From Streptomyces virus Yaboi (taxonomy: Duplodnaviria > Heunggongvirae > Uroviricota > Caudoviricetes), in IMG/VR virus record IMGVR_UViG_2974625447_000001, positions 1 to 57,807 of that record: DNA of 57,807 nucleotides. The stretch is one strand, 5' to 3'. The translations under genes were made by a program, and so were the position numbers. Under the pieces are notes generated by a model. The model was not told where the DNA came from and ran no database searches. It saw nothing but the letters and a program-made list of their open reading frames with translations. Shown piece by piece: positions 1 to 57,807 of this stretch; positions within the stretch are counted from its first letter, which is position 1; the number at the start of each line of letters is the position of its first letter.

Positions 1-228
1 ACGCAGGTAAATCAGCGGCGAAACACACGCATTTCCTTCATTTCTAAGGCCAGAAGGGGGTTCCAGCCTTCAATATGCAGCCAAGATACGCAGCCAGCCT
101 TTTAAATCCATCAATCAGGCCCTAAAACAGCCCTTCAAAACAAGGAGAAATCGGCCTGTTTCCTTCCAAAATCAATCAAAAATGCCCCAAAACCTGCGAA
201 AACTAGCCAAATCTGCAAAATTTTGGAC

Positions 229-690
229 ACTTTCGTAAAGGGCATGCCAGATAGACCTTAGAATCATAGGATGTTGGGCAGATTTTGCCTTCATTCGTAA
301 AGCAGCCTGGCTAGACAGCCTGATTATGCAGCCATGATAGTCAGCCAGAGTATTCAGACATGACAGACTGATTGTTCTCTGTGTCTTATATGTAGAATTG
401 ACCCGGTGGGTAGTAGTTAGTTGTTATATGTCTTATATAGAGCAAGGGCACCTAGACCACCGGCCCAACATCTCTCCTTGTACTATGTCTTATATCGTAA
501 AACAGAAGAAGCCTGCCAAAAAGAACTGGCAGGCTTTGTTGCATGTCTTATATAAGACAGACCGAACTAACGATCTTCAATTTGAATTCGTAAAATCGTC
601 CGGGTTTTCAGGCCCATTCGTAAAGGCCCGGAAATTCGAGCCCGGAAATTTTGACGCCTATCGTAAAGGGCGAAAAATCGGACATCAGGG
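229..690. repeat. Terminal non-coding block of short repeats
   Basis: TGTCTTATAT at 382, 429, 486, 544 (the last is part of the perfect palindrome TGTCTTATATAAGACA, 544-559); TCGTAAA at 233, 295, 495, 588, 618, 661; CCCGGAAATT at 627, 641. Confidence 0.8.
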
Positions 691-909
691 TCAAATCAAA
701 AAATAGATGTACAGTGATGCTGTTAGTTAGAGTAAGCAATGAACCGCCCCGGCTAGCGCTACGCGCCACAGGATAAAATTGAAAGGTCCCTGGGCTGCTG
801 CCGACCATCAGCTATTTAACCCCTTGCCAGAACTGACTGATAGGGGACCCAGGAACACAACCTCATGACCTCACTACAATAGTGTAACAAGGTCATCGCT
901 CTGTGTCAA

Positions 910-1113
910 TCACCACTCCAGCTCATCGACCACACAGTAGTGAGAGACGAACGGAACGACCCACCGAGTGTTGAGCAGCTTGCCCCTTTCCTCCCACAGA
1001 GTGAGAGTCTTGGTTTCGTTGTTCATCTCGATACCGTTGGTCATGATCCCTGTGAATTCCAGCTCCCTTCGGACGCCTTCTTCGAGAACGATCACAGTTA
1101 CGGTGTGAGTCAT
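910..1113 (-). CDS. Hypothetical protein, 67 aa
   Basis: ORF with own promoter (1135-1163) and GAAGGG RBS. Confidence 0.8.
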   Translation of the reverse strand: MTHTVTVIVLEEGVRRELEFTGIMTNGIEMNNETKTLTLWEERGKLLNTRWVVPFVSHYCVVDELEW

Positions 1114-1183
1114 GCGATTCCCTTCGTTGGTACTAGTCTAACAGAGTACAAGGGACATGTCTACCACCGGCCAAAATAGCCGG

Positions 1184-1201
1184 GGCGGCCCGAAGGCCGC
1201 C
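1184..1201 (-). terminator. GC-rich hairpin with C(UUCG)G-type loop; representative of the cassette hairpins
   Basis: GGCGGCC-CGAA-GGCCGCC. Similar hairpins near 1600, 2802, 3308, 5697, 6153, 6743, 7224, 7755, 8210, 8893, 9608 and 9989, each just after a stop codon. Most lack a U-tract. Confidence 0.65.
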
Positions 1202-1208
1202 CGTGGGC

Positions 1209-1523
1209 TTAGTTCCAATAGGACTCGGACTCGTAGTCCTCCATCATTTCCTCGAAAGCCTCAGCGAGCCACACAGCCCGCTCCTTACGACGGATCTCAC
1301 GGCGGAGGAGAGGACCCTTCTCACCCTCATCCGCGTAGCGGTGGGGCAGGATGCGGCTGCTGGCACTGACACCGCCGTTGGCGCTGGAGTTCTGAGAGCA
1401 GAATCCGCAGCGGCAGCTACGACGACCGGTGCCGGGAATCGGAATGCCCTTGGCACTGTTGGCAAAGGCGACGGAGCGACGGTGGCCCACGATGCGGTCC
1501 TGAGTGAGCGCGTAGTAACCCAT
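1209..1523 (-). CDS. Hypothetical protein, ~104 aa, CxCxxC motif and basic C-terminus
   Basis: Start moved to ATG 1523 because of GGAAGGA RBS and the promoter at 1550-1578. Confidence 0.75.
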   Translation of the reverse strand: MGYYALTQDRIVGHRRSVAFANSAKGIPIPGTGRRSCRCGFCSQNSSANGGVSASSRILPHRYADEGEKGPLLRREIRRKERAVWLAEAFEEMMEDYESESYWN

Positions 1524-1626
1524 ACAATTCCTTCCCTCGAACTGATACGAGTCTAGCAGAGTAGTCGGCCATTGTCTACCCGAACCGGGGCGGCCAAAAG
1601 CCCCCGCCGAAGCGGGGGCCATTGAC

Positions 1627-2628
1627 TCAGGAAGCCAGAGCGAAGCCCAGGACAGCCCTACGGATCTTGTTCTTCTCGGAGTTGATCACCGGGTCGAAAC
1701 CGGAAGCAGCGGCGAAGAGGTTGTCCACCTCGCCCTTACGCGGCATGCGGTACCAGTCCAGACGCTCCGTCAGGGCGTTCAGCGCACCCGCCATGGTGCC
1801 CTGGAGAGACTGAGTGGTCTTGGGGCCGTCGCCCGTGTCGGTGAAGATCCCCATCAGCAGGTCACGCTTGTTGTCCCACTTGACCTGAGAACCCTTGACG
1901 TTCTCCTTGGGACGGTCGCCGTAGACCTCACGGATGATCTCATCGAACTGGTTCTTCGTGCACTCCGTGCGGAACAGCTCGTTCATCTCACGCTCGAACT
2001 CATCGGCGTAGGCGAACGTGATGCTCAGAGCCTCACGCGCAGCGGCCATGCGGCCCTCGATAGTCTGCGTGTGGCGCATCTTGAACGTCTGCTTCACACC
2101 GTTACGGAGTGCGAAGTTCAGCGTGTTCTGACACACGACACGGACCGGGGTGACGCTCGCCTGCACCGCAAGAGAGCCGTCGTGGGAGGTGTTGACCAGA
2201 AGATACATGTTGGTCACGTCGTCGTCACCGACCAGCACCTCACGGCCGATACGCAGAGATCCGAAGACCTGCGTACCATCCTTGATAGAACCGGCAGTTT
2301 CCCACGTGCCACCGCCCGCGAGGATGCCGTCACCGAAGGCGAACAGCTCCTCATTCTGGACGACCTTGTATCGCTCCGCGACGATACCGAGAGAGTCCGC
2401 CTCGCCGTCGAACGGGTTGGTACGGATCACCTCGAAAGCGTTCTTCTTTGTGCGCCCCTTGCGCTCCAGCAGTTCCAGCCGGACGTTCCAGTTGGAAAGG
2501 TGTGCCAGGTCCAGCATCTCTCGCGTGGACAGCTCACCCTCGAAAACAGTGCCAAGGTTGTGCCAGGCAGGCTCAGCGCGGGTGGCGAAGGCGACCTGAC
2601 CCCTGGAACCAATCTCAAGACCGTGCAT
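1627..2628 (-). CDS. DUF932-family phage/plasmid-like protein
   Basis: Motifs PAWHNLG, RYKVVQN, AGSIKDG, YLLVNTSHDGS, VRVVCQNT are typical of DUF932. AGGAG RBS before ATG 2628. Confidence 0.85.
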   Translation of the reverse strand: MHGLEIGSRGQVAFATRAEPAWHNLGTVFEGELSTREMLDLAHLSNWNVRLELLERKGRTKKNAFEVIRTNPFDGEADSLGIVAERYKVVQNEELFAFGDGILAGGGTWETAGSIKDGTQVFGSLRIGREVLVGDDDVTNMYLLVNTSHDGSLAVQASVTPVRVVCQNTLNFALRNGVKQTFKMRHTQTIEGRMAAAREALSITFAYADEFEREMNELFRTECTKNQFDEIIREVYGDRPKENVKGSQVKWDNKRDLLMGIFTDTGDGPKTTQSLQGTMAGALNALTERLDWYRMPRKGEVDNLFAAASGFDPVINSEKNKIRRAVLGFALAS

Positions 2629-2826
2629 CTTTGCTCCTAGTGTAGTCGTTTCTTCTAGCTTACTGCCATCATGACTGTCTGTCAAAGTAGTCACGCTGGC
2701 CTGCCGAACGGGGTTTCCCCCTGTTCATGTTCTTAGTCTAACAGGGTCGGCCTGATCTGTCGAAGAGATTTGGGACATGATCATTTCGCCGGGGCGGCTT
2801 TGCGGCCCCGGAGGGCCGCTAGCCAA

Positions 2827-3219
2827 TTAGGGAATCATGCCGAGCGGTTCCCACGTTTCGATAATCTCGTCATCCGTGACAGCCGCTACAGCCTGGTACT
2901 CACCCTCTCGCACGTTCGAAGAGGTGTCATAGACAACGACACGGTAACCCGCATCGTCCAAGTCGTAGCCGAAGTTTTCGAACCAGCGTGCGACTTGATC
3001 CGGGGAGGTGAGAACACAGTATTCGTTCTCCTCGATTCCCCCGAAAATGTCGGTCCACGGAGTGGGGTGCGTCTCGTCCACGTGCTCACGGCACAGACGA
3101 TTGGAAACGGCCTTTACCTTCTCGTCGGAAGAATTCCAGCCCTCACGGTAAGGGCCAGACCAGCTTCCCGAACTGTTGCCCACGTGCTCAGGCGGCAGGG
3201 CAACACGGTAAACGATCAC
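2827..3219 (-). CDS. Conserved-type phage hypothetical protein (YRV...GPY...HPxP motifs)
   Basis: GTG start with GGAGG RBS; own promoter at 3251-3280. Confidence 0.75.
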   Translation of the reverse strand: MIVYRVALPPEHVGNSSGSWSGPYREGWNSSDEKVKAVSNRLCREHVDETHPTPWTDIFGGIEENEYCVLTSPDQVARWFENFGYDLDDAGYRVVVYDTSSNVREGEYQAVAAVTDDEIIETWEPLGMIP

Positions 3220-3328
3220 GATTCCTCCAATGTCTCCCAACGTTTAGACCAGTCTAACGGATGGTCAGCAGTCTTGGCAAGGCGCGTTAGCTAGATCTTT
3301 TAGCCGGGGCGGCCCGAAGGCCGCTTTG

Positions 3329-3673
3329 TCAATCTCCCATGCGAATGATGATCTGCTCAATGACGAACCGGCACACAGCAGCTCGATTGTATTCGTCGTC
3401 ATTGCGCGTAGTGCCGTTAGCCTCTTTTGCAGCCATTGCGTTAATGATAGCTACGGCCAGGTCAAAGAGAGGCTTTTGCAATGACTCATGTTCACTGCAC
3501 ATCAGGTAAGCAAGGGTGTGGGCGTCGAATGTACGCTTATTGAGAACGGAAAGGATTTTGTCGGCATCCTTTTCCGCCGGGCTTCGACGTGTAGACGTTA
3601 CTCGCGCGCCCTGATATACATCGGGCGCGATGACTGTTGTTTCTGCCAGTCGAAAGATGTCGCCATTAGCCAT
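3329..3673 (-). CDS. Hypothetical protein, 114 aa
   Basis: GGAGG RBS; ends at a cassette hairpin. Confidence 0.8.
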   Translation of the reverse strand: MANGDIFRLAETTVIAPDVYQGARVTSTRRSPAEKDADKILSVLNKRTFDAHTLAYLMCSEHESLQKPLFDLAVAIINAMAAKEANGTTRNDDEYNRAAVCRFVIEQIIIRMGD

Positions 3674-3714
3674 TACGCCTCCAATAAAGCGGCCCCCTTT
3701 CGGGGGCCGCAGTC

Positions 3715-3876
3715 CTACTTGGGTTCGAAGTCTTGCGTATTCCCATATCCGTCAGATACGCTGACAGACATTCCGAGTACCGTTGCCAGGAAGGGGCCGA
3801 GAGCTTGGATCATGCTCCATGCCTGATCTTCCTGGTCATCTCCGTTGGGCTCGATTTCGAGCATGACGTTGGCCAT
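3715..3876 (-). CDS. Small hypothetical protein, 53 aa (MANVMLEIEPNGDDQEDQAWSMIQALG...)
   Basis: Translated by hand. It fills the gap between the Lsr2-like stop and the hairpin at 3689-3710. Confidence 0.6.
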   Translation of the reverse strand: MANVMLEIEPNGDDQEDQAWSMIQALGPFLATVLGMSVSVSDGYGNTQDFEPK

Positions 3877-3885
3877 ACTTCTACC

Positions 3886-4398
3886 TTACTTGCTCTTGAC
3901 TTCAACGTCAAGGCCGAGTACGACCGGGGAGCCGCAGCCGCAGTGAGACAGAGAATAGCCGCACTTGCAGACTTCCCGCTCACTGAACTTCCAGACCTTA
4001 CCCTTACGGTCCACCGCGAGGTATTCGACATTCTTCCCACGGGTCGGCTCCGCGTGCGGACGAACATCCTTGCCGGTCGGTGCCTTCACACCGGAAACGG
4101 CCTCCGCCTTCACATCCGGATTGGCCTTTGCGTACGCCTCCAGAATCTCACTGGAAATACGGCCACGGGAGTTGACCTCGATACCGTTGGCCTTGGCCCA
4201 GGCACGGACCTTCTTTGCGTCATAGGCACCGGCCTTGACGGTGGCGGGCTTGTTGGTACGGACCACGCCCGTGTCAGCGAAGACGGTACCCTTGGCCTCA
4301 GCAGCCTCGATAGCCGCGTAAGCGGCCTTAGACATGCGACCCCTCTTGCCCATCTCGGCAAGGCCCAGGCTGGCGGCGTACTCACGACGAGTCTGCAT
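3886..4398 (-). CDS. lsr2: Lsr2-like DNA-binding protein with two RGR domains and a Cys-rich tail
   Basis: VRAWAKANGIEVNSRGRISSEILEAY matches the Lsr2 C-terminal domain. A second similar unit (REYAASLGL..KRGRMS) lies at the N-terminus. Confidence 0.85.
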   Translation of the reverse strand: MQTRREYAASLGLAEMGKRGRMSKAAYAAIEAAEAKGTVFADTGVVRTNKPATVKAGAYDAKKVRAWAKANGIEVNSRGRISSEILEAYAKANPDVKAEAVSGVKAPTGKDVRPHAEPTRGKNVEYLAVDRKGKVWKFSEREVCKCGYSLSHCGCGSPVVLGLDVEVKSK

Positions 4399-4508
4399 TT
4401 TGGTCCCTTCGTTGTCCTTCGTTGTACCTTAAGCATAACAGAGGTGTCGGAGGGCGGCAACATAAAATTTGTCCGATTTGTCTCGCCGCCCCGGCCCGAA
4501 GGCCCGCA

Positions 4509-5234
4509 CTATTTCTTAGTGCGAGAGAACCGGATATCTGCCTTACCGAAAATGCAAAGGCCACACGTTACGCACGCGCCACCCTTTTCGGTAATGAGAG
4601 GAATCCTCTTTGCATTCTCCGGGCACATTCCACCGGGAACACCCGTGAGAGTTTCGAGAATTTCCTTGCCTTCGTTGAAGGTCTCGCCAAGATAGGCAAG
4701 CTTCACACCCGGATTGTCAGCCGCGCAAAGAAGCCCGGCGTTAAGGTTTTCCTTGTCTACGCTGAGATAGACAGACAGGTTAGGAATGGACGTGATGAAT
4801 CCTACATACTCGAATGAACGAGTGTAGATCCAGAAATGCACGTCGGGGAATGCGAGGCAGGTTGTCTCAATTGCCTCCGCATATGCAGCCGAGAAAATGT
4901 CACCATCGGCGTGCCAACGGAAAAGCCTGGGGACGTTGTGCTTCTCGCACTCAGTCACAAACTCACCGATCATCTCACCCAAAAGTGAGATCATCTCGGC
5001 AAGGGAGGCATCCTTGAGCAATTCCCAATTGTGCATGGCGACTGCCAGGAATGCCGGATACTGCTTTTCGATCCTACCCGCATAGCAGATAGTCTCACAA
5101 ACTCCCGTAGCACCGGGGCAGGAAAACGCCTTGCCAGACGGCAGAGAAAAGGCGTTTTTGATCAGCGATTGCTTCCCGGCCTTGTTGGCTCGGACGGTGG
5201 TCTTCCGGTCGTTCGTTCGCTTGAGTGCGTTCAT
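4509..5234 (-). CDS. GP88-like (radical-SAM-related) Fe-S protein
   Basis: FSLPSG..CPGATGVCETICYA, FRWHADGD, WIYTRS and a C-terminal CPE..CxxCxxC, as in the mycobacteriophage GP88 family. Confidence 0.7.
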   Translation of the reverse strand: MNALKRTNDRKTTVRANKAGKQSLIKNAFSLPSGKAFSCPGATGVCETICYAGRIEKQYPAFLAVAMHNWELLKDASLAEMISLLGEMIGEFVTECEKHNVPRLFRWHADGDIFSAAYAEAIETTCLAFPDVHFWIYTRSFEYVGFITSIPNLSVYLSVDKENLNAGLLCAADNPGVKLAYLGETFNEGKEILETLTGVPGGMCPENAKRIPLITEKGGACVTCGLCIFGKADIRFSRTKK

Positions 5235-5303
5235 GGATCGATTCTATCAGTGAGTGCCAGGTCTGTGCAACATGTTTCAACTAAGATCAAAAAGCCGGGG
5301 CGG

Positions 5304-5615
5304 TTACCCGCGCGCTCCGGGCCAACCGAGTTCTTCCCATTGCCAGTCAAAGCAATCATCGGACTCTTCGAAGATCGGAATCTCTTCGATCCCCAAAAGA
5401 TAAGCAATCATCAGACGGTGATGACCGTTGTAGAAGGTATTGGTTTGGAAATCATACACGCATCCAGCCTGAATGCCGTGCTGTGCGACAGAAGAGACAA
5501 ACTCCCAATCAATATGGTTGAGCTTGTCATAGAACATTTCCCACTTGGTTTCTCCGTCAAGCTGGTCGTTGAAGATCGCGTTCTTCATCAGCCATTCGAC
5601 GTTCGCCATGATCAT
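5304..5615 (-). CDS. ParB/Srx N-terminal-like small protein (paralog 1)
   Basis: NGHHRLMIAYLLG (the GHHR motif of the ParB/Srx fold); AGGAGG RBS. Confidence 0.7.
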   Translation of the reverse strand: MIMANVEWLMKNAIFNDQLDGETKWEMFYDKLNHIDWEFVSSVAQHGIQAGCVYDFQTNTFYNGHHRLMIAYLLGIEEIPIFEESDDCFDWQWEELGWPGARG

Positions 5616-5660
5616 GGTGTCCTCCTGTCGCTAATGACAGCTTACATCATCATGCTCCGA

Positions 5661-5730
5661 GATGCAACACTTTTTCAAAAGAGCCGGGGCGGCCAAACGG
5701 CCCCCGAAGGGGCCGTTGGCTAGATGATCA
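5661..5730. repeat. 70-bp exact direct repeat, copy 1 (copy 2 at 8857-8926)
   Basis: Base-by-base comparison. It contains a stop codon, hairpin, box and -35 element. Confidence 0.9.
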
Positions 5731-5892
5731 CTTGGGGGCGACCTCGAAGTCGTCCAGGCCGAGCGCGATGGTCTCGAACTCGTTGGCCATGTTTTCGGTC
5801 ATCTCGGCGGTGATGTTGCGGACCAGACGGACACGCGCGGTGGCGGTCATGGGGGTCTCAGCGATGACCTTGGCGATGGCGAGAGCCTTCAT
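5728..5892 (-). CDS. Small hypothetical protein, 54 aa (MKALAIAKVIAETPMTATARVRL...)
   Basis: Translated by hand; own promoter (5922-5950), GAAAGG RBS, GC3-rich codons. Confidence 0.75.
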   Translation of the reverse strand: MKALAIAKVIAETPMTATARVRLVRNITAEMTENMANEFETIALGLDDFEVAPK

Positions 5893-5947
5893 TTTAGAGC
5901 CTTTCGTCGTGGTGTGTTCTTAGTCTAGCGTATCGAGCTTGGCTTGT

Positions 5948-6046
5948 CTACTCGCAGTCCACCAGAATTTCCATGTCGTCCAGGTGCGCGTCGGCACCGT
6001 AGGTGTCGTCCTGCTCGTCGGTGATCTTCGCAAGGGTGACGGCCAT
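5948..6046 (-). CDS. Acidic 32-aa peptide (MAVTLAKITDEQDDTYGADAHLDDMEILVDCE)
   Basis: Own promoter (6087-6116) and GAGGTGG RBS. The stop codon overlaps the next -35. Confidence 0.65.
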   Translation of the reverse strand: MAVTLAKITDEQDDTYGADAHLDDMEILVDCE

Positions 6047-6130
6047 GGGAACCACCTCTCCGGGATTTCTCCCTTTCGATGTCTCTAGTCTAACAGACGC
6101 AAGGGATAGGGGGCAACACGAATCTTTCAA

Positions 6131-6170
6131 GATCTTTTGACCGGGGCGGTTCGCGCCCCGAAGGGCGCTA
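6131..6170. repeat. 40-bp exact direct repeat, copy 1 (copy 2 at 9586-9625)
   Basis: GATCTTTTGACCGGGGCGGTTCGCGCCCCGAAGGGCGCTA at both sites. Confidence 0.9.
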
Positions 6171-6174
6171 GCCG

Positions 6175-6636
6175 TTAGCCGTTGCAGACCGGGCAGTCCG
6201 AGTCACAGCCGTAGCTGTAGCTGTCTTCGTACTCGTAGCTCTCCGCGCGTTCCAGGTCGCTGATGTGGTCCTCGATCAGCTTCTTCGCTTCCGCGATGCT
6301 GAGGAACGGGAACTTGTCCCGCAGCGCCTTGATGCAGACGATCTTGAAGGTTCGTCCGTTGTCGGCCACGATGCCGGGCACGGCCTGCCGCACCTCGTTG
6401 GCGGCGTAGTCCTCGATGCTGCGCAGACGGATCATCTCCTCACGGGAGACGGTCAGACCCTCGTTCCGGGCCTGAATTCGACCCTCCGTCACGCCGACCT
6501 TGTGGCCGTTCGCGTAGCTGGTGTTGATCACCGGCTGGAACTCGTTGACGATTCGGTCCGCCAGCTCGTAGGCGTCGGCCAGGCTCATGTCCAGCTCGGC
6601 GTCGTTGAACAGGTTCACGATCTTCGCGGCGTCCAT
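6175..6636 (-). CDS. Protein with ribosomal L7/L12 C-terminal-like motif (paralog 1)
   Basis: KIVCIKALRDKFPFLSIAEAKKLIE versus the bL12 consensus KIxxIKxxRxxxxLGLKEAKxxVE. Confidence 0.6.
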   Translation of the reverse strand: MDAAKIVNLFNDAELDMSLADAYELADRIVNEFQPVINTSYANGHKVGVTEGRIQARNEGLTVSREEMIRLRSIEDYAANEVRQAVPGIVADNGRTFKIVCIKALRDKFPFLSIAEAKKLIEDHISDLERAESYEYEDSYSYGCDSDCPVCNG

Positions 6637-6767
6637 GAATTCCTCTCTTAGAGGGTGTTTCCCTCTTTGATGTCTCTAGTCTAGCAAGGAAGGGGGAGCG
6701 AATGCAACATGATTCTTGAAGATCTTTTCGCCGGGGCGGCTAGCGGGGCCGAAGCCCCGCCGCCTAT

Positions 6768-7124
6768 CTACCGACGCCCCATGGGAAGGCCCTTCCGAGC
6801 CGCTTCCCTTTCCAGCTCCCAACCGTTGTTTGTCTCTTCCGGGTGGATGTACTCCACTTCGGTGATCCCGAGCAGGTACGCGACGAGCAGCCGGTGATGA
6901 CCATTGGTCACCATGTTCGTGCTGGGGTTGTAGACGATGGGAGTCTGAATGCCGTCACGCTCGATGGACTCGATGAACTGCCGGGGAAGCTCATCGAACT
7001 TCTCCAGCATGCACCGTTCCTTGTCATCCATCCAACGGGAGCCGAAGCGCCCACGTTCCCGAGAGTTTTCCGCGTCACCGAAGATCGCATCGTGCCAAAG
7101 CTTTTCGACGTTGACCTTGGGCAT
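6768..7124 (-). CDS. ParB/Srx N-terminal-like small protein (paralog 2)
   Basis: SIERDGIQTPIV...NGHHRLLVAYLLG is a ParBc-like signature. Confidence 0.75.
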   Translation of the reverse strand: MPKVNVEKLWHDAIFGDAENSRERGRFGSRWMDDKERCMLEKFDELPRQFIESIERDGIQTPIVYNPSTNMVTNGHHRLLVAYLLGITEVEYIHPEETNNGWELEREAARKGLPMGRR

Positions 7125-7249
7125 CTTCACTCCTGAGTCTCGCCCTGTTGGTAATTCGAGTATAGCGAAGCATGTGATGAGGAGTCAACTCAACTCATCA
7201 AGATCTTTTGACCGGGGCGGCTAGGCCGCCCGAAGGCGGCCCGGCGCGA

Positions 7250-7393
7250 TTAGATCCAGTTCCAGCCGATGTGGAGCAGTGCTCCGATGACCATGATCAG
7301 AAAGGCGGTGATGCCGATGTTGACCAGAAAGAGCAGAACAGCAGTCGGGCCGTTAACGTTGGAGGCGGTGATCGGACCCTTGATGTTGTACAT
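7250..7393 (-). CDS. Small membrane protein, 47 aa
   Basis: Translated by hand (MYNIKGPITASNVNGPTAVLLFLVNIGITAFLIMVIGALLHIGWNWI); AGGAG RBS. Confidence 0.7.
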   Translation of the reverse strand: MYNIKGPITASNVNGPTAVLLFLVNIGITAFLIMVIGALLHIGWNWI

Positions 7394-7507
7394 GACGCTC
7401 CTAGAATATCGATCCGACGATTGTTGCTGCTGTCCACAATCCTAGCAGACCTAGGCAGACAAGGAAAGGTATGAGGACCAGCAATCCTACACACCCGATG
7501 ATCTTTG

Positions 7508-7666
7508 TCAGATCCACTCAAGCGGGTCGTAGTCGAAGATGTCTCGGTGATCACGGAAGCGATTGGCACGCTCCCTGCGGATCTTGCCGAGCTTCTTCAC
7601 TTCCTTGATCTTCTGGTTCTTGTTGCGGTACTTCTCGACGCGCTGTGCACGGAGATCGCTTCGCAT
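7508..7666 (-). CDS. Small basic protein, 52 aa
   Basis: Translated by hand (MRSDLRAQRVEKYRNKNQKIKEVKKLGKIRRERANRF...); own promoter at 7691-7719. Confidence 0.7.
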   Translation of the reverse strand: MRSDLRAQRVEKYRNKNQKIKEVKKLGKIRRERANRFRDHRDIFDYDPLEWI

Positions 7667-7776
7667 CTTCGTTCCCTTCGTTCTGACTCAAGTATATAGG
7701 GAGAGAGGGCCAGATGCAACACGTCTAAGGAAGATCTTTTCGCCGGGGCGGCTAGCGCCCCGAAGGGCGCAGCCGA

Positions 7777-8112
7777 TCAGTTGTCCATGATCGTGTGATA
7801 GAAGTTCTGGTAGGAACGCGCGCCGTCGATGGCGTCCTGCAAGCTGTCGTAGCCCATGAAGTCGTCCAGGGTCTCGATCTTGAAGAAGCCGTCCACGTTG
7901 CGCGTCGCGTAGCGGAGGCTGTAGGACTTGTACTTCGGGTCGTCCATGTACTCGGACGTGATGAAGATTACGCCACGCTGGCCGATGGGGAAGAGGTCGT
8001 TCTCATAGAGTTCGGTGTTGAAGAACCGCATGGACGAGCTGGAGAACCAGTGGAGCGCCTGCGAAGTGGTCTCGCGGGAAGCCTTCTTGATCTGGTCCAT
8101 CGTGGAAAACAT
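7777..8112 (-). CDS. Conserved-type phage hypothetical protein (HWFSxxSMRFF motif)
   Basis: ATG 8112 with GAGAGG RBS, downstream of promoter 8141-8170. Confidence 0.8.
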   Translation of the reverse strand: MFSTMDQIKKASRETTSQALHWFSSSSMRFFNTELYENDLFPIGQRGVIFITSEYMDDPKYKSYSLRYATRNVDGFFKIETLDDFMGYDSLQDAIDGARSYQNFYHTIMDN

Positions 8113-8232
8113 TTGCGTTCCTCTCGCTCGGTGTAAGTAGAGTCTAACACAGTCCAACGACAGAGTACAACACCAATTTCTCAAGATCTTTTGACCGCCC
8201 CGGCCAAATGGCCCCCGAAGGGGCCAGATGAC

Positions 8233-8499
8233 TTACAGCTTCGGCTTCTTGCCGATTCCCATGCTCTTGCCGAAGTCGTAGGACTTGCCCTTGACCTCAT
8301 ATCCGTTGACCGCGCGGGTGACTCGGAACGGCGCAGCGTGGTGAAGAGCGGACAGCTTCTCAGCGGTACCGGCCGCCGTCACGTAGACTCGACCCTCACG
8401 CTCGCTGACCCGGTAGTCCAGTTCGACGCCATAGACCGTAGCCATCGTGATGACGACACCGGCACGCTTGGTGGAAACCTCACCGAAGAGAACAGCCAT
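8233..8499 (-). CDS. Hypothetical protein, 88 aa
   Basis: GAAAGG RBS; its promoter is embedded in the 3' end of the upstream gene. Confidence 0.8.
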   Translation of the reverse strand: MAVLFGEVSTKRAGVVITMATVYGVELDYRVSEREGRVYVTAAGTAEKLSALHHAAPFRVTRAVNGYEVKGKSYDFGKSMGIGKKPKL

Positions 8500-8532
8500 T
8501 TTATTGCCTTTCGTCGTTGTGACTAGAGTCTA

Positions 8533-8811
8533 TCAGATGCGGTGAACGTTGTCACGCAGTTCGGTGAACGTGTGCGGACTGGCCACCAGCTCGGCATTGC
8601 GGTAAAACCCGTGATCCACAAGGACCGTGATCGAATTGTACACGACACTCTGAACAGTGCCAGTGTAGGCGATCTTGCCGTTGATCTCAAGGCCCTCGTT
8701 CAAGTAGAGCTGAGCCCACGAATTGGTGACCAAAACCCTGTCACCCTTACGGATCTTTCCGTAGTTGCTTTGGAGATGCTTCCTGATCCTGTAGCTCAGC
8801 GGCATCGACAT
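8533..8811 (-). CDS. Hypothetical protein, possibly SH3/KOW-like
   Basis: IRKGDRVLV motif; start placed downstream of promoter 8835-8863. Confidence 0.7.
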   Translation of the reverse strand: MSMPLSYRIRKHLQSNYGKIRKGDRVLVTNSWAQLYLNEGLEINGKIAYTGTVQSVVYNSITVLVDHGFYRNAELVASPHTFTELRDNVHRI

Positions 8812-8923
8812 GATCTCTCCCTTTCGTTGAGACGAGTCTACATGACACCGGGTCAGGATGCAACACTTTTTCAAAAGAGCCGGGGCGGCCAAACGGCCCC
8901 CGAAGGGGCCGTTGGCTAGATGA

Positions 8924-9496
8924 TCAGCACTGGCAGCCGCATCCCTTGCAGCAGCCGCAGGCGTAGTATTCGCCGCATCGACCGATGGAGTCAATGGCCA
9001 CGTCGTTGGTCGTCAGCTTCTCACGCAGCGCGTTGAGAGCGGAGTCCGTGGCCAACTCCGGTTCCGGCTTCGGGGAGTTCTTCTCGGCCTCCTCGATCTT
9101 GGCCCAGTCGAGCTGGTCGGTCGTCCCGACCGGCTTGATCATGTCCATGATCGCCTTGGCCTCGATGAGACCCAGCGGGCGGAACTTGTCCCGGAGGATC
9201 TTGATGCAGGTGATCTTGCGGGTCAGGTCACGCTCGGTGAAGTTCATGACGGCCCAGGCCGTGGCCTCCACAACCTTCGGGTCGAAAGCCGCACGGATGG
9301 AGTTCTTGCCCGCCTCGACACCAGCGTTGTACTGCTCCTGGCCGTAGACGTACTTCGCGTCCTCGGCCTTGTACTTCTCGTCCTCCATCTTGCGACGGAA
9401 GCCACGCTCGATGTCCCCCGCGAACTGAAGGGCGGTCTGGATCTTGGCCTCGGGGAAGTAGTTGCCGACCTGCTCGACGATCTTGATCTTCTCCAT
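8924..9496 (-). CDS. Protein with ribosomal L7/L12 C-terminal-like motif and Cys-rich tail (paralog 2)
   Basis: KITCIKILRDKFRPLGLIEAKAIMD; tail CGEYYACGCCKGCGCQC. Confidence 0.65.
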   Translation of the reverse strand: MEKIKIVEQVGNYFPEAKIQTALQFAGDIERGFRRKMEDEKYKAEDAKYVYGQEQYNAGVEAGKNSIRAAFDPKVVEATAWAVMNFTERDLTRKITCIKILRDKFRPLGLIEAKAIMDMIKPVGTTDQLDWAKIEEAEKNSPKPEPELATDSALNALREKLTTNDVAIDSIGRCGEYYACGCCKGCGCQC

Positions 9497-9629
9497 GACA
9501 AACCCTTCTCTCTAGGGGCCTCTTGCCCCTTTCGATGTACTAAGCTTAGCAGAGTCTAGCGCGCCATGTCCAACTGCTCTTTCATGATCTTTTGACCGGG
9601 GCGGTTCGCGCCCCGAAGGGCGCTAACCT

Positions 9630-9929
9630 TTACTCCCAAGGCGCGTAGTCGCTCTCACGCTCGGCAGGCTTACGCTCGATACGGTCCCGGTACTGGCCGA
9701 TGCTGTTGACCGACCAAATCGGCTTGAGACCCTTGTTGCTGTAACGCTTCTTGGTCAGACGCTTGAGGACGGTTTCCGCCTCACGACGGGAACGAACCTT
9801 GATCGACACGCAGGGCTCACGATAGTTGTACCACCAGCCACCCTCTTCGGACCCGCCGTATGCGCGGTCCTCAAGGTAGATGTTGGCGTAGAACGGACGG
9901 GGCTTGCGAACCTTCGGCGTCTTCTTCAT
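9630..9929 (-). CDS. Hypothetical protein with DRAYGGxEEGGWWY motif
   Basis: Leaderless-type ATG 7 nt after the TAGACT -10. Confidence 0.75.
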   Translation of the reverse strand: MKKTPKVRKPRPFYANIYLEDRAYGGSEEGGWWYNYREPCVSIKVRSRREAETVLKRLTKKRYSNKGLKPIWSVNSIGQYRDRIERKPAERESDYAPWE

Positions 9930-10006
9930 AGGGATGAGTCTAACAGAGTATCGGGCCGGTGGCAACAGATTCTCAATTTAGCCGGGGCGGCCCCGAAGGG
10001 CCTCCA

Positions 10007-10162
10007 TTAGAGAGACTTGGTTTCGATCTTCCGACACTTAAGACACTTGCGAGCCTGCATGAGCTGGGTCCATTCGACAGGACGACCCTTGATCCATCCG
10101 AGCAGAGGGCTATCCATGTGAGCAGTGAACACATTCCATGGCGTCCACTTGTGAAAACACAT
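10007..10162 (-). CDS. Small Cys/His-containing protein, 51 aa
   Basis: TAATG coupling to the upstream gene; CxHxW...CxxC. Confidence 0.65.
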   Translation of the reverse strand: MCFHKWTPWNVFTAHMDSPLLGWIKGRPVEWTQLMQARKCLKCRKIETKSL

Positions 10163-10410
10163 TACTTGTCCCTCCAAAGGAACTGACCCTGACACGCACA
10201 GTCGTTCGGAACCCTGTCTACCTTCTTGAAAGCACGATTGATCGTTGTGCGCGGGTAGACAGCTCGCAGACACTCACGGGGGTTGTGATGCCCCACCTTG
10301 ATCCACTCGTCTACGACTTCTACATAGAGGAAAGTCTGTTCGTGTCCACGCTCCACAGGATCGGAAACGTAGACATCACCTTCGGAGATCCAGTTGATTC
10401 CCAGGTTCAT
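10162..10410 (-). CDS. Hypothetical protein, 82 aa
   Basis: Leaderless ATG 6 nt after TAGACT. Confidence 0.7.
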   Translation of the reverse strand: MNLGINWISEGDVYVSDPVERGHEQTFLYVEVVDEWIKVGHHNPRECLRAVYPRTTINRAFKKVDRVPNDCACQGQFLWRDK

Positions 10411-10608
10411 GTCTGTAGTCTAGCAGTCCGATTCCTTAGTTGGCAACACGTTGCGCCGATTTTTTAGTCTCTAGATGTCTGCACAGATTTTTAGTCATCT
10501 AGCCGGGGCGGCTAACTTTTTAGTCAAAAATTCACCCCTGCATTTCGAAGGTTTTTCGTGCATATACCTAAGAAACACAGGGGTGAAAATCTCTGCGAAT
10601 TTATTTGC

Positions 10609-10839
10609 TCAGGTCCACAGCTCCTCTACCTTGGACCAAAAGCGGTGGATTCGCGGGTCGTTGTTGTCATTGGCGTAGAAGGGATCATAGATCGTGCCCG
10701 TGATCACCCATGCCGCATGCGGATTGAATTCGGCAAGGCGGTTGAAGCAGAATTGCCCGTATCGCTGTCCCTTGTTGTCTCTCTGGAATTCAGCGATAGT
10801 GTCGAGAATGAATTGATTCAAGGTGAGGTCAGCGGGCAT
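10609..10839 (-). CDS. Hypothetical protein, 76 aa (RYGQxxFN motif)
   Basis: Coupled to the upstream stop. Confidence 0.7.
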   Translation of the reverse strand: MPADLTLNQFILDTIAEFQRDNKGQRYGQFCFNRLAEFNPHAAWVITGTIYDPFYANDNNDPRIHRFWSKVEELWT

Positions 10840-10840
10840 T

Positions 10841-11017
10841 TCACTTCCAATCGGTGGGAAGTCCACGGCCGAGGGTGATCTTCTTGTCCAGCTTCTCGAA
10901 TTCCTCCATTCCGGCAATACAACCGGCAATGGTTACTCCGTTGGGAGTCTTCTTGAATGCCTCCCACTTTGCGCGAATGTCGTCCAATATGAGCTGCATT
11001 TCCCTCTCAGCAGACAT
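10841..11017 (-). CDS. Hypothetical protein, 58 aa
   Basis: GAAGGA RBS; operon packing. Confidence 0.65.
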   Translation of the reverse strand: MSAEREMQLILDDIRAKWEAFKKTPNGVTIAGCIAGMEEFEKLDKKITLGRGLPTDWK

Positions 11018-11219
11018 ACTTTTCGTCCTTCCCACTACCACAAAGGCAGTATTTGGAATGTTTTGCTTCTACCGGGCGAAATCCTCTTTCGTTGTACTTT
11101 TTCAGCAGATTTTCGAGATTTCCCGAAGAAATTACGCCCGTTTCAGAAAAGAGACCGTTCTTTTCCAGCGTGAGGGTAAGCGAATGCGTCAGAACGATTT
11201 TCTGCTTTTTCTTGAACAT
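11007..11219 (-). CDS. Hypothetical protein, 70 aa
   Basis: AGGGAAG RBS; overlaps the next gene. Confidence 0.6.
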   Translation of the reverse strand: MFKKKQKIVLTHSLTLTLEKNGLFSETGVISSGNLENLLKKYNERGFRPVEAKHSKYCLCGSGKDEKYVC

Positions 11220-11273
11220 TGCTTCCCTTTCTACCCCTAATGGGGGATACCCTTTCGGATATCCCCCAATTGG

Positions 11274-11417
11274 TTACGCCAGTTCGGAAACGTGAGGGTA
11301 GGCGTCCCAGTCGATCTCTACGGTACGCGCGTCCTCGTGGACGGTGGAAACGGGCAGCTCAGAAGCGGAAACCAGACCCTCGGATACCGCACGCTCCAGC
11401 AGCTCAGCAGTGGTCAA
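11274..11417 (-). CDS. Small acidic protein, 47 aa
   Basis: Translated by hand from a TTG start with GGAAGGG RBS, behind promoter 11450-11478. Confidence 0.6.
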   Translation of the reverse strand: MTTAELLERAVSEGLVSASELPVSTVHEDARTVEIDWDAYPHVSELA

Positions 11418-11479
11418 GATGATCAGTCCCTTCCTTGTGGTGTGTTACCAGTCTAAGGGATAGATCTACGCTGGTCAAC

Positions 11480-11700
11480 CTGAAAAGTCCCCGGAAATTT
11501 TTCGTACCTTTCGTACACGCGCGGGTGGAATGTCCCGGAAAATCCTAAATGCCCTCGTAAACCCGAATGCCCCATATGCCAGGGATGCCCGATATGGGTA
11601 GGGTTTGATACGGTATGTCCGATTTGCCTGGTCTGTACCCAATGTCCGATTTGCCCCATATGTCCGGCCGCCCCGGTCAAAATCCTTTACCAAGTCGTTA
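11480..11700. repeat. Non-coding low-complexity repeat block
   Basis: ATGTCCGATTT at 11615 and 11642; CCCGGAAAWT at 11490 and 11534; ATGCCC variants; one box at 11668. Confidence 0.7.
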
Positions 11701-11783
11701 CCTAGAATCTCGAAAATCGGGGGTTTCAGCGTCCCTACTGGGGTAGTCTGTAGGTACAACGACGAACACAAGGGAGACAGACA

Positions 11784-12245
11784 ATGATCACCACCACCGC
11801 CCCGGTCACCGCTCACGACAGCAGCACCCACCAGTGCCGCGCGGATGACCGCACGGCCGGTAGCGCGTACCGCCGTCAGCTCCTCGCTACGGTGCTTATG
11901 CTGGCTAGCCTTACGGGACACTCGGACGGTGAAACCTACGCGGTGTGTGTGGGTTGTGGGCAGGATGCCTACGTTGGCGGTAACCCCCGCAGCATGGACA
12001 CGCTCAACCTGGGGCACTGTGAGGCTGACGCAACGGGTGGCACGTACTGCGCTGCGAACATGCTTCCCCTTTGCAGGCAGTGCAACGAAGACATGGGTAA
12101 GGAAAGCCTTACCGATGTGCTGGTTCCCCTGTATGACAACCGTCACATGTGGAATGGGAAGCTGGTCAAGGACAACGGCAAGGTTAAGCAGGAGCCGCAG
12201 GCTAACCGTGGACGTGCCAACTGGACGCGCCCCACGGGGGCGTGA
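11784..12245 (+). CDS. HNH endonuclease-like protein
   Basis: CVGCG...LGH...GG...NMLPLCRQCN is the zinc-binding HNH pattern. Confidence 0.75.
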   Translation: MITTTAPVTAHDSSTHQCRADDRTAGSAYRRQLLATVLMLASLTGHSDGETYAVCVGCGQDAYVGGNPRSMDTLNLGHCEADATGGTYCAANMLPLCRQCNEDMGKESLTDVLVPLYDNRHMWNGKLVKDNGKVKQEPQANRGRANWTRPTGA

Positions 12246-12496
12246 GCGGCCTAGGGGGACCGCCCCGGTAGGGAAACCTACCGGGGCACTTTCATGCCCT
12301 TAGACGGGCGCACAGAGCTTTTGAACACGATTTTCAAATGGCCGCCCCGGTCCGTGGAACCTTCCCCGGAGCAAAAGTCAAGCCATATGGGCGCACTAAT
12401 CGAATTGTTACAAAGGTATGCGAAGCATGTATCATACATCACAAAAAATTACTAACATTTCGAATCTGAAAATAGATGATCTTGTAGCCGCCCCGG

Positions 12497-12724
12497 TCAA
12501 TCACGCCAAAGCTCGAATCCCACAACGTGCATGCATGGCTCAAATCGGGCGTGATAGTCGCACTGGCAATTAAAACAATCGCCTGTGACCATAATTGTGC
12601 TCGGTTCTTTTCCGCAATGCAGACAGTTGGGAAAACCTAGACCGTGATACTCCAATGATTGATAATCTGAACAGAATGCGCAGTAGGCGTTAAAGCCTAT
12701 AACACTATCAGTCTTGTGAGTCAT
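12497..12724 (-). CDS. Small Cys-rich (zinc-binding) protein
   Basis: Three CxxC pairs. Confidence 0.7.
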   Translation of the reverse strand: MTHKTDSVIGFNAYCAFCSDYQSLEYHGLGFPNCLHCGKEPSTIMVTGDCFNCQCDYHARFEPCMHVVGFELWRD

Positions 12725-12920
12725 CGCTCATATCCCAGCTTGGAGGCGGACCAGCAATCTTGCCTTGCTTATGCAGTGCTAGAAGCTTTACTGCCTCTTC
12801 GGGATTTACTCCTCTGGCTACACACATCATTACGTCATAGAGTCTTAGGAGCATAATGGTGCTTACTACTTCATAGCTGTCTTGGTCAAAGACATCCTTC
12901 TCGCCGGGCTCATTTTGCAT
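12708..12920 (-). CDS. Hypothetical protein, 70 aa
   Basis: Overlaps both neighbours in a packed operon. Confidence 0.7.
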   Translation of the reverse strand: MQNEPGEKDVFDQDSYEVVSTIMLLRLYDVMMCVARGVNPEEAVKLLALHKQGKIAGPPPSWDMSDDSQD

Positions 12921-13602
12921 TTAGAGCCTCCAGCGTCTTTGGAAATGCCTTGCTTGTCAGATCATTGACAGCCTTAGCATACTGCTGAATTTCGTACTGA
13001 GCGTCATGCTCTAGTCTTTCTGCAAGGAAATGAGCAACGGTTGCCAGACTTGTTGTCCATCGCCACCGGACGAACATTCCATATGCAGGAAGAAATAGTC
13101 TTGCCTGCTCAGGGGCAATCTCCTCATCCATTGCCTCCTTGTAGAGTTCTTCCCCCTTGAGGATATAATCTACGAGAAGAGAAGTGAATTGATGACCCTT
13201 GCTCTTGTCAATAGGCTCTCCGCTTCCTTGCTTTGAATTAGCTGGCTTAGAGCGCCATGAACCGCCATCCGGAATGTAGAATTCCGGCTCCTCGGTAATG
13301 TACCTTCGAGAAGATTCATTCCAGCCGGTCTGATCTTCCAAATGGCTGCTTGCCACTGCGTACTTCCACCACTGACGCGCTACGAATAGTGGAGCATATA
13401 CCTCAAATGTCAATGCTGCGTGCCTAAACGGGGAAAGATGACCTTCCCGAACAAGGAACTTTAGTAGTCTGTCGTCCCTGTCGGAAAAGTCATCTGATTC
13501 CTTCGCATAGGAAACACGCGCCGCATTGACGATGGAAATATCATTGCCCATGTAATCTACAAGACGGACATAACCCTTGCCCAATACGTCAATCTTCGTC
13601 AT
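12910..13602 (-). CDS. thyX: Flavin-dependent thymidylate synthase ThyX
   Basis: NAARVSY, GHLSPF, APLFVARQW, NESSRRY, ARLFLP, HxAQxEI. Start reassigned to MTKIDVLGKG. Confidence 0.93.
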   Translation of the reverse strand: MTKIDVLGKGYVRLVDYMGNDISIVNAARVSYAKESDDFSDRDDRLLKFLVREGHLSPFRHAALTFEVYAPLFVARQWWKYAVASSHLEDQTGWNESSRRYITEEPEFYIPDGGSWRSKPANSKQGSGEPIDKSKGHQFTSLLVDYILKGEELYKEAMDEEIAPEQARLFLPAYGMFVRWRWTTSLATVAHFLAERLEHDAQYEIQQYAKAVNDLTSKAFPKTLEALNAK

Positions 13603-13852
13603 TTTCCCACTCTCTGTTGATATACCAGTCCCACTCTTGATCTTCGAATGCTTGATTCCACTCTTCTTCTGGGAGATCTGATTCGACAATCTGGACCTTG
13701 AACTTATGCACTTCGCCGGTTTCTCTTGACAGCACCGCGAAATGATCTCCAACGTATGTGATATCGATTTCATCATCGTTGGGTATTCTGTTGTTGTGCA
13801 CTTCCTCAAAGAGAAAGCAATCGAGATAGCTTAATGCTTCTTGTCTATCCAC
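13589..13852 (-). CDS. Acidic hypothetical protein, 87 aa
   Basis: ORF in a packed operon. Confidence 0.7.
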   Translation of the reverse strand: MDRQEALSYLDCFLFEEVHNNRIPNDDEIDITYVGDHFAVLSRETGEVHKFKVQIVESDLPEEEWNQAFEDQEWDWYINREWENDED

Positions 13853-14012
13853 TTAGGTTTTCAATCTCTCCATCTAGACGCTTTATCTCTCTTTGGGCAC
13901 GCTTCATACCTAGTTGATCTCCTGACCGCCGGGCCTTTTCAAACGCCCTGGCCTGATTGCGCCTCTGCTCTCGCAGATTATTGAGAGCACGTCTTACGCC
14001 AAAATCAACCAT
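13845..14012 (-). CDS. Small basic coiled-coil protein, 55 aa
   Basis: Translated by hand (MVDFGVRRALNNLREQRRNQARAFEKARR...); overlaps both neighbours. Confidence 0.7.
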   Translation of the reverse strand: MVDFGVRRALNNLREQRRNQARAFEKARRSGDQLGMKRAQREIKRLDGEIENLSG

Positions 14013-14166
14013 TTTCAGCTAGCCAATCATGCATGGCCTTGATTATCTCGGCCTGCTTTGAAGCTTCTCTTCCCGCCTTTTCCTTGCGCGCCCGGACATA
14101 TGCCTTCTGGGCTGCCTCAAGTATTCGGTTTGCTTCGTTAACATTTCTCGGTCTAGGGACCGCCAT
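14005..14166 (-). CDS. Small helical protein, 53 aa
   Basis: Translated by hand (MAVPRPRNVNEANRILEAAQKAY...); AGGAG RBS. Confidence 0.7.
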   Translation of the reverse strand: MAVPRPRNVNEANRILEAAQKAYVRARKEKAGREASKQAEIIKAMHDWLAENG

Positions 14167-14167
14167 T

Positions 14168-14603
14168 TGTCACTCCTAACCGTGACACTCTAGTCACGTC
14201 ATCTCGTATGTCACTAGAGTGTCACAGCTTTTGTCACCTGTCAAGGTGACATACGTGACAGAGCAACTGTGATCGTATTAGCAGGAATGTCACGACCCTT
14301 GATGTCACTGATTAGCTTGCGAAGCTCAGCTTTGTCACGGGTTCCGTCATCCCATAGCTCTTTGACCAGGCGTGACACACTCTTTTGCTTGTCATCTGTC
14401 ATGTCACGACGTGGAATTTCTGTCACGGTTGTCACGATTGGCGTGACATTTGTTTCTTCCTTGACAGCGGTGTCACCCTTTGTCATGACAGGCTTGGTGA
14501 CACTTTTGTCACCGGTTTTGTCACGCTTGTCACGTGACATCTTCTTAGGTGTCACTGACTTGTCACGCTTTCGTGACAGACTTTCACCTGTCACGTTTGT
14601 CAC
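14168..14603. repeat. Cluster of ~26 TGTCAC/GTGACA hexamers
   Basis: 18 TGTCAC and 8 GTGACA counted by eye. They span the 3' third of the ORF and the downstream intergenic DNA. Confidence 0.95.
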
Positions 14604-15125
14604 GACTTCATTGAGTCGGAAGAATACTACGTTTTTGAATCCCTTGAATGTCTTCCATGGGAAGATCATCCAGCTTACCTTACCGAAGACTGGCATCCTC
14701 TTAGGAACCAGTCCATTTGCTCGCATCTCAGAACGGTGCACAAAGCGCAGGTACAATTCAAACAATACACCTGCGATAACTGGCGGTGCTCCAAAAAGAA
14801 CTTTTCCTGGAGTCCCATAATTCAGTAGCGCTGCATGCTCTACGTTCAGATATACGGAAGTTCCGACAAATATGTATGTGGCTAGCTTTGGCGCTAGTCC
14901 ACTGTCCTCTGTTCTCGCGTACTTGGATGCAAGGTCAGCGACAAACAAAGCAGCGCCGTCGAATGCAATGCTTACTCCGAAAGCTAGTGCCTTTGGAACT
15001 CCGTAGAATTCTACGGCCATAGAATAAAGGCTCCACCAGCTTAGAGCAAGTGCTACGATGAGCACTGATCCGAATGAAACTGCGCCTCGCCAGTCCATGA
15101 GACGAGTGAGGTTGGGCTTTTTCAT
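14241..15125 (-). CDS. DUF2637-like 4-TM membrane protein with repetitive linker and helical C-terminal domain (Spd-like)
   Basis: Four hydrophobic segments with SWxxL, DG and E.Y features seen in DUF2637; AGGAG RBS before ATG 15125. Confidence 0.7.
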   Translation of the reverse strand: MKKPNLTRLMDWRGAVSFGSVLIVALALSWWSLYSMAVEFYGVPKALAFGVSIAFDGAALFVADLASKYARTEDSGLAPKLATYIFVGTSVYLNVEHAALLNYGTPGKVLFGAPPVIAGVLFELYLRFVHRSEMRANGLVPKRMPVFGKVSWMIFPWKTFKGFKNVVFFRLNEVVTNVTGESLSRKRDKSVTPKKMSRDKRDKTGDKSVTKPVMTKGDTAVKEETNVTPIVTTVTEIPRRDMTDDKQKSVSRLVKELWDDGTRDKAELRKLISDIKGRDIPANTITVALSRMSP

Positions 15126-15150
15126 TGGTCTCCTTAATGACAAAAAGGCA

Positions 15151-15170
15151 GGCGGCCCGAAGACCGCCTG
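15151..15170 (-). terminator. Intrinsic terminator-like hairpin
   Basis: GCAGGCGG stem followed by CTTTTT on the minus strand. Confidence 0.65.
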
Positions 15171-15182
15171 CTATTAAATTGT

Positions 15183-15584
15183 TTATCGTGCTGACTCTGT
15201 AAACATCCAGAGCCACTTATCGACGCCGCGCTTAATTTCGATTAGTACATCTTGCGTAGCGAGGTCGTCTGTGATATTAAAGATAGCACCTGAGAGGACC
15301 ATTGTCAAACTCTCAAGAGAGGACTTTATCCCGCTGACGACTTGTAGATATGAGACTGATTCCCCAGAGAATTCATAGGAAACCTTTGGCGCGAGGTACA
15401 TCTCTCTCGCTCTTGCTCTTTCAGCTACAGTATCGGCATATTCAGTGATATCTTCATGAAACTCGTCTAGCTTCTCGTGAAGGTAAAAGAATTCCTTACC
15501 TCGGAGATTCCAGTGGTTCTCCTTGGTCGCCAAGGAGAGTATTAGTAGCCATTCCAGAATCTCTTCCAGCTTCTGTTCTAGCAC
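15183..15584 (-). CDS. dps: Dps/ferritin-like protein
   Basis: KENHWNLRGKEFFYLHEKLDE...DTVAER is the Dps ferroxidase motif; AAGGAGG RBS. Confidence 0.85.
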   Translation of the reverse strand: MLEQKLEEILEWLLILSLATKENHWNLRGKEFFYLHEKLDEFHEDITEYADTVAERARAREMYLAPKVSYEFSGESVSYLQVVSGIKSSLESLTMVLSGAIFNITDDLATQDVLIEIKRGVDKWLWMFTESAR

Positions 15585-15795
15585 GCTCCACCTCCTTGAT
15601 CACAGATTTGATTTGCTGATACATCTCCAATCCTGGTTTGATGTATGCATCATCAGTCGGACACCAGAAATAGGGGTCGGAAGATGTATCAAGTTTAGTG
15701 CGAAGTATTAAGTTGTTATGACAATCTGGACATTCAAGCGCCGGGGCTAATTCTTCCCGCACTAGTCGATTGTATTTATGAAATTCTGACCACAT
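15496..15795 (-). CDS. Zinc-ribbon hypothetical protein
   Basis: CPDC...CPTD; leaderless start; overlaps dps by 89 nt. Confidence 0.65.
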   Translation of the reverse strand: MWSEFHKYNRLVREELAPALECPDCHNNLILRTKLDTSSDPYFWCPTDDAYIKPGLEMYQQIKSVIKEVERARTEAGRDSGMATNTLLGDQGEPLESPR

Positions 15796-15807
15796 GATTC
15801 TAGTCTA

Positions 15808-16014
15808 TCATGCATTTCTCAAATTGTAGAGAACGGTACTCAGGGCCGTCTCAGCCTCCGCAACAGAATTGCGGAGATTGTGCACCTCTTGCTCCCAAGC
15901 AGTATCGGATTCGATTGCTTCCCGCTTGAGATCTTCTATCGCTTCATCAGCCTCATAAGGCTGCCATCCGCAAGAGATCATGCACTCTCGGATTATACTT
16001 TCGCATCTTGTCAT
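15808..16014 (-). CDS. Hypothetical protein, 68 aa, coiled-coil
   Basis: ATGA coupling to the upstream gene. Confidence 0.7.
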   Translation of the reverse strand: MTRCESIIRECMISCGWQPYEADEAIEDLKREAIESDTAWEQEVHNLRNSVAEAETALSTVLYNLRNA

Positions 16015-16172
16015 ATCGGCTTCCCATATTCAAGGAATAGAATGAATGAAACCATTGTCATGATCAATGCTCCGAGGCCCGTGATTGGATTCATCCAAAT
16101 GGCAAAAGTAGCATACATGAGAATGGTGAGTGTATAGATGATAACTATACTGATGCGTTCTCTGTTAGTCAT
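16011..16172 (-). CDS. Small 2-TM membrane protein, 53 aa
   Basis: Translated by hand; ATGA overlaps at both ends. Confidence 0.7.
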   Translation of the reverse strand: MTNRERISIVIIYTLTILMYATFAIWMNPITGLGALIMTMVSFILFLEYGKPI

Positions 16173-16294
16173 TTGAGGTACTTATTCGCCTCCCTGTGCT
16201 CCGGGCACATTTTGACTTTTCGTCCGTGAAAGCTAACTATCTTTAAGTTAGCGGACTTCTGACACTGTTTGATGAAACATCGCTCGGTAGCCAT
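16169..16294 (-). CDS. Small Cys/His protein, 41 aa (MATERCFIKQC...CPEH)
   Basis: Translated by hand; fills the gap between the tRNA and the next gene; ATGA overlap. Confidence 0.55.
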   Translation of the reverse strand: MATERCFIKQCQKSANLKIVSFHGRKVKMCPEHREANKYLK

Positions 16295-16296
16295 AG

Positions 16297-16369
16297 ATCC
16301 CCGTGTCGGAATCGAACCGACATTACTTCTTTACGAGAGAAGCGTGTTTGCCATTGCCACTAACGGGGA
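16297..16369 (-). tRNA. tRNA-Thr (anticodon CGT), CCA not encoded
   Basis: Cloverleaf: acceptor TCCCCGT/ACGGGGA, anticodon arm CTTCT-CTCGTAA-AGAAG, T arm GTCGG-TTCGATT-CCGAC. Confidence 0.93.
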
Positions 16370-16380
16370 AAGCGGTGAAA

Positions 16381-16854
16381 TCAGAGCTTCCACCAGGCTC
16401 GTCTACGACGACGACGGACTTTTCTTTGCGGTACTACTGTCAGTATACACAGCACTGACGCTATCGTCAACACGGTAGCTGTCGCACCGAAATAGAACAA
16501 TAACGCGGTTGTAACAAAGAGAAGTAGTCTTAACTTCCATATGGGCGTAACTATCCCTGGACGCTTAGGCGCTGGCCTTGTGCTCCCAGCGAATCTCGCC
16601 CCCTTACTTTGATTACATCGGAGATGAGCAAGAGCCACATTTCCCCAAACATGACCCGGTGAATTCTTCCTCCAAGAAAGAGGAACAATGTGATCAAGAG
16701 AGGCGGATCTTGGATGTGGATACTTCAATGACTTACGAACACGCTTGCCACAAAGATGACACTTCCATCCGGACTGCTGATACACCTTCGCACGGGTAAT
16801 GCTTGGGTCATATGGAACGCCGTACTCCTTACAACGATCCTCATCTGTTTTCAT
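16381..16854 (-). CDS. HNH endonuclease with C-terminal hydrophobic segment(s)
   Basis: CHLCG...SLDHIVPLS...GNVALAHLRCNQSKG, followed by a hydrophobic stretch. Confidence 0.85.
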   Translation of the reverse strand: MKTDEDRCKEYGVPYDPSITRAKVYQQSGWKCHLCGKRVRKSLKYPHPRSASLDHIVPLSWRKNSPGHVWGNVALAHLRCNQSKGARFAGSTRPAPKRPGIVTPIWKLRLLLFVTTALLFYFGATATVLTIASVLCILTVVPQRKVRRRRRRAWWKL

Positions 16855-16882
16855 ACAAGGATCATATCATGATTGTGAAGAC

Positions 16883-17428
16883 TCAGTACCAATTCTTCTT
16901 CTTGAAGTGGCTCCAAGCCTTACAAGGAGTACCGTAACGCTTGTAAATGTAGTGGTCTAGTCCCCAGCGAACCTGTGTGCGAGGATTAGTCTTCCAATCC
17001 TTGCCAGCCTTTCGCATCTTTGAGCCCGGCAGTGATTGGGGAATTCCATAGGCTCCAGAATAAGGATTCTTTGCCTTGTATCGCCAACCAGACTCATGCT
17101 TCCAAAGAGGATTAAGGCAATTCCACTGCTTCTTCCAAGACTTAGGAAACTTCTTCTTGAGCTTGTTCTTTGCATAAGTCTTTGTGCTGGCGACTGACTT
17201 TGAATATGCCACCGGCTCAATTTCAATCTTAGACAAGGACGGTGACGGTGAAACAGAATTCACAACCGTGCTTGGTGTAGCCTCTGGTGAGACTGACTGG
17301 GTAACCTTCGGCTTTTCAGCCTCAAGCGGACTGACGCCCATGTCTGACGCTGCCTGTGCAAAAACTGCCGTAGCAACACCAACGATAAGCGCACCGGCCG
17401 CTATGTTGCCCCTCATATCTTGACCCAT
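16883..17428 (-). CDS. Secreted/membrane-anchored lytic transglycosylase-like protein
   Basis: N-terminal signal/TM, Ser/Pro linker, then CLxxLWxHESGW...GAYGIPQSLP...NPxTQxxWGLxYIxxRYG; GGAGG RBS. Confidence 0.85.
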   Translation of the reverse strand: MGQDMRGNIAAGALIVGVATAVFAQAASDMGVSPLEAEKPKVTQSVSPEATPSTVVNSVSPSPSLSKIEIEPVAYSKSVASTKTYAKNKLKKKFPKSWKKQWNCLNPLWKHESGWRYKAKNPYSGAYGIPQSLPGSKMRKAGKDWKTNPRTQVRWGLDHYIYKRYGTPCKAWSHFKKKNWY

Positions 17429-17526
17429 TAGTAACCTCCAAGTAGTGGGCGGCAGTTGCCGCCCGGTCATGTTGTAAGACTCTACTGTAGTTACGGTTTG
17501 GTGTCAAGCTTGTAACGAATCTGTAA

Positions 17527-17691
17527 TTACTTGAGTACAGAAACGTACTTAACAATTTGGACATTCTTAGCGCCATCATCTTCAAGGATGGACTTCTCGA
17601 TGCGAGCTTGACGAATCGGATAAAGAGCGTCCGTTTCGTACATCTTGCCATCAAGTTCGTACTTTAGGTAGTAACGATCTACGTTATTCAT
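17527..17691 (-). CDS. Small hypothetical protein, 54 aa
   Basis: GGAGAGG RBS. Confidence 0.65.
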   Translation of the reverse strand: MNNVDRYYLKYELDGKMYETDALYPIRQARIEKSILEDDGAKNVQIVKYVSVLK

Positions 17692-17695
17692 CTTT

Positions 17696-17857
17696 TCACC
17701 TCTCCTTAACAAACTTCACTGTGAAGTCTGAGATTCCAACCTTCTTAAGCTTAACTGATATCTGATCGAGTTCCTTAAGAGAGTTAGCAGTTTCAAGTTG
17801 CTTCTTACCCTTATTGTCTGTATAGGTTATGATCCAATAACCTTTTTCGTTAGCCAT
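17696..17857 (-). CDS. Small hypothetical protein, 53 aa
   Basis: Translated by hand (MANEKGYWIITYTDNKGKK...); AAGGA RBS. Confidence 0.65.
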   Translation of the reverse strand: MANEKGYWIITYTDNKGKKQLETANSLKELDQISVKLKKVGISDFTVKFVKER

Positions 17858-18197
17858 TGGCTTCCTTATCAATAGACAAATCTATATCCCCCCCCCCAGC
17901 GTGCCCTAAGTGATAATCACTTGCTGCTGAGTCATCTCGCTATTGCTACAAGGGCCTCGCAGTCACACGCACCTTGTACTCTGGGTGTCAACCTGTTGTT
18001 GACTTCTTCACTTTGATTTCCTGGCTTTCATGAGTGCATGGAGGAAGAACGGGTAAAGAAGTCCATTCGACTGGCCAAATAGCGACATGACCAGAAGTCG
18101 CACTCACCTCAGCCCTTAGTATGCGGATGGCCCCCGCTACTTCCGCTTGTCGTCCATGAGGCTAGGGTCCTGTTATTTCAAGGAAGCAGAAGGGGGC

Positions 18198-18245
18198 AAA
18201 AAGAAAACGCCCCTCGGAAAGCTGGCCCAATCCGAGAGGCGTTTT
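18198..18245 (-). terminator. 15-bp-stem intrinsic terminator with a 12-nt loop
   Basis: AAAACGCCTCTCGGA / TCCGAGGGGCGTTTT followed by CTTTTT. Confidence 0.75.
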
Positions 18246-18295
18246 ACATACGTGTAAGTTCACTCATATCGGGCCAGCGATACGTGTATAGGTAT

Positions 18296-18366
18296 ACCGT
18301 ATCAGCTTCTAAGACCCTTGTCAAACTCAGGACCATTTGATCCTAAGTCCAACTCACTGATATAAT
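18296..18366. promoter_or_regulatory. Divergent promoter pair
   Basis: Minus strand: TTGACA-17-TACGGT (18324-18296). Plus strand: TTGATC-18-TATAAT just upstream of the glycosyltransferase. Confidence 0.65.
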
Positions 18367-18409
18367 CGTAACACAGCTCAAAGAGCATGTCAAAGACGAA
18401 AGGACGACA

Positions 18410-19378
18410 GTGGACATCAGTTTTTCCACTATTCCTGGCAATCTCAACACCACCATTGGTTATGGAGTTGCCGGATTCAACATGGTTAGAAGTCTGCAAA
18501 AGCTGGGACACAGAGTTCCCTTCGCAGACAAGAATTGCAAGATCGAGATCTTCTTCTCACAGCCAGACTACTGGGAGTGGTCTAACCAGTTTGGTTATCA
18601 TATCGGATACACTCCATGGGAGTCAACCCAGTTGCCACCGGGCTGGCTTGAACAGATGAACTGCGCAGATGAGGTCTGGACCACATCAGAATTGATCAAG
18701 CGCTGGTACACAGCGGCTGGTGTGAAGAATGTCAAAGTTTATCCACATGGTATTGATCCACAGTGGACGCCTAAGAAGCGAAATGTATTTACAAAGATGA
18801 AGTTCCTGCACATGGGAGAGCCTGCGCCCAGAAAGGGAGGTCAGATGGCTCTTGATGCATTTCGCGCGGCGTTTGGAGATCAGGACGATGTTGAGCTGAC
18901 TATTAAGGCTCACAGAATCAACACTTCAAGAAGAATGTTCAACGGAAAGATCATGGGGCCACCCGATGAGTACAGCAATGTTCGCCTGGTGACCCAAGAG
19001 CTTCCAGAAGACCACCTTGTGAGCTTTGTACAGCAGCACCACGTAATGGTTTATCCATCTTGGGGAGAAGGCTTCGGTCTTATTCCATTTCAGGCTATCG
19101 CCACAGGAATGCCGACCATCTGTACTGCCAAGTGGGCACAATACAAGGATTACCTTGGGCCGCTAGGTCTGTCATCCAAGCTTGTTGATTCACCATGGCC
19201 TGGTGTTCATCCAGGAAAGATGCTTGAGCCTGACTTTGATGAGCTAGTTGATCTGTACAGATATGCTTATGACAACTTTACTGACCTAAGCAATAGGTTT
19301 TACGCTCAGGCACCAAAATTGCACGAAGAGTACAACTGGGAAGCACTCACTAAGCAAGCGTTTAGTCACTTGATTTAA
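18410..19378 (+). CDS. GT-B (GT4-like) glycosyltransferase
   Basis: RKG...EGFGLIPFQAIATGMPTI (ExF-type motif, with Q at the usual second E position). Confidence 0.88.
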   Translation: MDISFSTIPGNLNTTIGYGVAGFNMVRSLQKLGHRVPFADKNCKIEIFFSQPDYWEWSNQFGYHIGYTPWESTQLPPGWLEQMNCADEVWTTSELIKRWYTAAGVKNVKVYPHGIDPQWTPKKRNVFTKMKFLHMGEPAPRKGGQMALDAFRAAFGDQDDVELTIKAHRINTSRRMFNGKIMGPPDEYSNVRLVTQELPEDHLVSFVQQHHVMVYPSWGEGFGLIPFQAIATGMPTICTAKWAQYKDYLGPLGLSSKLVDSPWPGVHPGKMLEPDFDELVDLYRYAYDNFTDLSNRFYAQAPKLHEEYNWEALTKQAFSHLI

Positions 19379-19456
19379 GCGCACGAATCAGGTAGTATAG
19401 TATAACTACGCGATGGAATTAGCCGTACGACGACTACGGCTGGAAAGGTATTTTCT

Positions 19457-21397
19457 TTGTATGACGACAAGGGTTTCCTAGTAGACCCATATCAGAATTT
19501 TATTCATACCAGTAGGTATGCGCGGTGGCTAGAGGACAAGGGCCGCCGCGAGACTTTTGTAGAGACAACTGAGCGCTATCTCAGCTACATGATTGATAGC
19601 CTCAAGAAGAATCACAATTATGATGTGCCGCAGGAGCACCTTGATCTAGTGCGTGAGCAGATGCTAAATCAGGGTGTTGTTTCATCTATGAGAGCCCTCA
19701 TGACTGCCGGGCCTGCTCTTGATCGAGACAATGTTGCTGCGTACAACTGCTCTTATGTTCCTGTTGATGACGTTCGTGCCTTTGACGAGACTCTATACAT
19801 TCTTATGAATGGAACTGGTGTTGGGTTCTCTGTTGAAGAGAAGTACGTGCGCAAGCTGCCTGTTGTTGCTGAGGAATTCGAAGCAACAGAAACAGTGATC
19901 AAGGTTGCTGATTCAAAGGAAGGCTGGGCACGTGCATATCGTGAGCTTCTAAGCCTTCTATGGGGAGGACGTGTTCCACGCTGGGATACTTCAAAGGTTC
20001 GCCCGGCAGGAGCAAGGCTAAAGACTTTCGGTGGCCGTGCATCTGGTCCTGGTCCTCTGGAGCAGCTATTCCAGTTCACCATTGATGTATTTACCAAGGC
20101 CGCCGGTCGTCAGCTAACCTCTCTTGAAGCACATGATCTTATTTGTAAGATCGCAGAAGTGGTTGTCGTTGGTGGAGTCCGAAGAAGTGCTTTGATCTCA
20201 CTTAGCGATCTAAGCGACCTGAGAATGGCTACAGCAAAAGCAGGAAACTGGTGGGAGAACAACCCTCAGCGCGCTTTGGCTAATAACTCAGTGGCCTACA
20301 CAAGCAAGCCTGACATGACTGCTTTCATGGCTGAATGGAAGAACCTCTACGATTCCAAGTCTGGAGAGCGTGGAATCTTCAATAGGCAGGCTGCAAAGGC
20401 TCAGGTGGCTAAGAATCAAAGGCGAGATCCTAGTTTCGACTTCGGAACTAATCCGTGTAGCGAGATTATCCTTCGACCTAATCAGTTCTGCAATCTTACC
20501 GAAGTGATCATTCGTCCGGACGACACTGTTGAAACTTTGATGCGCAAGGTCAAGGCAGCAACAATCATCGGAACATGGCAGTCAACCCTGACAAACTTCA
20601 AGTATCTTCGTAAGATCTGGAAGAAGAACACAGAGGAAGAAAGACTACTTGGTGTTTCTTTGACTGGTCAGTTCGGAAACAGACTTATGAGTGGCCAGGA
20701 AGGAATGAAGGAGCTAAAGGACACTCTTGAAGCCCTTCGATTCCAGGCCGTTGCGGTAAATGCTGAGGTTGCTGAGGCTATCGGAATTCCTCAGTCCGCC
20801 GCAATTACTTGTGTAAAGCCATCTGGAACTGTTTCTCAAAGGGCCGGGGTTCCAAGTGGAATGCACACGGAGCATGATGAGTTTTACATCAGAACAGTAA
20901 GAGGAGACAACAAGGATGCTCTTACTCAGTTCCTCAAGGACTCAGGGATTCCAAACGAGCCTGACGTGATGAAGCCTAATGACACAACAGTCTTTAGCTT
21001 CCCAAAGAAGGCTGCGCCAGGAGCACTTACCAGAAATGACCTCACAGCGATTGAGCACCTTGAAATCTGGCTCGCTTATCAGCGCTCATGGTGCGAGCAC
21101 AAGCCAAGTATTACCGTTTCTGTTAAGGAACACGAATGGATGGAAGTAGGAGCTTGGGTTTACAAGCACTTCGATGAAGTGTCTGGAATCTCATTCCTAC
21201 CATTCTCTGAGCACACGTACAAGCAGGCACCTTATCAGTCCATCACTGAGGCTGAATACAAGGAATGGCTTGAGCGCATGCCAGAAAAGATCGAATGGGA
21301 TCTTCTTCCAACCTATGAGTTTGAGGATAATACGACAGGCTCTCAGGAGCTTGCTTGCTCCGCCGCAGGCGGGTGCGAGGTAGTCGATATTAGCTGA
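19457..21397 (+). CDS. nrdJ: Class II (B12-dependent) ribonucleotide reductase
   Basis: YNCSY, GTGVGF, GGVRRSA, TNPCSEI, TCVKPSGT and C-terminal ELACSAAGGC. Confidence 0.95.
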   Translation: MYDDKGFLVDPYQNFIHTSRYARWLEDKGRRETFVETTERYLSYMIDSLKKNHNYDVPQEHLDLVREQMLNQGVVSSMRALMTAGPALDRDNVAAYNCSYVPVDDVRAFDETLYILMNGTGVGFSVEEKYVRKLPVVAEEFEATETVIKVADSKEGWARAYRELLSLLWGGRVPRWDTSKVRPAGARLKTFGGRASGPGPLEQLFQFTIDVFTKAAGRQLTSLEAHDLICKIAEVVVVGGVRRSALISLSDLSDLRMATAKAGNWWENNPQRALANNSVAYTSKPDMTAFMAEWKNLYDSKSGERGIFNRQAAKAQVAKNQRRDPSFDFGTNPCSEIILRPNQFCNLTEVIIRPDDTVETLMRKVKAATIIGTWQSTLTNFKYLRKIWKKNTEEERLLGVSLTGQFGNRLMSGQEGMKELKDTLEALRFQAVAVNAEVAEAIGIPQSAAITCVKPSGTVSQRAGVPSGMHTEHDEFYIRTVRGDNKDALTQFLKDSGIPNEPDVMKPNDTTVFSFPKKAAPGALTRNDLTAIEHLEIWLAYQRSWCEHKPSITVSVKEHEWMEVGAWVYKHFDEVSGISFLPFSEHTYKQAPYQSITEAEYKEWLERMPEKIEWDLLPTYEFEDNTTGSQELACSAAGGCEVVDIS

Positions 21398-21404
21398 TGT
21401 AATT

Positions 21405-21432
21405 GGCCGGTGTCTAAGGGCACCGGCCTTTT
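21405..21432 (+). terminator. Intrinsic terminator
   Basis: GGCCGGTG stem plus TTTT. Similar terminators at ~24277-24301, 29030-29053, 29479-29500, 32928-32949 and 53521-53550. Confidence 0.75.
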
Positions 21433-21472
21433 GCTTTTTAATCCTTACAGGAATAAACTGTAGTCCGAGGAG

Positions 21473-22387
21473 GTGATTAAAATAGCAACACCTATGACAG
21501 CATCACAGATTAAGGCTCAGCTAAAGAAGTGGGGAATCCCATTCAAGGAATACAAGAACTGGGCTACTCACAACAGAAACCACGTGGGAAAGTGGGGTCC
21601 AGTAAATGGATTCATGGTACACCACACTGGTTCTGATTCTAAGGACCAGCGTGAACTTCTATACGCTGGTATTTCTGGTCTACCAGGCCCTCTTTGCCAC
21701 TTTGGTCTTGCTCAGGATGGAACTGTTCACCTAGTTGGATGGGGACGAGCAAATCACGCTGGAGCAGGAGATCCTGACGTTCTCAATGCAGTAATCAATG
21801 AGAATTATGGAGCAAATCCTCCAGCAGACAATCAGTCTTCTGTTGACGGAAATTCCCGATTCTACGGAGTGGAGATCTGGTATTCAGGCTCCCATAAGAT
21901 GAGCGATAAGCAGTATGCTACCCTTCGTAAGCTAGCCGCTGCAATTTGTGATTTCCACAAGTGGAGTGAAAAGTCTGTAATTGGACATGGTGAATGGGGA
22001 AGTCCAGGAAAGTGGGACCCAGGCATTTCATCTGGAAAGATGATGGATATGGCAAAGGTCCGTGCCGATATTAAGGCTACTCTTTCTGGAAAGACAACAA
22101 CACCTACAACTCCAGCAAAGCCAGCTACTCCAGCGCCAGCAAAGCCATCAACAGCAACTAGCCACACTGTTGTAAAGGGTGACACCCTTTACTCTATTGG
22201 AAAGAAGTACAACGTTACTGTTGCCAACTTGAAGAAGTGGAACAATCTAAAGTCTGACGAGCTAACTATTGGAAAGAAGCTGACCCTAAAGGCTCCAGCT
22301 ACTACGCCAACGCAGCCAACCGTTCAGCAGCAGATTGCAGATATTCTCAAGAGGCTTGCAGCAGTTGAAGCAAAGCTAAAGGGATGA
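21473..22387 (+). CDS. Endolysin: N-acetylmuramoyl-L-alanine amidase + LysM
   Basis: MVHHT...CH...GRANHAG...GVE...GHGEW..KWDP; LysM HTVVKGDTLYSIGKKY. Confidence 0.92.
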   Translation: MIKIATPMTASQIKAQLKKWGIPFKEYKNWATHNRNHVGKWGPVNGFMVHHTGSDSKDQRELLYAGISGLPGPLCHFGLAQDGTVHLVGWGRANHAGAGDPDVLNAVINENYGANPPADNQSSVDGNSRFYGVEIWYSGSHKMSDKQYATLRKLAAAICDFHKWSEKSVIGHGEWGSPGKWDPGISSGKMMDMAKVRADIKATLSGKTTTPTTPAKPATPAPAKPSTATSHTVVKGDTLYSIGKKYNVTVANLKKWNNLKSDELTIGKKLTLKAPATTPTQPTVQQQIADILKRLAAVEAKLKG

Positions 22388-22534
22388 TATACTCTTAAGT
22401 ACAGCCTATGGAAATGAGTCCGGGTTGTCTAGGGCGCTGCGTGCAGCGCTACTTAGGATGAGTTATATTACCGTCAAAGCCACTCTTAGTGAGTGGCTTT
22501 TGGCGTTTATGGGGTATTGCATTATAATCAATAT

Positions 22535-24271
22535 ATGTCCTATCAACTACAAGTTCTAGCAGATTCCCCGTTTTCTTATTGGAAGCTAGACGGAAGCGGC
22601 CCGGTGTATAATGATTCCGCAGGAAGTCTAAGACAAGCAGATCTGACTTCAACTGCGGTAATTCATCCTGCCCTCATTCTAGGCTCAGGCAACGCTCTCG
22701 TATTGCAAAATACAAATCAGCTCCAGATGGACGACCCGGTTTTCAACAAAGGCTATGAGTCCCGCCAGTTCTCTCTAGAGGCATGGGTGAAGCCTTTGTC
22801 CATCACAGGCGAGGTCAGCATTATGAGTCACAATGAAAATTACGACGGCCTCACAATCACGCCAAACAGAATCTATTTCAGGACAAAGTACCTAACTGCC
22901 CCGGCGTCAGAAATCAGCTACAAGTACGACACAGCAAAGGCTTTTCACGTAGTAGGCGTTCACACTAATGGTAAGAATGCTCTTTATGTAGACGGTCAAC
23001 TAGTAGCCGAAATTGATATCACTGATGAGCAATCTGCTGATGCATACAATTTTGTCAGCTCAGATTTGATTGCAGGACAATCAGCAACCTCATCCGCCAT
23101 CGCCCTTGATGCTCCAGCTATTTATGCTGCACCTTTGAGTGCTGAAACAATTAAGAAGCACTATGACTACGGAATCGACGTTGAGAGCAGCGAAGCAATT
23201 GCTGGATATAATGATGCCAGTCATTGGAATTTTGCCGATTCTGCGAGAAACATTGCGGTTTCAAAGCTATGGGATGATGAAGAGTGGATTGATGGAATCA
23301 TGACGGATGTTGTAATTGCAAACGACATCATTGTGCCTTCTTATGTTCAAACTGAAACGGAAGAAGTCATCGACGGCCTGATTGTTCCTGTTTACACAAA
23401 CACCTCTCTTCCTGGCGTATGGACTGGATCAATGGAGATTGGCGAATCAATCTCCAACATCACAGACGCTGTAATCAGATACAGAGGCGAAGGATCATTC
23501 ACAATTGAGTGTTCCATTGATAATGGTGATACATGGCAAAGCGTGGACAGCGCACCAGGATTCTCCCTGACAACAGAAGACTCTATTCTTGTTCGAGTCA
23601 CTTTTGCTGGCGGAATTGTAGATGATCAAAGTTATGTTGACTGGATTCAAATTGTTGCCTATTCAGACAAGGTGTTTAACGGGACAAGGAGTGATAGACA
23701 GGCGACTCTAACAGGAACGGCAGTAATGGCTAGAGAGTTTTTTGAGCCTATCGAATATGCTGATGACAATGGAATTAAGATTCTCACAGGTGACATTTCA
23801 GTTGGAGTAGACTCTTCATATGATGGTGAAGAAGAGGCGGGAGATTTGAATATCAATGGCATTGATATTTGGATTAAGCCAGTGGCCGGAAACATCATTA
23901 CTGCCGGATCTGCAAGTATTTCAAGAGTAGGAAACACAATTGTTTTCTCTGGCTTTTCTGATGTTGTTGTAAATGGAGTTCCGGTGACAAGCGGGACAAC
24001 TGTTTTTACCACAGACAGTTGGTATCACATTGCAGGAGTGTTTACAACACCGGGCAATTATGCTCTAACGATGGGAGTTGCCAATGCGCGAATTGCTCAG
24101 GCGTCAGCTATTTACGGAGACATCGACCTTGATGGAATTCAGCAAATGTATTCAGCATACCTAGGACTGCCAGGTCTTACCGTTGATGACGTTACTCCGA
24201 TTGGAATTGATACTGCAAACCCAGAGGCGCTGTTGTATGCTCATGTTTGGTCAATTTCACCAGCAGGTTAA
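22535..24271 (+). CDS. LamG/concanavalin-A-domain virion protein (putative minor tail)
   Basis: SYWKLD...FSLEAWVKP...FHVVGV...LYVDG; leaderless ATG 22535. Confidence 0.75.
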   Translation: MSYQLQVLADSPFSYWKLDGSGPVYNDSAGSLRQADLTSTAVIHPALILGSGNALVLQNTNQLQMDDPVFNKGYESRQFSLEAWVKPLSITGEVSIMSHNENYDGLTITPNRIYFRTKYLTAPASEISYKYDTAKAFHVVGVHTNGKNALYVDGQLVAEIDITDEQSADAYNFVSSDLIAGQSATSSAIALDAPAIYAAPLSAETIKKHYDYGIDVESSEAIAGYNDASHWNFADSARNIAVSKLWDDEEWIDGIMTDVVIANDIIVPSYVQTETEEVIDGLIVPVYTNTSLPGVWTGSMEIGESISNITDAVIRYRGEGSFTIECSIDNGDTWQSVDSAPGFSLTTEDSILVRVTFAGGIVDDQSYVDWIQIVAYSDKVFNGTRSDRQATLTGTAVMAREFFEPIEYADDNGIKILTGDISVGVDSSYDGEEEAGDLNINGIDIWIKPVAGNIITAGSASISRVGNTIVFSGFSDVVVNGVPVTSGTTVFTTDSWYHIAGVFTTPGNYALTMGVANARIAQASAIYGDIDLDGIQQMYSAYLGLPGLTVDDVTPIGIDTANPEALLYAHVWSISPAG

Positions 24272-24334
24272 GCATGTGGGGTCAATATCGGCCCCACTTT
24301 TGCTTTTTAATGCCGATGTCCTTATGATATGCAC

Positions 24335-24670
24335 ATGAAGAATCACAAGATGCAAATAGTAGAAGAGGCCGCATACGGTGTATACGTATGGGAAATGCCT
24401 AATGGACAGTGGGTCGGAGATGATGAAGGAAACTTCCTTTCCATTGCTGCCATGAAGGGTGACCAAAAGCGTATCAACGAGCTTACTCAGGCCGTCCGAC
24501 ACTATGGAATTCTAGTTGGAGAGCCCGTGTTTCTATCTGGTCATCGCAAGATTGATGACGAAGAATTTGAATATCAGAAGCAGCGTCAGGCGTTCGGACT
24601 AATTCCAGATGAAAATGACATTCCTGCTCTAGTAAGCGAGCAGATTTACAAGGAGCACAATGACCGATAA
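24335..24670 (+). CDS. Conserved-type hypothetical protein upstream of portal
   Basis: Leaderless ATG 6 nt after TATGAT. Confidence 0.75.
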   Translation: MKNHKMQIVEEAAYGVYVWEMPNGQWVGDDEGNFLSIAAMKGDQKRINELTQAVRHYGILVGEPVFLSGHRKIDDEEFEYQKQRQAFGLIPDENDIPALVSEQIYKEHNDR

Positions 24671-26231
24671 TCGAGTTGTCGAGGCAGAGGACGAGCAGTT
24701 TATCGAGGTCTCACTTGGCGACGGAATCTCAAGGACAATTGATCACAACCCTGATCCATTTCTAAAGAGCGCTTCCGAAATCAAGGATATGGATGGCCTC
24801 TCTCGTTCATTTAAAATCAGTACCACGAAGCAGATCAACAAGTTCTACCGTGGTACTGATGGTGCTGCCTCAAAGAAGATCGAGACAGAAGAGATTACCG
24901 GATACAATGCATTCAAGGTCATTCTGCCTCCATATAACCTCGATTATCTAGCTAAGCTTTATGAAGTGTCTCCTCCACATTACTCAGCCGTAAAGGCAAA
25001 GGTAGCCAATATTGTTGGTCTAGGTTACGATCTCGTAGAAAGCCCGGCGACAAAGCAGGCTCTTGACAAGATCGAAGGAGAAGAGAAGACAAAGAAGGCA
25101 CGTGCAAAGCTCGAAAGAGAAAAGCAGCGTCTAATGGACTGGATTGCAAGCTGCAATGAAGAAGATGACTTTATTGAAACTCTTATCAAGGTATGGACAG
25201 ATTACGAGGTAACAGGAAATGGCTACCTTGAAATTGGAAGAAAGAATACCGGAGAGATTGGATATATTGGTCACGTCCCTTCAACAAGCATGAGAATCCG
25301 TCAGGCCAGAGATGGATTTGTTCAGATCATCTCAAACAAGGCAGTGTTTTTCCGAAACTTTGGAGATACGAAGACTACTGATCCGGTGGGAGGAGACTCC
25401 CGACCTAACGAGGTTATCCATATTAAGAAGTATGCTCCAAGCAATGGCTTTTACGGAATTCCAGACATTGTTGCTGCAAAGGCCGCTGTTGCAGGTAATG
25501 AATTTGCAACGAGATTTAATCTTGATTACTTCGAGAATAAGGCCGTTCCACGTTATGTAATCGTTATTAAGGGTGGTAAGCTAAGCCCGGCGGCAGAGAG
25601 ACGTATTACTGAATTCTTCCAGACTTCCCTAAAGGGTAAGAACCACAGAACTCTTTATGTTCCTCTTCCACCTGATGAGCAGGATCGCAAGACCAGTTTT
25701 GAAATGAAGCCGGTGGAGGCTGGAACTCAGGATTCATCTTTTAACAATTACCGTAAGGGAAACCTGAACGACATCCTTATGGCTCACCGAGTTCCTATCT
25801 CAAAGGTCGGCCTTGCAGAAGGCGTAAGCCTAGCAGTTGCGAGAGATGCTGACAAGACATTCAAGGAGCAGGTGTGCCGTCCAGAGCAGACCATCTTTGA
25901 AAACAAGCTAAACAAGATTATGAGGGAAGTCACTGATGTATTCCTAATCCACCTCAACGAACTGTCTCTAACAGATGAAGACACTCAGAGCAAGATTGAT
26001 GAGCGTGCAATTAGAAACCAGTGGATGACTCCAAACGAAATTCGTGCTCGAAAGGGTCTTCCAGGTCTCAATGGTGGAGACAAGGTTGTAGAGCAGAAGC
26101 CTCAGCAGCAGGCCGAGGCAAGGGCTCAGACGAATCAAACAAGACAGCGTGATGCAGAACGCTCAGCTAATTCTCCTGATAATTCTGGAGAGGGAAGAAA
26201 CGCAAAGGGTGACGGAAGGCAAGTCCAGTGA
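24660..26231 (+). CDS. Portal protein
   Basis: HK97/PBSX-type portal motifs (GNGYLEI, EVIHIK..YG.P, F.N.A.P, TPNEIR..GLP). Confidence 0.93.
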   Translation: MTDNRVVEAEDEQFIEVSLGDGISRTIDHNPDPFLKSASEIKDMDGLSRSFKISTTKQINKFYRGTDGAASKKIETEEITGYNAFKVILPPYNLDYLAKLYEVSPPHYSAVKAKVANIVGLGYDLVESPATKQALDKIEGEEKTKKARAKLEREKQRLMDWIASCNEEDDFIETLIKVWTDYEVTGNGYLEIGRKNTGEIGYIGHVPSTSMRIRQARDGFVQIISNKAVFFRNFGDTKTTDPVGGDSRPNEVIHIKKYAPSNGFYGIPDIVAAKAAVAGNEFATRFNLDYFENKAVPRYVIVIKGGKLSPAAERRITEFFQTSLKGKNHRTLYVPLPPDEQDRKTSFEMKPVEAGTQDSSFNNYRKGNLNDILMAHRVPISKVGLAEGVSLAVARDADKTFKEQVCRPEQTIFENKLNKIMREVTDVFLIHLNELSLTDEDTQSKIDERAIRNQWMTPNEIRARKGLPGLNGGDKVVEQKPQQQAEARAQTNQTRQRDAERSANSPDNSGEGRNAKGDGRQVQ

Positions 26232-26686
26232 CAAGTAAAATCTGGAATAAAACAGATCAAGTTGCACGAGGACTAAGGAAGCCGATCAACACAGCCGCAA
26301 TCTCCATCATGGGAACATATACTTTTGTATGGGGATTGTGGCTGACCCTTCCTTGGTCAACATTTGGAAGAAGTCCAATCTATGAAAGAATGGACATGCT
26401 GGCCCCAGAGTACATTTGGGGGCCGGTGGCAATGATTATTGGTTGTTTCATGCTCAGAGGAGTATGGAAGCAAAGCTATCGAGCATTGCACACAGGAGCA
26501 GCAGCAGGATTCTATTACTGGTTCATTATCGCAGTTTTCTATATTCTGGGTTCATGGCAGTCAGTAGGATGGATCAATGCATTCATGGTGAGCGTTTACT
26601 GCGCCTTTGTTGCTATCAATTTGAGAGTGAACAAGAAGTTTATTGATCCTGAGTTGCATGATAATAACAAAGTCAATACCATATGA
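26228..26686 (+). CDS. 4-TM membrane protein
   Basis: Four hydrophobic segments. Confidence 0.75.
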   Translation: MTSKIWNKTDQVARGLRKPINTAAISIMGTYTFVWGLWLTLPWSTFGRSPIYERMDMLAPEYIWGPVAMIIGCFMLRGVWKQSYRALHTGAAAGFYYWFIIAVFYILGSWQSVGWINAFMVSVYCAFVAINLRVNKKFIDPELHDNNKVNTI

Positions 26687-27978
26687 ACATGAAGATTGAA
26701 AAGGCATCCTGGCATTCTGACGGTGATAATCTCCGTCTGACTATGCCAATTGCGAAGTATGATGTGGAGAAGCGTCAGGTAAGTGGATTCGCCACCCTTG
26801 ACAATTTCGATTCACACGGAGACATTGTGCTAGCCGAGGCTAGCCAAAAGGCGTTTTCACGATTTCGTGGAAACATCCGTGAAATGCATCAGCCTATCGC
26901 AGTAGGAAAGATGGTCGATTTCAGGGAAGAGGAATTCTACGACCCAACGACCGAGAAGTTCTACCGGGGCATCTTCGCAACTGTCTATGTTTCAAAGGGT
27001 GCTCAGGACACATGGGAAAAGGTACTTGACGGTACTCTTACGGGATTCAGCATCGGTGGAAACATCATCGACGCAGAAACCCAGTGGAATAAGGATGCCG
27101 AGACTAACGTAAGATTCATCAAGGACTACGAGCTTATTGAGCTTTCTCTTGTAGACAATCCTGCTAATCAGCTAGCCAATGTATTCAGCATTCAGAAGAC
27201 TGCTGATGGCCAGGTGATGAAGGGGATGGTCGCAGAAACTTCCGTCGAGAATGTCTTTTGGTGTCCAAAGGATGAAATTGCAAAGACCACTGCCGATGAC
27301 TCCTATGCTTGTCCAGTATGTGACAAGTCAATGCAGAATGTTGGCTGGTTTGAAACTGATGCCTCATCTCGTTCTGAGAAGATGGCTAAGGTGATCAACG
27401 AATTTAGAAATTCTTCTGACACAGAGGACACTCACGAAGGAGGTGCAGAACAAGTGACTAAGGAAAATGAAGGCGACGCTGTAGCAGAGCAGGGTCGTGC
27501 CGAATCAGAGACTCCAGTTGAGGAATCAACAACTGAGAATGCTCCAGAGGTTGAAGCCGATGGAACTGTTGAGTCCGGTGAGGAAACCGCAGCAGAGGTA
27601 GACGAAGGTGGGCCAGAGGAGCCAAACTTCGAAAAGATGCTTGAGCAGGTCCAGGAGACAATTAAGAAGGGCCTAGAGCAGACACGTGAAGCTACTGCTG
27701 AGGAAATCAAGATTATCGAGACCAAGGTTGATGAAATCAACAAGGCATTCGATTCAAAGTTTTCTGAGCTAGTCGAAAAGCACGGCGAGCTTAGCGAAAA
27801 GTTTGAGAGCCTTTCCAAGCAGGCTGACGACGTTACAAAGCGTCTAGACAGCGTTGAAAAGGAAACGGCGATTAAGAAGTCCGGAGACGTTGGCGCGTCA
27901 AAGGAAGAGACCATTACCAAGAGTAACGGCTCAAAGTGGGGCGGACACTTCCTCAGTGTATCCGACATTAGTAGATAA
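26683..27978 (+). CDS. Capsid maturation protease fused to acidic/coiled-coil scaffold
   Basis: DSHGDIV, REMHQP, GFSIGG, ELSLVDNPAN; C-terminal coiled coil. Confidence 0.9.
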   Translation: MNMKIEKASWHSDGDNLRLTMPIAKYDVEKRQVSGFATLDNFDSHGDIVLAEASQKAFSRFRGNIREMHQPIAVGKMVDFREEEFYDPTTEKFYRGIFATVYVSKGAQDTWEKVLDGTLTGFSIGGNIIDAETQWNKDAETNVRFIKDYELIELSLVDNPANQLANVFSIQKTADGQVMKGMVAETSVENVFWCPKDEIAKTTADDSYACPVCDKSMQNVGWFETDASSRSEKMAKVINEFRNSSDTEDTHEGGAEQVTKENEGDAVAEQGRAESETPVEESTTENAPEVEADGTVESGEETAAEVDEGGPEEPNFEKMLEQVQETIKKGLEQTREATAEEIKIIETKVDEINKAFDSKFSELVEKHGELSEKFESLSKQADDVTKRLDSVEKETAIKKSGDVGASKEETITKSNGSKWGGHFLSVSDISR

Positions 27979-28009
27979 TCTTTGAAAGGAAAAGAGGTGA
28001 ACAACAACT

Positions 28010-29008
28010 ATGAGCAATGACGAGATGATTGAAAAGGTCATTCGTACTACTGAGGTAGCATCTGGTGGCGGTGGTCTGCTAAACGCAGAACAGTCTAACC
28101 GCTTCATCGACTACATGTGGGAAGCCACTGTTCTCGGTACCCAGGTTCGCACCATTCGTATGAGAGCCGACACAGTTGACATTGACAAGCTCGGAATTGG
28201 TGAGCGTCTAATGAGAGTTGCAACAGAGGCCGTTGACGACGGTGTAAACGCTGGAGCGACCTTCTCTAAGATTTCTCTTACCACCAAGAAGCTTCGTCTA
28301 GACTGGGAAATCTCAACGGAGTCCCTTGAGGACAACATTGAGGGTGAGGCCCTTGAAGACCACATCGCACGTCTAATGGCTACTCAGGCCGGTAACGACC
28401 TTGAGGATCTAGCAATTAACGGTGACACTGCCCTAACGGGTAACCCACTGCTAAAGGCATTCGACGGATGGCGCAAGCGTGCTCTTGCTGGCGGTCATGT
28501 AATTGACCACGGAGGAGCAGGTGTTGACCGTAGCGTCTTCAACAAGGCTCTTAAGGCTATGCCACGTAAGTACATGCAGCGTCGTAACGGCCTTAAGTTC
28601 TTCACTGGTTCCAATGTAATTCAGGACTACCTATTCAGCCTACAGAACACTTCTGCTGACTACGTTACTCCAGAGGCCCTAGCGGCTGCGGGTATCAACA
28701 GCGGTGTACGTACTGAGGGTCCTGCCGGTTTCACAACCGGAAATGCATTCGGTATCCCAGTGCAGGAAGTTCCTCTATTCGAGGAGACCCTTAATGGTGA
28801 CTACTCAGGAGCTTCTGGTGACCACGCAGACGTATGGCTAACATTCCCTAACAACATGCTATGGGGTGTTAAGCGTGAGGTCCAGATCTTCACTGAGTTC
28901 AAGCCTAAGAAGGACACCACCGAGTACACAATGTACTGCCGTGTGGGAACTCAGATTGAGAACGCCGACGCATTTGTTGTCGTAAAGAACGTCAAGATTG
29001 CAGCCTAA
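28010..29008 (+). CDS. Major capsid protein (HK97 fold)
   Basis: GGLLNAEQSNRFI, EISTESLED, EDLAINGD; position after the protease. Confidence 0.93.
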   Translation: MSNDEMIEKVIRTTEVASGGGGLLNAEQSNRFIDYMWEATVLGTQVRTIRMRADTVDIDKLGIGERLMRVATEAVDDGVNAGATFSKISLTTKKLRLDWEISTESLEDNIEGEALEDHIARLMATQAGNDLEDLAINGDTALTGNPLLKAFDGWRKRALAGGHVIDHGGAGVDRSVFNKALKAMPRKYMQRRNGLKFFTGSNVIQDYLFSLQNTSADYVTPEALAAAGINSGVRTEGPAGFTTGNAFGIPVQEVPLFEETLNGDYSGASGDHADVWLTFPNNMLWGVKREVQIFTEFKPKKDTTEYTMYCRVGTQIENADAFVVVKNVKIAA

Positions 29009-29081
29009 TTCATTAGGTGGCAAAATAGAAGGGAGGGCTTCGGCCCTCCTTTCTGTGTTATAATCGTCCTATGGAGGAAAC

Positions 29082-29477
29082 ATGAGTTACAACAAGATGA
29101 AGGTGGACGAGCTTCGAGAACTTGCGGATGCGTATGCAGTTGACGTTGATCCTTCCGATAATAAGTCAGTGATTATAAATAAGCTCATTGAAAGCGGAGT
29201 GACATTTGAATATCACCAGGCTCAGGTAAAGGCAGCCGAGAGTGCTGAAAAGATTGAACCAGCCCCGGTGTTTGATGAGCCAGCGGAAGATGACGGATCT
29301 AATAAGATTCTTCTAAGAATGACTAGAGCCAACGGTACGTTCGAAGTTCGTGGAGCACGATTCACCCAGACCAATCCTTATGCTCTTGTAGCTGAAAGAG
29401 ATGCAGATTACATTATTGAATCCTATGAGGGTTTCCGCATCGCTTCACCAAGAGAAGTCAAGGAATTCTATAGCTGA
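29082..29477 (+). CDS. Hypothetical protein with Rho-N/HeH-like N-terminus
   Basis: MKVDELRELA...K..II helix-loop-helix pattern. Confidence 0.7.
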   Translation: MSYNKMKVDELRELADAYAVDVDPSDNKSVIINKLIESGVTFEYHQAQVKAAESAEKIEPAPVFDEPAEDDGSNKILLRMTRANGTFEVRGARFTQTNPYALVAERDADYIIESYEGFRIASPREVKEFYS

Positions 29478-29533
29478 TAGAGGCCCTTCGGGGCCTCTTT
29501 GCTATTTAACTTCTCAGGATCTATAATTCATTC

Positions 29534-30406
29534 ATGGAAATTTACAGAGACACTTCTGGCGTAGCAACGCTGGAACATCCAGTAACAGGAACGCTAACCG
29601 CTGACATTTATCGCGGTACCGAAGTGCTTTCTACAAACCTACCAGTCACGTCAGCCGGTGGTATTCACACAGTTCAAATCAACTGGGAACACACTGAATA
29701 CGATGGCACATTGAAGATCGTATGGAAGAAGACTGATTTTGAGAGAGTGACCTGGCTCGAAGTTGTCACTCCAATTGTTCCTCTTTCCGTACTCGACACG
29801 CTTCTAGATGGCGTATCCACAGAAGATCAGTACGACGCGGAAAGGATCGTACGCAAGATCATTGAGGTTTATACTGGGCAGACATTCGGAAAGTTCCGTG
29901 GAACGATCGATGTCGCAGGTAACGACAGCACTCAGCTAGCCCTCCCAATGCCTCTTCTACAATTGCGTAAAATGTCAGATGACAGGTTCGACTATGGGAT
30001 TAATGCATTTACTATCAGGGGTGAAGGATGGTTCCTAGGCCAGACTCCTGGTGCCTACTGGAGCATTAAAGACGCTCCACCCGAAGAGGTTCTTGATCAA
30101 TTCAACAATGGAGTCATTTACGCGCCCGGTGTAGTAAAGAAGGGTGATTTCAGATATACTTCATATTACACGATTGAAGGAGATTGGGGATACGAATCAG
30201 TTCCCACTCCAGTGGTAGAGGCGGCAAAGATGCTCATTTCTGACTACGCATGTCAGGACAGCTCATACAGAGACAAGTACCTTGAGTCAATGAAGGCGGC
30301 CGACTGGAGAATTCAGTACACTCAGGGAGCATACGATGGAACTGGAAATCTAAAGGCAGATCAGCTTCTAAATCCTTATAAGCTAAGCAACATGGTGGTT
30401 ATATGA
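29534..30406 (+). CDS. Head-to-tail adaptor
   Basis: AERIV.VYTGQ, WGYESVP.PV.EAA..L; position. Confidence 0.75.
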   Translation: MEIYRDTSGVATLEHPVTGTLTADIYRGTEVLSTNLPVTSAGGIHTVQINWEHTEYDGTLKIVWKKTDFERVTWLEVVTPIVPLSVLDTLLDGVSTEDQYDAERIVRKIIEVYTGQTFGKFRGTIDVAGNDSTQLALPMPLLQLRKMSDDRFDYGINAFTIRGEGWFLGQTPGAYWSIKDAPPEEVLDQFNNGVIYAPGVVKKGDFRYTSYYTIEGDWGYESVPTPVVEAAKMLISDYACQDSSYRDKYLESMKAADWRIQYTQGAYDGTGNLKADQLLNPYKLSNMVVI

Positions 30407-30897
30407 GTTGTCTTATCGGATCTCGTTTTAATATGCGAGCAACAGTTCTTCGACAGGCTGGAACCAATCCGCAGGAAAATCCCGGCGGACATTGGGAAAC
30501 AAGGCAAGACCCAGACTCAGGGGCAATTGAAAGAGTATGGGTTCCAGACGAAGATGGCACCACGCCAGGAGATCAGACCCTTGTTATCAATTGCATGGTG
30601 AGAGGTGTAACAAATGGAGGTATCCGTGCGGCAGGAACAACTCAGAGGTTTTCAGAGATTTATGAGAATGTTGACTGGGCTGTCATTCAATTCCCAGCAT
30701 CAGTTGTTCTCAGCAAGTATGACAGAGTTACCAACATCACAAACGCCAGAGGAGATCTCATCTGGCGAGAGGAAGAAATTGATCAAGCGCCAGCTACTGT
30801 ATTCCAAGTTATGGGATCTACTCCCGTAATTGATCCATTTGGAAATCACATCGAGAACACAGCATTGTTGCAGAGAGCACAGGTTCAGAGTGGCTAA
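30403..30897 (+). CDS. Head-to-tail stopper / closure protein
   Basis: Position and size. Confidence 0.6.
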   Translation: MSCLIGSRFNMRATVLRQAGTNPQENPGGHWETRQDPDSGAIERVWVPDEDGTTPGDQTLVINCMVRGVTNGGIRAAGTTQRFSEIYENVDWAVIQFPASVVLSKYDRVTNITNARGDLIWREEEIDQAPATVFQVMGSTPVIDPFGNHIENTALLQRAQVQSG

Positions 30898-31678
30898 GGG
30901 TAAAGCATTTGTAGGAGTAACGGCAGACACAACGGAAGTCAGCGCTCTATCAGGATTCATTTCAACATTGTCTACTCAAATGAAGTCTGATGTGAATATG
31001 GCTCCGGTGCTGGACTATGCTCACTCAGCAATGTCTCAGAAGTTTGACGCCTACATGTCTGCTCTAGCACCTGCTGCTCCAAATCAATTCCATCACGTGT
31101 ATGACTGGGGTAGAATTGGTGTCCCTCAACATCAGCTTTGGAAGAATACACTAAGAGGACGCGGCGGAAACAAGTACGCATCCTTTGAATTCAGAGCCTC
31201 AGTTCTTCCTGTGCCCTTGCCAGAGGGAAACAAGAAGCCATTCAAGCGTAAGCATAGATTTATTTACAAGGCCATGGTCATGGAGTACAATATTGGAGTG
31301 ACCGTAAGACCAAAGAGAGCAAAGATGCTTGCCTTCCCTAACGAACGCGGAGACATCATTTTCACAAAGGGTCCCGTCTTTGTGCAGAATCCTGGTGGAA
31401 TGGGAACAACTGGAGCGTTCACTTCTGCCTGGTCAAATTGGTGGGGTGGCGCTGGAGCAAATGAAGTATTTAAGAATGAAGTGAAGCGAGTTCTGGAGAG
31501 AGACATGAGCGAGTCAGCCATGTCAAGATTCATGAAGAGATTTAAGAGGGCTAAGTTCAGAACTGGAACAATCAGTGTTGCAGATTCTCGTGCGGCGATG
31601 GCAGACGGTTCCCGCCTAGCCTTTGAGTTTCTACAGGAAAGAAACAGAAAGAATGAGGCGAGAAGGAAGACGCAATGA
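30890..31678 (+). CDS. Neck/tail completion-type protein
   Basis: GTG start overlapping the upstream stop; basic protein; position. Confidence 0.55.
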   Translation: MAKGKAFVGVTADTTEVSALSGFISTLSTQMKSDVNMAPVLDYAHSAMSQKFDAYMSALAPAAPNQFHHVYDWGRIGVPQHQLWKNTLRGRGGNKYASFEFRASVLPVPLPEGNKKPFKRKHRFIYKAMVMEYNIGVTVRPKRAKMLAFPNERGDIIFTKGPVFVQNPGGMGTTGAFTSAWSNWWGGAGANEVFKNEVKRVLERDMSESAMSRFMKRFKRAKFRTGTISVADSRAAMADGSRLAFEFLQERNRKNEARRKTQ

Positions 31679-32178
31679 CATATGACATTACAGCTACACA
31701 TGCACTGAACAAGTTTCTCACAGATCAGCTACGAGGTGAGGGACTAATTGATCTTGCCAAGTATAACGGATTGACTCCGTTTATTCCTGCACAGCAGCAG
31801 CCAGAATTTACTAACCTTCCTTCCGGAGTCCCATTCTTTGTGTATAACTACGCATCCAATGGAGAGTACGAAGACTGGTGGCTGGAGCATGAGCAAGCTG
31901 CATACGTAATCTATTCTGACAGTGAGAAGCAAATCAGACAGATTACAAATTATCTCAACCAGCTTCTAAAGCGTTACGATTGGGCTGCTGATGATATCAA
32001 CGATTATCTGCGTGAATTCGGAACGACAGAACAGAAGAAGTTCCATTTCAAGTACACAAGAATCATCAGTATGGCATCAATTGAACCGGCGACAGAAGAG
32101 GGCGGAAGATATTCAGGCTCTATTGTCGTCAATCTATGCTTCACCTCTGATCTTAATCAGCAGGGCATGCGAATCTAA
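31675..32178 (+). CDS. Tail terminator
   Basis: Position directly before the major tail gene. Confidence 0.6.
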   Translation: MTYDITATHALNKFLTDQLRGEGLIDLAKYNGLTPFIPAQQQPEFTNLPSGVPFFVYNYASNGEYEDWWLEHEQAAYVIYSDSEKQIRQITNYLNQLLKRYDWAADDINDYLREFGTTEQKKFHFKYTRIISMASIEPATEEGGRYSGSIVVNLCFTSDLNQQGMRI

Positions 32179-32284
32179 CGAATTCGCATGATAATCAATC
32201 TTCATATACTATGAAGGCAATTGAGGAAGTGTGTCTAGCCAACACAAAGGATATACTTTTTCAGAAAAGAGGTGAAAAGCAAAG

Positions 32285-32908
32285 ATGACGTACAAGGTTA
32301 AGAACATTATCATTGGTGCTGCGGCAGTTTATCTTTCAGCGGAAGACTCCACTGAATGGACTAGCGCACCAGCCCTTCCAACCGTATCCGGTACTGCCAG
32401 CATGGTTCCTGCCCTAGATGGGTCAGCAGACTGGCGTCACACTGGATTTACGTCCGAAGGTGTCGAGGTTTCTTACGAGCCAGATTACGGTGAGGTAGAA
32501 GTTGACCAGCTTCTAGACTCCGCGAAGCTATTCAAGCAGTCTATGAGAGTTACGGTTAACACCACATTCTCAGAGGCCACCCTTGAGAACCTTCTCGTTG
32601 TTTGGGGTCAGCAGAATACGACTTACACAAGCGGAACCACTGAGGAAACTCTGGCTATTGCTGCTGGTGCTCTTGGTGACGAGCCAACAGAGCGTTCTGT
32701 AGCATTCGTCGGTCCTGCACCACGTGCAGATGCCGGTACCAAGCGTGAGCGTGTATACCACGTAAGACGTGCTCTATCAATCGAGTCTTCTTCTCATTCA
32801 CTGAGGAGAAATGAGGCCACTGTATTCCCAGTCTCATTCCGACTACTTCCAGACCCAAGCTTCTCAGGTCAGGAGTACGGTGTGATTAGGGACAGAAACA
32901 TCGCCTAA
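32285..32908 (+). CDS. Major tail protein
   Basis: GFTSEGVEVSYEP...V.VDQ pattern; own terminator. Confidence 0.85.
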   Translation: MTYKVKNIIIGAAAVYLSAEDSTEWTSAPALPTVSGTASMVPALDGSADWRHTGFTSEGVEVSYEPDYGEVEVDQLLDSAKLFKQSMRVTVNTTFSEATLENLLVVWGQQNTTYTSGTTEETLAIAAGALGDEPTERSVAFVGPAPRADAGTKRERVYHVRRALSIESSSHSLRRNEATVFPVSFRLLPDPSFSGQEYGVIRDRNIA

Positions 32909-33003
32909 TACAACGACTTTTCGCATTGGCCCCCGAGAGGGGGCCTTTGCATTTTGGATTGTGACAATCCGTTGATATAATGATGTCAACACAAGGAGGA
33001 AAA

Positions 33004-33366
33004 TTGGCAACAAGCGTTTATACCACCGAGGAGATCGTTCTCCAGGATGGTACGGAAGTAACCCTAAAGCCTTTGAACATTAAGAACCTTCGAAAGTTCA
33101 TGAAGAAGTGGAAGGGCCTTTCAGAGATTAAGGTTGAAGAGAGCGGAGATAGCGACGAGCTAGTTGATTTCATTATCGACGCGGCGCAAATCTGTCTCGC
33201 ATCACTTTACCCAGACTATGCGAACAAGGCAAAGTACGAGGAAGCAGTGGACATTCCTACAGTGCATAAGATCATTGAAGTGTGTGCAGGAATTAAGCTT
33301 AACGACCCGGAACTGGAAGCCGCAGCGAGAGCGGCGATGATGACTCAGGCGGCTGGGACAATCTAA
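33004..33366 (+). CDS. Tail assembly chaperone (G)
   Basis: TTG start with AGGAGG; lies between the major tail and tape measure genes. Confidence 0.8.
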   Translation: MATSVYTTEEIVLQDGTEVTLKPLNIKNLRKFMKKWKGLSEIKVEESGDSDELVDFIIDAAQICLASLYPDYANKAKYEEAVDIPTVHKIIEVCAGIKLNDPELEAAARAAMMTQAAGTI

Positions 33367-33665
33367 ACCTGGCTAAGCTTGAAGCCGAGCTATTCTTGCT
33401 CGGTATTTGGAAGAACTTCGAAGAAATGGAAGAAAATCTAACACTAGCCGAACTTGAATCACTGCTAGAATCTAAGAGAGATCAGGATTACCAGCAGAAC
33501 AAGTTCCTCGCGGCGCTAAAGGGAATTGATCTCGAAGACCCTACTGACGAAAAGGCACCGACGTTTGAAGATATTAAGCGTCGAGCAGAAGCCAAGAATC
33601 AGGGGGTCTCTCCAGAGACCCTTGAATTTGCCGAGATTGGCATTGCGATTGAAGAGGGTGACTGA
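33351..33665 (+). CDS. Tail assembly chaperone extension (T), in the -1 frame
   Basis: Open -1 frame (WDNLNLAKLEAELFLLG...) overlapping the end of G; start uncertain. Confidence 0.65.
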   Translation, partial: GWDNLNLAKLEAELFLLGIWKNFEEMEENLTLAELESLLESKRDQDYQQNKFLAALKGIDLEDPTDEKAPTFEDIKRRAEAKNQGVSPETLEFAEIGIAIEEGD

Positions 33666-33667
33666 CA

Positions 33668-36600
33668 ATAGAGAACATTAATATCCGCTTTACTGGTACT
33701 GCGGACTTTAGACAGGCCAATGCACAGATTGAGGCATTGAATGCTCAGCTTGCAGCAATGCAGGCTCAGCTAAGTCGAGCTGCACTACCAGCAATTGCTA
33801 CTGGATTCAGGAACAACGTACGTAATCTTGGCGGCATGGCCGTTGAGACAATGCGCGTTACCTCTGCATCCGAAATGTATACAAAGGCATTGCAGAAGCA
33901 GGAAATTACTCTACGTCAGGCAATTCGTCAGCGTCAGACTTTTAATCAGGTTCTTCGTGAGCAGTATGCATTGAGCAGAGCTGCCGCCGTGCAGTGGACA
34001 AGTAACTCACGCGGCAGCACTCTCGATCTGATCGTTCCTAGAGACGCGCCAGAACGCCTAGGGCGTTTTAGGCAAACACTGGGCGCAGTCCGTGCCGGAA
34101 CTATTTCTACAAACGTAGCGCTGGGCGAAATGGCCATCAAGATGGGTCTCGTGAGTCAGGTGGCAGCGTCCGGCGCAGCCAACATGATCAAGTGGGGTAA
34201 GAACACTCAGTGGGCTGGTCGTCAGCTCATGGTTGGTTTGACAATGCCTGTCGTTGCGGCTGGTGCTGCAATGGGTAAGCTTGCATACGATGTCGAAAAG
34301 GAAATGACACGTATCAACAAGGTTTATGACTTTGCTGCAAGCAAGGATCAGAATGCGGCCAAGTGGGCTCAGGAATCAGCAACTCTACGTGTTAACTCAA
34401 TGAGTGCAGCCCGTACAGCAGCTCAGCAGTATGGTGCCTCAATGACAGATACTCTAAAGGTTGAGGCGAACCTAGCTGCGACTGGTGAAAAGGGTAATGA
34501 ACTAATCGGTAAGACCACAGAGGTTATGCGTCTAGCAACTCTTGGTGAATTCGATTATCAGAAGGCCCTTGAAACGACCATCACATTGCAGTCTGTTTAT
34601 GGCTCAAACACCTCAGAGCTTGCAGAGCAGTTCAACTACATGAATGCGGTTGAAAACGCAACCTCTCTATCAATTGAAGACTTTGCAAAGGCCATTCCAA
34701 AGGTGGCAGCGCCTCTAAAGACTCTTGGTGGAGACATCCAGGACGTTGGTACTTTGCTTGTTGCTATGCGTTCCCGTGGTATCAATGCCGTTGAAGGTGC
34801 TAACGCAATTAAGGCTTCATTTAACCGAGTCCTTAACCCCACCAGGGCTGCCAAGGATCTGTTTGATCAGTTCACCAATCAGTCTCTTGTAGATCTTGTA
34901 AAGGCGACCGGTGGAGATGTAATCCCAACCTTCCAGGCTCTTGAAAAGGCAACAAGAGGGCTGAGCGGTCTACAGAAGCAGCAGCTATTTGGTAAGCTAT
35001 TTGGTACTCAGCAGACGACCCGACTACAGGCAATTGTAGAAGAAATGGGTAACCTTACCGACAACACAACTCAGGTTGGTAAGGCATATGAGCTTGCCGG
35101 TAAGAGTGCGAGTTCTTGGGCGGAGTCAGCTAACCGAGAGATGGAAGCATTGCAGAAGTCTCCATCCGGACGACTAAAGATCGCTATTGAATCCCTAAAG
35201 GTCGAGCTGGCAGAAGCCGGTAAGCCATTCCTTGAAGTGGCCAGCATCATTGTTGGATCAATCACGAAGATTGTTTCTGCCTTCAATGAGCTTCCTGGTC
35301 CAGTAAAGTCATTTGCATCAACAGTGATCATCATTGGTGCAATCGCCGGTCCAATCATTATGCTTACTGGTCTATTCGGCAACCTTCTTGGCCAGGCAGT
35401 AAAGCTTGGTGCTGGAATGCTTGGTCTTGTTTTCAGATTTAGAGCACTCCTGCCAGAGCAGGTTGCATCTCGCCTTGCAGCAATGCAGGCCGGTGCCGCT
35501 ATGCAAACTCAGGCTGGACAAGCAGCCTCTTTGACTGCGGTAATGAATGAACTAACTGCGGCAATTACCAGAGCCACGAGCGCTCAGACTGGATTTAATC
35601 AAACCGCTTTGCGCACTGTAGCGCCTATTCCTGGTGGCGCTGGAGCGCCTGGCCAGAGGCCAGCGACAATTACGACTCCCGTTGTTGGACCAATTACGCA
35701 GACTGCTACTGGTTACCGCGATGCAACCGGTAGAATGATGACACAGGCAGAGGTTCGAAACTGGCAGGCAGCTCAGGGTGCATCTACAACCATTAACCGA
35801 AATGCTGCAAGCACACGTCGTAGCTGGCAGCAGATGGGATCTTCATTCCAGAATGTAGCTATTGCAGCAGGATTCATGGGAGTAATGGCTGCGGATGCTG
35901 ATAGTATGCTTTACACAGTTTCTCAGATTGCCATTGCAGCCGCTCTAATCGGCCCGGCGCTAATTGGTCCCCTTGGAAGATTCGGTGCCGCCATTGGAAC
36001 AATGGTAATGCCTGCTCTAAGATCTGTAGGAACAGCAGCACGAGGAGTATTCGGATCAGTAGCAACTAGAGGATCAGCAGCTTTCGCAGCAATCAGAAGT
36101 TCAGTTGGCGGAGTCGTTGGTGCTCTTGGTGGAGCATCCGCAATTATGGGTACCCTCCTTGCAGTCGGTCTAGCAATTGGTGCAGCTTGGTATGTAATTA
36201 ACAAGAACATCAAGGAGTCCGTCAAGGAGCAGGAGAATATTGAGCGATCCGCAGAAGCCTGGTCAAAGACTCTCGGATTCACTTACACTGAGCAGCAGAA
36301 GATCGTAGCTCAGAACGGTAAGGCAATCAGCTCTATCAATGATCAGATGAACGAGTTCAAGAAGAATAACCAGGACGCTTACAATGACATGCAAAAGTTC
36401 TATGATGCTTCCGAAGCTGAAAAGTGGGCTCGTGCTATTGAAGAGGGAGTAAAGGTTCGTCTTCACGGTGGTACAAAGAGCGCGGCAGAAGAGGCAACCA
36501 GAACTGCTCTTGCCATTATGGGTAAGAAGTTCTCCGCTTCTGAATTTGAGGTCGCCATTAAGGGGCGCTTCGACTTTGATAATGTTGAATCAGTTATCAA

Positions 36601-39600
36601 TAAGAGGCTTCGTGATGCAGCTCAGGACTTCAATGATGCTGCAAATCTAAAGTTTGATCAGTCAAAGTCAGAAAGCTTCGCCAGATTCTTTGCCAACCCT
36701 TCAACCATTCAGCAGAAGGCCGGTGCTGCAATTAGGCAGAATGCCAAGGATCTGTGGGATATTTACGACAATACCCAGGAAGCCGAAAAGAAGAAGGTCT
36801 TTGACAAGATCAATGATGCCGTAAACAGTGAATCAATGGGTCTATTTGAGAAGTACAAGGAGAAGTATTCCTCTGACTTCAAGAAGATGGGAATCGAAAC
36901 ATTCGCTGACTGGACAGCCTATCTAAAGGAAAATGCAAAGGACGGAATTGCTGACTTCGAGATGGGTAAGCTTGGTCTGTCCGAAGCAGAAACACACCGT
37001 GTTCAGCGAGCACTTGATGCAATGAAGGGGTTCAACAAGGAATTCGCAGATTTGCAGGGTATTCCAAAGGGCAAGGCAACAGAGAGCCTAAGCGATCTAA
37101 CTAGCTACATGCCAGAATTGCAGAAAACTGAGCAGGCTCTTATCTCTGTAAAGCAAGCAGAAGACGGCTATTACTCAATGCTTCGTGAGCGCTCTCGTGC
37201 CGGTGTTGAAACATCAAATGCCGAAAAGCTAAACATTCTAAATATGCAGAGGCGTGCCGCTGGTCTTGAAGACGCTACGTCACTTGAGCAGATGTTCCAG
37301 AAGGAAATCGACAAGTCCAGCTCTTCCTTGAAGCAAAACTCAAATGAGTGGGAAGCCAACGCAGATAATGTTGGCCAGTTTACTGATGCCTACAAGAGCG
37401 TGTTTTCAAATACTCAGGATGCCATGTTTGCTCAGGCTGAGCAGATTCTAAACGATCAGATGCAGGGCGAGATTGATGCAATCAATGCTAGGTCAGAAGG
37501 ACGCTCAAAGGCTCTCGACAATGCTCAGGAAAGAGCTGACGACAGATTTGATGCCCGTCAGGAACGCACAGAGGATCGATTTGAAAAGAAGCAGGAAGCT
37601 CTCGATAAGAAATATGAGAAGCGCCAGCGCGCATTTGATAATCGTTGGGAAAAGCTCATGGAGAACCACGACAGAAAGTGGGAAAGAAAGACTGAGCAGA
37701 CCAACAAGTATTACGATGCCAGAATCAAGAAGATCCAGGATGCAATCAAGGCTGAGGAAGAGGCCGAAGCTACTCGTCAGAAGATTTTTGAGGCGGAAAA
37801 GCTAAGAATTCAGCGCGCTGCCGAAATGGCCAACATGAACATCGACTTCAACATGGCCATCAATTCAGGTAACTTGGATGAAGCTGCAAAGATCGGTAAC
37901 AACATGCAGTCCAACCTTGACACCTGGGCAACAGAAGATGCCGCAGAGTCTAGCCAGTCTGCCTCTGAAAAGAAGATTGAAGGACTTAACAACCAGATTA
38001 CTTCAATCGAGGCTGAAAGAGACCGTCGTCTAAAGGTTATTCAGCAGATGGAAGAGGCTGAAAAGAAGCAGCTCCAGAAGCGTAAGCAGCGCGAGCAGGA
38101 TGCTCTAAATGCACAGCGAGAGGCTGCCAATAAGTCATTGCAGATTGCTCGTGAGCGTGCAATGAAGCAGATTCAAATTGAGCGTGAAGCTTATCAGAAG
38201 ATGATTCAGGCTCAAAGAGAAGCTTTGCAGAAGGAGACTCAGGACAAGATCAAGGCGACTCAGCGCAAGTACGAAGCCGCCAAGAGGTCTCTTGAGAATG
38301 AACTTGCCGCCCTAAAGGCATTCGTTCCGAGAAACAAGAAGGAACTTGACGATCATATCAAGAAGGTTGAGCAGGCATACGCAAAGTATGGTGTAAACCT
38401 AAAGGGTAAGGGTAACGACTGGTCCAAGTACATTAAGGACAGGTTGAATGCGAACATCAAGGCCGCCGCTTCTGATTTGAAGAATAAGATCGCGTGGGAC
38501 AAGATTGCTAAGGACGTTGCCAATGAGATCTCCGAAGGCGCTTTTGGTCTAACTATTGGTCAGTTTTCAACCTGGGTATCTAAGGGTACTCTTCCTAAGT
38601 CTGGTCTCAATGAAAAGTCTGGAAAGAACAAGTCTCTAGACTCTCACCATGAGGGCGGTCTAATTGGAGGAAAGGCCGGTGGTAGTGGTCGAACAGGTTA
38701 CTCCGGTGGTCGTGCTCATTCCGAACTAGACATTCGTGCCAAGAGAGGCGAATTCATGATGAAGGACAAGGCTGTGCGCAAGTACGGTATTGACTTCATG
38801 GAAAATGTTAACAAGGGTAACATTGATCCAAATGCAATTGGTGGTTACGGAGACAGCATGGGTCTTGCTGGTCTTCTTGGTGCTGGTATGGCAGGAATGA
38901 TGCAGGCGATGATTCAGGAAGGTATCAAGCAAGGTTCAAACCAGGCTCTGATGTTTGGAATCGACGGAACTGCAATTCCTGGCGCGGCCGGTATGTATGG
39001 TGGAGTAAGTCTATCTGAGGAGCAGCTAAGAAACGCAGCAACCATTATTGGCGTAGGTAAGGGAATGGGTGCAAACCAGAATGACCTTATCGTCTCCATC
39101 ATGACTGCCATGCAGGAGTCCACACTTAGAAATCTAAATTACGGTGACCGTGACTCCCTCGGTCTGTTCCAGCAGCGTCCAAGCCAGGGATGGGGCTCTC
39201 CTGAGCAGATTCTAAATCCTTCTTATGCAGCACGTAAGTTCTTCGAGGGACTTCTTGCAATGAAGGGTAGGGGCAAGCTGCCTCTATGGGAGCAGGCTCA
39301 GAGGGTTCAGCGCTCTGCATTCCCAATGGCTTACGCCAAGTGGGAACAGATGGCACGTGGAGTTGTGGCAGCCACCACATTCCAGGCTTTGCAGGGTAAC
39401 AGCGGATTCCGTCGTCCGGTGAATAGTCCAATTTCTAGGAGCTATGCGAATCACAGTAACCTTCCAAGGGCTACCGACTTTGCCTCTCCTGTAGGAACGC
39501 CAGTCGTATCCGCAATGGGAGGAACAGTAACTACCTCTACTGACCTTCGCGGAAACGGAAATGGTGGATATCGTTCATACGGACGTTATGTTGTTGTTGG

Positions 39601-40039
39601 AAATGGAATGGACAGAACCCTTTATGCTCACCTTAGCAGGAGAACTGCACGAGTTGGACAGCAGGTTCGTCCAGGACAGATTCTTGGTTACTCTGGTAAC
39701 ACTGGTAATTCATCTGGACCTCACCTCCACTTTGAAACATGGAGAAATGGAAGGACTATTCCTCCAGGTTCATTTGGTATTCCAGGGCTTGCTATCGGTG
39801 GAAAGATTAAGTACGACAACACCATTGCCAACCTTCACAAGAATGAGGCGGTTCTAACTGCTCCACTAACGGCAAAGCTGGAGAACGGGATTGACAGAAT
39901 TGACTCCGGATCTGGTAACACATACAATGTGACTATTAATGCCGAAGCCATTAATACTGAAATTGATTTCGAAAAGATCATTACTAAGACTCTCAACAAG
40001 ATCGAGAGCAACAGAGGAAGGAGTAGGGTGATCAAATGA
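33668..40039 (+). CDS. Tape measure protein with C-terminal transglycosylase-like and M23 peptidase domains
   Basis: TP901-like tape measure core; QES...GLFQQRP; HxxxxxxxD...YAHL...GPHLHFE. The frame is open from 33662, upstream of the tracked TTG. Confidence 0.93.
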   Translation: MENINIRFTGTADFRQANAQIEALNAQLAAMQAQLSRAALPAIATGFRNNVRNLGGMAVETMRVTSASEMYTKALQKQEITLRQAIRQRQTFNQVLREQYALSRAAAVQWTSNSRGSTLDLIVPRDAPERLGRFRQTLGAVRAGTISTNVALGEMAIKMGLVSQVAASGAANMIKWGKNTQWAGRQLMVGLTMPVVAAGAAMGKLAYDVEKEMTRINKVYDFAASKDQNAAKWAQESATLRVNSMSAARTAAQQYGASMTDTLKVEANLAATGEKGNELIGKTTEVMRLATLGEFDYQKALETTITLQSVYGSNTSELAEQFNYMNAVENATSLSIEDFAKAIPKVAAPLKTLGGDIQDVGTLLVAMRSRGINAVEGANAIKASFNRVLNPTRAAKDLFDQFTNQSLVDLVKATGGDVIPTFQALEKATRGLSGLQKQQLFGKLFGTQQTTRLQAIVEEMGNLTDNTTQVGKAYELAGKSASSWAESANREMEALQKSPSGRLKIAIESLKVELAEAGKPFLEVASIIVGSITKIVSAFNELPGPVKSFASTVIIIGAIAGPIIMLTGLFGNLLGQAVKLGAGMLGLVFRFRALLPEQVASRLAAMQAGAAMQTQAGQAASLTAVMNELTAAITRATSAQTGFNQTALRTVAPIPGGAGAPGQRPATITTPVVGPITQTATGYRDATGRMMTQAEVRNWQAAQGASTTINRNAASTRRSWQQMGSSFQNVAIAAGFMGVMAADADSMLYTVSQIAIAAALIGPALIGPLGRFGAAIGTMVMPALRSVGTAARGVFGSVATRGSAAFAAIRSSVGGVVGALGGASAIMGTLLAVGLAIGAAWYVINKNIKESVKEQENIERSAEAWSKTLGFTYTEQQKIVAQNGKAISSINDQMNEFKKNNQDAYNDMQKFYDASEAEKWARAIEEGVKVRLHGGTKSAAEEATRTALAIMGKKFSASEFEVAIKGRFDFDNVESVINKRLRDAAQDFNDAANLKFDQSKSESFARFFANPSTIQQKAGAAIRQNAKDLWDIYDNTQEAEKKKVFDKINDAVNSESMGLFEKYKEKYSSDFKKMGIETFADWTAYLKENAKDGIADFEMGKLGLSEAETHRVQRALDAMKGFNKEFADLQGIPKGKATESLSDLTSYMPELQKTEQALISVKQAEDGYYSMLRERSRAGVETSNAEKLNILNMQRRAAGLEDATSLEQMFQKEIDKSSSSLKQNSNEWEANADNVGQFTDAYKSVFSNTQDAMFAQAEQILNDQMQGEIDAINARSEGRSKALDNAQERADDRFDARQERTEDRFEKKQEALDKKYEKRQRAFDNRWEKLMENHDRKWERKTEQTNKYYDARIKKIQDAIKAEEEAEATRQKIFEAEKLRIQRAAEMANMNIDFNMAINSGNLDEAAKIGNNMQSNLDTWATEDAAESSQSASEKKIEGLNNQITSIEAERDRRLKVIQQMEEAEKKQLQKRKQREQDALNAQREAANKSLQIARERAMKQIQIEREAYQKMIQAQREALQKETQDKIKATQRKYEAAKRSLENELAALKAFVPRNKKELDDHIKKVEQAYAKYGVNLKGKGNDWSKYIKDRLNANIKAAASDLKNKIAWDKIAKDVANEISEGAFGLTIGQFSTWVSKGTLPKSGLNEKSGKNKSLDSHHEGGLIGGKAGGSGRTGYSGGRAHSELDIRAKRGEFMMKDKAVRKYGIDFMENVNKGNIDPNAIGGYGDSMGLAGLLGAGMAGMMQAMIQEGIKQGSNQALMFGIDGTAIPGAAGMYGGVSLSEEQLRNAATIIGVGKGMGANQNDLIVSIMTAMQESTLRNLNYGDRDSLGLFQQRPSQGWGSPEQILNPSYAARKFFEGLLAMKGRGKLPLWEQAQRVQRSAFPMAYAKWEQMARGVVAATTFQALQGNSGFRRPVNSPISRSYANHSNLPRATDFASPVGTPVVSAMGGTVTTSTDLRGNGNGGYRSYGRYVVVGNGMDRTLYAHLSRRTARVGQQVRPGQILGYSGNTGNSSGPHLHFETWRNGRTIPPGSFGIPGLAIGGKIKYDNTIANLHKNEAVLTAPLTAKLENGIDRIDSGSGNTYNVTINAEAINTEIDFEKIITKTLNKIESNRGRSRVIK

Positions 40040-40431
40040 TTCTGCCAAAGCCGAGACTGATGCGTTGGAACAATAACGCCATCACGGACCACAACCGTGG
40101 AGAGCTTTCTCTTGACGTAGAGCGAATTGAGAAAAAGCAGCGCATGGTGGATGGCACCATGAGAAAGTACATTGTTGCAGACAAGCGTACTTTTAGTGTG
40201 TCATGGCAGAGTCTTCCACACACTGCTGCCTATACAGTTGATGGTTTCTGGGGTGCAAATGAGATTGAAAATTTCTATAACAACACCCCAGGAGCCTTCA
40301 CACTAGAATTGAGCTATGGAGATGGAACTGTTAAGACTTATTCAGTAATGTTTTCAGATTTTAGCGCCTCTTTGGTGAAGCGAGGGGCTTACGACATGTG
40401 GGAAGTATCTGTAACCTTGGAGCAAGTATAA
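40036..40431 (+). CDS. Distal-tail-like minor tail protein
   Basis: Position after the tape measure gene; 131 aa. Confidence 0.7.
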   Translation: MILPKPRLMRWNNNAITDHNRGELSLDVERIEKKQRMVDGTMRKYIVADKRTFSVSWQSLPHTAAYTVDGFWGANEIENFYNNTPGAFTLELSYGDGTVKTYSVMFSDFSASLVKRGAYDMWEVSVTLEQV

Positions 40432-40432
40432 T

Positions 40433-43400
40433 ATGCAAACGACAACATTTTATGTAAACAAGCAGCTAAAGGAAGGCTTCGCTGTAACAGCAAAGCCTCT
40501 ACTTATTGCTGAGTGGAACCACAACAGATACGCTGGCATTCAGCAAATAGACAATACTCCTTCCGAATACGAAGAGGCAGCGGATAATGAATACTATCCT
40601 GTTCAGTCTATGGTAGATCCTCTTCGTCCATCAAAGAGAGGTATTGCCAAGGCTCGGGCCGGTGTTGAAGGAATTGTCAGCGAATATACAGATCGCCCAA
40701 GCAATGCTCGATTCTATCTTGCAGATGTTGAAGATGTTTACAAGTATTGGTCAAGCCCGGTGGCAAGCAGTCTCATTGGAGGTCTTAATGGATTCACTGT
40801 AACTGTTCGCCCATTTGTAATCTACAAGACCGACTCTTGGACCAACAAGCTTTCATTTCTATTTGAAACCTCCGCCGGATGCTGGCCGGTAGATTATGAT
40901 ATCCAAATCACCACCGATGGAACAACTTGGACAACTGTGGCACAGGACATTATTCCTGATTCTGATGGACGAGTGAACGTCTACAGACAGGCAAATGGAA
41001 CGTGGAGTCAGACTGTTTACAGAGAAAACCCAGTGAAGATCAAGGGCATTCGTCTCCTGGTCAATACGGTTTCTGTACTAAATAAGTATTTGGAAATCAT
41101 TGAGATGTCCGCCAGACTAGAAGTCGATCTCACTCCAACTCTAATGAGTGTTGATTCCAGCTTCACAATGTCAGATGTGAATTTCTTGACCCCTCTTGGA
41201 GCCGCATCTTCAAATACAGCTAGCGTAGAGCTTTCCAACATTGATGGGCGATATGACAACACCAATACGAATTCAATGTTTTATGGTCTAATTGACAAGA
41301 ATGTCAAGATGACATATAGCATTGGAATCGATCAGGCACCGGCCGGTGGAAGCGGATTCAGTTACATTACTCAGTTCACTATGTTTGTAGACGGCTGGCA
41401 GGGCCAGGGATCAGAAACGTGCACAGTGTCACTCAAGGACGCCTCTAAGTTCATGCAGGAGATTAAGCCTCCCAAGATGTTCTTCGAGCAGATGACAATT
41501 GGAAGAATTGTGTGGCAGCTATGTGACGTTATTGGGTTTACCGATTACAAGTACGAGAAAATCGATGACGACAAGGCCACTCTTGTTCCGTATTTTTGGA
41601 CTGATGGAGAAAAGACCATTTGGGAGATTTTTTCCAACTTGGCAGTCACAACTCAATCAGCCATTTACTTCGATGAATTTGGAGTTCTTCAAATTCTAAC
41701 GAGAGATCGAGCTTATAACATCGGAAACCCGGTGGTGTGGCAGCTTGATGGAGTAAAGGACGGAACAAAGCTCCCTGACATTGTTGATCTTTCTCAGACT
41801 TACGACTACGAAGCAAATAATGTGACGGTTCGATACAACAAGACGAGTATTTCTGATATGGTTGGCCGTGTTCCAAAGATGGATGTTGTTTGGCAGCCAG
41901 AGGGAGACGTTGTAATTCGAAGCAGCCAAGTTCGAGAAAGCATGACCAGCAGCCAGATGTTTGTAAGAATCAATGCTGCTGAATCAGCCGTATGGCCATA
42001 TGAGGGCATCATCGAGGTTGAGGGTGAACTTATGCGATATCGAGGAAAGGGCTATGGATATTACAACAAGAGCAGGGTCCTCACCTTCAAGGAAATTCAT
42101 TCTGCTGATGAAAAGAAGCAGGTGGATGAGGAGCTTTCACACCCCGAGCTGAGATTCAAGAACTACTTTAATGGATGGTTTAGAATTGTTGAAAGAGGTC
42201 TGTGGAATACGAATCCCGCATCTCATTCAGTGGACGCCAACGGTTACTATGTCAAGGTTGCCAATTACATTGGTAATTACAAGACATGGACAGGTGGATT
42301 TGTTCACAACAAGGACCAGTCAACCATCAGCTTGAAGGCCACAAAGAACACTCACGCAAATACATGTTATGTCGCCAGCCGAGGAAGCTCATCAGATAGA
42401 AACATTTGGTACGTAGGCACCAGGCTTCGTTTCAGAGACTCTGGATACTCTAAGGGAGAGGCAGGAATCGCATTCAATCTCGGCGATAAGGATGCTGGTT
42501 ACTACCTTGAGCTTACTAGAACAGATAGATTGCCTAGCGGCCGAAAGTATCAGAACGAGGTCAGCTTCTTTGTTCGAAGAAGTAATGGAAAGATCGAGAG
42601 GTTCGGACCAAATGCAGGAAAGGGAGTAGCAATGGCTATCTCTAAGAATGTCTGGTACGACATTGACATCGCAATTCGAATGGAGAACGGTGTTTATGGA
42701 GATGCTGGTGCCTATGTCGGTCATATCATTCAGGTGAGCATTAACGGTAACTCTGTAATGACATTCCGAGTGCCCCGAGAAAAGAAGCTTTCATTGACTT
42801 CTAGATTCGGAGTATTCACGAAGGGCTTTACTCATGCTGACTTCGAATATCTATATGGAAATGGAACAACTGAGGATCTGCGACTTGACACGAGCAATAT
42901 GTTCGACAGAATTCGTGGTGGAATTGTTGCAACTCAAGCTGATCGTGAATGGGTATACAGGACGAGATGGGTCAGCAGAATTATCAAGAAGCGCTACAGG
43001 AAAGTCATTGACAAGTACGCACAGCGATTCTTTGATGACTTTGGCCCAATCAGCCACGAAGTGAGAGAATTTGATGTCTCATTTGAGAAGTATCCAGCGG
43101 TCCATTCAAACATCTACTTCTCAAACACTACACAAGTAGCCTGTCCTGAGTATTCAGCAGATCCATTTGGTGCTAAGTTTATTCTGGCCAATACATACAG
43201 ATCAAACGCGGTGGTGAATGGAGAGGATACACTAACCTTTGGAGCTGATAATCCTGTTACTCAACAGATGATGATTTATGGTAGAACAGTGAATAAGGAA
43301 GACGAGAAAACTGTTGTATCAAAGAATGAGGACGCAATCCGTCGCCGTGGATCTGTTGAGACTGAAATTCAATCCGAGTGGATTCAGACGGAGGCGGCTG

Positions 43401-43630
43401 CAAAATCTCTTGCTGACTGGGTAACTCATCATTGGGCAAATGGATGCGATGAGGTGGAAGCGACAATCTTTGGTAACCCATTGATTCAGCTTGGAGACAT
43501 TGTATCTATCAATTACCCACAGAAGAATTTCAATCCTGTAACACACAGGTACTTTGTTGTAGGAATTCGAAGAGGGTACAACGGAGGGTTCGATGATACT
43601 GAACTCACCCTGCGTCGTGTAAAGGCTTAA
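40433..43630 (+). CDS. Baseplate hub / large minor tail protein
   Basis: 1065 aa; C-terminal GNPLIQLGDIV hub-like motif. Confidence 0.8.
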   Translation: MQTTTFYVNKQLKEGFAVTAKPLLIAEWNHNRYAGIQQIDNTPSEYEEAADNEYYPVQSMVDPLRPSKRGIAKARAGVEGIVSEYTDRPSNARFYLADVEDVYKYWSSPVASSLIGGLNGFTVTVRPFVIYKTDSWTNKLSFLFETSAGCWPVDYDIQITTDGTTWTTVAQDIIPDSDGRVNVYRQANGTWSQTVYRENPVKIKGIRLLVNTVSVLNKYLEIIEMSARLEVDLTPTLMSVDSSFTMSDVNFLTPLGAASSNTASVELSNIDGRYDNTNTNSMFYGLIDKNVKMTYSIGIDQAPAGGSGFSYITQFTMFVDGWQGQGSETCTVSLKDASKFMQEIKPPKMFFEQMTIGRIVWQLCDVIGFTDYKYEKIDDDKATLVPYFWTDGEKTIWEIFSNLAVTTQSAIYFDEFGVLQILTRDRAYNIGNPVVWQLDGVKDGTKLPDIVDLSQTYDYEANNVTVRYNKTSISDMVGRVPKMDVVWQPEGDVVIRSSQVRESMTSSQMFVRINAAESAVWPYEGIIEVEGELMRYRGKGYGYYNKSRVLTFKEIHSADEKKQVDEELSHPELRFKNYFNGWFRIVERGLWNTNPASHSVDANGYYVKVANYIGNYKTWTGGFVHNKDQSTISLKATKNTHANTCYVASRGSSSDRNIWYVGTRLRFRDSGYSKGEAGIAFNLGDKDAGYYLELTRTDRLPSGRKYQNEVSFFVRRSNGKIERFGPNAGKGVAMAISKNVWYDIDIAIRMENGVYGDAGAYVGHIIQVSINGNSVMTFRVPREKKLSLTSRFGVFTKGFTHADFEYLYGNGTTEDLRLDTSNMFDRIRGGIVATQADREWVYRTRWVSRIIKKRYRKVIDKYAQRFFDDFGPISHEVREFDVSFEKYPAVHSNIYFSNTTQVACPEYSADPFGAKFILANTYRSNAVVNGEDTLTFGADNPVTQQMMIYGRTVNKEDEKTVVSKNEDAIRRRGSVETEIQSEWIQTEAAAKSLADWVTHHWANGCDEVEATIFGNPLIQLGDIVSINYPQKNFNPVTHRYFVVGIRRGYNGGFDDTELTLRRVKA

Positions 43631-43666
43631 TTTTGCTTTGAGCAATAGCTCATATATAATTGCTTC

Positions 43667-44035
43667 ATGAGCATTAACAGCAATCAAGTCATCAAGAAGC
43701 CTGATATTGTCATCAACCCCAACTTCTTTCTTCCACCTGGGGTTGTTGACGCACGTTATCCTGATGGCGTAGAGGTCGATCAAGAAGAGACCACCGACGT
43801 AATTGACACTGATGATGTCATTGATGTTGATAGCGATTCTCTTTCAGAGGTCGATGAACCGGAAGAAACCGGCGAAGACAATGACACATCAGTTCTCCTT
43901 CCTCCTGACACAGTAGTTGTTGTTAGCCAGACGATAAGGGTTGGCGAAAATGGTCAGCAGGTCGTAGATGTAATTCTGGAAGTTCCAGATGTTGATGAAT
44001 CTATTCAGATTGACGTTAGGATGACAAAGGTATGA
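43667..44035 (+). CDS. Acidic minor tail-associated protein
   Basis: Leaderless start; D/E-rich. Confidence 0.65.
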   Translation: MSINSNQVIKKPDIVINPNFFLPPGVVDARYPDGVEVDQEETTDVIDTDDVIDVDSDSLSEVDEPEETGEDNDTSVLLPPDTVVVVSQTIRVGENGQQVVDVILEVPDVDESIQIDVRMTKV

Positions 44036-44829
44036 TAACAACTCAGGGAAAGTCCGTAATTTTCCGTTACCTGGCCGGGTACATTCCACGCATTGCAGAA
44101 TCAATTGCAATTGGCGTGTCAGACAAGCCTGCCTCCGTGAATGACACGGTTCTTGGATTCGAGACGAATCGAGTTCTTATCAACATCACCTCCGCAGATA
44201 TGGTAAACAACAAGATCATCTTTAAGGGAATCATCCCCCAAGAATTTGTTGGTAAAATTCACGAGGTTGGATTGTGGTATGGAAGCCCGGCGCAGAGTGC
44301 TGGAGCCAGTTCAATCATTGTAGATTTTGATTCAACGGCAGAGGAATGGGACACAGGAACATGGGACACCACTCTTGCTAGAATTGGATCAGACGCACTA
44401 CAATTGACAGGCGGCCAGAGCAGTACACTTGCCGATATTGCGCTAGACCTGTCTGGGTATTCAGATTCAGACTTCCTTTCTCTTGCTTATTCAGCAGATG
44501 CCACAATTGACAATGTAACTGTTCAATTCAAGACGGATGACTTGAATTATTACAGTTACACATTTGCTGCGGCCACTGGATACGAAGTAAAGTCATTTGG
44601 AAAGATGTCAACGACTGCCACAGGCACTCCAGACTGGGAAAACATCACAAAGATCACTGTATCTGCCACGGGCACAGGAAACATTGTGTTTGATGGAATT
44701 AGAGCAGAGGATAATGATACAATCAGCAACGATTACGCTTTGGTAGCTAGAACAGTCCTTTCTACACCAAAGTCAAAGACGGATGACAGCGAAATGGACG
44801 TTGAGTACGCATTGGAAATTAATATATGA
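44032..44829 (+). CDS. Minor tail protein
   Basis: MITTQGK...IAIG...E.R N-terminus typical of tail-fibre/baseplate proteins. Confidence 0.7.
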   Translation: MITTQGKSVIFRYLAGYIPRIAESIAIGVSDKPASVNDTVLGFETNRVLINITSADMVNNKIIFKGIIPQEFVGKIHEVGLWYGSPAQSAGASSIIVDFDSTAEEWDTGTWDTTLARIGSDALQLTGGQSSTLADIALDLSGYSDSDFLSLAYSADATIDNVTVQFKTDDLNYYSYTFAAATGYEVKSFGKMSTTATGTPDWENITKITVSATGTGNIVFDGIRAEDNDTISNDYALVARTVLSTPKSKTDDSEMDVEYALEINI

Positions 44830-47800
44830 GAATTCTACTAAGAGATCTGACGCCAGGAACCGACTATAACATTCAGCTTCGTTCAAATGATGGAACGAGT
44901 GTTTCTGATTGGAGTCGTGTATTTCCTCTTACAACGATTCAAGACACTCTGGCACCAGCTCCGGTGCAGAATGTAACTTGGGTCGTCAACAGGACTGCCT
45001 TCTCCGCAAAGTGGGATGCAGTGACTCAAAATGAGGATGCTTCTCCTCTTCTAGACTTTTCACACTACATCGTCAGAATCCAGAGTGGATCTACTTACGT
45101 CGATGTAAAGACCACCAATACGTTCTACGATCTGGGCTTCGAAACAAATAAGGCATTCTTTGGGACTCCTCAGCCTACGTTGGCAATTACTGTATTCGCT
45201 GTGGACACTACAGGGAACTTCTCAGACCCATCTACAACTGTTTCTGCCACCAATCCGCCACCACCTGATCCAACAGGTGTTGTTGCCGCCGGAATTAATG
45301 GCGGAATCAGCATGCGCTGGGACGTTCAGGCAATTGATGATCTCGCGGCTTATGATGTTTACATGAGCACAACCGGTGCAGGCTTTACCCCAACTAACGC
45401 TAATAGAATTTATAGTGGCACGGGTAATACACTGCTTTACGATAGCAGCTCACTTGGCGTTGCTCATTACTTCAAGATCAGATCACGAGACGTATTTGAT
45501 AGCATTTCTGGATATGTCACTGTATCCGCCACTCCTCTTTCTCCTACAGATGTCGATACAGAGGCACCAGATGCCCCAACCGGAGTAACGGCATCTATGG
45601 CAGTAGATTCAAACGATTCAGCATTTGCCAATGCCACAGTTTCATGGACTCCTCCAACAGCAGATGATCTAGTTGGATTTGTTGTTAGATATAAGCAGAG
45701 TTCTGCGACGGGTTATGACTTTGTAAATGTTCCAGTAGGAACGAACTCAGTAGTAATCACCGGGCTTCTAGTCGGAGTTCAGTACGATTTTTCCGTTCAG
45801 GCATATGACAGATCAACTAACCGATCAGCATTTACTTCTGCGGTAAATGCGACGGCAGTAAATACTGCCCCTTCTACTCCTGCCGCACCCACTGCTGTAG
45901 CAAATGTTCAGAGTGTACAGGTGAGCCATTCTTTGCAGAAGGCTTCCTCTGGACGACTAGAATCTGATGTTGCCTATCTTGAAGTGCATGTTGGAACTAC
46001 CTCTACATTCACCTCCAGTGACTCCACACGAATTGGACAATTGCAGGTTGAGCCTGGCAGCACCTTCGTTTCTGAAATTTTCCCAGTGCCAGCTAGCGAT
46101 ACAGCTCTAGCTCGCTGGGTGAGAGTTGTCGCTGTAGACAGAGGTGGATTGAAGTCTGCTGAGTCTGCCGTTGCAGCCGTCACCATTGGTCTTATCAACA
46201 ACGCCAATATTGCGAATGCCACCATCACATCTGCCAAGATCGCAAGCCTTGAAGCCAACAAGATCACTGCTGGTACTGGTATCATCAATGCGCTGTCTAT
46301 CAAGGCGGCACTGACTATTGACACAGCCGGTGTCATGAAGTCTTCCAATTACGTAGCAGGAACAAGTGGATGGCAGCTATCAAACAATACCCTTGAAATT
46401 AATCAGGGTCTAATCAAGGCTGCCGCTTTGCAGCTCCAGAATAGTGAAAACATTGTTCTCCCTCAGTATGCCGACTTTGAGTTTGCCCCAAGTTGGTATG
46501 TGCAGGGTGTCAACATGTCTTCTTATTCTCCTTCTGGAACGATCAATTGGTCAATTGCCACCGCTCCTGAAATCACGCCTAAGTTTGGAACTCAGGCATT
46601 GAAGATGGTTTCAACGGCGACGGCGGGAGATTATGCAGACGTTCACCTCGGCCCAGGATCAACGGCTTATAATGTGCCAGTAGAAGAAGGCCAAACTTAC
46701 ATCGGTTCAATCTATGTATTTAATCCAGCAGGCTCTGGAGCGAAGAATTTTGTTCTAAAGATTAGATTCTCTGATGGAACATGGAATTCATTTGGATCAT
46801 CTGTTTCTGTTCCGGATAATGGAGTATGGACAAGGGTTAGCGCTACTAGACTAGTCCCTGCTGGTGTAACATCAATGACTGTTTATCCATCACTGGGAAC
46901 TCCAGGAACGATCTACCTTGATGGCCTACAGGTCGAGCGCAAGATGACTGCGGACACAAATCCTTCTCCATGGAAGGCACCTTCATTTACTACAATCGAT
47001 GGTGGAGTAATCCGCACTGGAGAACTTCGTTCAACCGCTTTGGCAAATGGTCTATCAGGACAGCCAGCCTGGTCAATTAATATGACCGGTGGGGCTCAGT
47101 TTGGTGATGCCCAAGTAAGAGGTCGTATTGTTGTTGGCGACCCAAGCAATCCTTCCGCTGATGGAACTGCTTCAAGAATCCATTCAGCCAACTATACGCC
47201 TGGCACAAGCGGGTGGATCATCAGGAATGATGGATACGCAGAATTCCGTAATCTGGCGGTTAACTCAATCAAGGTAACGGCGCTTGATTCACCTATGCAG
47301 AACAACACTTACGCAAAGCTATTCGACTATATGCAGGACGGAAGCCTGTGGCTGTCCAATGGTGCCGTTACTCAGAAGACAGATCCAGGTGCTTACTCTG
47401 CGGAATCTCTATTTGAATTCACCGGCCCTGGCCTTGTTCTCAGAAATGCAGTTGGTGTTACCAAGGTCGCTTACGACCCAACTATTCTATACCGTATCTC
47501 TGCTCGTATTCGCGCATATGAAGTTGCTACGATCAATTCCAATTCCGGATTTGAAACTAATCTAACCGGATGGTGGAATTACGCAAGCACAACTATCACT
47601 AGGGACACTACAAAGAAGTTTACCGGAACTGCTTCTATGGCAATGGAGCGAAGCGGAACATCAAATGGTGTTTATGGAGCCGGTACAACCGTTCCTGTTA
47701 AGGCCGGACGAACCTATACATTTAGCGCTCGCGTTCTTCCAAATAACACCGTTGTGCGAGACAACCTAAAGATGAATATTGCATGGCTAGATTCTGTAGG

Positions 47801-50800
47801 AACTGAAATTGGTGTAACTTACAATGACATGCCTCCAGCAGTTGATGTCAATGGTAATCCAATTCCTATCGATGGAACAACATGGATTCAGTTTGCCTCT
47901 ACAGGTACAGCTCCTGCTGGAGCTACACAGGCTAACTTCGAATTGCAGACTGGTACTGCCGGTGTAACTACGGCCGGTACTCTAGGATGGTTTGACGATG
48001 TAACAATTACAACTCCACCTCGAATTAGGGTTGGTCTATTCGGATTTGACAATGCCAATAACATCATTGACTGGGATTACGTCGATGATGCAACAACTCC
48101 TACAAAGAAGCATGCTATGCCAACCAACTACGCTGAGCTGGCCACTCTTGCTGCAAATCAGTATATGATGGTCGCTGATGATCAGGAAATTCAGATTGCA
48201 ACTGGTAGCTCAAACACGACTTCCGACTGGATCACGCTAACTGGTTATGTCCGTGGACGTGGTGGATCTGGAACTACAGGTGCACTTGGTAACAGAGGAG
48301 AAGCGGCCGATCCATACGCCCCGGCGTCATTGAACCAGTCTGTACGCTACCTTGTTCCTTATGTGGAATGGGATATCGCAACAGGTTCAAAGGCGCAGCT
48401 AGACCAATTCTCAATTGAAGCATATGAGAATGGTGCTCCGCAAAAGGTTGCAACCGATGCTGGACCTAACGTCAAGAGTGTGGCTGTGGAAAACATTCAG
48501 GGTATGCAGTTCGACCATTCCATTAGATTCTATACTGGCAGCGACGATGAAATTCTTCCTGCCATGATCGGTCACACAATGGATGGTGACCTTAACGACG
48601 CCGCACATTTGAGAATTTCTCCACCAATGATCAACTCTAATTCCGATTATGGAAACACGTATATTGGTATTTGGGACAGAAATCCAAACTACATCTACGA
48701 CGCGACATTTGAGAATGGCATTGTTGGATGGACAGGAATGGCCAACACCACTCTTGAGCAGGAAACAACAATTGGACGCGAGGACACAAATTCTCTAAAG
48801 ATCACTGCAACAGGGACAATTGCAAATCCTGCGACAACAGAACTTCTTGGTAAGTACACTGTTTCAACTTTGGTCAATCAGGAACTCATTGACCAAAAGG
48901 TTGTTGTATCAGGTTATGCGAGAATGGGGACAACAACCGGTAGAAATGTACGCCTTGTCGTTAAGTTTCTAAATGAATCTGGCGGAATGATTAATGGATA
49001 CTTCATTGAAAAGGCTGTCACGAACGCAGCCTGGACAAGTTTTTCATTTATTTCTCCTATTGTTATTCCAGATACATGCTATAGCGTGGAATTCAGCTTC
49101 TCATGGTTTAATGGTGCAACAGGCGATATTGTTCTGGTCGATGATGTCCAGCTTGAGGCTGCAAAGAAGACAGACTTCCGCACGGCCAGTGCAAGTCGAA
49201 TCGAATTCCAGTCTGACGTTGTACGAAGCACTGGACCTATCATTGTTTCAAATTCAGAGCTTGCGCTTCCTCCAACCGTAATTGGAAGCACCGGTCGAGC
49301 AGACGTTCCATTTACCCCAGGAATGATCGCCCAGAGCGAGGGTGGATCTGCTGGATTCAGAATGGTTAACTATACAGATGCCAATGGAAACAGATCTTCT
49401 ACTCAGGTAACCAATTTCTCCCCTAGTGGAGATGAGGAATCATCTCTGAGGCTTTATGGTCTAAACGATAGCCTCTATGGTGGTAGATGGGTTCTTACAA
49501 ATGCGTCAGGACAGTTCTCTGCCTCCCTATACGCAGAAGAGGGAGAGGACATTGAGACGGCGAGGAATGTTCGCGTCTATGGCCACCTTGATGTTGACGG
49601 ATCTCCACCATGGAAGACTGTAACGCTTACCAATGGTACGCAGACTGGTAACACATACAATGTGTCTTACTATGTAAACAATGACACTGTATTCCTTAGA
49701 GGATGTATCACAGGATTCTCAACGAGAACAAACCTGTTTACGCTTCCTTCTAACGCCAGACCTGCAAAGCCAGTTTGGGTAAGCACTACAGCGTGGGATA
49801 CTACAAATGTTATTAACGTTAGCCCTGCGACATTGTACATCAAGACCGATGGAACCGTTCAGCTTTACCAGCTTGCTGCAACAAGAACATATTTGGCGCT
49901 TGACAATGTATCATTCTCTATTGCTCCAGAAGCCGCCGCGCCACCTGTCACTGGTGATACTACGGCTCCGGGAACTCCTTCCGGATTCAAGATTGCTGCA
50001 TTGTCATCTGGTACTTCAACAGGAACATACCGCCTAAGCTGGACCAACCCATCAGCTACGGATACGGCCGGTGTCAAGATTATCTGGAGAAGCGACAGAT
50101 ACCCTACTGTAACAATTGCAGGAAGTGGAACTAAGACTCTGACCACAGATGGAAAGATTATTACCGTAACAGGCACTCCATCTCAGGCAAGGACGTATGA
50201 CCACTCAGGTCTTCCGGTAAATAAGACCATCTATTACCGAGTGGTATCTTATGACAAGAGCGGGAATCATTCCACCTATGTCTCTGCCAGCAGATACCTA
50301 CTTGCTTCACCAGTAACTGTTACTGCTAACTCCTCCGACTCTTACCGTCTTGGATATGGAGGTATGTGGAGAAACGACGGCGACGAAGTTTACCAGGGCG
50401 ACTGGAGTGGAAATGACAACCATAGAGGTATTTATCTTTATGGTACAAAGATCTACGATGCTCTGAGCAAGGGCGGTGTTGTAAGAACTCCTACAAAGGT
50501 TACTATTTACCTCAAGAGACTAAGCACTTCTCATGGTAACAATGCTGGTGTAGGAATTAATTTAAGAGGCCACATTTACCAGACCAAGCCTGCTGGTGAC
50601 CCTATTGGTGGAATGACTAACGAAGGGTCTGACGGAGATGACATTGTTTATCTATCAAGAGGAGAGGCTGCTACGGTAACTATTCCTTCAAGCTGGTACA
50701 ACAACATTGTAGACTCCAATTCCGCAAATAGAATCGAAGGATTCGGTGTTTATGGAAGCTCTACAAGTGACTACGCTGTTATGTACGGAGTCTCATCAGG

Positions 50801-50840
50801 ATCTTCCTACGGAAAGGTCACCTTGTACCACAAGGGATGA
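44826..50840 (+). CDS. Large tail fibre / receptor-binding protein with FN3 repeats and carbohydrate-binding-like modules
   Basis: Repeated P.AP..V...W...Y FN3 patterns; NxxFE.G..GW CBM-like starts; 2004 aa. Confidence 0.85.
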   Translation: MRILLRDLTPGTDYNIQLRSNDGTSVSDWSRVFPLTTIQDTLAPAPVQNVTWVVNRTAFSAKWDAVTQNEDASPLLDFSHYIVRIQSGSTYVDVKTTNTFYDLGFETNKAFFGTPQPTLAITVFAVDTTGNFSDPSTTVSATNPPPPDPTGVVAAGINGGISMRWDVQAIDDLAAYDVYMSTTGAGFTPTNANRIYSGTGNTLLYDSSSLGVAHYFKIRSRDVFDSISGYVTVSATPLSPTDVDTEAPDAPTGVTASMAVDSNDSAFANATVSWTPPTADDLVGFVVRYKQSSATGYDFVNVPVGTNSVVITGLLVGVQYDFSVQAYDRSTNRSAFTSAVNATAVNTAPSTPAAPTAVANVQSVQVSHSLQKASSGRLESDVAYLEVHVGTTSTFTSSDSTRIGQLQVEPGSTFVSEIFPVPASDTALARWVRVVAVDRGGLKSAESAVAAVTIGLINNANIANATITSAKIASLEANKITAGTGIINALSIKAALTIDTAGVMKSSNYVAGTSGWQLSNNTLEINQGLIKAAALQLQNSENIVLPQYADFEFAPSWYVQGVNMSSYSPSGTINWSIATAPEITPKFGTQALKMVSTATAGDYADVHLGPGSTAYNVPVEEGQTYIGSIYVFNPAGSGAKNFVLKIRFSDGTWNSFGSSVSVPDNGVWTRVSATRLVPAGVTSMTVYPSLGTPGTIYLDGLQVERKMTADTNPSPWKAPSFTTIDGGVIRTGELRSTALANGLSGQPAWSINMTGGAQFGDAQVRGRIVVGDPSNPSADGTASRIHSANYTPGTSGWIIRNDGYAEFRNLAVNSIKVTALDSPMQNNTYAKLFDYMQDGSLWLSNGAVTQKTDPGAYSAESLFEFTGPGLVLRNAVGVTKVAYDPTILYRISARIRAYEVATINSNSGFETNLTGWWNYASTTITRDTTKKFTGTASMAMERSGTSNGVYGAGTTVPVKAGRTYTFSARVLPNNTVVRDNLKMNIAWLDSVGTEIGVTYNDMPPAVDVNGNPIPIDGTTWIQFASTGTAPAGATQANFELQTGTAGVTTAGTLGWFDDVTITTPPRIRVGLFGFDNANNIIDWDYVDDATTPTKKHAMPTNYAELATLAANQYMMVADDQEIQIATGSSNTTSDWITLTGYVRGRGGSGTTGALGNRGEAADPYAPASLNQSVRYLVPYVEWDIATGSKAQLDQFSIEAYENGAPQKVATDAGPNVKSVAVENIQGMQFDHSIRFYTGSDDEILPAMIGHTMDGDLNDAAHLRISPPMINSNSDYGNTYIGIWDRNPNYIYDATFENGIVGWTGMANTTLEQETTIGREDTNSLKITATGTIANPATTELLGKYTVSTLVNQELIDQKVVVSGYARMGTTTGRNVRLVVKFLNESGGMINGYFIEKAVTNAAWTSFSFISPIVIPDTCYSVEFSFSWFNGATGDIVLVDDVQLEAAKKTDFRTASASRIEFQSDVVRSTGPIIVSNSELALPPTVIGSTGRADVPFTPGMIAQSEGGSAGFRMVNYTDANGNRSSTQVTNFSPSGDEESSLRLYGLNDSLYGGRWVLTNASGQFSASLYAEEGEDIETARNVRVYGHLDVDGSPPWKTVTLTNGTQTGNTYNVSYYVNNDTVFLRGCITGFSTRTNLFTLPSNARPAKPVWVSTTAWDTTNVINVSPATLYIKTDGTVQLYQLAATRTYLALDNVSFSIAPEAAAPPVTGDTTAPGTPSGFKIAALSSGTSTGTYRLSWTNPSATDTAGVKIIWRSDRYPTVTIAGSGTKTLTTDGKIITVTGTPSQARTYDHSGLPVNKTIYYRVVSYDKSGNHSTYVSASRYLLASPVTVTANSSDSYRLGYGGMWRNDGDEVYQGDWSGNDNHRGIYLYGTKIYDALSKGGVVRTPTKVTIYLKRLSTSHGNNAGVGINLRGHIYQTKPAGDPIGGMTNEGSDGDDIVYLSRGEAATVTIPSSWYNNIVDSNSANRIEGFGVYGSSTSDYAVMYGVSSGSSYGKVTLYHKG

Positions 50841-50914
50841 CCCTCGCTTGACAGCCGAGACATCTTGCGTTACAGTGATTATACTTGGAGAAGAAAGAGG
50901 AAAATAATATCTTG

Positions 50915-51118
50915 ATGAATAAGGAAACACTTAAGTTTCTAGCTATTAAGGAAAGAATAGCTCAGATTACTGCTGAATACGAAGAGAAGATTGCAGATCT
51001 GAGAGCAGACTTCACCATCGCCGTACAGGAGATGAATGAAGAGAAGAATTCTCTCCAGCAGGAGAATGCTCAGCTAAAGGCGAAGGTCGATGAACTGGTT
51101 CAGAAGGAAGAAGACTAA
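50915..51118 (+). CDS. Small coiled-coil protein
   Basis: Promoter TTGACA-17-TACAGT upstream. Confidence 0.7.
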   Translation: MNKETLKFLAIKERIAQITAEYEEKIADLRADFTIAVQEMNEEKNSLQQENAQLKAKVDELVQKEED

Positions 51119-51536
51119 GCCGCAGATTGCCCCCACAGTACCCGTAGATTACCCTACGGGTACTTGTGTTCAGACAGAGAATGGTCTGTTTTACATCAAG
51201 GGCAAATTCAGATATCGTATAACCAGCATGCGCATTCTCGATAGCTGGGATTTCCCGTACATCTTGAAGTCAAGCGAAGCCGCTTTGGCCCGGCACAAGA
51301 TTGGTGGTAAGCTCGGATTCCGACAAGGAACTTTGGTTAAGGATATATCTAATGATAGAATGTATCTGATATCAGAGAATCTTAGAAGACTTATCGATTC
51401 TCCAGACTTCTTTGATGTCATGCTGTTCCCAAGAGACAAAGTGATTGAAGTTTCTTCTGCGGAATTGGCGCTACATAAGGAAGGAGAGAAGATAACTTGG
51501 CAACTACCCCCTACAAGCCTACAAGCTGGAGCCTAG
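51090..51536 (+). CDS. Hypothetical protein with two internal repeats (GTxV...YxI...RxI)
   Basis: ORF in a packed operon. Confidence 0.7.
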   Translation: MNWFRRKKTKPQIAPTVPVDYPTGTCVQTENGLFYIKGKFRYRITSMRILDSWDFPYILKSSEAALARHKIGGKLGFRQGTLVKDISNDRMYLISENLRRLIDSPDFFDVMLFPRDKVIEVSSAELALHKEGEKITWQLPPTSLQAGA

Positions 51537-51937
51537 GCGAACAGATTACCCGTGAGAAGCTTAATCAGATGTGCAGCAACGACCAGTACATCTTTGAAAA
51601 TCAGCCTACAGCCTTTTACAATGGTCACGGAATCAAGAAGACCTCTGGCTTGAAGATCATGGGAGGATATGTTTATATCAAGGGAGGAAAGGGTCGTCAT
51701 TATGAGAAGGAAGTATATTTTGGTAACTTCTTCTCAGTCGGATGTAAGCCCATTGTTGTAACGAGTCAGGTAATTCAGAAGCAGTCTAGAATCCATTGCA
51801 TCATTCGTGGTGTTCGCGGAGAATACTGGCCAGACCACCGAGGATTTACAGCGGTGGTTGACTCTGATGAGCTTACGGCAAAGAACAACTATTTCCATTA
51901 TGGTGTAAACGTCCATTTCCTCGCTCTTGGATACTGA
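51497..51937 (+). CDS. Putative tail tip/fibre accessory protein
   Basis: N-terminal W..GE.IT.EKLN motif of tail fibre proteins. Confidence 0.6.
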   Translation: MATTPYKPTSWSLGEQITREKLNQMCSNDQYIFENQPTAFYNGHGIKKTSGLKIMGGYVYIKGGKGRHYEKEVYFGNFFSVGCKPIVVTSQVIQKQSRIHCIIRGVRGEYWPDHRGFTAVVDSDELTAKNNYFHYGVNVHFLALGY

Positions 51938-52221
51938 TGTACATACCTATCCGAAATTGGCATAATCGAAAGAAAATGCTATCCGAAGATGGGTACGTAC
52001 TTGTTTGGACTCCAGAGCATCCAAAGAGTTTTAATGGTGGATGGTATTACGAACATCGAATGGTGTTTGAGGCCCGGCTCAAGAGGATGCTCAAGTCCAC
52101 AGAAACAGTACATCATATTGGTACCAAAACAGACAACACCTGGAAGAACTTGTTCCTCTGCACCTGGGAAGAACACAACAGGCTTAACCGAGCTGAGCAC
52201 CTTGCCTTGACAAGACGTTAG
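51937..52221 (+). CDS. Small HNH endonuclease (HNH_3-like)
   Basis: YEHRMV...VHHIG.K.DN...NL.L...EH. Confidence 0.8.
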   Translation: MYIPIRNWHNRKKMLSEDGYVLVWTPEHPKSFNGGWYYEHRMVFEARLKRMLKSTETVHHIGTKTDNTWKNLFLCTWEEHNRLNRAEHLALTRR

Positions 52222-52261
52222 CAAGCTGCTAGTGTTGATCAAAACAACGAAAGGAACAAGT

Positions 52262-53023
52262 ATGTCCAAAGACATGACATGGCTGTTCGCATCAGATATT
52301 CATTTCCCCCACCATGATCAGCGTATGGTGTCTTTGTGGTTTGATGTGCTAAAGTATCTCAAGCCCGGCGCTATTGATCTTCCGGGAGACATTGATGATG
52401 CTGAGGAAACGAGCCGGTGGGTAGAAGGCACTTCCAAGGAAGGATTTAGTCTCAATTACCCTGGCATTCAATTGACCCGCTCATTCCTTGCGGACATTCA
52501 TGAGCTAGCTCCCCAAGCAGACAAGCATTTCCATGATGGAAATCATGGCTGGTATCGTCACGTTAAGTGGCTCGATAAGAATGCCCCATATACTGTCACT
52601 GATGGTGTATATAGTCCAGAGGTCCTATACGAATACAAGAAGTCTGGATTTGAGTGGCACAATTATGGTGATCAGGCCGTAAAGCGTTATGGCGATATCT
52701 ATGTTCATCATGGCGAAAGTATCTCAAAGCACGCTGGTGAGTCAGTTCGTAATGACGTAGAAGCTTGGGGCGTCTCTCTGGTCCGTGGTCACTCTCATCG
52801 AATGGGAGTTTACAACAGGACATTTGACCTTACAGGAGAGACCCGGCGCGGATTTGAGATCGGCCACATGTGTGACGTTACTCAAATGGATTATGACCGA
52901 ACGAGAAACTGGCAGCCAGGATTTGCATACGGTGTAGTTGCATCAACGGGCGAAGTCTTCATTGATCTCGTGCCAATCATCAACTATACTTGCAAGATCG
53001 GCACCAAGATCTTCCGAGGTTGA
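52262..53023 (+). CDS. Calcineurin-like metallophosphoesterase
   Basis: SDIH, GDIDD, GNH, HG, GHSHR motifs. Confidence 0.88.
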   Translation: MSKDMTWLFASDIHFPHHDQRMVSLWFDVLKYLKPGAIDLPGDIDDAEETSRWVEGTSKEGFSLNYPGIQLTRSFLADIHELAPQADKHFHDGNHGWYRHVKWLDKNAPYTVTDGVYSPEVLYEYKKSGFEWHNYGDQAVKRYGDIYVHHGESISKHAGESVRNDVEAWGVSLVRGHSHRMGVYNRTFDLTGETRRGFEIGHMCDVTQMDYDRTRNWQPGFAYGVVASTGEVFIDLVPIINYTCKIGTKIFRG

Positions 53024-53071
53024 TAGATCCTCCCATGCTATAATGAAAGAAAAAGCAAGGGAGGTTAAATC

Positions 53072-53323
53072 TTGAAGACAAGCAAGTTCTGGAAGGACGC
53101 CTTCGAGCGTGCAGTGAAGACTTTCGCTCAGTCCGCAGTTGCGATCCTTGCACTATCCACAACTCTATTTGACGTTAGCTGGGTAAATGCAATGGGAACC
53201 GCTGGACTGGCTGCCCTAGTCTCACTTCTTACTTCTGTTGGTTCTGCTGGTGTCGGCAGCTCTGAGAGCGCATCCCTTGTAGTTGATACAAAGGATAGGG
53301 TGCCAGGCGTTGAATCATACTAA
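53072..53323 (+). CDS. Holin (r1t-like)
   Basis: FWKDAFERAVKTFAQ...VSW...AALVSLLTS. Confidence 0.85.
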   Translation: MKTSKFWKDAFERAVKTFAQSAVAILALSTTLFDVSWVNAMGTAGLAALVSLLTSVGSAGVGSSESASLVVDTKDRVPGVESY

Positions 53324-53489
53324 GTGTGGTGGTCGAGTATTCGTTGACAGAGTGTACTCTGAGAAGAGTCACTTGGAACTGGCGTGCATTGAGTGCGGCG
53401 CTAGGTGGATGCTTGACAAAACCAAAAATAAGCTTGCGGCATGGCTGATCAGTAGAGAAAAGAATTATTCTACCCAGTTTGCCCGGTGA
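53310..53489 (+). CDS. Small zinc-ribbon protein
   Basis: HxKCGG...CIECG. Confidence 0.65.
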   Translation: MNHTKCGGRVFVDRVYSEKSHLELACIECGARWMLDKTKNKLAAWLISREKNYSTQFAR

Positions 53490-53564
53490 GAGTGAAGGAT
53501 GCTATACTCTACATAGCACTTCCCCTGCGTGGAATGCGCAGGGGATTTTATTTTGGAGGATACA

Positions 53565-54074
53565 TTGGGAAAAAAGCCGGGCAAGAAGAAGGCAAGCCCA
53601 TATTTCTTTCTCGATGGTCAAGCTCATAAGAAGCTACAAGTCAACCATGCAGCAGATATTCTCATTGCGTGGAATTATCCTGAAAAGAAGCGAGTGGCCT
53701 ATGTGCTGTCCGTTGCGAGGAAGAATATGGAAAAGGCATTCTTCACAAAGCAGGTGGAAGAAATGGTCGGAAGGACTCGAAAGTCTATGATCAATTATAT
53801 TCATGACGGATTGATTAGACGACCTTATCTGACCTACAGCCTTGACGGACAGGGTAAGCCAGGTCTATACTTGTGGACTGAGCAGGATGTTCTTGACTTG
53901 CACGACATGATGCTGAATCATGGACCAGGCAGGCCAAGGAAGGACGGTCAGCCCGTTCGAACGAACCTACCATCAAAGGCAGAGTTGATAGCAATGATGC
54001 GTAATGATGTGGTTCTATACACGAAGACCCGTGATGGTGAATACACACCAGTGTGGCAGGCAAAAGATTGGTAA
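53565..54074 (+). CDS. Putative HTH (MerR-like) DNA-binding protein
   Basis: FTKQVEEMVGRTRKSMINY...GLI.RP...W; GGAGG RBS before TTG. Confidence 0.65.
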   Translation: MGKKPGKKKASPYFFLDGQAHKKLQVNHAADILIAWNYPEKKRVAYVLSVARKNMEKAFFTKQVEEMVGRTRKSMINYIHDGLIRRPYLTYSLDGQGKPGLYLWTEQDVLDLHDMMLNHGPGRPRKDGQPVRTNLPSKAELIAMMRNDVVLYTKTRDGEYTPVWQAKDW

Positions 54075-54077
54075 CCA

Positions 54078-54368
54078 ATGGCAAATACTAAGGCCAAGTA
54101 CACTCCCTTCGGGGACAGGGTAAATCCAGGTGTAGCGATTATTCAGGCGGCCAACGCACTTGACGTGGCTGCCGCGTTTGCGGTAGAGTCTAGAGACTCA
54201 GATGCATTGCTCAAGGTCGCAGCCATGTGGGTTGATATCAGTGGCCGACTGGTGTACGATGATGACGAAGAGGGAAACGACGTGCTAGAAGAAGAGCGTC
54301 GTCCGTTTGGCTTCTCAACTACGAGTGAGATCGGGGAGGAGGATGATGAGTACGAGAGTGACGTTTAA
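54078..54368 (+). CDS. Hypothetical protein, 96 aa
   Basis: ORF in a packed operon. Confidence 0.7.
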   Translation: MANTKAKYTPFGDRVNPGVAIIQAANALDVAAAFAVESRDSDALLKVAAMWVDISGRLVYDDDEEGNDVLEEERRPFGFSTTSEIGEEDDEYESDV

Positions 54369-54546
54369 TCTGACGTATAAGCACAATCTGGGAAACTTTG
54401 AGAATGTTGATATTCAGGTCGGCGTAGAGACAGACTCTCTACCAGGCGAGAACGTTAACGAAGCATTTGAGCGAGTCGCCCAGGTGGTGTACACTCAGCT
54501 ACACAAGCGTCTTGACGAAACTGTTGATGCTCTGGAGGATAAGTGA
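54343..54546 (+). CDS. Hypothetical protein (NLGNFE motif)
   Basis: GGAGG RBS. Confidence 0.7.
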   Translation: MMSTRVTFNLTYKHNLGNFENVDIQVGVETDSLPGENVNEAFERVAQVVYTQLHKRLDETVDALEDK

Positions 54547-54890
54547 ATCAGAGGCAGCAGGCCCATGCACTCATCAATCTCTACAAGAAGCTGTTTAAGG
54601 GGCGCTATGGAATTGATTCCAATGTGAATTCCTATTCAGCTCAGTGGGGATTCATGACTGCACTGAACGATTTGAATTACGCGGTGCTGAGGAAAGTCCT
54701 GGAATACTACTTCACCTGTGAAGCTAATGGACATGGCATCGATAACTTCTTCCATAAGTATATGGAACTAAACAAGATGCGTCTTGATCTAGAGAAGGAC
54801 GCAGAGAAGCGCAGAGCAATTATGCGCGAAACAGCAGAACGAGTGCGAAGGATGGAGGAGCGTGCCAACAACAGCGGAGAAGCTAATTAA
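54543..54890 (+). CDS. Hypothetical protein upstream of helicase
   Basis: GGAGG RBS; overlaps the helicase start. Confidence 0.7.
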   Translation: MNQRQQAHALINLYKKLFKGRYGIDSNVNSYSAQWGFMTALNDLNYAVLRKVLEYYFTCEANGHGIDNFFHKYMELNKMRLDLEKDAEKRRAIMRETAERVRRMEERANNSGEAN

Positions 54891-56082
54891 TTCAGTCTGC
54901 GCCACAAAGCAGATTGCTCCACTAATGGCGGACAACGTTGATGATCTATTCGGTCCTTTCAAGGACGTATGGGTCTCAATGCGTCAGTATTACATGCAGT
55001 ACAAGTCCATCCCGGACATCACTGTTCTCACTGACAAGTTCAAGCAGCTAGAAATGGTCCCGGCGGAAGCCGAGCCAGCGTTCTATCTAGAAGAACTAAA
55101 GTCAGAATACCTATACTCTCGCATGGATGAGATCATGCAAAAGGGTATGGGAGCGCTAGACAAGTATGCACCGGCTCAGGTTCTCGACAAGCTGATGCAG
55201 GAGCTAGGCAACCTTGGCAGGTTTACAAACAACGTTCGTGACCTTGATATCACTGATTACGAACAAGCCGAGAGGCATCTTCTAACCGTCAAGGAAAAGG
55301 CGGCAGTAACAGGGTCAGTTGGCATCAAGACCAACGTTAAAGCAATTGATGCTGCCTATCCTACGGGCATGGCCGGTGGTCATTTTATTGTGGCTATTGG
55401 TTGGCCAGGTCGTGGTAAGACATGGTTCACCGCCTATCTTGCTATTCAGGCATGGCTACAGGGCTATAAGCCTATGATCGTCTCCCTTGAGATGAGTCCA
55501 GAGGACATGCGAAGTCGAATTTACACGATGATGGCTTCTGGTCTGTTTTCTGCGACTGACTTTGCCCGTGGACAGATCAACATTGATAATTTCCGCGAGT
55601 GGGGAAAGAAGACTCTAACAGACAAGTCAGCATTCACCATCGTGTCTAACGAAGGTGTTGGTGATGTTACTCCTAATGTTGTTCAGGGTAAGATTGAGCA
55701 GCACAGGCCAGATCTTGTAATCTGCGACTATCACCAGCTCTTTAGCGACAACGCAAAGTCAGCTAACCCTACTCAACGAAACATGATGCTTTCAAAGGAA
55801 TTCAAGCGTCTAGCAATGACGAATAACATTCCTTTGATCGACATCACTGCCGCTACTAACAACGATGGTATCTCAGGTCAGGACAACCCTCCGATGCTGA
55901 GCCAGGTTGCATGGTCCAAGCAGATCGAGTATGATGCTGATATGGCCTTCGCGGTTCACCGTGATAATGACAGCGGCCTGATTGAAGTTATTTCCAGAAA
56001 GAACCGTCATGGTTCAGACTTCGGCTTCTTCCTTGAGGCTGATCTTGACCGTGGTATCTGGAAGGAAAGTTACGGCGTGTAA
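54862..56082 (+). CDS. dnaB: DnaB-like replicative helicase
   Basis: Walker A GWPGRGKT, SLEM, CDYHQL, IEYDAD, KNRHG. Confidence 0.93.
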   Translation: MPTTAEKLINSVCATKQIAPLMADNVDDLFGPFKDVWVSMRQYYMQYKSIPDITVLTDKFKQLEMVPAEAEPAFYLEELKSEYLYSRMDEIMQKGMGALDKYAPAQVLDKLMQELGNLGRFTNNVRDLDITDYEQAERHLLTVKEKAAVTGSVGIKTNVKAIDAAYPTGMAGGHFIVAIGWPGRGKTWFTAYLAIQAWLQGYKPMIVSLEMSPEDMRSRIYTMMASGLFSATDFARGQINIDNFREWGKKTLTDKSAFTIVSNEGVGDVTPNVVQGKIEQHRPDLVICDYHQLFSDNAKSANPTQRNMMLSKEFKRLAMTNNIPLIDITAATNNDGISGQDNPPMLSQVAWSKQIEYDADMAFAVHRDNDSGLIEVISRKNRHGSDFGFFLEADLDRGIWKESYGV

Positions 56083-56388
56083 ATGATGCATAGTCATGTC
56101 AGAAGGTTTCAGGTGGACGGAATTATCAAAGATGATTCTGACTTTCCACGGCTGAGAGCACAATTCGAAGACATGCTGATGACTGAAATGCGCGACCGTG
56201 GATGGGCTCCATTGCTAGATTTGGGGCCTTACTTTTCAACTGAATATCGTAAAGACGGATCATACAATTTTCTGATCACAGCATACGGGATATTTCTAGG
56301 GAGGCGAAAGGCTTGGGAGATCTCAGGGATATGCAATGGACAGGCAATACCAATGTCTACTCCGAAGAACAAATCGAGGCGGTCTTGA
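56083..56388 (+). CDS. Hypothetical protein, 101 aa
   Basis: Between helicase and primase. Confidence 0.7.
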   Translation: MMHSHVRRFQVDGIIKDDSDFPRLRAQFEDMLMTEMRDRGWAPLLDLGPYFSTEYRKDGSYNFLITAYGIFLGRRKAWEISGICNGQAIPMSTPKNKSRRS

Positions 56389-57389
56389 ATGACCTCGGTC
56401 TTGAGATCGACTCCGAGACTGGAAGAGACTTTATTTGCTTTTGTCCTTTTCACAACAACACAGAGACTCCTAGCTTTTCAGTTTCAAAGGCTACAGGAGT
56501 CTTCCTGTGCTTTAACGCCATGTGTTCAGAGCGTGGCAACCTTATTGAGCTAGTCAAGAGAAAGTCAGCTTTTCCTCTCAAGGAGTTTGAGGCTATGCGC
56601 TTTATTCTCAAGAGGAAGACTGGCGCTAAGTTGACAGCTCAGCAGAAGATCGATAAGATCAAGAAGCAGCGAGTAGACTTCGACATTCTTCCTGCGGCTC
56701 CATTTGACCGTATGTACGAATCATTCTGGAGTTATCCGGATGCCATTCGCTACATGGTTGAGGAGCGAGGATTTGATGAAGACGTTCTTCGGGAGTTTTA
56801 CATCGGTTATTCTGCCAAGAATGATATGATCACAGTTCCAATGCACGACCCGGAAGGCAATTACATTGGTTTGATCGGACGCGCAATTGAATCAAAGAGG
56901 TTCAAGAATTCCACTGCGCTTCCTGTTAGTCGAACAATGTGGAATTTACACCGGGCGAAAAAGGCAAGTGATACAGTCATCATTTGCGAGGCGTCCTTTG
57001 ACGCTATGAGGATTCATCAGGCTGGTTACCCTAACGTGGTTGCACTGCTTGGAGGAAACCTCAGCAACTTGCACATCGACTTGCTCGAACGATACTTCAA
57101 TGGTATTGTGATCATGACTGACTTCGATGACAAATCAAAGTATGTCCAGAAAAATTGTCGAAAGTGCGAAGACCCTAATGGCTGCCAGGGACATAATCCT
57201 GGCCGTGAGCTTGGAAATCTAATCGCCAGTCGAGTTCGTGGAAAGCGAATTCGGTGGGCGGCAACAGATTACAAGCTTGTGTATCCTCATGGAGCTAAGG
57301 ATGCGGGCGACATGACTGACAATGAAATTGTTCATTGCATTCAGAACAGCGTATCCAATTTTGAGTACCAGCAGTGGAGATTGACCTGA
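56331..57389 (+). CDS. dnaG: DNA primase (CHC2 zinc finger + Toprim)
   Basis: CFCPFH..TETPSF...CF...C; ICEASFDA; DFDD; KDAGD. Confidence 0.92.
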   Translation: MQWTGNTNVYSEEQIEAVLNDLGLEIDSETGRDFICFCPFHNNTETPSFSVSKATGVFLCFNAMCSERGNLIELVKRKSAFPLKEFEAMRFILKRKTGAKLTAQQKIDKIKKQRVDFDILPAAPFDRMYESFWSYPDAIRYMVEERGFDEDVLREFYIGYSAKNDMITVPMHDPEGNYIGLIGRAIESKRFKNSTALPVSRTMWNLHRAKKASDTVIICEASFDAMRIHQAGYPNVVALLGGNLSNLHIDLLERYFNGIVIMTDFDDKSKYVQKNCRKCEDPNGCQGHNPGRELGNLIASRVRGKRIRWAATDYKLVYPHGAKDAGDMTDNEIVHCIQNSVSNFEYQQWRLT

Positions 57390-57469
57390 TCAGCCTTCAT
57401 CTGCTATACTCTTTATAGCAGGTTCGTTAGCAGCCTCAATAAAAACAAACATAGGAGCAAATAAAAAAG

Positions 57470-57807
57470 ATGTCAGAACTAAAGGGTCTCGATGCGATCC
57501 GCGCTTACAAGAAGAAGATGGCCGAACAGGCGGCCGAGCGCGAGGAGCGAGCAAAGAATGCAGATAAGCCAAAGCCTAAGTATCTTCGACTAGGCGTTGA
57601 TGAGTCCGTTAAGGTTCGTTTCCTACAGGAGATGGACACCGAAGCACGTAACTACGATCCCAACCGTGGCGTTGGTGTTGGTGTAATTGAGCACCAGGGA
57701 CTAGACGACAACTTCAAGTTCCGTGCAAACTGCACGATGGACACTGAGGGTCGTTGCTGGGCGTGTGAGAAGGCGCGCGTAGCAAAGAAGGACAGCAAGG
57801 ATAAGGG
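57470..57807 (+). CDS. Single-stranded DNA-binding protein, gp32-like (runs off the window)
   Basis: Translated by hand: K.LRL....VKVRFL...H...C...CWACE; promoter TTGACC-18-TATACT and AGGAG RBS. Confidence 0.7.
   Translation, partial: MSELKGLDAIRAYKKKMAEQAAEREERAKNADKPKPKYLRLGVDESVKVRFLQEMDTEARNYDPNRGVGVGVIEHQGLDDNFKFRANCTMDTEGRCWACEKARVAKKDSKDK

Follow-up and report, generated by a model that had tools for sequence, protein, structure and literature searches.

The left end of the genome of Streptomyces phage Yaboi raises the question of why one short pseudo-palindromic box, RCCG-(GGG/CCC)-CGGY, recurs at nearly every junction between early gene cassettes, and what might read it there.

Distribution and sequence of the box

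An exact scan of the window (the whole stretch analysed, 57,807 nucleotides) gave 22 copies of the box, all within positions 743 to 12497, against 0.11 +/- 0.31 copies expected from dinucleotide shuffles. The original prediction had counted 21 copies, with none after 12.5 kb. The strong array was confirmed with one copy more, and the second statement, true within the window, turned out to reflect a different rule, namely that no box lies outside the direct terminal repeat (DTR) save the one at 12487. In the whole genome (131,250 bp), 43 boxes were found, 21 in each DTR copy plus that at 12487, and the exact scan detected none in the remaining ~106 kb of unique sequence. A similar density beyond the early region or in shuffled sequence, which had been named as evidence against the prediction, was thus not seen. 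The box zone coincides with the DTR, which is an exact 12,432-bp repeat with a GC content of 52-58%, compared with 45-48% in the rest of the genome:

1..12432, no strand: left DTR copy (the right copy starts at genome position 118819)

The core was GGG or CCC in every copy, as predicted, and the arms were 100% Watson-Crick symmetric and invariant in 22 of 22 copies, with variable adjoining flanks. Sharp conservation was limited to the 9 bp of CCG-SSS-CGG, and the bases directly on either side varied. In 18 of the 22 copies, the C-rich strand of the core ran with local transcription; such a strand bias is not expected from a perfectly symmetric dimer and therefore counts against reading the box as the site of one. 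The uniformity of the box inside one genome could partly come from gene conversion among junctions. No published description of the box was found in a literature search. The single boxes, and the gene that several of them surround, were located as follows:

743..753, minus strand: terminal box, lying 3' of the final leftward gene and followed by no promoter
1179..10512, minus strand: 16 leftward-junction boxes of 11 bp each, with a GC hairpin 0-5 nt before or overlapping (plus-strand starts 1179, 1584, 2788, 3303, 4485, 5294, 5683, 6140, 6730, 7211, 7742, 8194, 8879, 9595, 9981, and 10502)
11667..11677, plus strand: box 5' of the rightward HNH gene, an orthologous site across lineages with lineage-specific arms
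11784..12245, plus strand: HNH endonuclease (153 aa, phrog_7426), candidate reader of the box
11796..11806, plus strand: box within the HNH 5' coding region (codons 5-8, T-A-P-V)
12259..12351, plus strand: two boxes (12259 and 12341) downstream of the HNH gene
12487..12497, minus strand: box 55 bp past the inner edge of the DTR; the leftward ThyX operon ends in a gene whose stop codon lies 3 nt before it

The claim that all copies are intergenic or abut a stop codon did not hold, as box 11796 is coding and box 12259 overlaps the terminator hairpin of the HNH gene, forming the left arm of this GAAA-loop structure. The placement between a hairpin and a -35 element was standard at the leftward junctions, but the terminal box and the last five copies (11667 to 12497) lacked such a context, and these six of the 22 had no standard promoter downstream.

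Architecture of the cassette junctions

On the coding (minus) strand, the early cassettes followed a constant order: stop codon, c(UUCG)g hairpin without a U-tract, box, A/T tract, and HrdB-type promoter. The sequence of hairpin, box, and -35 with extended -10 element was present at 15 junctions, for example:

6100..6175, minus strand: full junction module, consisting of a GCGCCC-UUCG-GGGCGC hairpin, GA, box ACCGCCCCGGT, CAAAAGATCTTGA, -35 element TTGCCC, 18 nt, and extended -10 element TGTTAGACT

The clustered gaps between box and -35 element were reproduced, at 22-24 nt (10 copies), 15 nt (four), and 5 nt (one), and AAAAGATCTT was often found in between. The box centre accordingly lay at about -64/-65, -56, or -46 relative to the inferred transcription start in 15 of the 16 junction boxes; for box 10502, the inferred promoter was more distant and the centre lay at about -97. 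A centre at about -65 is an activator-like rather than a repressor-like position.

Promoter-like sites were enriched (23 observed vs. 4.8 expected), and terminators made of a hairpin and a T-run were not (13 vs. 11.1 expected); the junction hairpins lacked the U-tract of an intrinsic (Rho-independent) terminator, and the GC-rich box stood where it would be. Over all modules and genera, the distance from box to -35 element ranged from 5 to 29 nt, with the 22-24-nt spacing regular in the Karimac-type and Coruscant modules, whereas the distance from box to hairpin was constantly 0-5 nt. In addition, HrdB-type promoters beyond the DTR carried no box. A strict coupling to the promoter, as originally proposed, was thus not borne out, and the box was coupled more closely to the hairpin and the junction than to the -35 element. 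In four modules, the right arm of the hairpin doubled as the left arm of the box. Exact stretches including hairpin and promoter were shared by junctions 5683 and 8879, and by 6140 and 9595.

Related boxes in cluster-BE phages

Every cluster-BE relative examined had, in the corresponding slot, a 13-bp dyad confined to the DTR, so the box can be called private, as it had been, in its arm sequence but not as a family. At least six lineage-specific arm variants were distinguished, with dyad symmetry retained in all six, and confinement to the DTR held for the variants of StarPlatinum, Wofford, Samisti12, Coruscant, Bmoc, and Daubenski. Arm identity at orthologous junctions was 95.6%, compared with 79-83% for the flanks. 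Moreover, the arms switched in concert at three orthologous positions outside the cassette junctions, where the flanks have nothing in common with those of the junctions. The boxes of Daubenski included hybrid half-site combinations, suggesting that the half-sites are independent. The pattern C-S-G-N3-C-S-G was common to the Karimac, Tomas, Bmoc, and Samisti types, and the Coruscant and Mandalore types departed from it.

The position of the terminal box was kept in 12 of the 15 left ends of relatives searched, each with its own arm type, and 11 of these 12 lay about 0.73-0.80 kb from the genome end, the remaining one being in a metagenomic fragment without a genome end. In Coruscant, a box lies near the left end at 827. 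The coding box 11796 was kept in StarPlatinum, Wofford, and Bmoc, and a counterpart of box 12487 was present in Wofford, Samisti12, and Daubenski.

The isolation host did not predict the arm type. StarPlatinum, Wofford, and Karimac were isolated on S. griseus ATCC 10137, and so were the differently boxed Samisti12 and Daubenski; S. mirabilis was the host for isolating Riptide, which has Bmoc-type boxes, and MindFlayer, which is Karimac-type by its HNH alone. Judged from these sequence comparisons, ~13-bp dyad-symmetric duplex-DNA sites form a family, of which one member stands at nearly all cassette junctions of the BE-phage DTR, and the box studied here is its Karimacvirus version.

These comparisons bear on two explanations that dispense with a phage protein. 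The box might act as a nucleic-acid structure, either as a mini-hairpin (4-bp stem, 3-nt loop) or as an extension of the terminator stem, working in RNA or as an N4-like single-stranded DNA promoter. The c(UUCG)g hairpin always directly before or overlapping the box, the arm shared by both in four modules, and the mostly sense-strand position of the C-rich core agree with this. However, Samisti-type boxes cannot fold, as pair 6/12 is Watson-Crick in only three of 15 copies and the loop of the main form would be 1 nt; the outer R/Y pair was the mismatch A..C in four of the 22 window copies, and stem pairing was accordingly not preserved across copies and lineages. The same context accepts GGG and CCC cores alike, a GC-rich hybrid right after a hairpin disfavours intrinsic termination, and each module already has a strong HrdB-type promoter. 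Further, an Rfam search gave no family match for the box, and the 1-96 kb annotation of the close relative StarPlatinum lists no N4-like virion RNA polymerase. We consider a structural role very unlikely. Slightly less probable still is that the box is read by a protein of the Streptomyces host, such as a global regulator or a nucleoid protein, which the phage recruits to its early region or keeps off it. Immediate-early promoters must indeed fire before phage proteins exist, and the pattern common to four types could in principle be read by one tolerant protein; against this, phages from one host strain differ in arm type, the arms change in concert within lineages, the Coruscant and Mandalore types fall outside the common pattern, and a literature search found no Streptomyces operator with the box sequence.

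Candidate reader proteins

No sequence-specific DNA-binding domain was recognisable in the DTR proteins, and no repressor-like domain was found in these or in the candidate proteins listed. Of the partners originally suggested, the MerR-like one gained no support, as the ORF at 53529-54074 had neither a MerR nor any other Pfam match, and nor did the ParB-like ones, which had the N-terminal domain only and did not covary with box type.

The HNH endonuclease was the sole rightward gene of the DTR and was syntenic in all BE-type left ends examined. Its matches were confined to Streptomyces phage records (n = 83), with two matches per record, one per DTR copy, in nearly all records among the matches listed; none of the BK-type relatives identified was among the 60 matches listed. 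C55, C58, H78, N92, C97, C100, and N101, comprising Zn-binding and catalytic residues, were invariant in 17 homologues, and the monomer model had a mean pLDDT of 55.

In the HNH tree, Bmoc and Riptide grouped with the Karimac-type phages (support 98/96), also after exclusion of the box-encoding N-terminus (85/87). The DUF932, GP88, and Lsr2 trees placed Bmoc among the Samisti-type phages with 100/100 support, as did the DUF932 and Lsr2 trees for Riptide. HNH was the only gene with a phylogeny that tracked box type, a covariation that amounts to one independent contrast (the Bmoc/Riptide lineage) with strong tree support. Among the DTR genes, it alone also came out as discordant in two screens of the whole genome, the link being partly post hoc, as HNH ranked 7 of 171 when screened by identity. 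The HNH-family protein at the inner end of the DTR is the best candidate reader of the box on these sequence data. Since boxes surround the gene and sit in its own 5' end, the protein may regulate itself. The retained catalytic residues would fit a nuclease better than a pure regulator.

Homology breakpoints and recombination

Among 45 homology-block ends in the relatives compared, 58% lay within 60 bp of a box, compared with 19.5% at random (P < 0.0005), and 10 lay within 7 bp of a box centre; the signal is partly built in, since BLAST block ends are expected to halt at any conserved 11-mer. The recombination core, offered originally as an alternative to a dimeric protein site, gained support from this enrichment.

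Two further explanations take recombination as the primary role. The boxes may be putative nick or cleavage sites of the DTR HNH, whose breaks would start DTR-DTR recombination (for concatemers or replication) and cassette exchange between co-infecting phages, with secondary effects on transcription. The covariation of box type and HNH, the invariant Zn-binding and catalytic residues, and the gathering of homology-block ends at boxes all speak for it, as does the limitation of boxes to the only region obliged to recombine between genome ends. The strand bias of the core would fit a strand-specific nick, and coliphage T5, with a similar layout, has specific nicks (PMC10644984) as well as an HNH gene in its terminal repeat. 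The boxes, being interrupted GC palindromes of 11-13 bp, also look like sites of dimeric nucleases, and copies of the G...C form fit GCCN5GGC, the site of BglI. On the other hand, some 21 early cuts in its own early region would be hazardous to the phage, the breakpoint clustering is partly an artefact of the conserved 11-mer, the regular 22-24-nt spacing in Karimac-type and Coruscant modules implicates the promoter, and composition alone would, by a general estimate, give hundreds of sites in a host of ~72% GC. We hold this nicking role to be unlikely. Quite improbable, in our judgement, is that the box has no dedicated reader and is the best-conserved part of a junction resembling the T4-type PeSLs, homogenised by gene conversion and serving as a mere homology patch for cassette shuffling. 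T4-type PeSLs act in this way (PMC2839356, PMC4122927), junctions were enriched for breakpoints, and exact stretches were repeated between them (5683/8879 and 6140/9595). Such a patch does not account well for conservation confined to 9 bp between variable neighbours, for dyad symmetry retained across six variants, or for lineage-specific arms at three orthologous non-cassette positions with unrelated flanks, and 11 bp is very short for homologous recombination.

Comparison with known systems

T4-type PeSLs (promoter-early stem-loops) are composite terminator/promoter junctions (PMC2839356, PMC4122927). As in these, short units of a hairpin and an early promoter flank small genes of mostly unknown function in a plastic early region, 15 Yaboi junctions combine a stem-loop and, behind it, an early promoter within one short unit, and insertion, deletion, and replacement breakpoints between relatives fell at the Yaboi boxes, subject to the BLAST-anchor effect. 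Yaboi differs in having an invariant dyad box with lineage-dependent arms between hairpin and promoter, in holding the array entirely inside a 12-kb terminal repeat, and in being a siphovirus of an actinobacterium with HrdB-type promoters; PeSLs also have no proposed reader. Because host phylum and promoter consensus differ, the comparison concerns architecture alone.

The stoperators of cluster-A mycobacteriophages are asymmetric 13-14-bp sites, oriented with transcription and spread genome-wide in temperate phages with an immunity repressor, and the CIRs of Streptomyces phage phiC31 are conserved inverted repeats found between many of its early genes. Both systems belong to temperate phages with an identified immunity repressor; in both, a lineage-specific short site occurs ~20-30 times between genes and is read by one phage protein for many transcription units. 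The Yaboi box is likewise a short repeated, mostly intergenic, lineage-specific site, and it shares with the CIRs, compared by description rather than by sequence, the form of a multi-copy inverted repeat in a Streptomyces phage early region. The analogy to stoperators drawn originally holds loosely, for repeated phage sites, but the Yaboi arms are perfectly dyad-symmetric with only the 3-bp core asymmetric, the boxes are DTR-bound apart from 12487, and no repressor-like gene was found among the DTR proteins and the listed candidates. Yaboi is also lytic, and its sites, in contrast to those of both systems, are tied to a hairpin.

I-TevI and other T4 intron endonucleases act as transcriptional autorepressors (PMC2988022), in that the phage enzyme binds, at its own promoter, an operator-like version of its target that it does not cleave efficiently; this is a precedent for an HNH gene with boxes at its own 5' end. 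I-TevI, however, is a GIY-YIG monomer that has a single operator and a single homing site, compared with an HNH protein and about 21 dyad sites in each repeat. Bacillus phage SPO1 and T5, for their long terminal repeats, are named comparators for BE phages (PMC5764925), and share with them a 10-13 kb repeat crowded with small early genes. The T5 repeat carries the pre-early HNH gene hegG and conserved repeat/palindrome blocks near its inner end (bioRxiv 10.1101/866236, 10.64898/2026.04.02.716235); these two reports describe no per-cassette repeated dyad box, and hegG is an insertion that is not conserved, unlike the BE HNH, which keeps its syntenic place in every lineage.

Proposed function of the box

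Related phages have their own versions of the box in the same slot, which makes a docking site of a phage-encoded protein most likely. The symmetric, dimeric site put forward originally remains the best reading, given the invariant dyad arms, the lineage variants, the orthologous non-cassette sites, the lack of host correlation, the Daubenski hybrids, and the Samisti type that forms no hairpin. From directly observed features of the site (its existence, symmetry, DTR confinement, conservation, lineage variants, and breakpoint association), we infer protein binding, the identity of the reader, and the direction of regulation. We see an even chance that the box is a duplex site bound by a phage-encoded, two-fold-symmetric protein that co-controls the early cassettes, with HNH as the best candidate reader, and that the junctions are also crossover points. 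One subunit would contact each RCCG arm, bridging the G3/C3 centre, and the protein would sit just 3' of the UUCG hairpin of a cassette, with the next HrdB-type -35 element about 23 bp further downstream. Once bound, it would control all early (host-takeover) cassettes together; shut-off or timing is our guess at the outcome, given how well the promoters already agree with the host consensus. The hairpin-box-promoter junctions would serve additionally as crossover points for cassette exchange.

A box-binding protein, possibly the DTR HNH nuclease, would thus control or recombine the early host-takeover genes. A bolder version, to which we assign a small probability, is that the DTR encodes a site-specific HNH enzyme with a dyad target at each junction, and that its binding, nicking, or cutting both times the early genes and triggers recombination at the junctions. 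If true, this would be an endonuclease-driven, integron-like system of cassette exchange and terminal-repeat recombination in a lytic phage, in which the specificities of HNH enzyme and site would diversify jointly across lineages.

Distribution of the box in the Yaboi genome

The window is of the cluster-BE (Boydwoodruffvirinae) type and lies at the left of a 131,250-bp Streptomyces phage genome; its closest relatives in the collection searched were StarPlatinum, Karimac, and Wofford (~80-86% identity). An exact scan of the 57.8-kb window for the dyad RCCG-SSS-CGGY (hereafter the box; arms RCCG and CGGY around a 3-bp core) returned 22 matches, all within 743-12497, against 0.11 ± 0.31 expected from dinucleotide-preserving shuffles of the window. 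The core was GGG or CCC in every copy. When the whole 131,250-bp genome was scanned, 21 boxes were found in each copy of the exact 12,432-bp direct terminal repeat (DTR; window 1-12432), which holds the early, host-takeover genes, a single extra box was found 55 bp past the inner edge of the left DTR, and the remaining ~106 kb contained none. The array originally noted (21 copies, none after 12.5 kb) is thus real, with 22 copies in the window, but its true limit is the terminal repeat. The accompanying claim that all copies are intergenic or abut a stop codon did not hold, one copy (11796) being within coding sequence. The copy at 743 and the last five copies were without the standard cassette context.

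The GC content was 52-58% in the terminal repeat (1-12432) versus 45-48% in the rest of the window; the immediate-early region might thereby evade host Lsr2 silencing of AT-rich DNA. An Lsr2-like protein is encoded within the DTR itself (3886-4398). The inner edge of the DTR (12432) falls inside the palindrome ATGTAT/CATACAT (edge at the slash; window 12400-12470). The adjoining sequence AATGTTAGTAAT(T)nGTGATGTATGATAC is kept across genera and, for this reason, is probably part of a genome-end cutting or duplication signal.

Organization of the cassette junctions

All DTR genes bar one, an HNH endonuclease gene, run leftward, likewise in annotated relatives. At the junctions between these cassettes, the order on the coding (-) strand was stop codon, GC hairpin, box, A/T tract, -35, extended -10, ribosome-binding site, and gene, with the following elements.

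Elements of the cassette junction
Junction hairpin, (-), after the stop codon: GC stem, usually with a c(UUCG)g tetraloop
Hairpin-box spacer, (-): 0-5 nt, or overlap, the left arm of the box being the right arm of the hairpin
A/T tract, (-), after the box: AAAAGATCTT frequent
-35 element, (-), after the A/T tract: TTGCAT, TTGCCA, or TAGACA
-35 to -10 spacer, (-): 17-18 nt
Extended -10, (-): TGnTAGACT, then ribosome-binding site and gene

We take the junction promoter to fit the Streptomyces HrdB consensus. An independent scan detected 23 sigma-70-type promoters (4.8 ± 2.3 expected), and the box was centred at about -64/-65 in ten modules, at -56 in four, and at -46 in one. Canonical hairpin-plus-T-run terminators were not enriched (13 vs. 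11.1 expected); therefore, it is a GC box, not a U-tract, that comes after the hairpins. No Rfam family matched in window 1-13 kb. Box-free promoters of the same class were present outside the DTR (e.g., 18337, 57381, 77565, 99473), and at two box-less promoters within the DTR the hairpin was missing too. Presence of the box thus goes with the junction and with the DTR rather than with the class of promoter. Its tight coupling to the hairpin was found in all genera.

At about nine junctions (e.g., 6118-6139, 6708-6729, 7720-7741), the palindrome AAGATCTT forms the A/T tract that follows the box and includes GATC, a Dam-type site, and AGATCT; a DNA methyltransferase is annotated in relatives. 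Restriction-site decoy and Dam/GATC roles for the box were weighed and set aside, as no supporting evidence was found. Downstream of the box at 9981 (window 9929-9981), the ATG is only ~7 nt past the -10 (TAGACTcatccctATG), so that the mRNA of this gene is probably leaderless. Several GACTAAAAA(T) copies lie on both sides of the box at 10502 (window 10440-10540), preceded by a long-range stem TTCACCCCTG...CAGGGGTGAA and then a T-run; the arrangement recurs in StarPlatinum, Wofford, Bmoc, Samisti12, and metagenomic relatives. Some boxes have a further repeated motif beside them, (C)AAATCGGACAT (ATGTCCGATTTG on the + strand), which is also present in the block preceding the HNH gene (4460-4480, 11610-11666, and 675-690). 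It is kept across genera and includes the Samisti-type half-site CGGACA.

Box types in related phages

StarPlatinum, Wofford, and Karimac carried the box at orthologous junctions, with 18-19 copies each, and in StarPlatinum and Wofford, for which the scan covered the full genome, it was confined to the DTR. Other genera had a different GC-rich dyad in the identical junction slot.

Box types in cluster-BE phages
Karimacvirus (this window): N-R-CCG-(GGG/CCC)-CGG-Y-N
Tomas, Naboo: GACCG-(GCC/GGC)-CGGTC
Bmoc, Riptide: GGCCG-CCC-CGGCC
Samisti12, LilMartin, Mildred21, four metagenomic contigs: GTCSG-NNN-CSGAC
Daubenski: Samisti type plus hybrid half-sites, e.g., GGCCG...CGGAC
Coruscant: GGCGCC-S-GGCGCC
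Mandalore: TGCGCC-S-GGCGCA

In whole-genome scans, the Karimac, Bmoc, Samisti, Daubenski, and Coruscant types were each found only in their own DTR, and each type was missing from the other scanned genomes. Lineage-specific arms were also found at three orthologous positions outside the junctions.

Orthologous non-junction boxes
Terminal box: ~0.75 kb from the genome end
Box upstream of the HNH gene
Box just past the DTR edge: pattern less clean

The box had been described as private; this applies to its arm sequence, which is lineage-specific, but not to the slot, where other genera hold different dyads. Box type was not predicted by host: S. griseus ATCC 10137 yielded Karimac-type and Samisti-type phages alike, and S. 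mirabilis yielded Riptide (Bmoc-type boxes) and MindFlayer (Karimac-type HNH; known from its HNH alone). BK-cluster relatives such as Annadreamy had no box enrichment, and the long cassette-bearing repeat was missing from them.

Symmetry and variation of the box

The inner three arm pairs were Watson-Crick symmetric in 22/22 window copies, and the outer R/Y pair was A..C in four. Of 15 copies of the Samisti12 box, only 3 had complementary bases at positions 6 and 12 (7 had GG and 5 had CC), and the commonest Samisti12 form, if folded, would have a one-base loop. Identity across orthologous Karimacvirus junctions was 95.6% in the arms, 86.7% in the core, where flips lower it, and 79-83% in the flanks. 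In 18 of the 22 copies, the C-rich strand of the core coincided with the sense strand of local transcription, and some orthologous boxes differed solely in the orientation of the core, intermediates being absent (StarPlatinum 5060 vs. Wofford 5417). Hybrid sites, independent half-site variation, and the occurrence of both cores in one context fit a two-fold-symmetric protein on duplex DNA, not an RNA or DNA hairpin; a nucleic-acid hairpin has little support. Chances are about even that a phage-encoded protein with dyad symmetry, acting on all early cassettes at once, reads the box as duplex DNA.

Candidate reader of the box

Bmoc, a Samistivirus by genome with CCG-arm boxes, provided a natural experiment. 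Over all ORFs, it was on average 11.4 ± 12.2 identity points nearer to Samisti-type than to Karimac-type genomes. The DTR-encoded HNH endonuclease (11784-12245, (+), 153 aa, phrog_7426) was reversed (+8.8 toward Karimac-type, rank 7 of 171); it was the sole reversed DTR gene, and few genes were reversed overall. Phylogenetic trees confirmed the reversal. The HNH tree grouped Bmoc and Riptide with the Karimac-type phages (support 98/96, and 85/87 without the box-overlapping N-terminal 30 residues), whereas both fell inside the Samisti group in the DUF932 and Lsr2 trees (100/100), as did Bmoc in the GP88 tree (100/100). The proposed link between HNH and box represents one independent evolutionary contrast, with the candidate drawn partly from the screen itself. 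Tomas and Naboo were rejected as a second contrast, being true sisters of Karimacvirus and hence dependent.

The HNH gene was found in 83 records of the collection searched, in Streptomyces phages only; nearly every record listed gave a match in each of its two DTR copies, and none of the BK-type relatives identified was among the HNH matches listed. Synteny was kept in all DTRs examined, the gene lying at the inner end, and boxes occur upstream of, within, and downstream of it. The Zn ligands and H-N-N catalytic residues were invariant. Among solved structures, an HNH domain was matched only marginally (E = 0.9), and the AlphaFold2 model was poor (mean pLDDT 55). On this comparative evidence, we tentatively propose the DTR HNH as the best candidate reader of the box, at somewhat less than even chances.

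Among ~25 DTR proteins, Pfam and PHROGs searches detected no regulator and no classical DNA-binding domain except in the Lsr2-like protein; Lsr2 reads AT-rich DNA. The partner proteins suggested originally were not borne out. The supposed MerR-like ORF (53529-54074, (+)) had no Pfam match at all, and its neighbours likewise had no MerR or HTH match in Pfam. The ParB-like proteins (5304-5615 and 6768-7124, (-)) matched only ParB N-terminal or phrog_4635 profiles, with the DNA-binding domain missing, and did not track box type. These two are paralogous small proteins with an NGHHRL motif.

Other candidates were also discarded. The protein at 15183-15584 (-), annotated as a DNA binding protein in relatives, is ferritin/Dps-like (Pfam PF00210, E = 7e-10), and StarPlatinum, Wofford, or Daubenski spoke against the discordant genes at 84843-85160, 118051-118329, and 106864-107088. 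The endolysin was discordant in covariation screens but is no DNA-binding candidate; the Bmoc LysM endolysin (20713-21744 in Bmoc vs. window 21473-22387) was 76-83% identical to Karimac-type and 59-64% to Samisti-type proteins, a mosaic exchange of its own that may relate to the host. Several DTR proteins (3886-4398, 6175-6636, 8924-9496, and 11007-11219, (-)) have short Cys-rich C-terminal tails (CKCGYSLSHCGCG, CDSDCPVCNG, CGCCKGCGCQC, CLCGSGKDEKYVC), which may be small zinc modules.

Homology breakpoints at junctions and possible function

Homology blocks between the window DTR and the DTRs of StarPlatinum, Wofford, Karimac, and Tomas had 45 ends, 10 of which were within 7 bp of a box centre. 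The anticipated clustering of breakpoints at the box was observed, with 58% of ends within 60 bp of a box centre compared with 19.5% for random positions (P<0.0005), a result that is supportive, not decisive, because a conserved 11-mer tends to anchor block ends. The clustering matches the promoter-early stem-loop (PeSL) model of T4-type phages (PMC2839356, PMC4122927).

A dedicated reader of the box would control all early cassettes together, with repression or timing likelier than activation, because the promoters already match the host consensus; the position of the box at -65, however, would suit activation. Alternatively, the HNH could nick or cleave at boxes and so drive terminal-repeat recombination. 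Its nuclease motif is intact, and a phage endonuclease can serve as both repressor and nuclease, as in I-TevI (PMC2988022), yet we consider nicking or cleavage at the boxes unlikely. There is little support for a passive recombination patch with no dedicated reader, or for a site bound by a host factor. Control of the early cassettes by a phage-encoded reader is the reading we favour.

The literature search turned up no account of the box motif or of junction elements in BE phages; the genome announcements and the Coruscant paper say nothing of promoters, motifs, or such elements, and literature matches to the motif strings were unrelated, as judged by title and abstract. For the 10-12-kb terminal repeats of BE phages, the published description goes no further than listing 20-25 genes without known function and an lsr2-like gene (PMC5764925). 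The junction architecture brings together familiar themes: junctions resembling PeSLs, operators in many copies, and a terminal repeat that holds early genes. New are the lineage-diversifying, DTR-confined dyad family and its proposed link to the resident HNH gene.

Cluster BE is a large group, with 83 HNH-containing genomes in the collection searched and metagenomic members besides. Its terminal repeat has a regulatory grammar of gene, UUCG hairpin, lineage-specific dyad box, and HrdB-type promoter. In Streptomyces engineering, these junctions could find use as compact, insulated units for expression, whether the box is kept or not. The box offers a handle on the protein in charge of early gene expression or recombination, on tests of how operator and reader specificity diversify, and on an account of how host-takeover gene cassettes come to be shuffled.

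Follow-up and report, generated by a model that had tools for sequence, protein, structure and literature searches.

Introduction

Repeated binding sites that lie within the gene of the protein that binds them are familiar from phage lambda, with ori in the O gene, and from SPP1, in which oriL lies in gene 38 and a second array, oriR, lies elsewhere. Both binders, lambda O and SPP1 gp38, are soluble initiators, and their sites adjoin AT-rich unwinding regions. Bacillus phage phi29 encodes the membrane-anchored p16.7, through which its replicating DNA is attached to the membrane; p16.7 has a single transmembrane (TM) helix, binds DNA without sequence specificity and has no cognate site array. 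In the Streptomyces conjugative plasmids pSVH1, pJV1, pWTY27 and pIJ101, the membrane-anchored TraB/Tra proteins, which carry an FtsK/SpoIIIE ATPase domain and a C-terminal helix-turn-helix (HTH)-type domain, are paired with clt/TRS sites. A clt locus groups several 7-9-bp repeats close to or at the 3' end of a tra gene, where TraB or TraA binds them, and its word is specific to the element; the pWTY27 clt, for example, consists of four copies of TGACACC bound by TraA (PMC4447253, PMC3583192). The spread proteins SpdB2 and SpdB of Streptomyces plasmids are integral to the membrane, with four predicted TM helices; they bind double-stranded DNA and work with TraB. SpdB2 binding is non-specific, and no site array has been described for it. 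For the SpdB2 homologues of actinophages, a role in spreading phage DNA has already been speculated upon (PMC4447253).

Here we analyze a locus that shares features with each of these systems. It lies in a stretch of 57,807 nucleotides (the window), which is the left 57.8 kb of the 131,250-bp genome record of Streptomyces virus Yaboi, a record bounded by 12,432-bp direct terminal repeats. The DNA of the region is 83-87% identical to that of Karimacvirus phages (LukeCage, Karimac, MindFlayer and others), which make up part of the actinobacteriophage BE cluster (Stanwilliamsviridae, Boydwoodruffvirinae), and BE phages are regarded as virulent (PMC10690885). Our literature search found no published description of site arrays embedded in DUF2637 genes, and the papers in the library searched that name DUF2637 deal with other topics.

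Results

A hexamer array overlies the 3' third of a DUF2637 gene

The word TGTCAC, counted on either strand, occurs 26 times at 14168-14603, whereas the rest of the window (~57 kb) has only 18 copies. At the genomic background of 50 sites in ~130.6 kb, ~0.17 copies would be expected in these 436 bp. The whole 131,250-bp genome holds 90 copies, 40 of which fall in two clusters. Array 1 (14168..14603) runs in both orientations and includes four TGTCAT in addition to the exact copies; its spacing is irregular (6-39 bp), and its extended consensus is t-TGTCAC-g. It overlies the gene for a 294-aa membrane protein (14241..15125, minus strand; Pfam PF10935, phrog_10376), with 21 of the 26 copies in the 3' third of the gene (the last ~130 codons) and none in the first ~170 codons. 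The remaining five (starts 14168, 14182, 14209, 14220 and 14232) lie just downstream, outside the open reading frame (ORF), and form a non-coding part at 14168..14237, in the gap that separates the DUF2637 stop codon from the start of the following gene (14005-14166, minus strand). The right-hand copies of this non-coding part are conserved in four Karimacvirus relatives. The 21 coding copies span four strand/frame combinations: GTGACA is read as V-T five times and as x-D-x nine times, and the reverse orientation, in two frames, accounts for the other seven. An earlier note on this DNA, made from the letters alone, had described ~26 copies in ~440 bp on both strands and in several frames, with five outside the ORF, and our count and site map agree with it.

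A 16-nt inverted repeat with one mismatch, also described in that note, is present within the non-coding part (14182-14197 / 14210-14225); it comprises four motif copies and has a 12-nt spacer. Its left arm, however, is not conserved in LukeCage, Wofford or Karimac, so it is the motif copies rather than the hairpin that look selected, and we discarded the hairpin as a selected feature. The accompanying proposal, that the protein autoregulates neighboring genes through a TAGAGT -10 element, was not supported. The match of the intergenic copies to a promoter (GTGACA-16-TAGAGT, 9/12) is at chance level, with 3 such sites in the region versus 1.7±1.3 in shuffled sequence, and the left arm of the inverted repeat is not conserved.

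On its other side, the DUF2637 gene is preceded by a strong intrinsic-terminator-like hairpin (15148..15171, minus strand; 10-bp stem, 8 G-C pairs, T-run), 22 nt upstream of its start codon, and no clear promoter of its own was seen. The hairpin follows a Dps/ferritin-like gene (window 15183-15584, minus strand; Pfam Ferritin 7e-10; phrog 'DNA binding protein') that lies directly upstream. The pairing of the two genes is kept in most BE relatives; the Dps-like gene is not annotated in Angela. Two further features of the surroundings were recorded. The left direct terminal repeat (window 1-12432), which has an identical copy at the right end, has a G+C content of 0.52-0.58 compared with 0.44-0.50 in the remaining window. 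A ThyX-type thymidylate synthase gene lies at window 12910-13809 (minus strand); its true start is probably internal, since the listed ORF begins far upstream of the start annotated in relatives.

The array is selected as DNA rather than as protein

We re-encoded the DUF2637 protein with the codon usage of the genome in 5000 trials. The resampled genes held 2.8±1.5 sites, with a maximum of 8, compared with the 21 observed. Codon choice within the gene differs accordingly from that of the genome: [RSGC]-D-x tripeptides are coded with GTGACA in 9 of 9 cases versus 23 of 150 (15%) genome-wide, and V-T dipeptides in 5 of 7 cases versus 9 of 184 (5%) genome-wide. All ten BE-type relatives examined (51-96% protein identity) carry exact sites, 10-20 per gene, toward the 3' end; their first ~170 codons have none. 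Among these relatives the positions, frames and strands of the sites change while their number is kept, and the linker peptide that the sites encode is poorly conserved in both sequence and length. Thus, as the earlier note had claimed, the array is selected as DNA rather than as protein.

These data bear on whether the array binds anything at all. It could instead have arisen incidentally, as repeats expanded in a coding region of low complexity, or consist of sites that a nuclease system avoids or uses, and the linker is indeed of low complexity and tolerant of change. Tandem expansion would nevertheless leave periodic units, none of which are seen; the spacing is irregular, the copies face both ways, the word is kept as its positions turn over, and there are non-coding copies as well as a second, fully intergenic array. 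We therefore give an array devoid of binding function only a very small chance.

A second array lies between genes 64 kb away

The sole other cluster in the genome, array 2, comprises 14 TGTCAC and 5 TGTCAT at genome positions 78,634-78,843 (L018:4635-4844), outside the window and 64 kb from array 1. The 365-bp gap in which it lies has a DUF3307 gene on one side and an 84-aa ORF on the other, and two terminator-like hairpins bound the array. LukeCage, Mildred21, Coruscant and Daubenski have a TGTCA[CT] cluster at the corresponding place (~77-79 kb). Because array 2 is wholly non-coding, the TGTCAC word acts as a signal at the level of DNA.

Two arrays 64 kb apart, one of them insulated by terminator-like hairpins, call to mind a pair of iteron-type origins comparable to SPP1 oriL and oriR, whose reader would be either the DUF2637 protein or a different phage initiator, with membrane anchoring secondary. 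Iterons inside the gene of their binder are classical (lambda O/ori, SPP1 gp38/oriL), and in one phage the DUF2637 gene comes after a RecE/RecT-type module. Satellites also speak for an origin: those of BE phages lack replication genes and still keep a membrane protein (PMC10690885), and satellite-like elements carry a DUF2637 gene at the place where PICI-type satellites have rep/ori. However, no AT-rich unwinding element lies by either array (A+T 0.45-0.60 per 100 bp), in contrast with the lambda and SPP1 origins. The cumulative GC skew of the genome follows transcription: it is lowest at 17 kb, the point at which transcription diverges, and shows no inflection at 78.7 kb. In addition, the phage Kromp has, apart from its DUF2637 gene, a gene for a large HTH_36 protein that may serve as the initiator there, and an initiator that is an integral membrane protein would be without precedent. 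On balance, we consider origins of this type distinctly unlikely.

The protein is predicted to join a membrane domain to an HTH-like tail

Residues 23-165 of the protein match DUF2637 with 28.4 bits (gathering score 22.8; 1.8e-6), and the protein matches phrog_10376 at 1.5e-115 and is 100% identical to database protein P0001. The homologues of Kromp, pNO33 and the NBC_01353 element likewise score above the Pfam gathering threshold. An AlphaFold model built with 20 homologues has four long predicted membrane helices (residues 6-40, 45-70, 77-100 and 105-136; pLDDT 64-87 per ten-residue block), encoded by codons 1-136 (14718..15125, minus strand), a segment with no TGTCAC site. Amphipathic helices are predicted at residues 146-179. 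The end of the amphipathic segment and the linker that follows (codons 175-243; 14397..14603, minus strand) are site-rich and poorly conserved, and residues 180-239 have a pLDDT below 50, as expected of a disordered stretch. The C-terminal domain (codons 244-294; 14244..14396, minus strand) is conserved across BE phages and satellite-like elements and is modeled as a three-helix, HTH-like bundle (residues 250-292; pLDDT about 86, and 80 when modeled alone) whose last helix reads NTITVALSRM.

The nearest structural neighbor of this bundle is the DNA-binding domain of the G20c small terminase (Z 6.1, 2.4 Å over 48 residues), and the next ones, namely ArgR, the KorB DNA-binding domain, Lrp/AsnC, PadR and Rok, are likewise HTH DNA-binding domains, although for so small a domain no single match is significant (Z at most 6.1; Foldseek E above 3). 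The full-length model had no match in the PDB with a Foldseek E <= 0.001. The Pfam match and the model thus agree with the architecture anticipated in the earlier note: a four-helix DUF2637-like protein with a linker and a helical C-terminal domain.

The comparison with SpdB2-type spread proteins that the same note drew was less well supported. The protein is predicted to have the four TM helices of an SpdB2-like integral membrane protein (residues 6-136, AlphaFold), but pIJ101 SpdB, on which we judged the comparison, has no Pfam hit, and its hhalign comparison with the DUF2637 family alignment gives a probability of 2%. Nor is the gene placed in an spd operon alongside traB, the TraB-like gene of this phage being ~60 kb away.

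Distant relatives carry different words in the same place

Lineage-specific words occupy the same part of distant DUF2637 genes as TGTCAC does here. The temperate phage Kromp and eight viral contigs (84-96% identity) carry 17-22 copies of TGTCCG, and a 93-kb element of Streptomyces sp. NBC_01353 has 33 copies of CGCTCA in its DUF2637 gene. The conjugative plasmid pNO33 has 27 copies of GGCACA, which extend from the 3' half of the gene through the spacer into the next gene; the gene for a relative of its protein at 56% identity has 16 copies of the same word. The DUF2637 homologues of Muntaha, Keanu and L033 have no hexamer array in the gene. A search for viral relatives of the NBC_01353 DUF2637 protein found none.

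This diversity of words bears on whether a host protein might read the sites, for example the response regulator MtrA, with the arrays serving as a decoy or as a sensor of host state. All hosts are Streptomyces, and the core GTCAC fits the published MtrA half-site, since MtrA sites are GTnAcC-n5-GTnAcn in Streptomyces and GTCACAgcg repeats in mycobacteria (PMC13189361, PMC12323332). Nevertheless, just two site pairs in array 1 show, on the same strand, the 11-bp register of the MtrA direct repeat, and the half-sites defined experimentally in S. venezuelae are loose (for example TGTCGAA and TCTCAAG), none of those listed being TGTCAC. Moreover, DUF2637 lineages that infect the same host genus use different words (CGCTCA, GGCACA, TGTCCG), which argues for a reader encoded by the element and leaves a host reader highly unlikely.

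Within the BE cluster, the mix of words appears, with moderate confidence, to track the last helix of the DUF2637 protein rather than the C-terminus of a TraB/FtsK-like protein encoded by the same phages. Karimacviruses, in which the last helix is NTITVALSRM or NTISVSLSRL, use TGTCA[CT] only. Tomas, Samistivirus and Coruscant, with NT[IV][SN]KAVSRLD, have an extra 10-14 TGTCC[CT] sites (11-17 when TGTCCG is included). Across this Karimacvirus versus Tomas/Samistivirus divide the TraB-like C-terminus is 82-91% identical, while in Coruscant it is only 49% identical and yet the word mix is of the Samistivirus type. In the one relative of Kromp that has a changed last helix (L051; RSTVVRTFNRL), the word shifts from TGTCCG to TGTCCT. 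The residues x-T-[IV] open the last helix in all lineages with a TGTC core and are absent from the two lineages with other words. The suggestion in the earlier note that homologues might carry different hexamers co-varying with their C-termini is therefore borne out in kind by TGTCCG, CGCTCA and GGCACA and by the mix that follows the last helix, through evolutionary events that are few and confounded by phylogeny.

A TraB/FtsK-like translocase is a second candidate reader

All BE phages examined encode a TraB/FtsK-like protein. In this phage, the gene for this membrane translocase (phrog_12531) lies outside the window at genome positions 74,584-76,467 (L018:585-2468), and its product has a TM segment, a GGGKS P-loop and a winged-helix-like C-terminal tail. 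It is 23% identical to pIJ101 Tra over 258 aa of the ATPase domain (E 2e-6). The Pfam model FtsK_SpoIIIE does not detect it, and as a PDB sequence query it gave no matches. This gene and array 2, which lies downstream, are 2.2 kb apart, with small genes and tRNAs between. The DUF2637 gene is adjacent to the TraB-like gene only in Keanu and the NBC_01353 element.

The arrays could accordingly be clt/TRS-like sites that are read by the winged-helix-like tail of the translocase, with the DUF2637 protein a mere accessory partner. A short, element-specific repeat cluster, as in clt/TRS, is present, and since the array nearest to the TraB-like gene is array 2, 2.2 kb downstream, with no other clt-like array evident in the vicinity, the pump could be the reader; the adjacency of the two genes in Keanu and the NBC_01353 element points the same way. 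Known clt repeats, however, sit at or near tra 3' ends (PMC3583192, PMC4447253), while array 1 lies in the DUF2637 gene and 2.2 kb separate array 2 from the TraB-like gene. The 26 and 14 copies, in both orientations and in a lytic phage, far exceed the 4-9 described for clt, and the word mix follows the DUF2637 helix rather than the translocase. Arrays are also found in pNO33 (T4SS type) and Kromp, neither of which has an annotated TraB-like gene, an absence that rests on annotation and on Pfam scans of large ORFs. Our other searches, with PF01580 in five related records and with the BE TraB-like protein and pIJ101 Tra against Kromp, Keanu, Muntaha, pNO33 and the NBC_01353 element, are too insensitive to establish absence, since they missed the annotated FtsK-like gene of Keanu. 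Finally, in the NBC_01353 element and in Keanu, separate clt-like arrays accompany the TraB-like genes, with words unlike the DUF2637 word. Taken together, we regard the translocase as an unlikely reader, and as the most probable of the alternatives weighed here.

In the 93-kb NBC_01353 'plasmid', five to six copies of GGTGTCG run across the 3' end of the TraB-like gene (L042:410-769), and CGCTCA lies in the DUF2637 gene, which suggests two reader/site pairs. The GGTGTCG array resembles the pWTY27 clt word TGACACC, and the record also carries phage-like genes (HNH, ParB-like). In Keanu, gp93 (L022:4888-5210) holds GACCCGGA five times, in exact form and on a single strand, together with many GGTCCGG in ~320 bp. 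GACCCGGA is the recognition word of pSVH1 TraB, and the cluster sits just upstream of the FtsK-like translocase gene gp94, making it a candidate clt in a phage.

Satellite-like elements carry the gene with a degenerate array

Low-GC (54-58%) integrated elements of roughly 12-13 kb were seen in Streptomyces chromosomes (L035:3324-16089, L036 and L037), with the gene order integrase, Lsr2-like, DUF2637, terminase, portal, scaffold and capsid. They resemble the BE-phage satellites of the MulchRoom/MiniFlayer type, a group without replication genes whose members have a predicted membrane protein in common (PMC10690885). Their DUF2637 protein is 49% identical to that of the phage and has the same type of tail and a very similar last helix, and in its linker region the array is no more than a degenerate one with a GACA core (12-15 per 300 bp).

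Discussion

From an array that is selected as DNA and conserved among relatives, from the words specific to each lineage and from the type of fold predicted for the C-terminal domain, we propose that the DUF2637 protein is the reader of these sites. The explanation we prefer, to which we give about an even chance of being right, is that phage DNA is tethered to the membrane by a membrane-anchored, HTH-like protein bound to arrays of sites of its own. The protein would consist of a four-helix DUF2637 domain in the membrane, a disordered cytoplasmic linker and a C-terminal HTH-like bundle that would recognize the hexamer TGTCA(C/T). About 45 such sites are kept in two arrays, one in the DNA for the linker and tail of its own gene and the next 70 bp, and the other at array 2. 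With many copies of the protein bound at these arrays, the phage genome would be fixed to the cytoplasmic membrane. Sites placed within the gene of their own reader would keep protein and target genetically linked, as in traB/clt, lambda O/ori and SPP1 gp38/oriL. Several observations weigh against this explanation: the gene has no hexamer array in Muntaha, Keanu and L033; the satellite-like elements combine a very similar last helix with a degenerate array; the position of array 2 leaves room for the pump as reader; and the gene, behind a strong terminator, shows no clear promoter. What may follow tethering can be ranked: first, the DNA could be passed to the TraB/FtsK-like translocase for the crossing of hyphal cross-walls, and second, replication could be organized at the membrane, in an origin-like role.

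Each of the described systems matches this arrangement in part. Like TraB/Tra with clt/TRS, the phage protein is predicted to be membrane-anchored with a C-terminal HTH-type domain, its cis repeats are clustered (6-9 bp across these systems) and lie partly within the 3' end of the presumed reader's gene, and each element has its own word (PMC4447253, PMC3583192); unlike TraB/Tra, it has no ATPase domain and belongs to DUF2637 rather than to FtsK/SpoIIIE. With SpdB2 and SpdB it shares membrane integration and the number of predicted TM helices, and it differs from SpdB2 in being accompanied by a site array. Like p16.7 it would be encoded by the phage, anchored in the membrane and able to bind phage DNA and attach it there, yet it shows no homology to p16.7. 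In contrast with lambda O and SPP1 gp38, it is predicted to be membrane-integral.

A bolder extension of the tethering model is that the HTH membrane marker, the TraB-like pump and the cis arrays form a three-part, conjugation-like module that moves naked phage genomes across cross-walls, with satellites carrying their own copy to ride along. We consider it unlikely that the module exists in this full form. If it does, BE-type phages and many other actinobacterial mobile elements would be capable of capsid-free spread within the mycelium.

Whatever reads it, the locus is a clear case of a coding region over-written by a code at the level of DNA, which matters for annotation and for synonymous recoding. 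If the protein does read its own array, the pair would be a compact, self-specifying module connecting a mobile genome with the membrane, of a type widespread in Streptomyces phages, plasmids and satellite-like elements, with its own word in each lineage. DUF2637 would thereby gain a function, which could also explain why this one membrane protein is retained in BE satellites that lack replication genes. Two arrays and one helix would then offer a handle on how large lytic phages organize or move DNA within compartmented hyphae.
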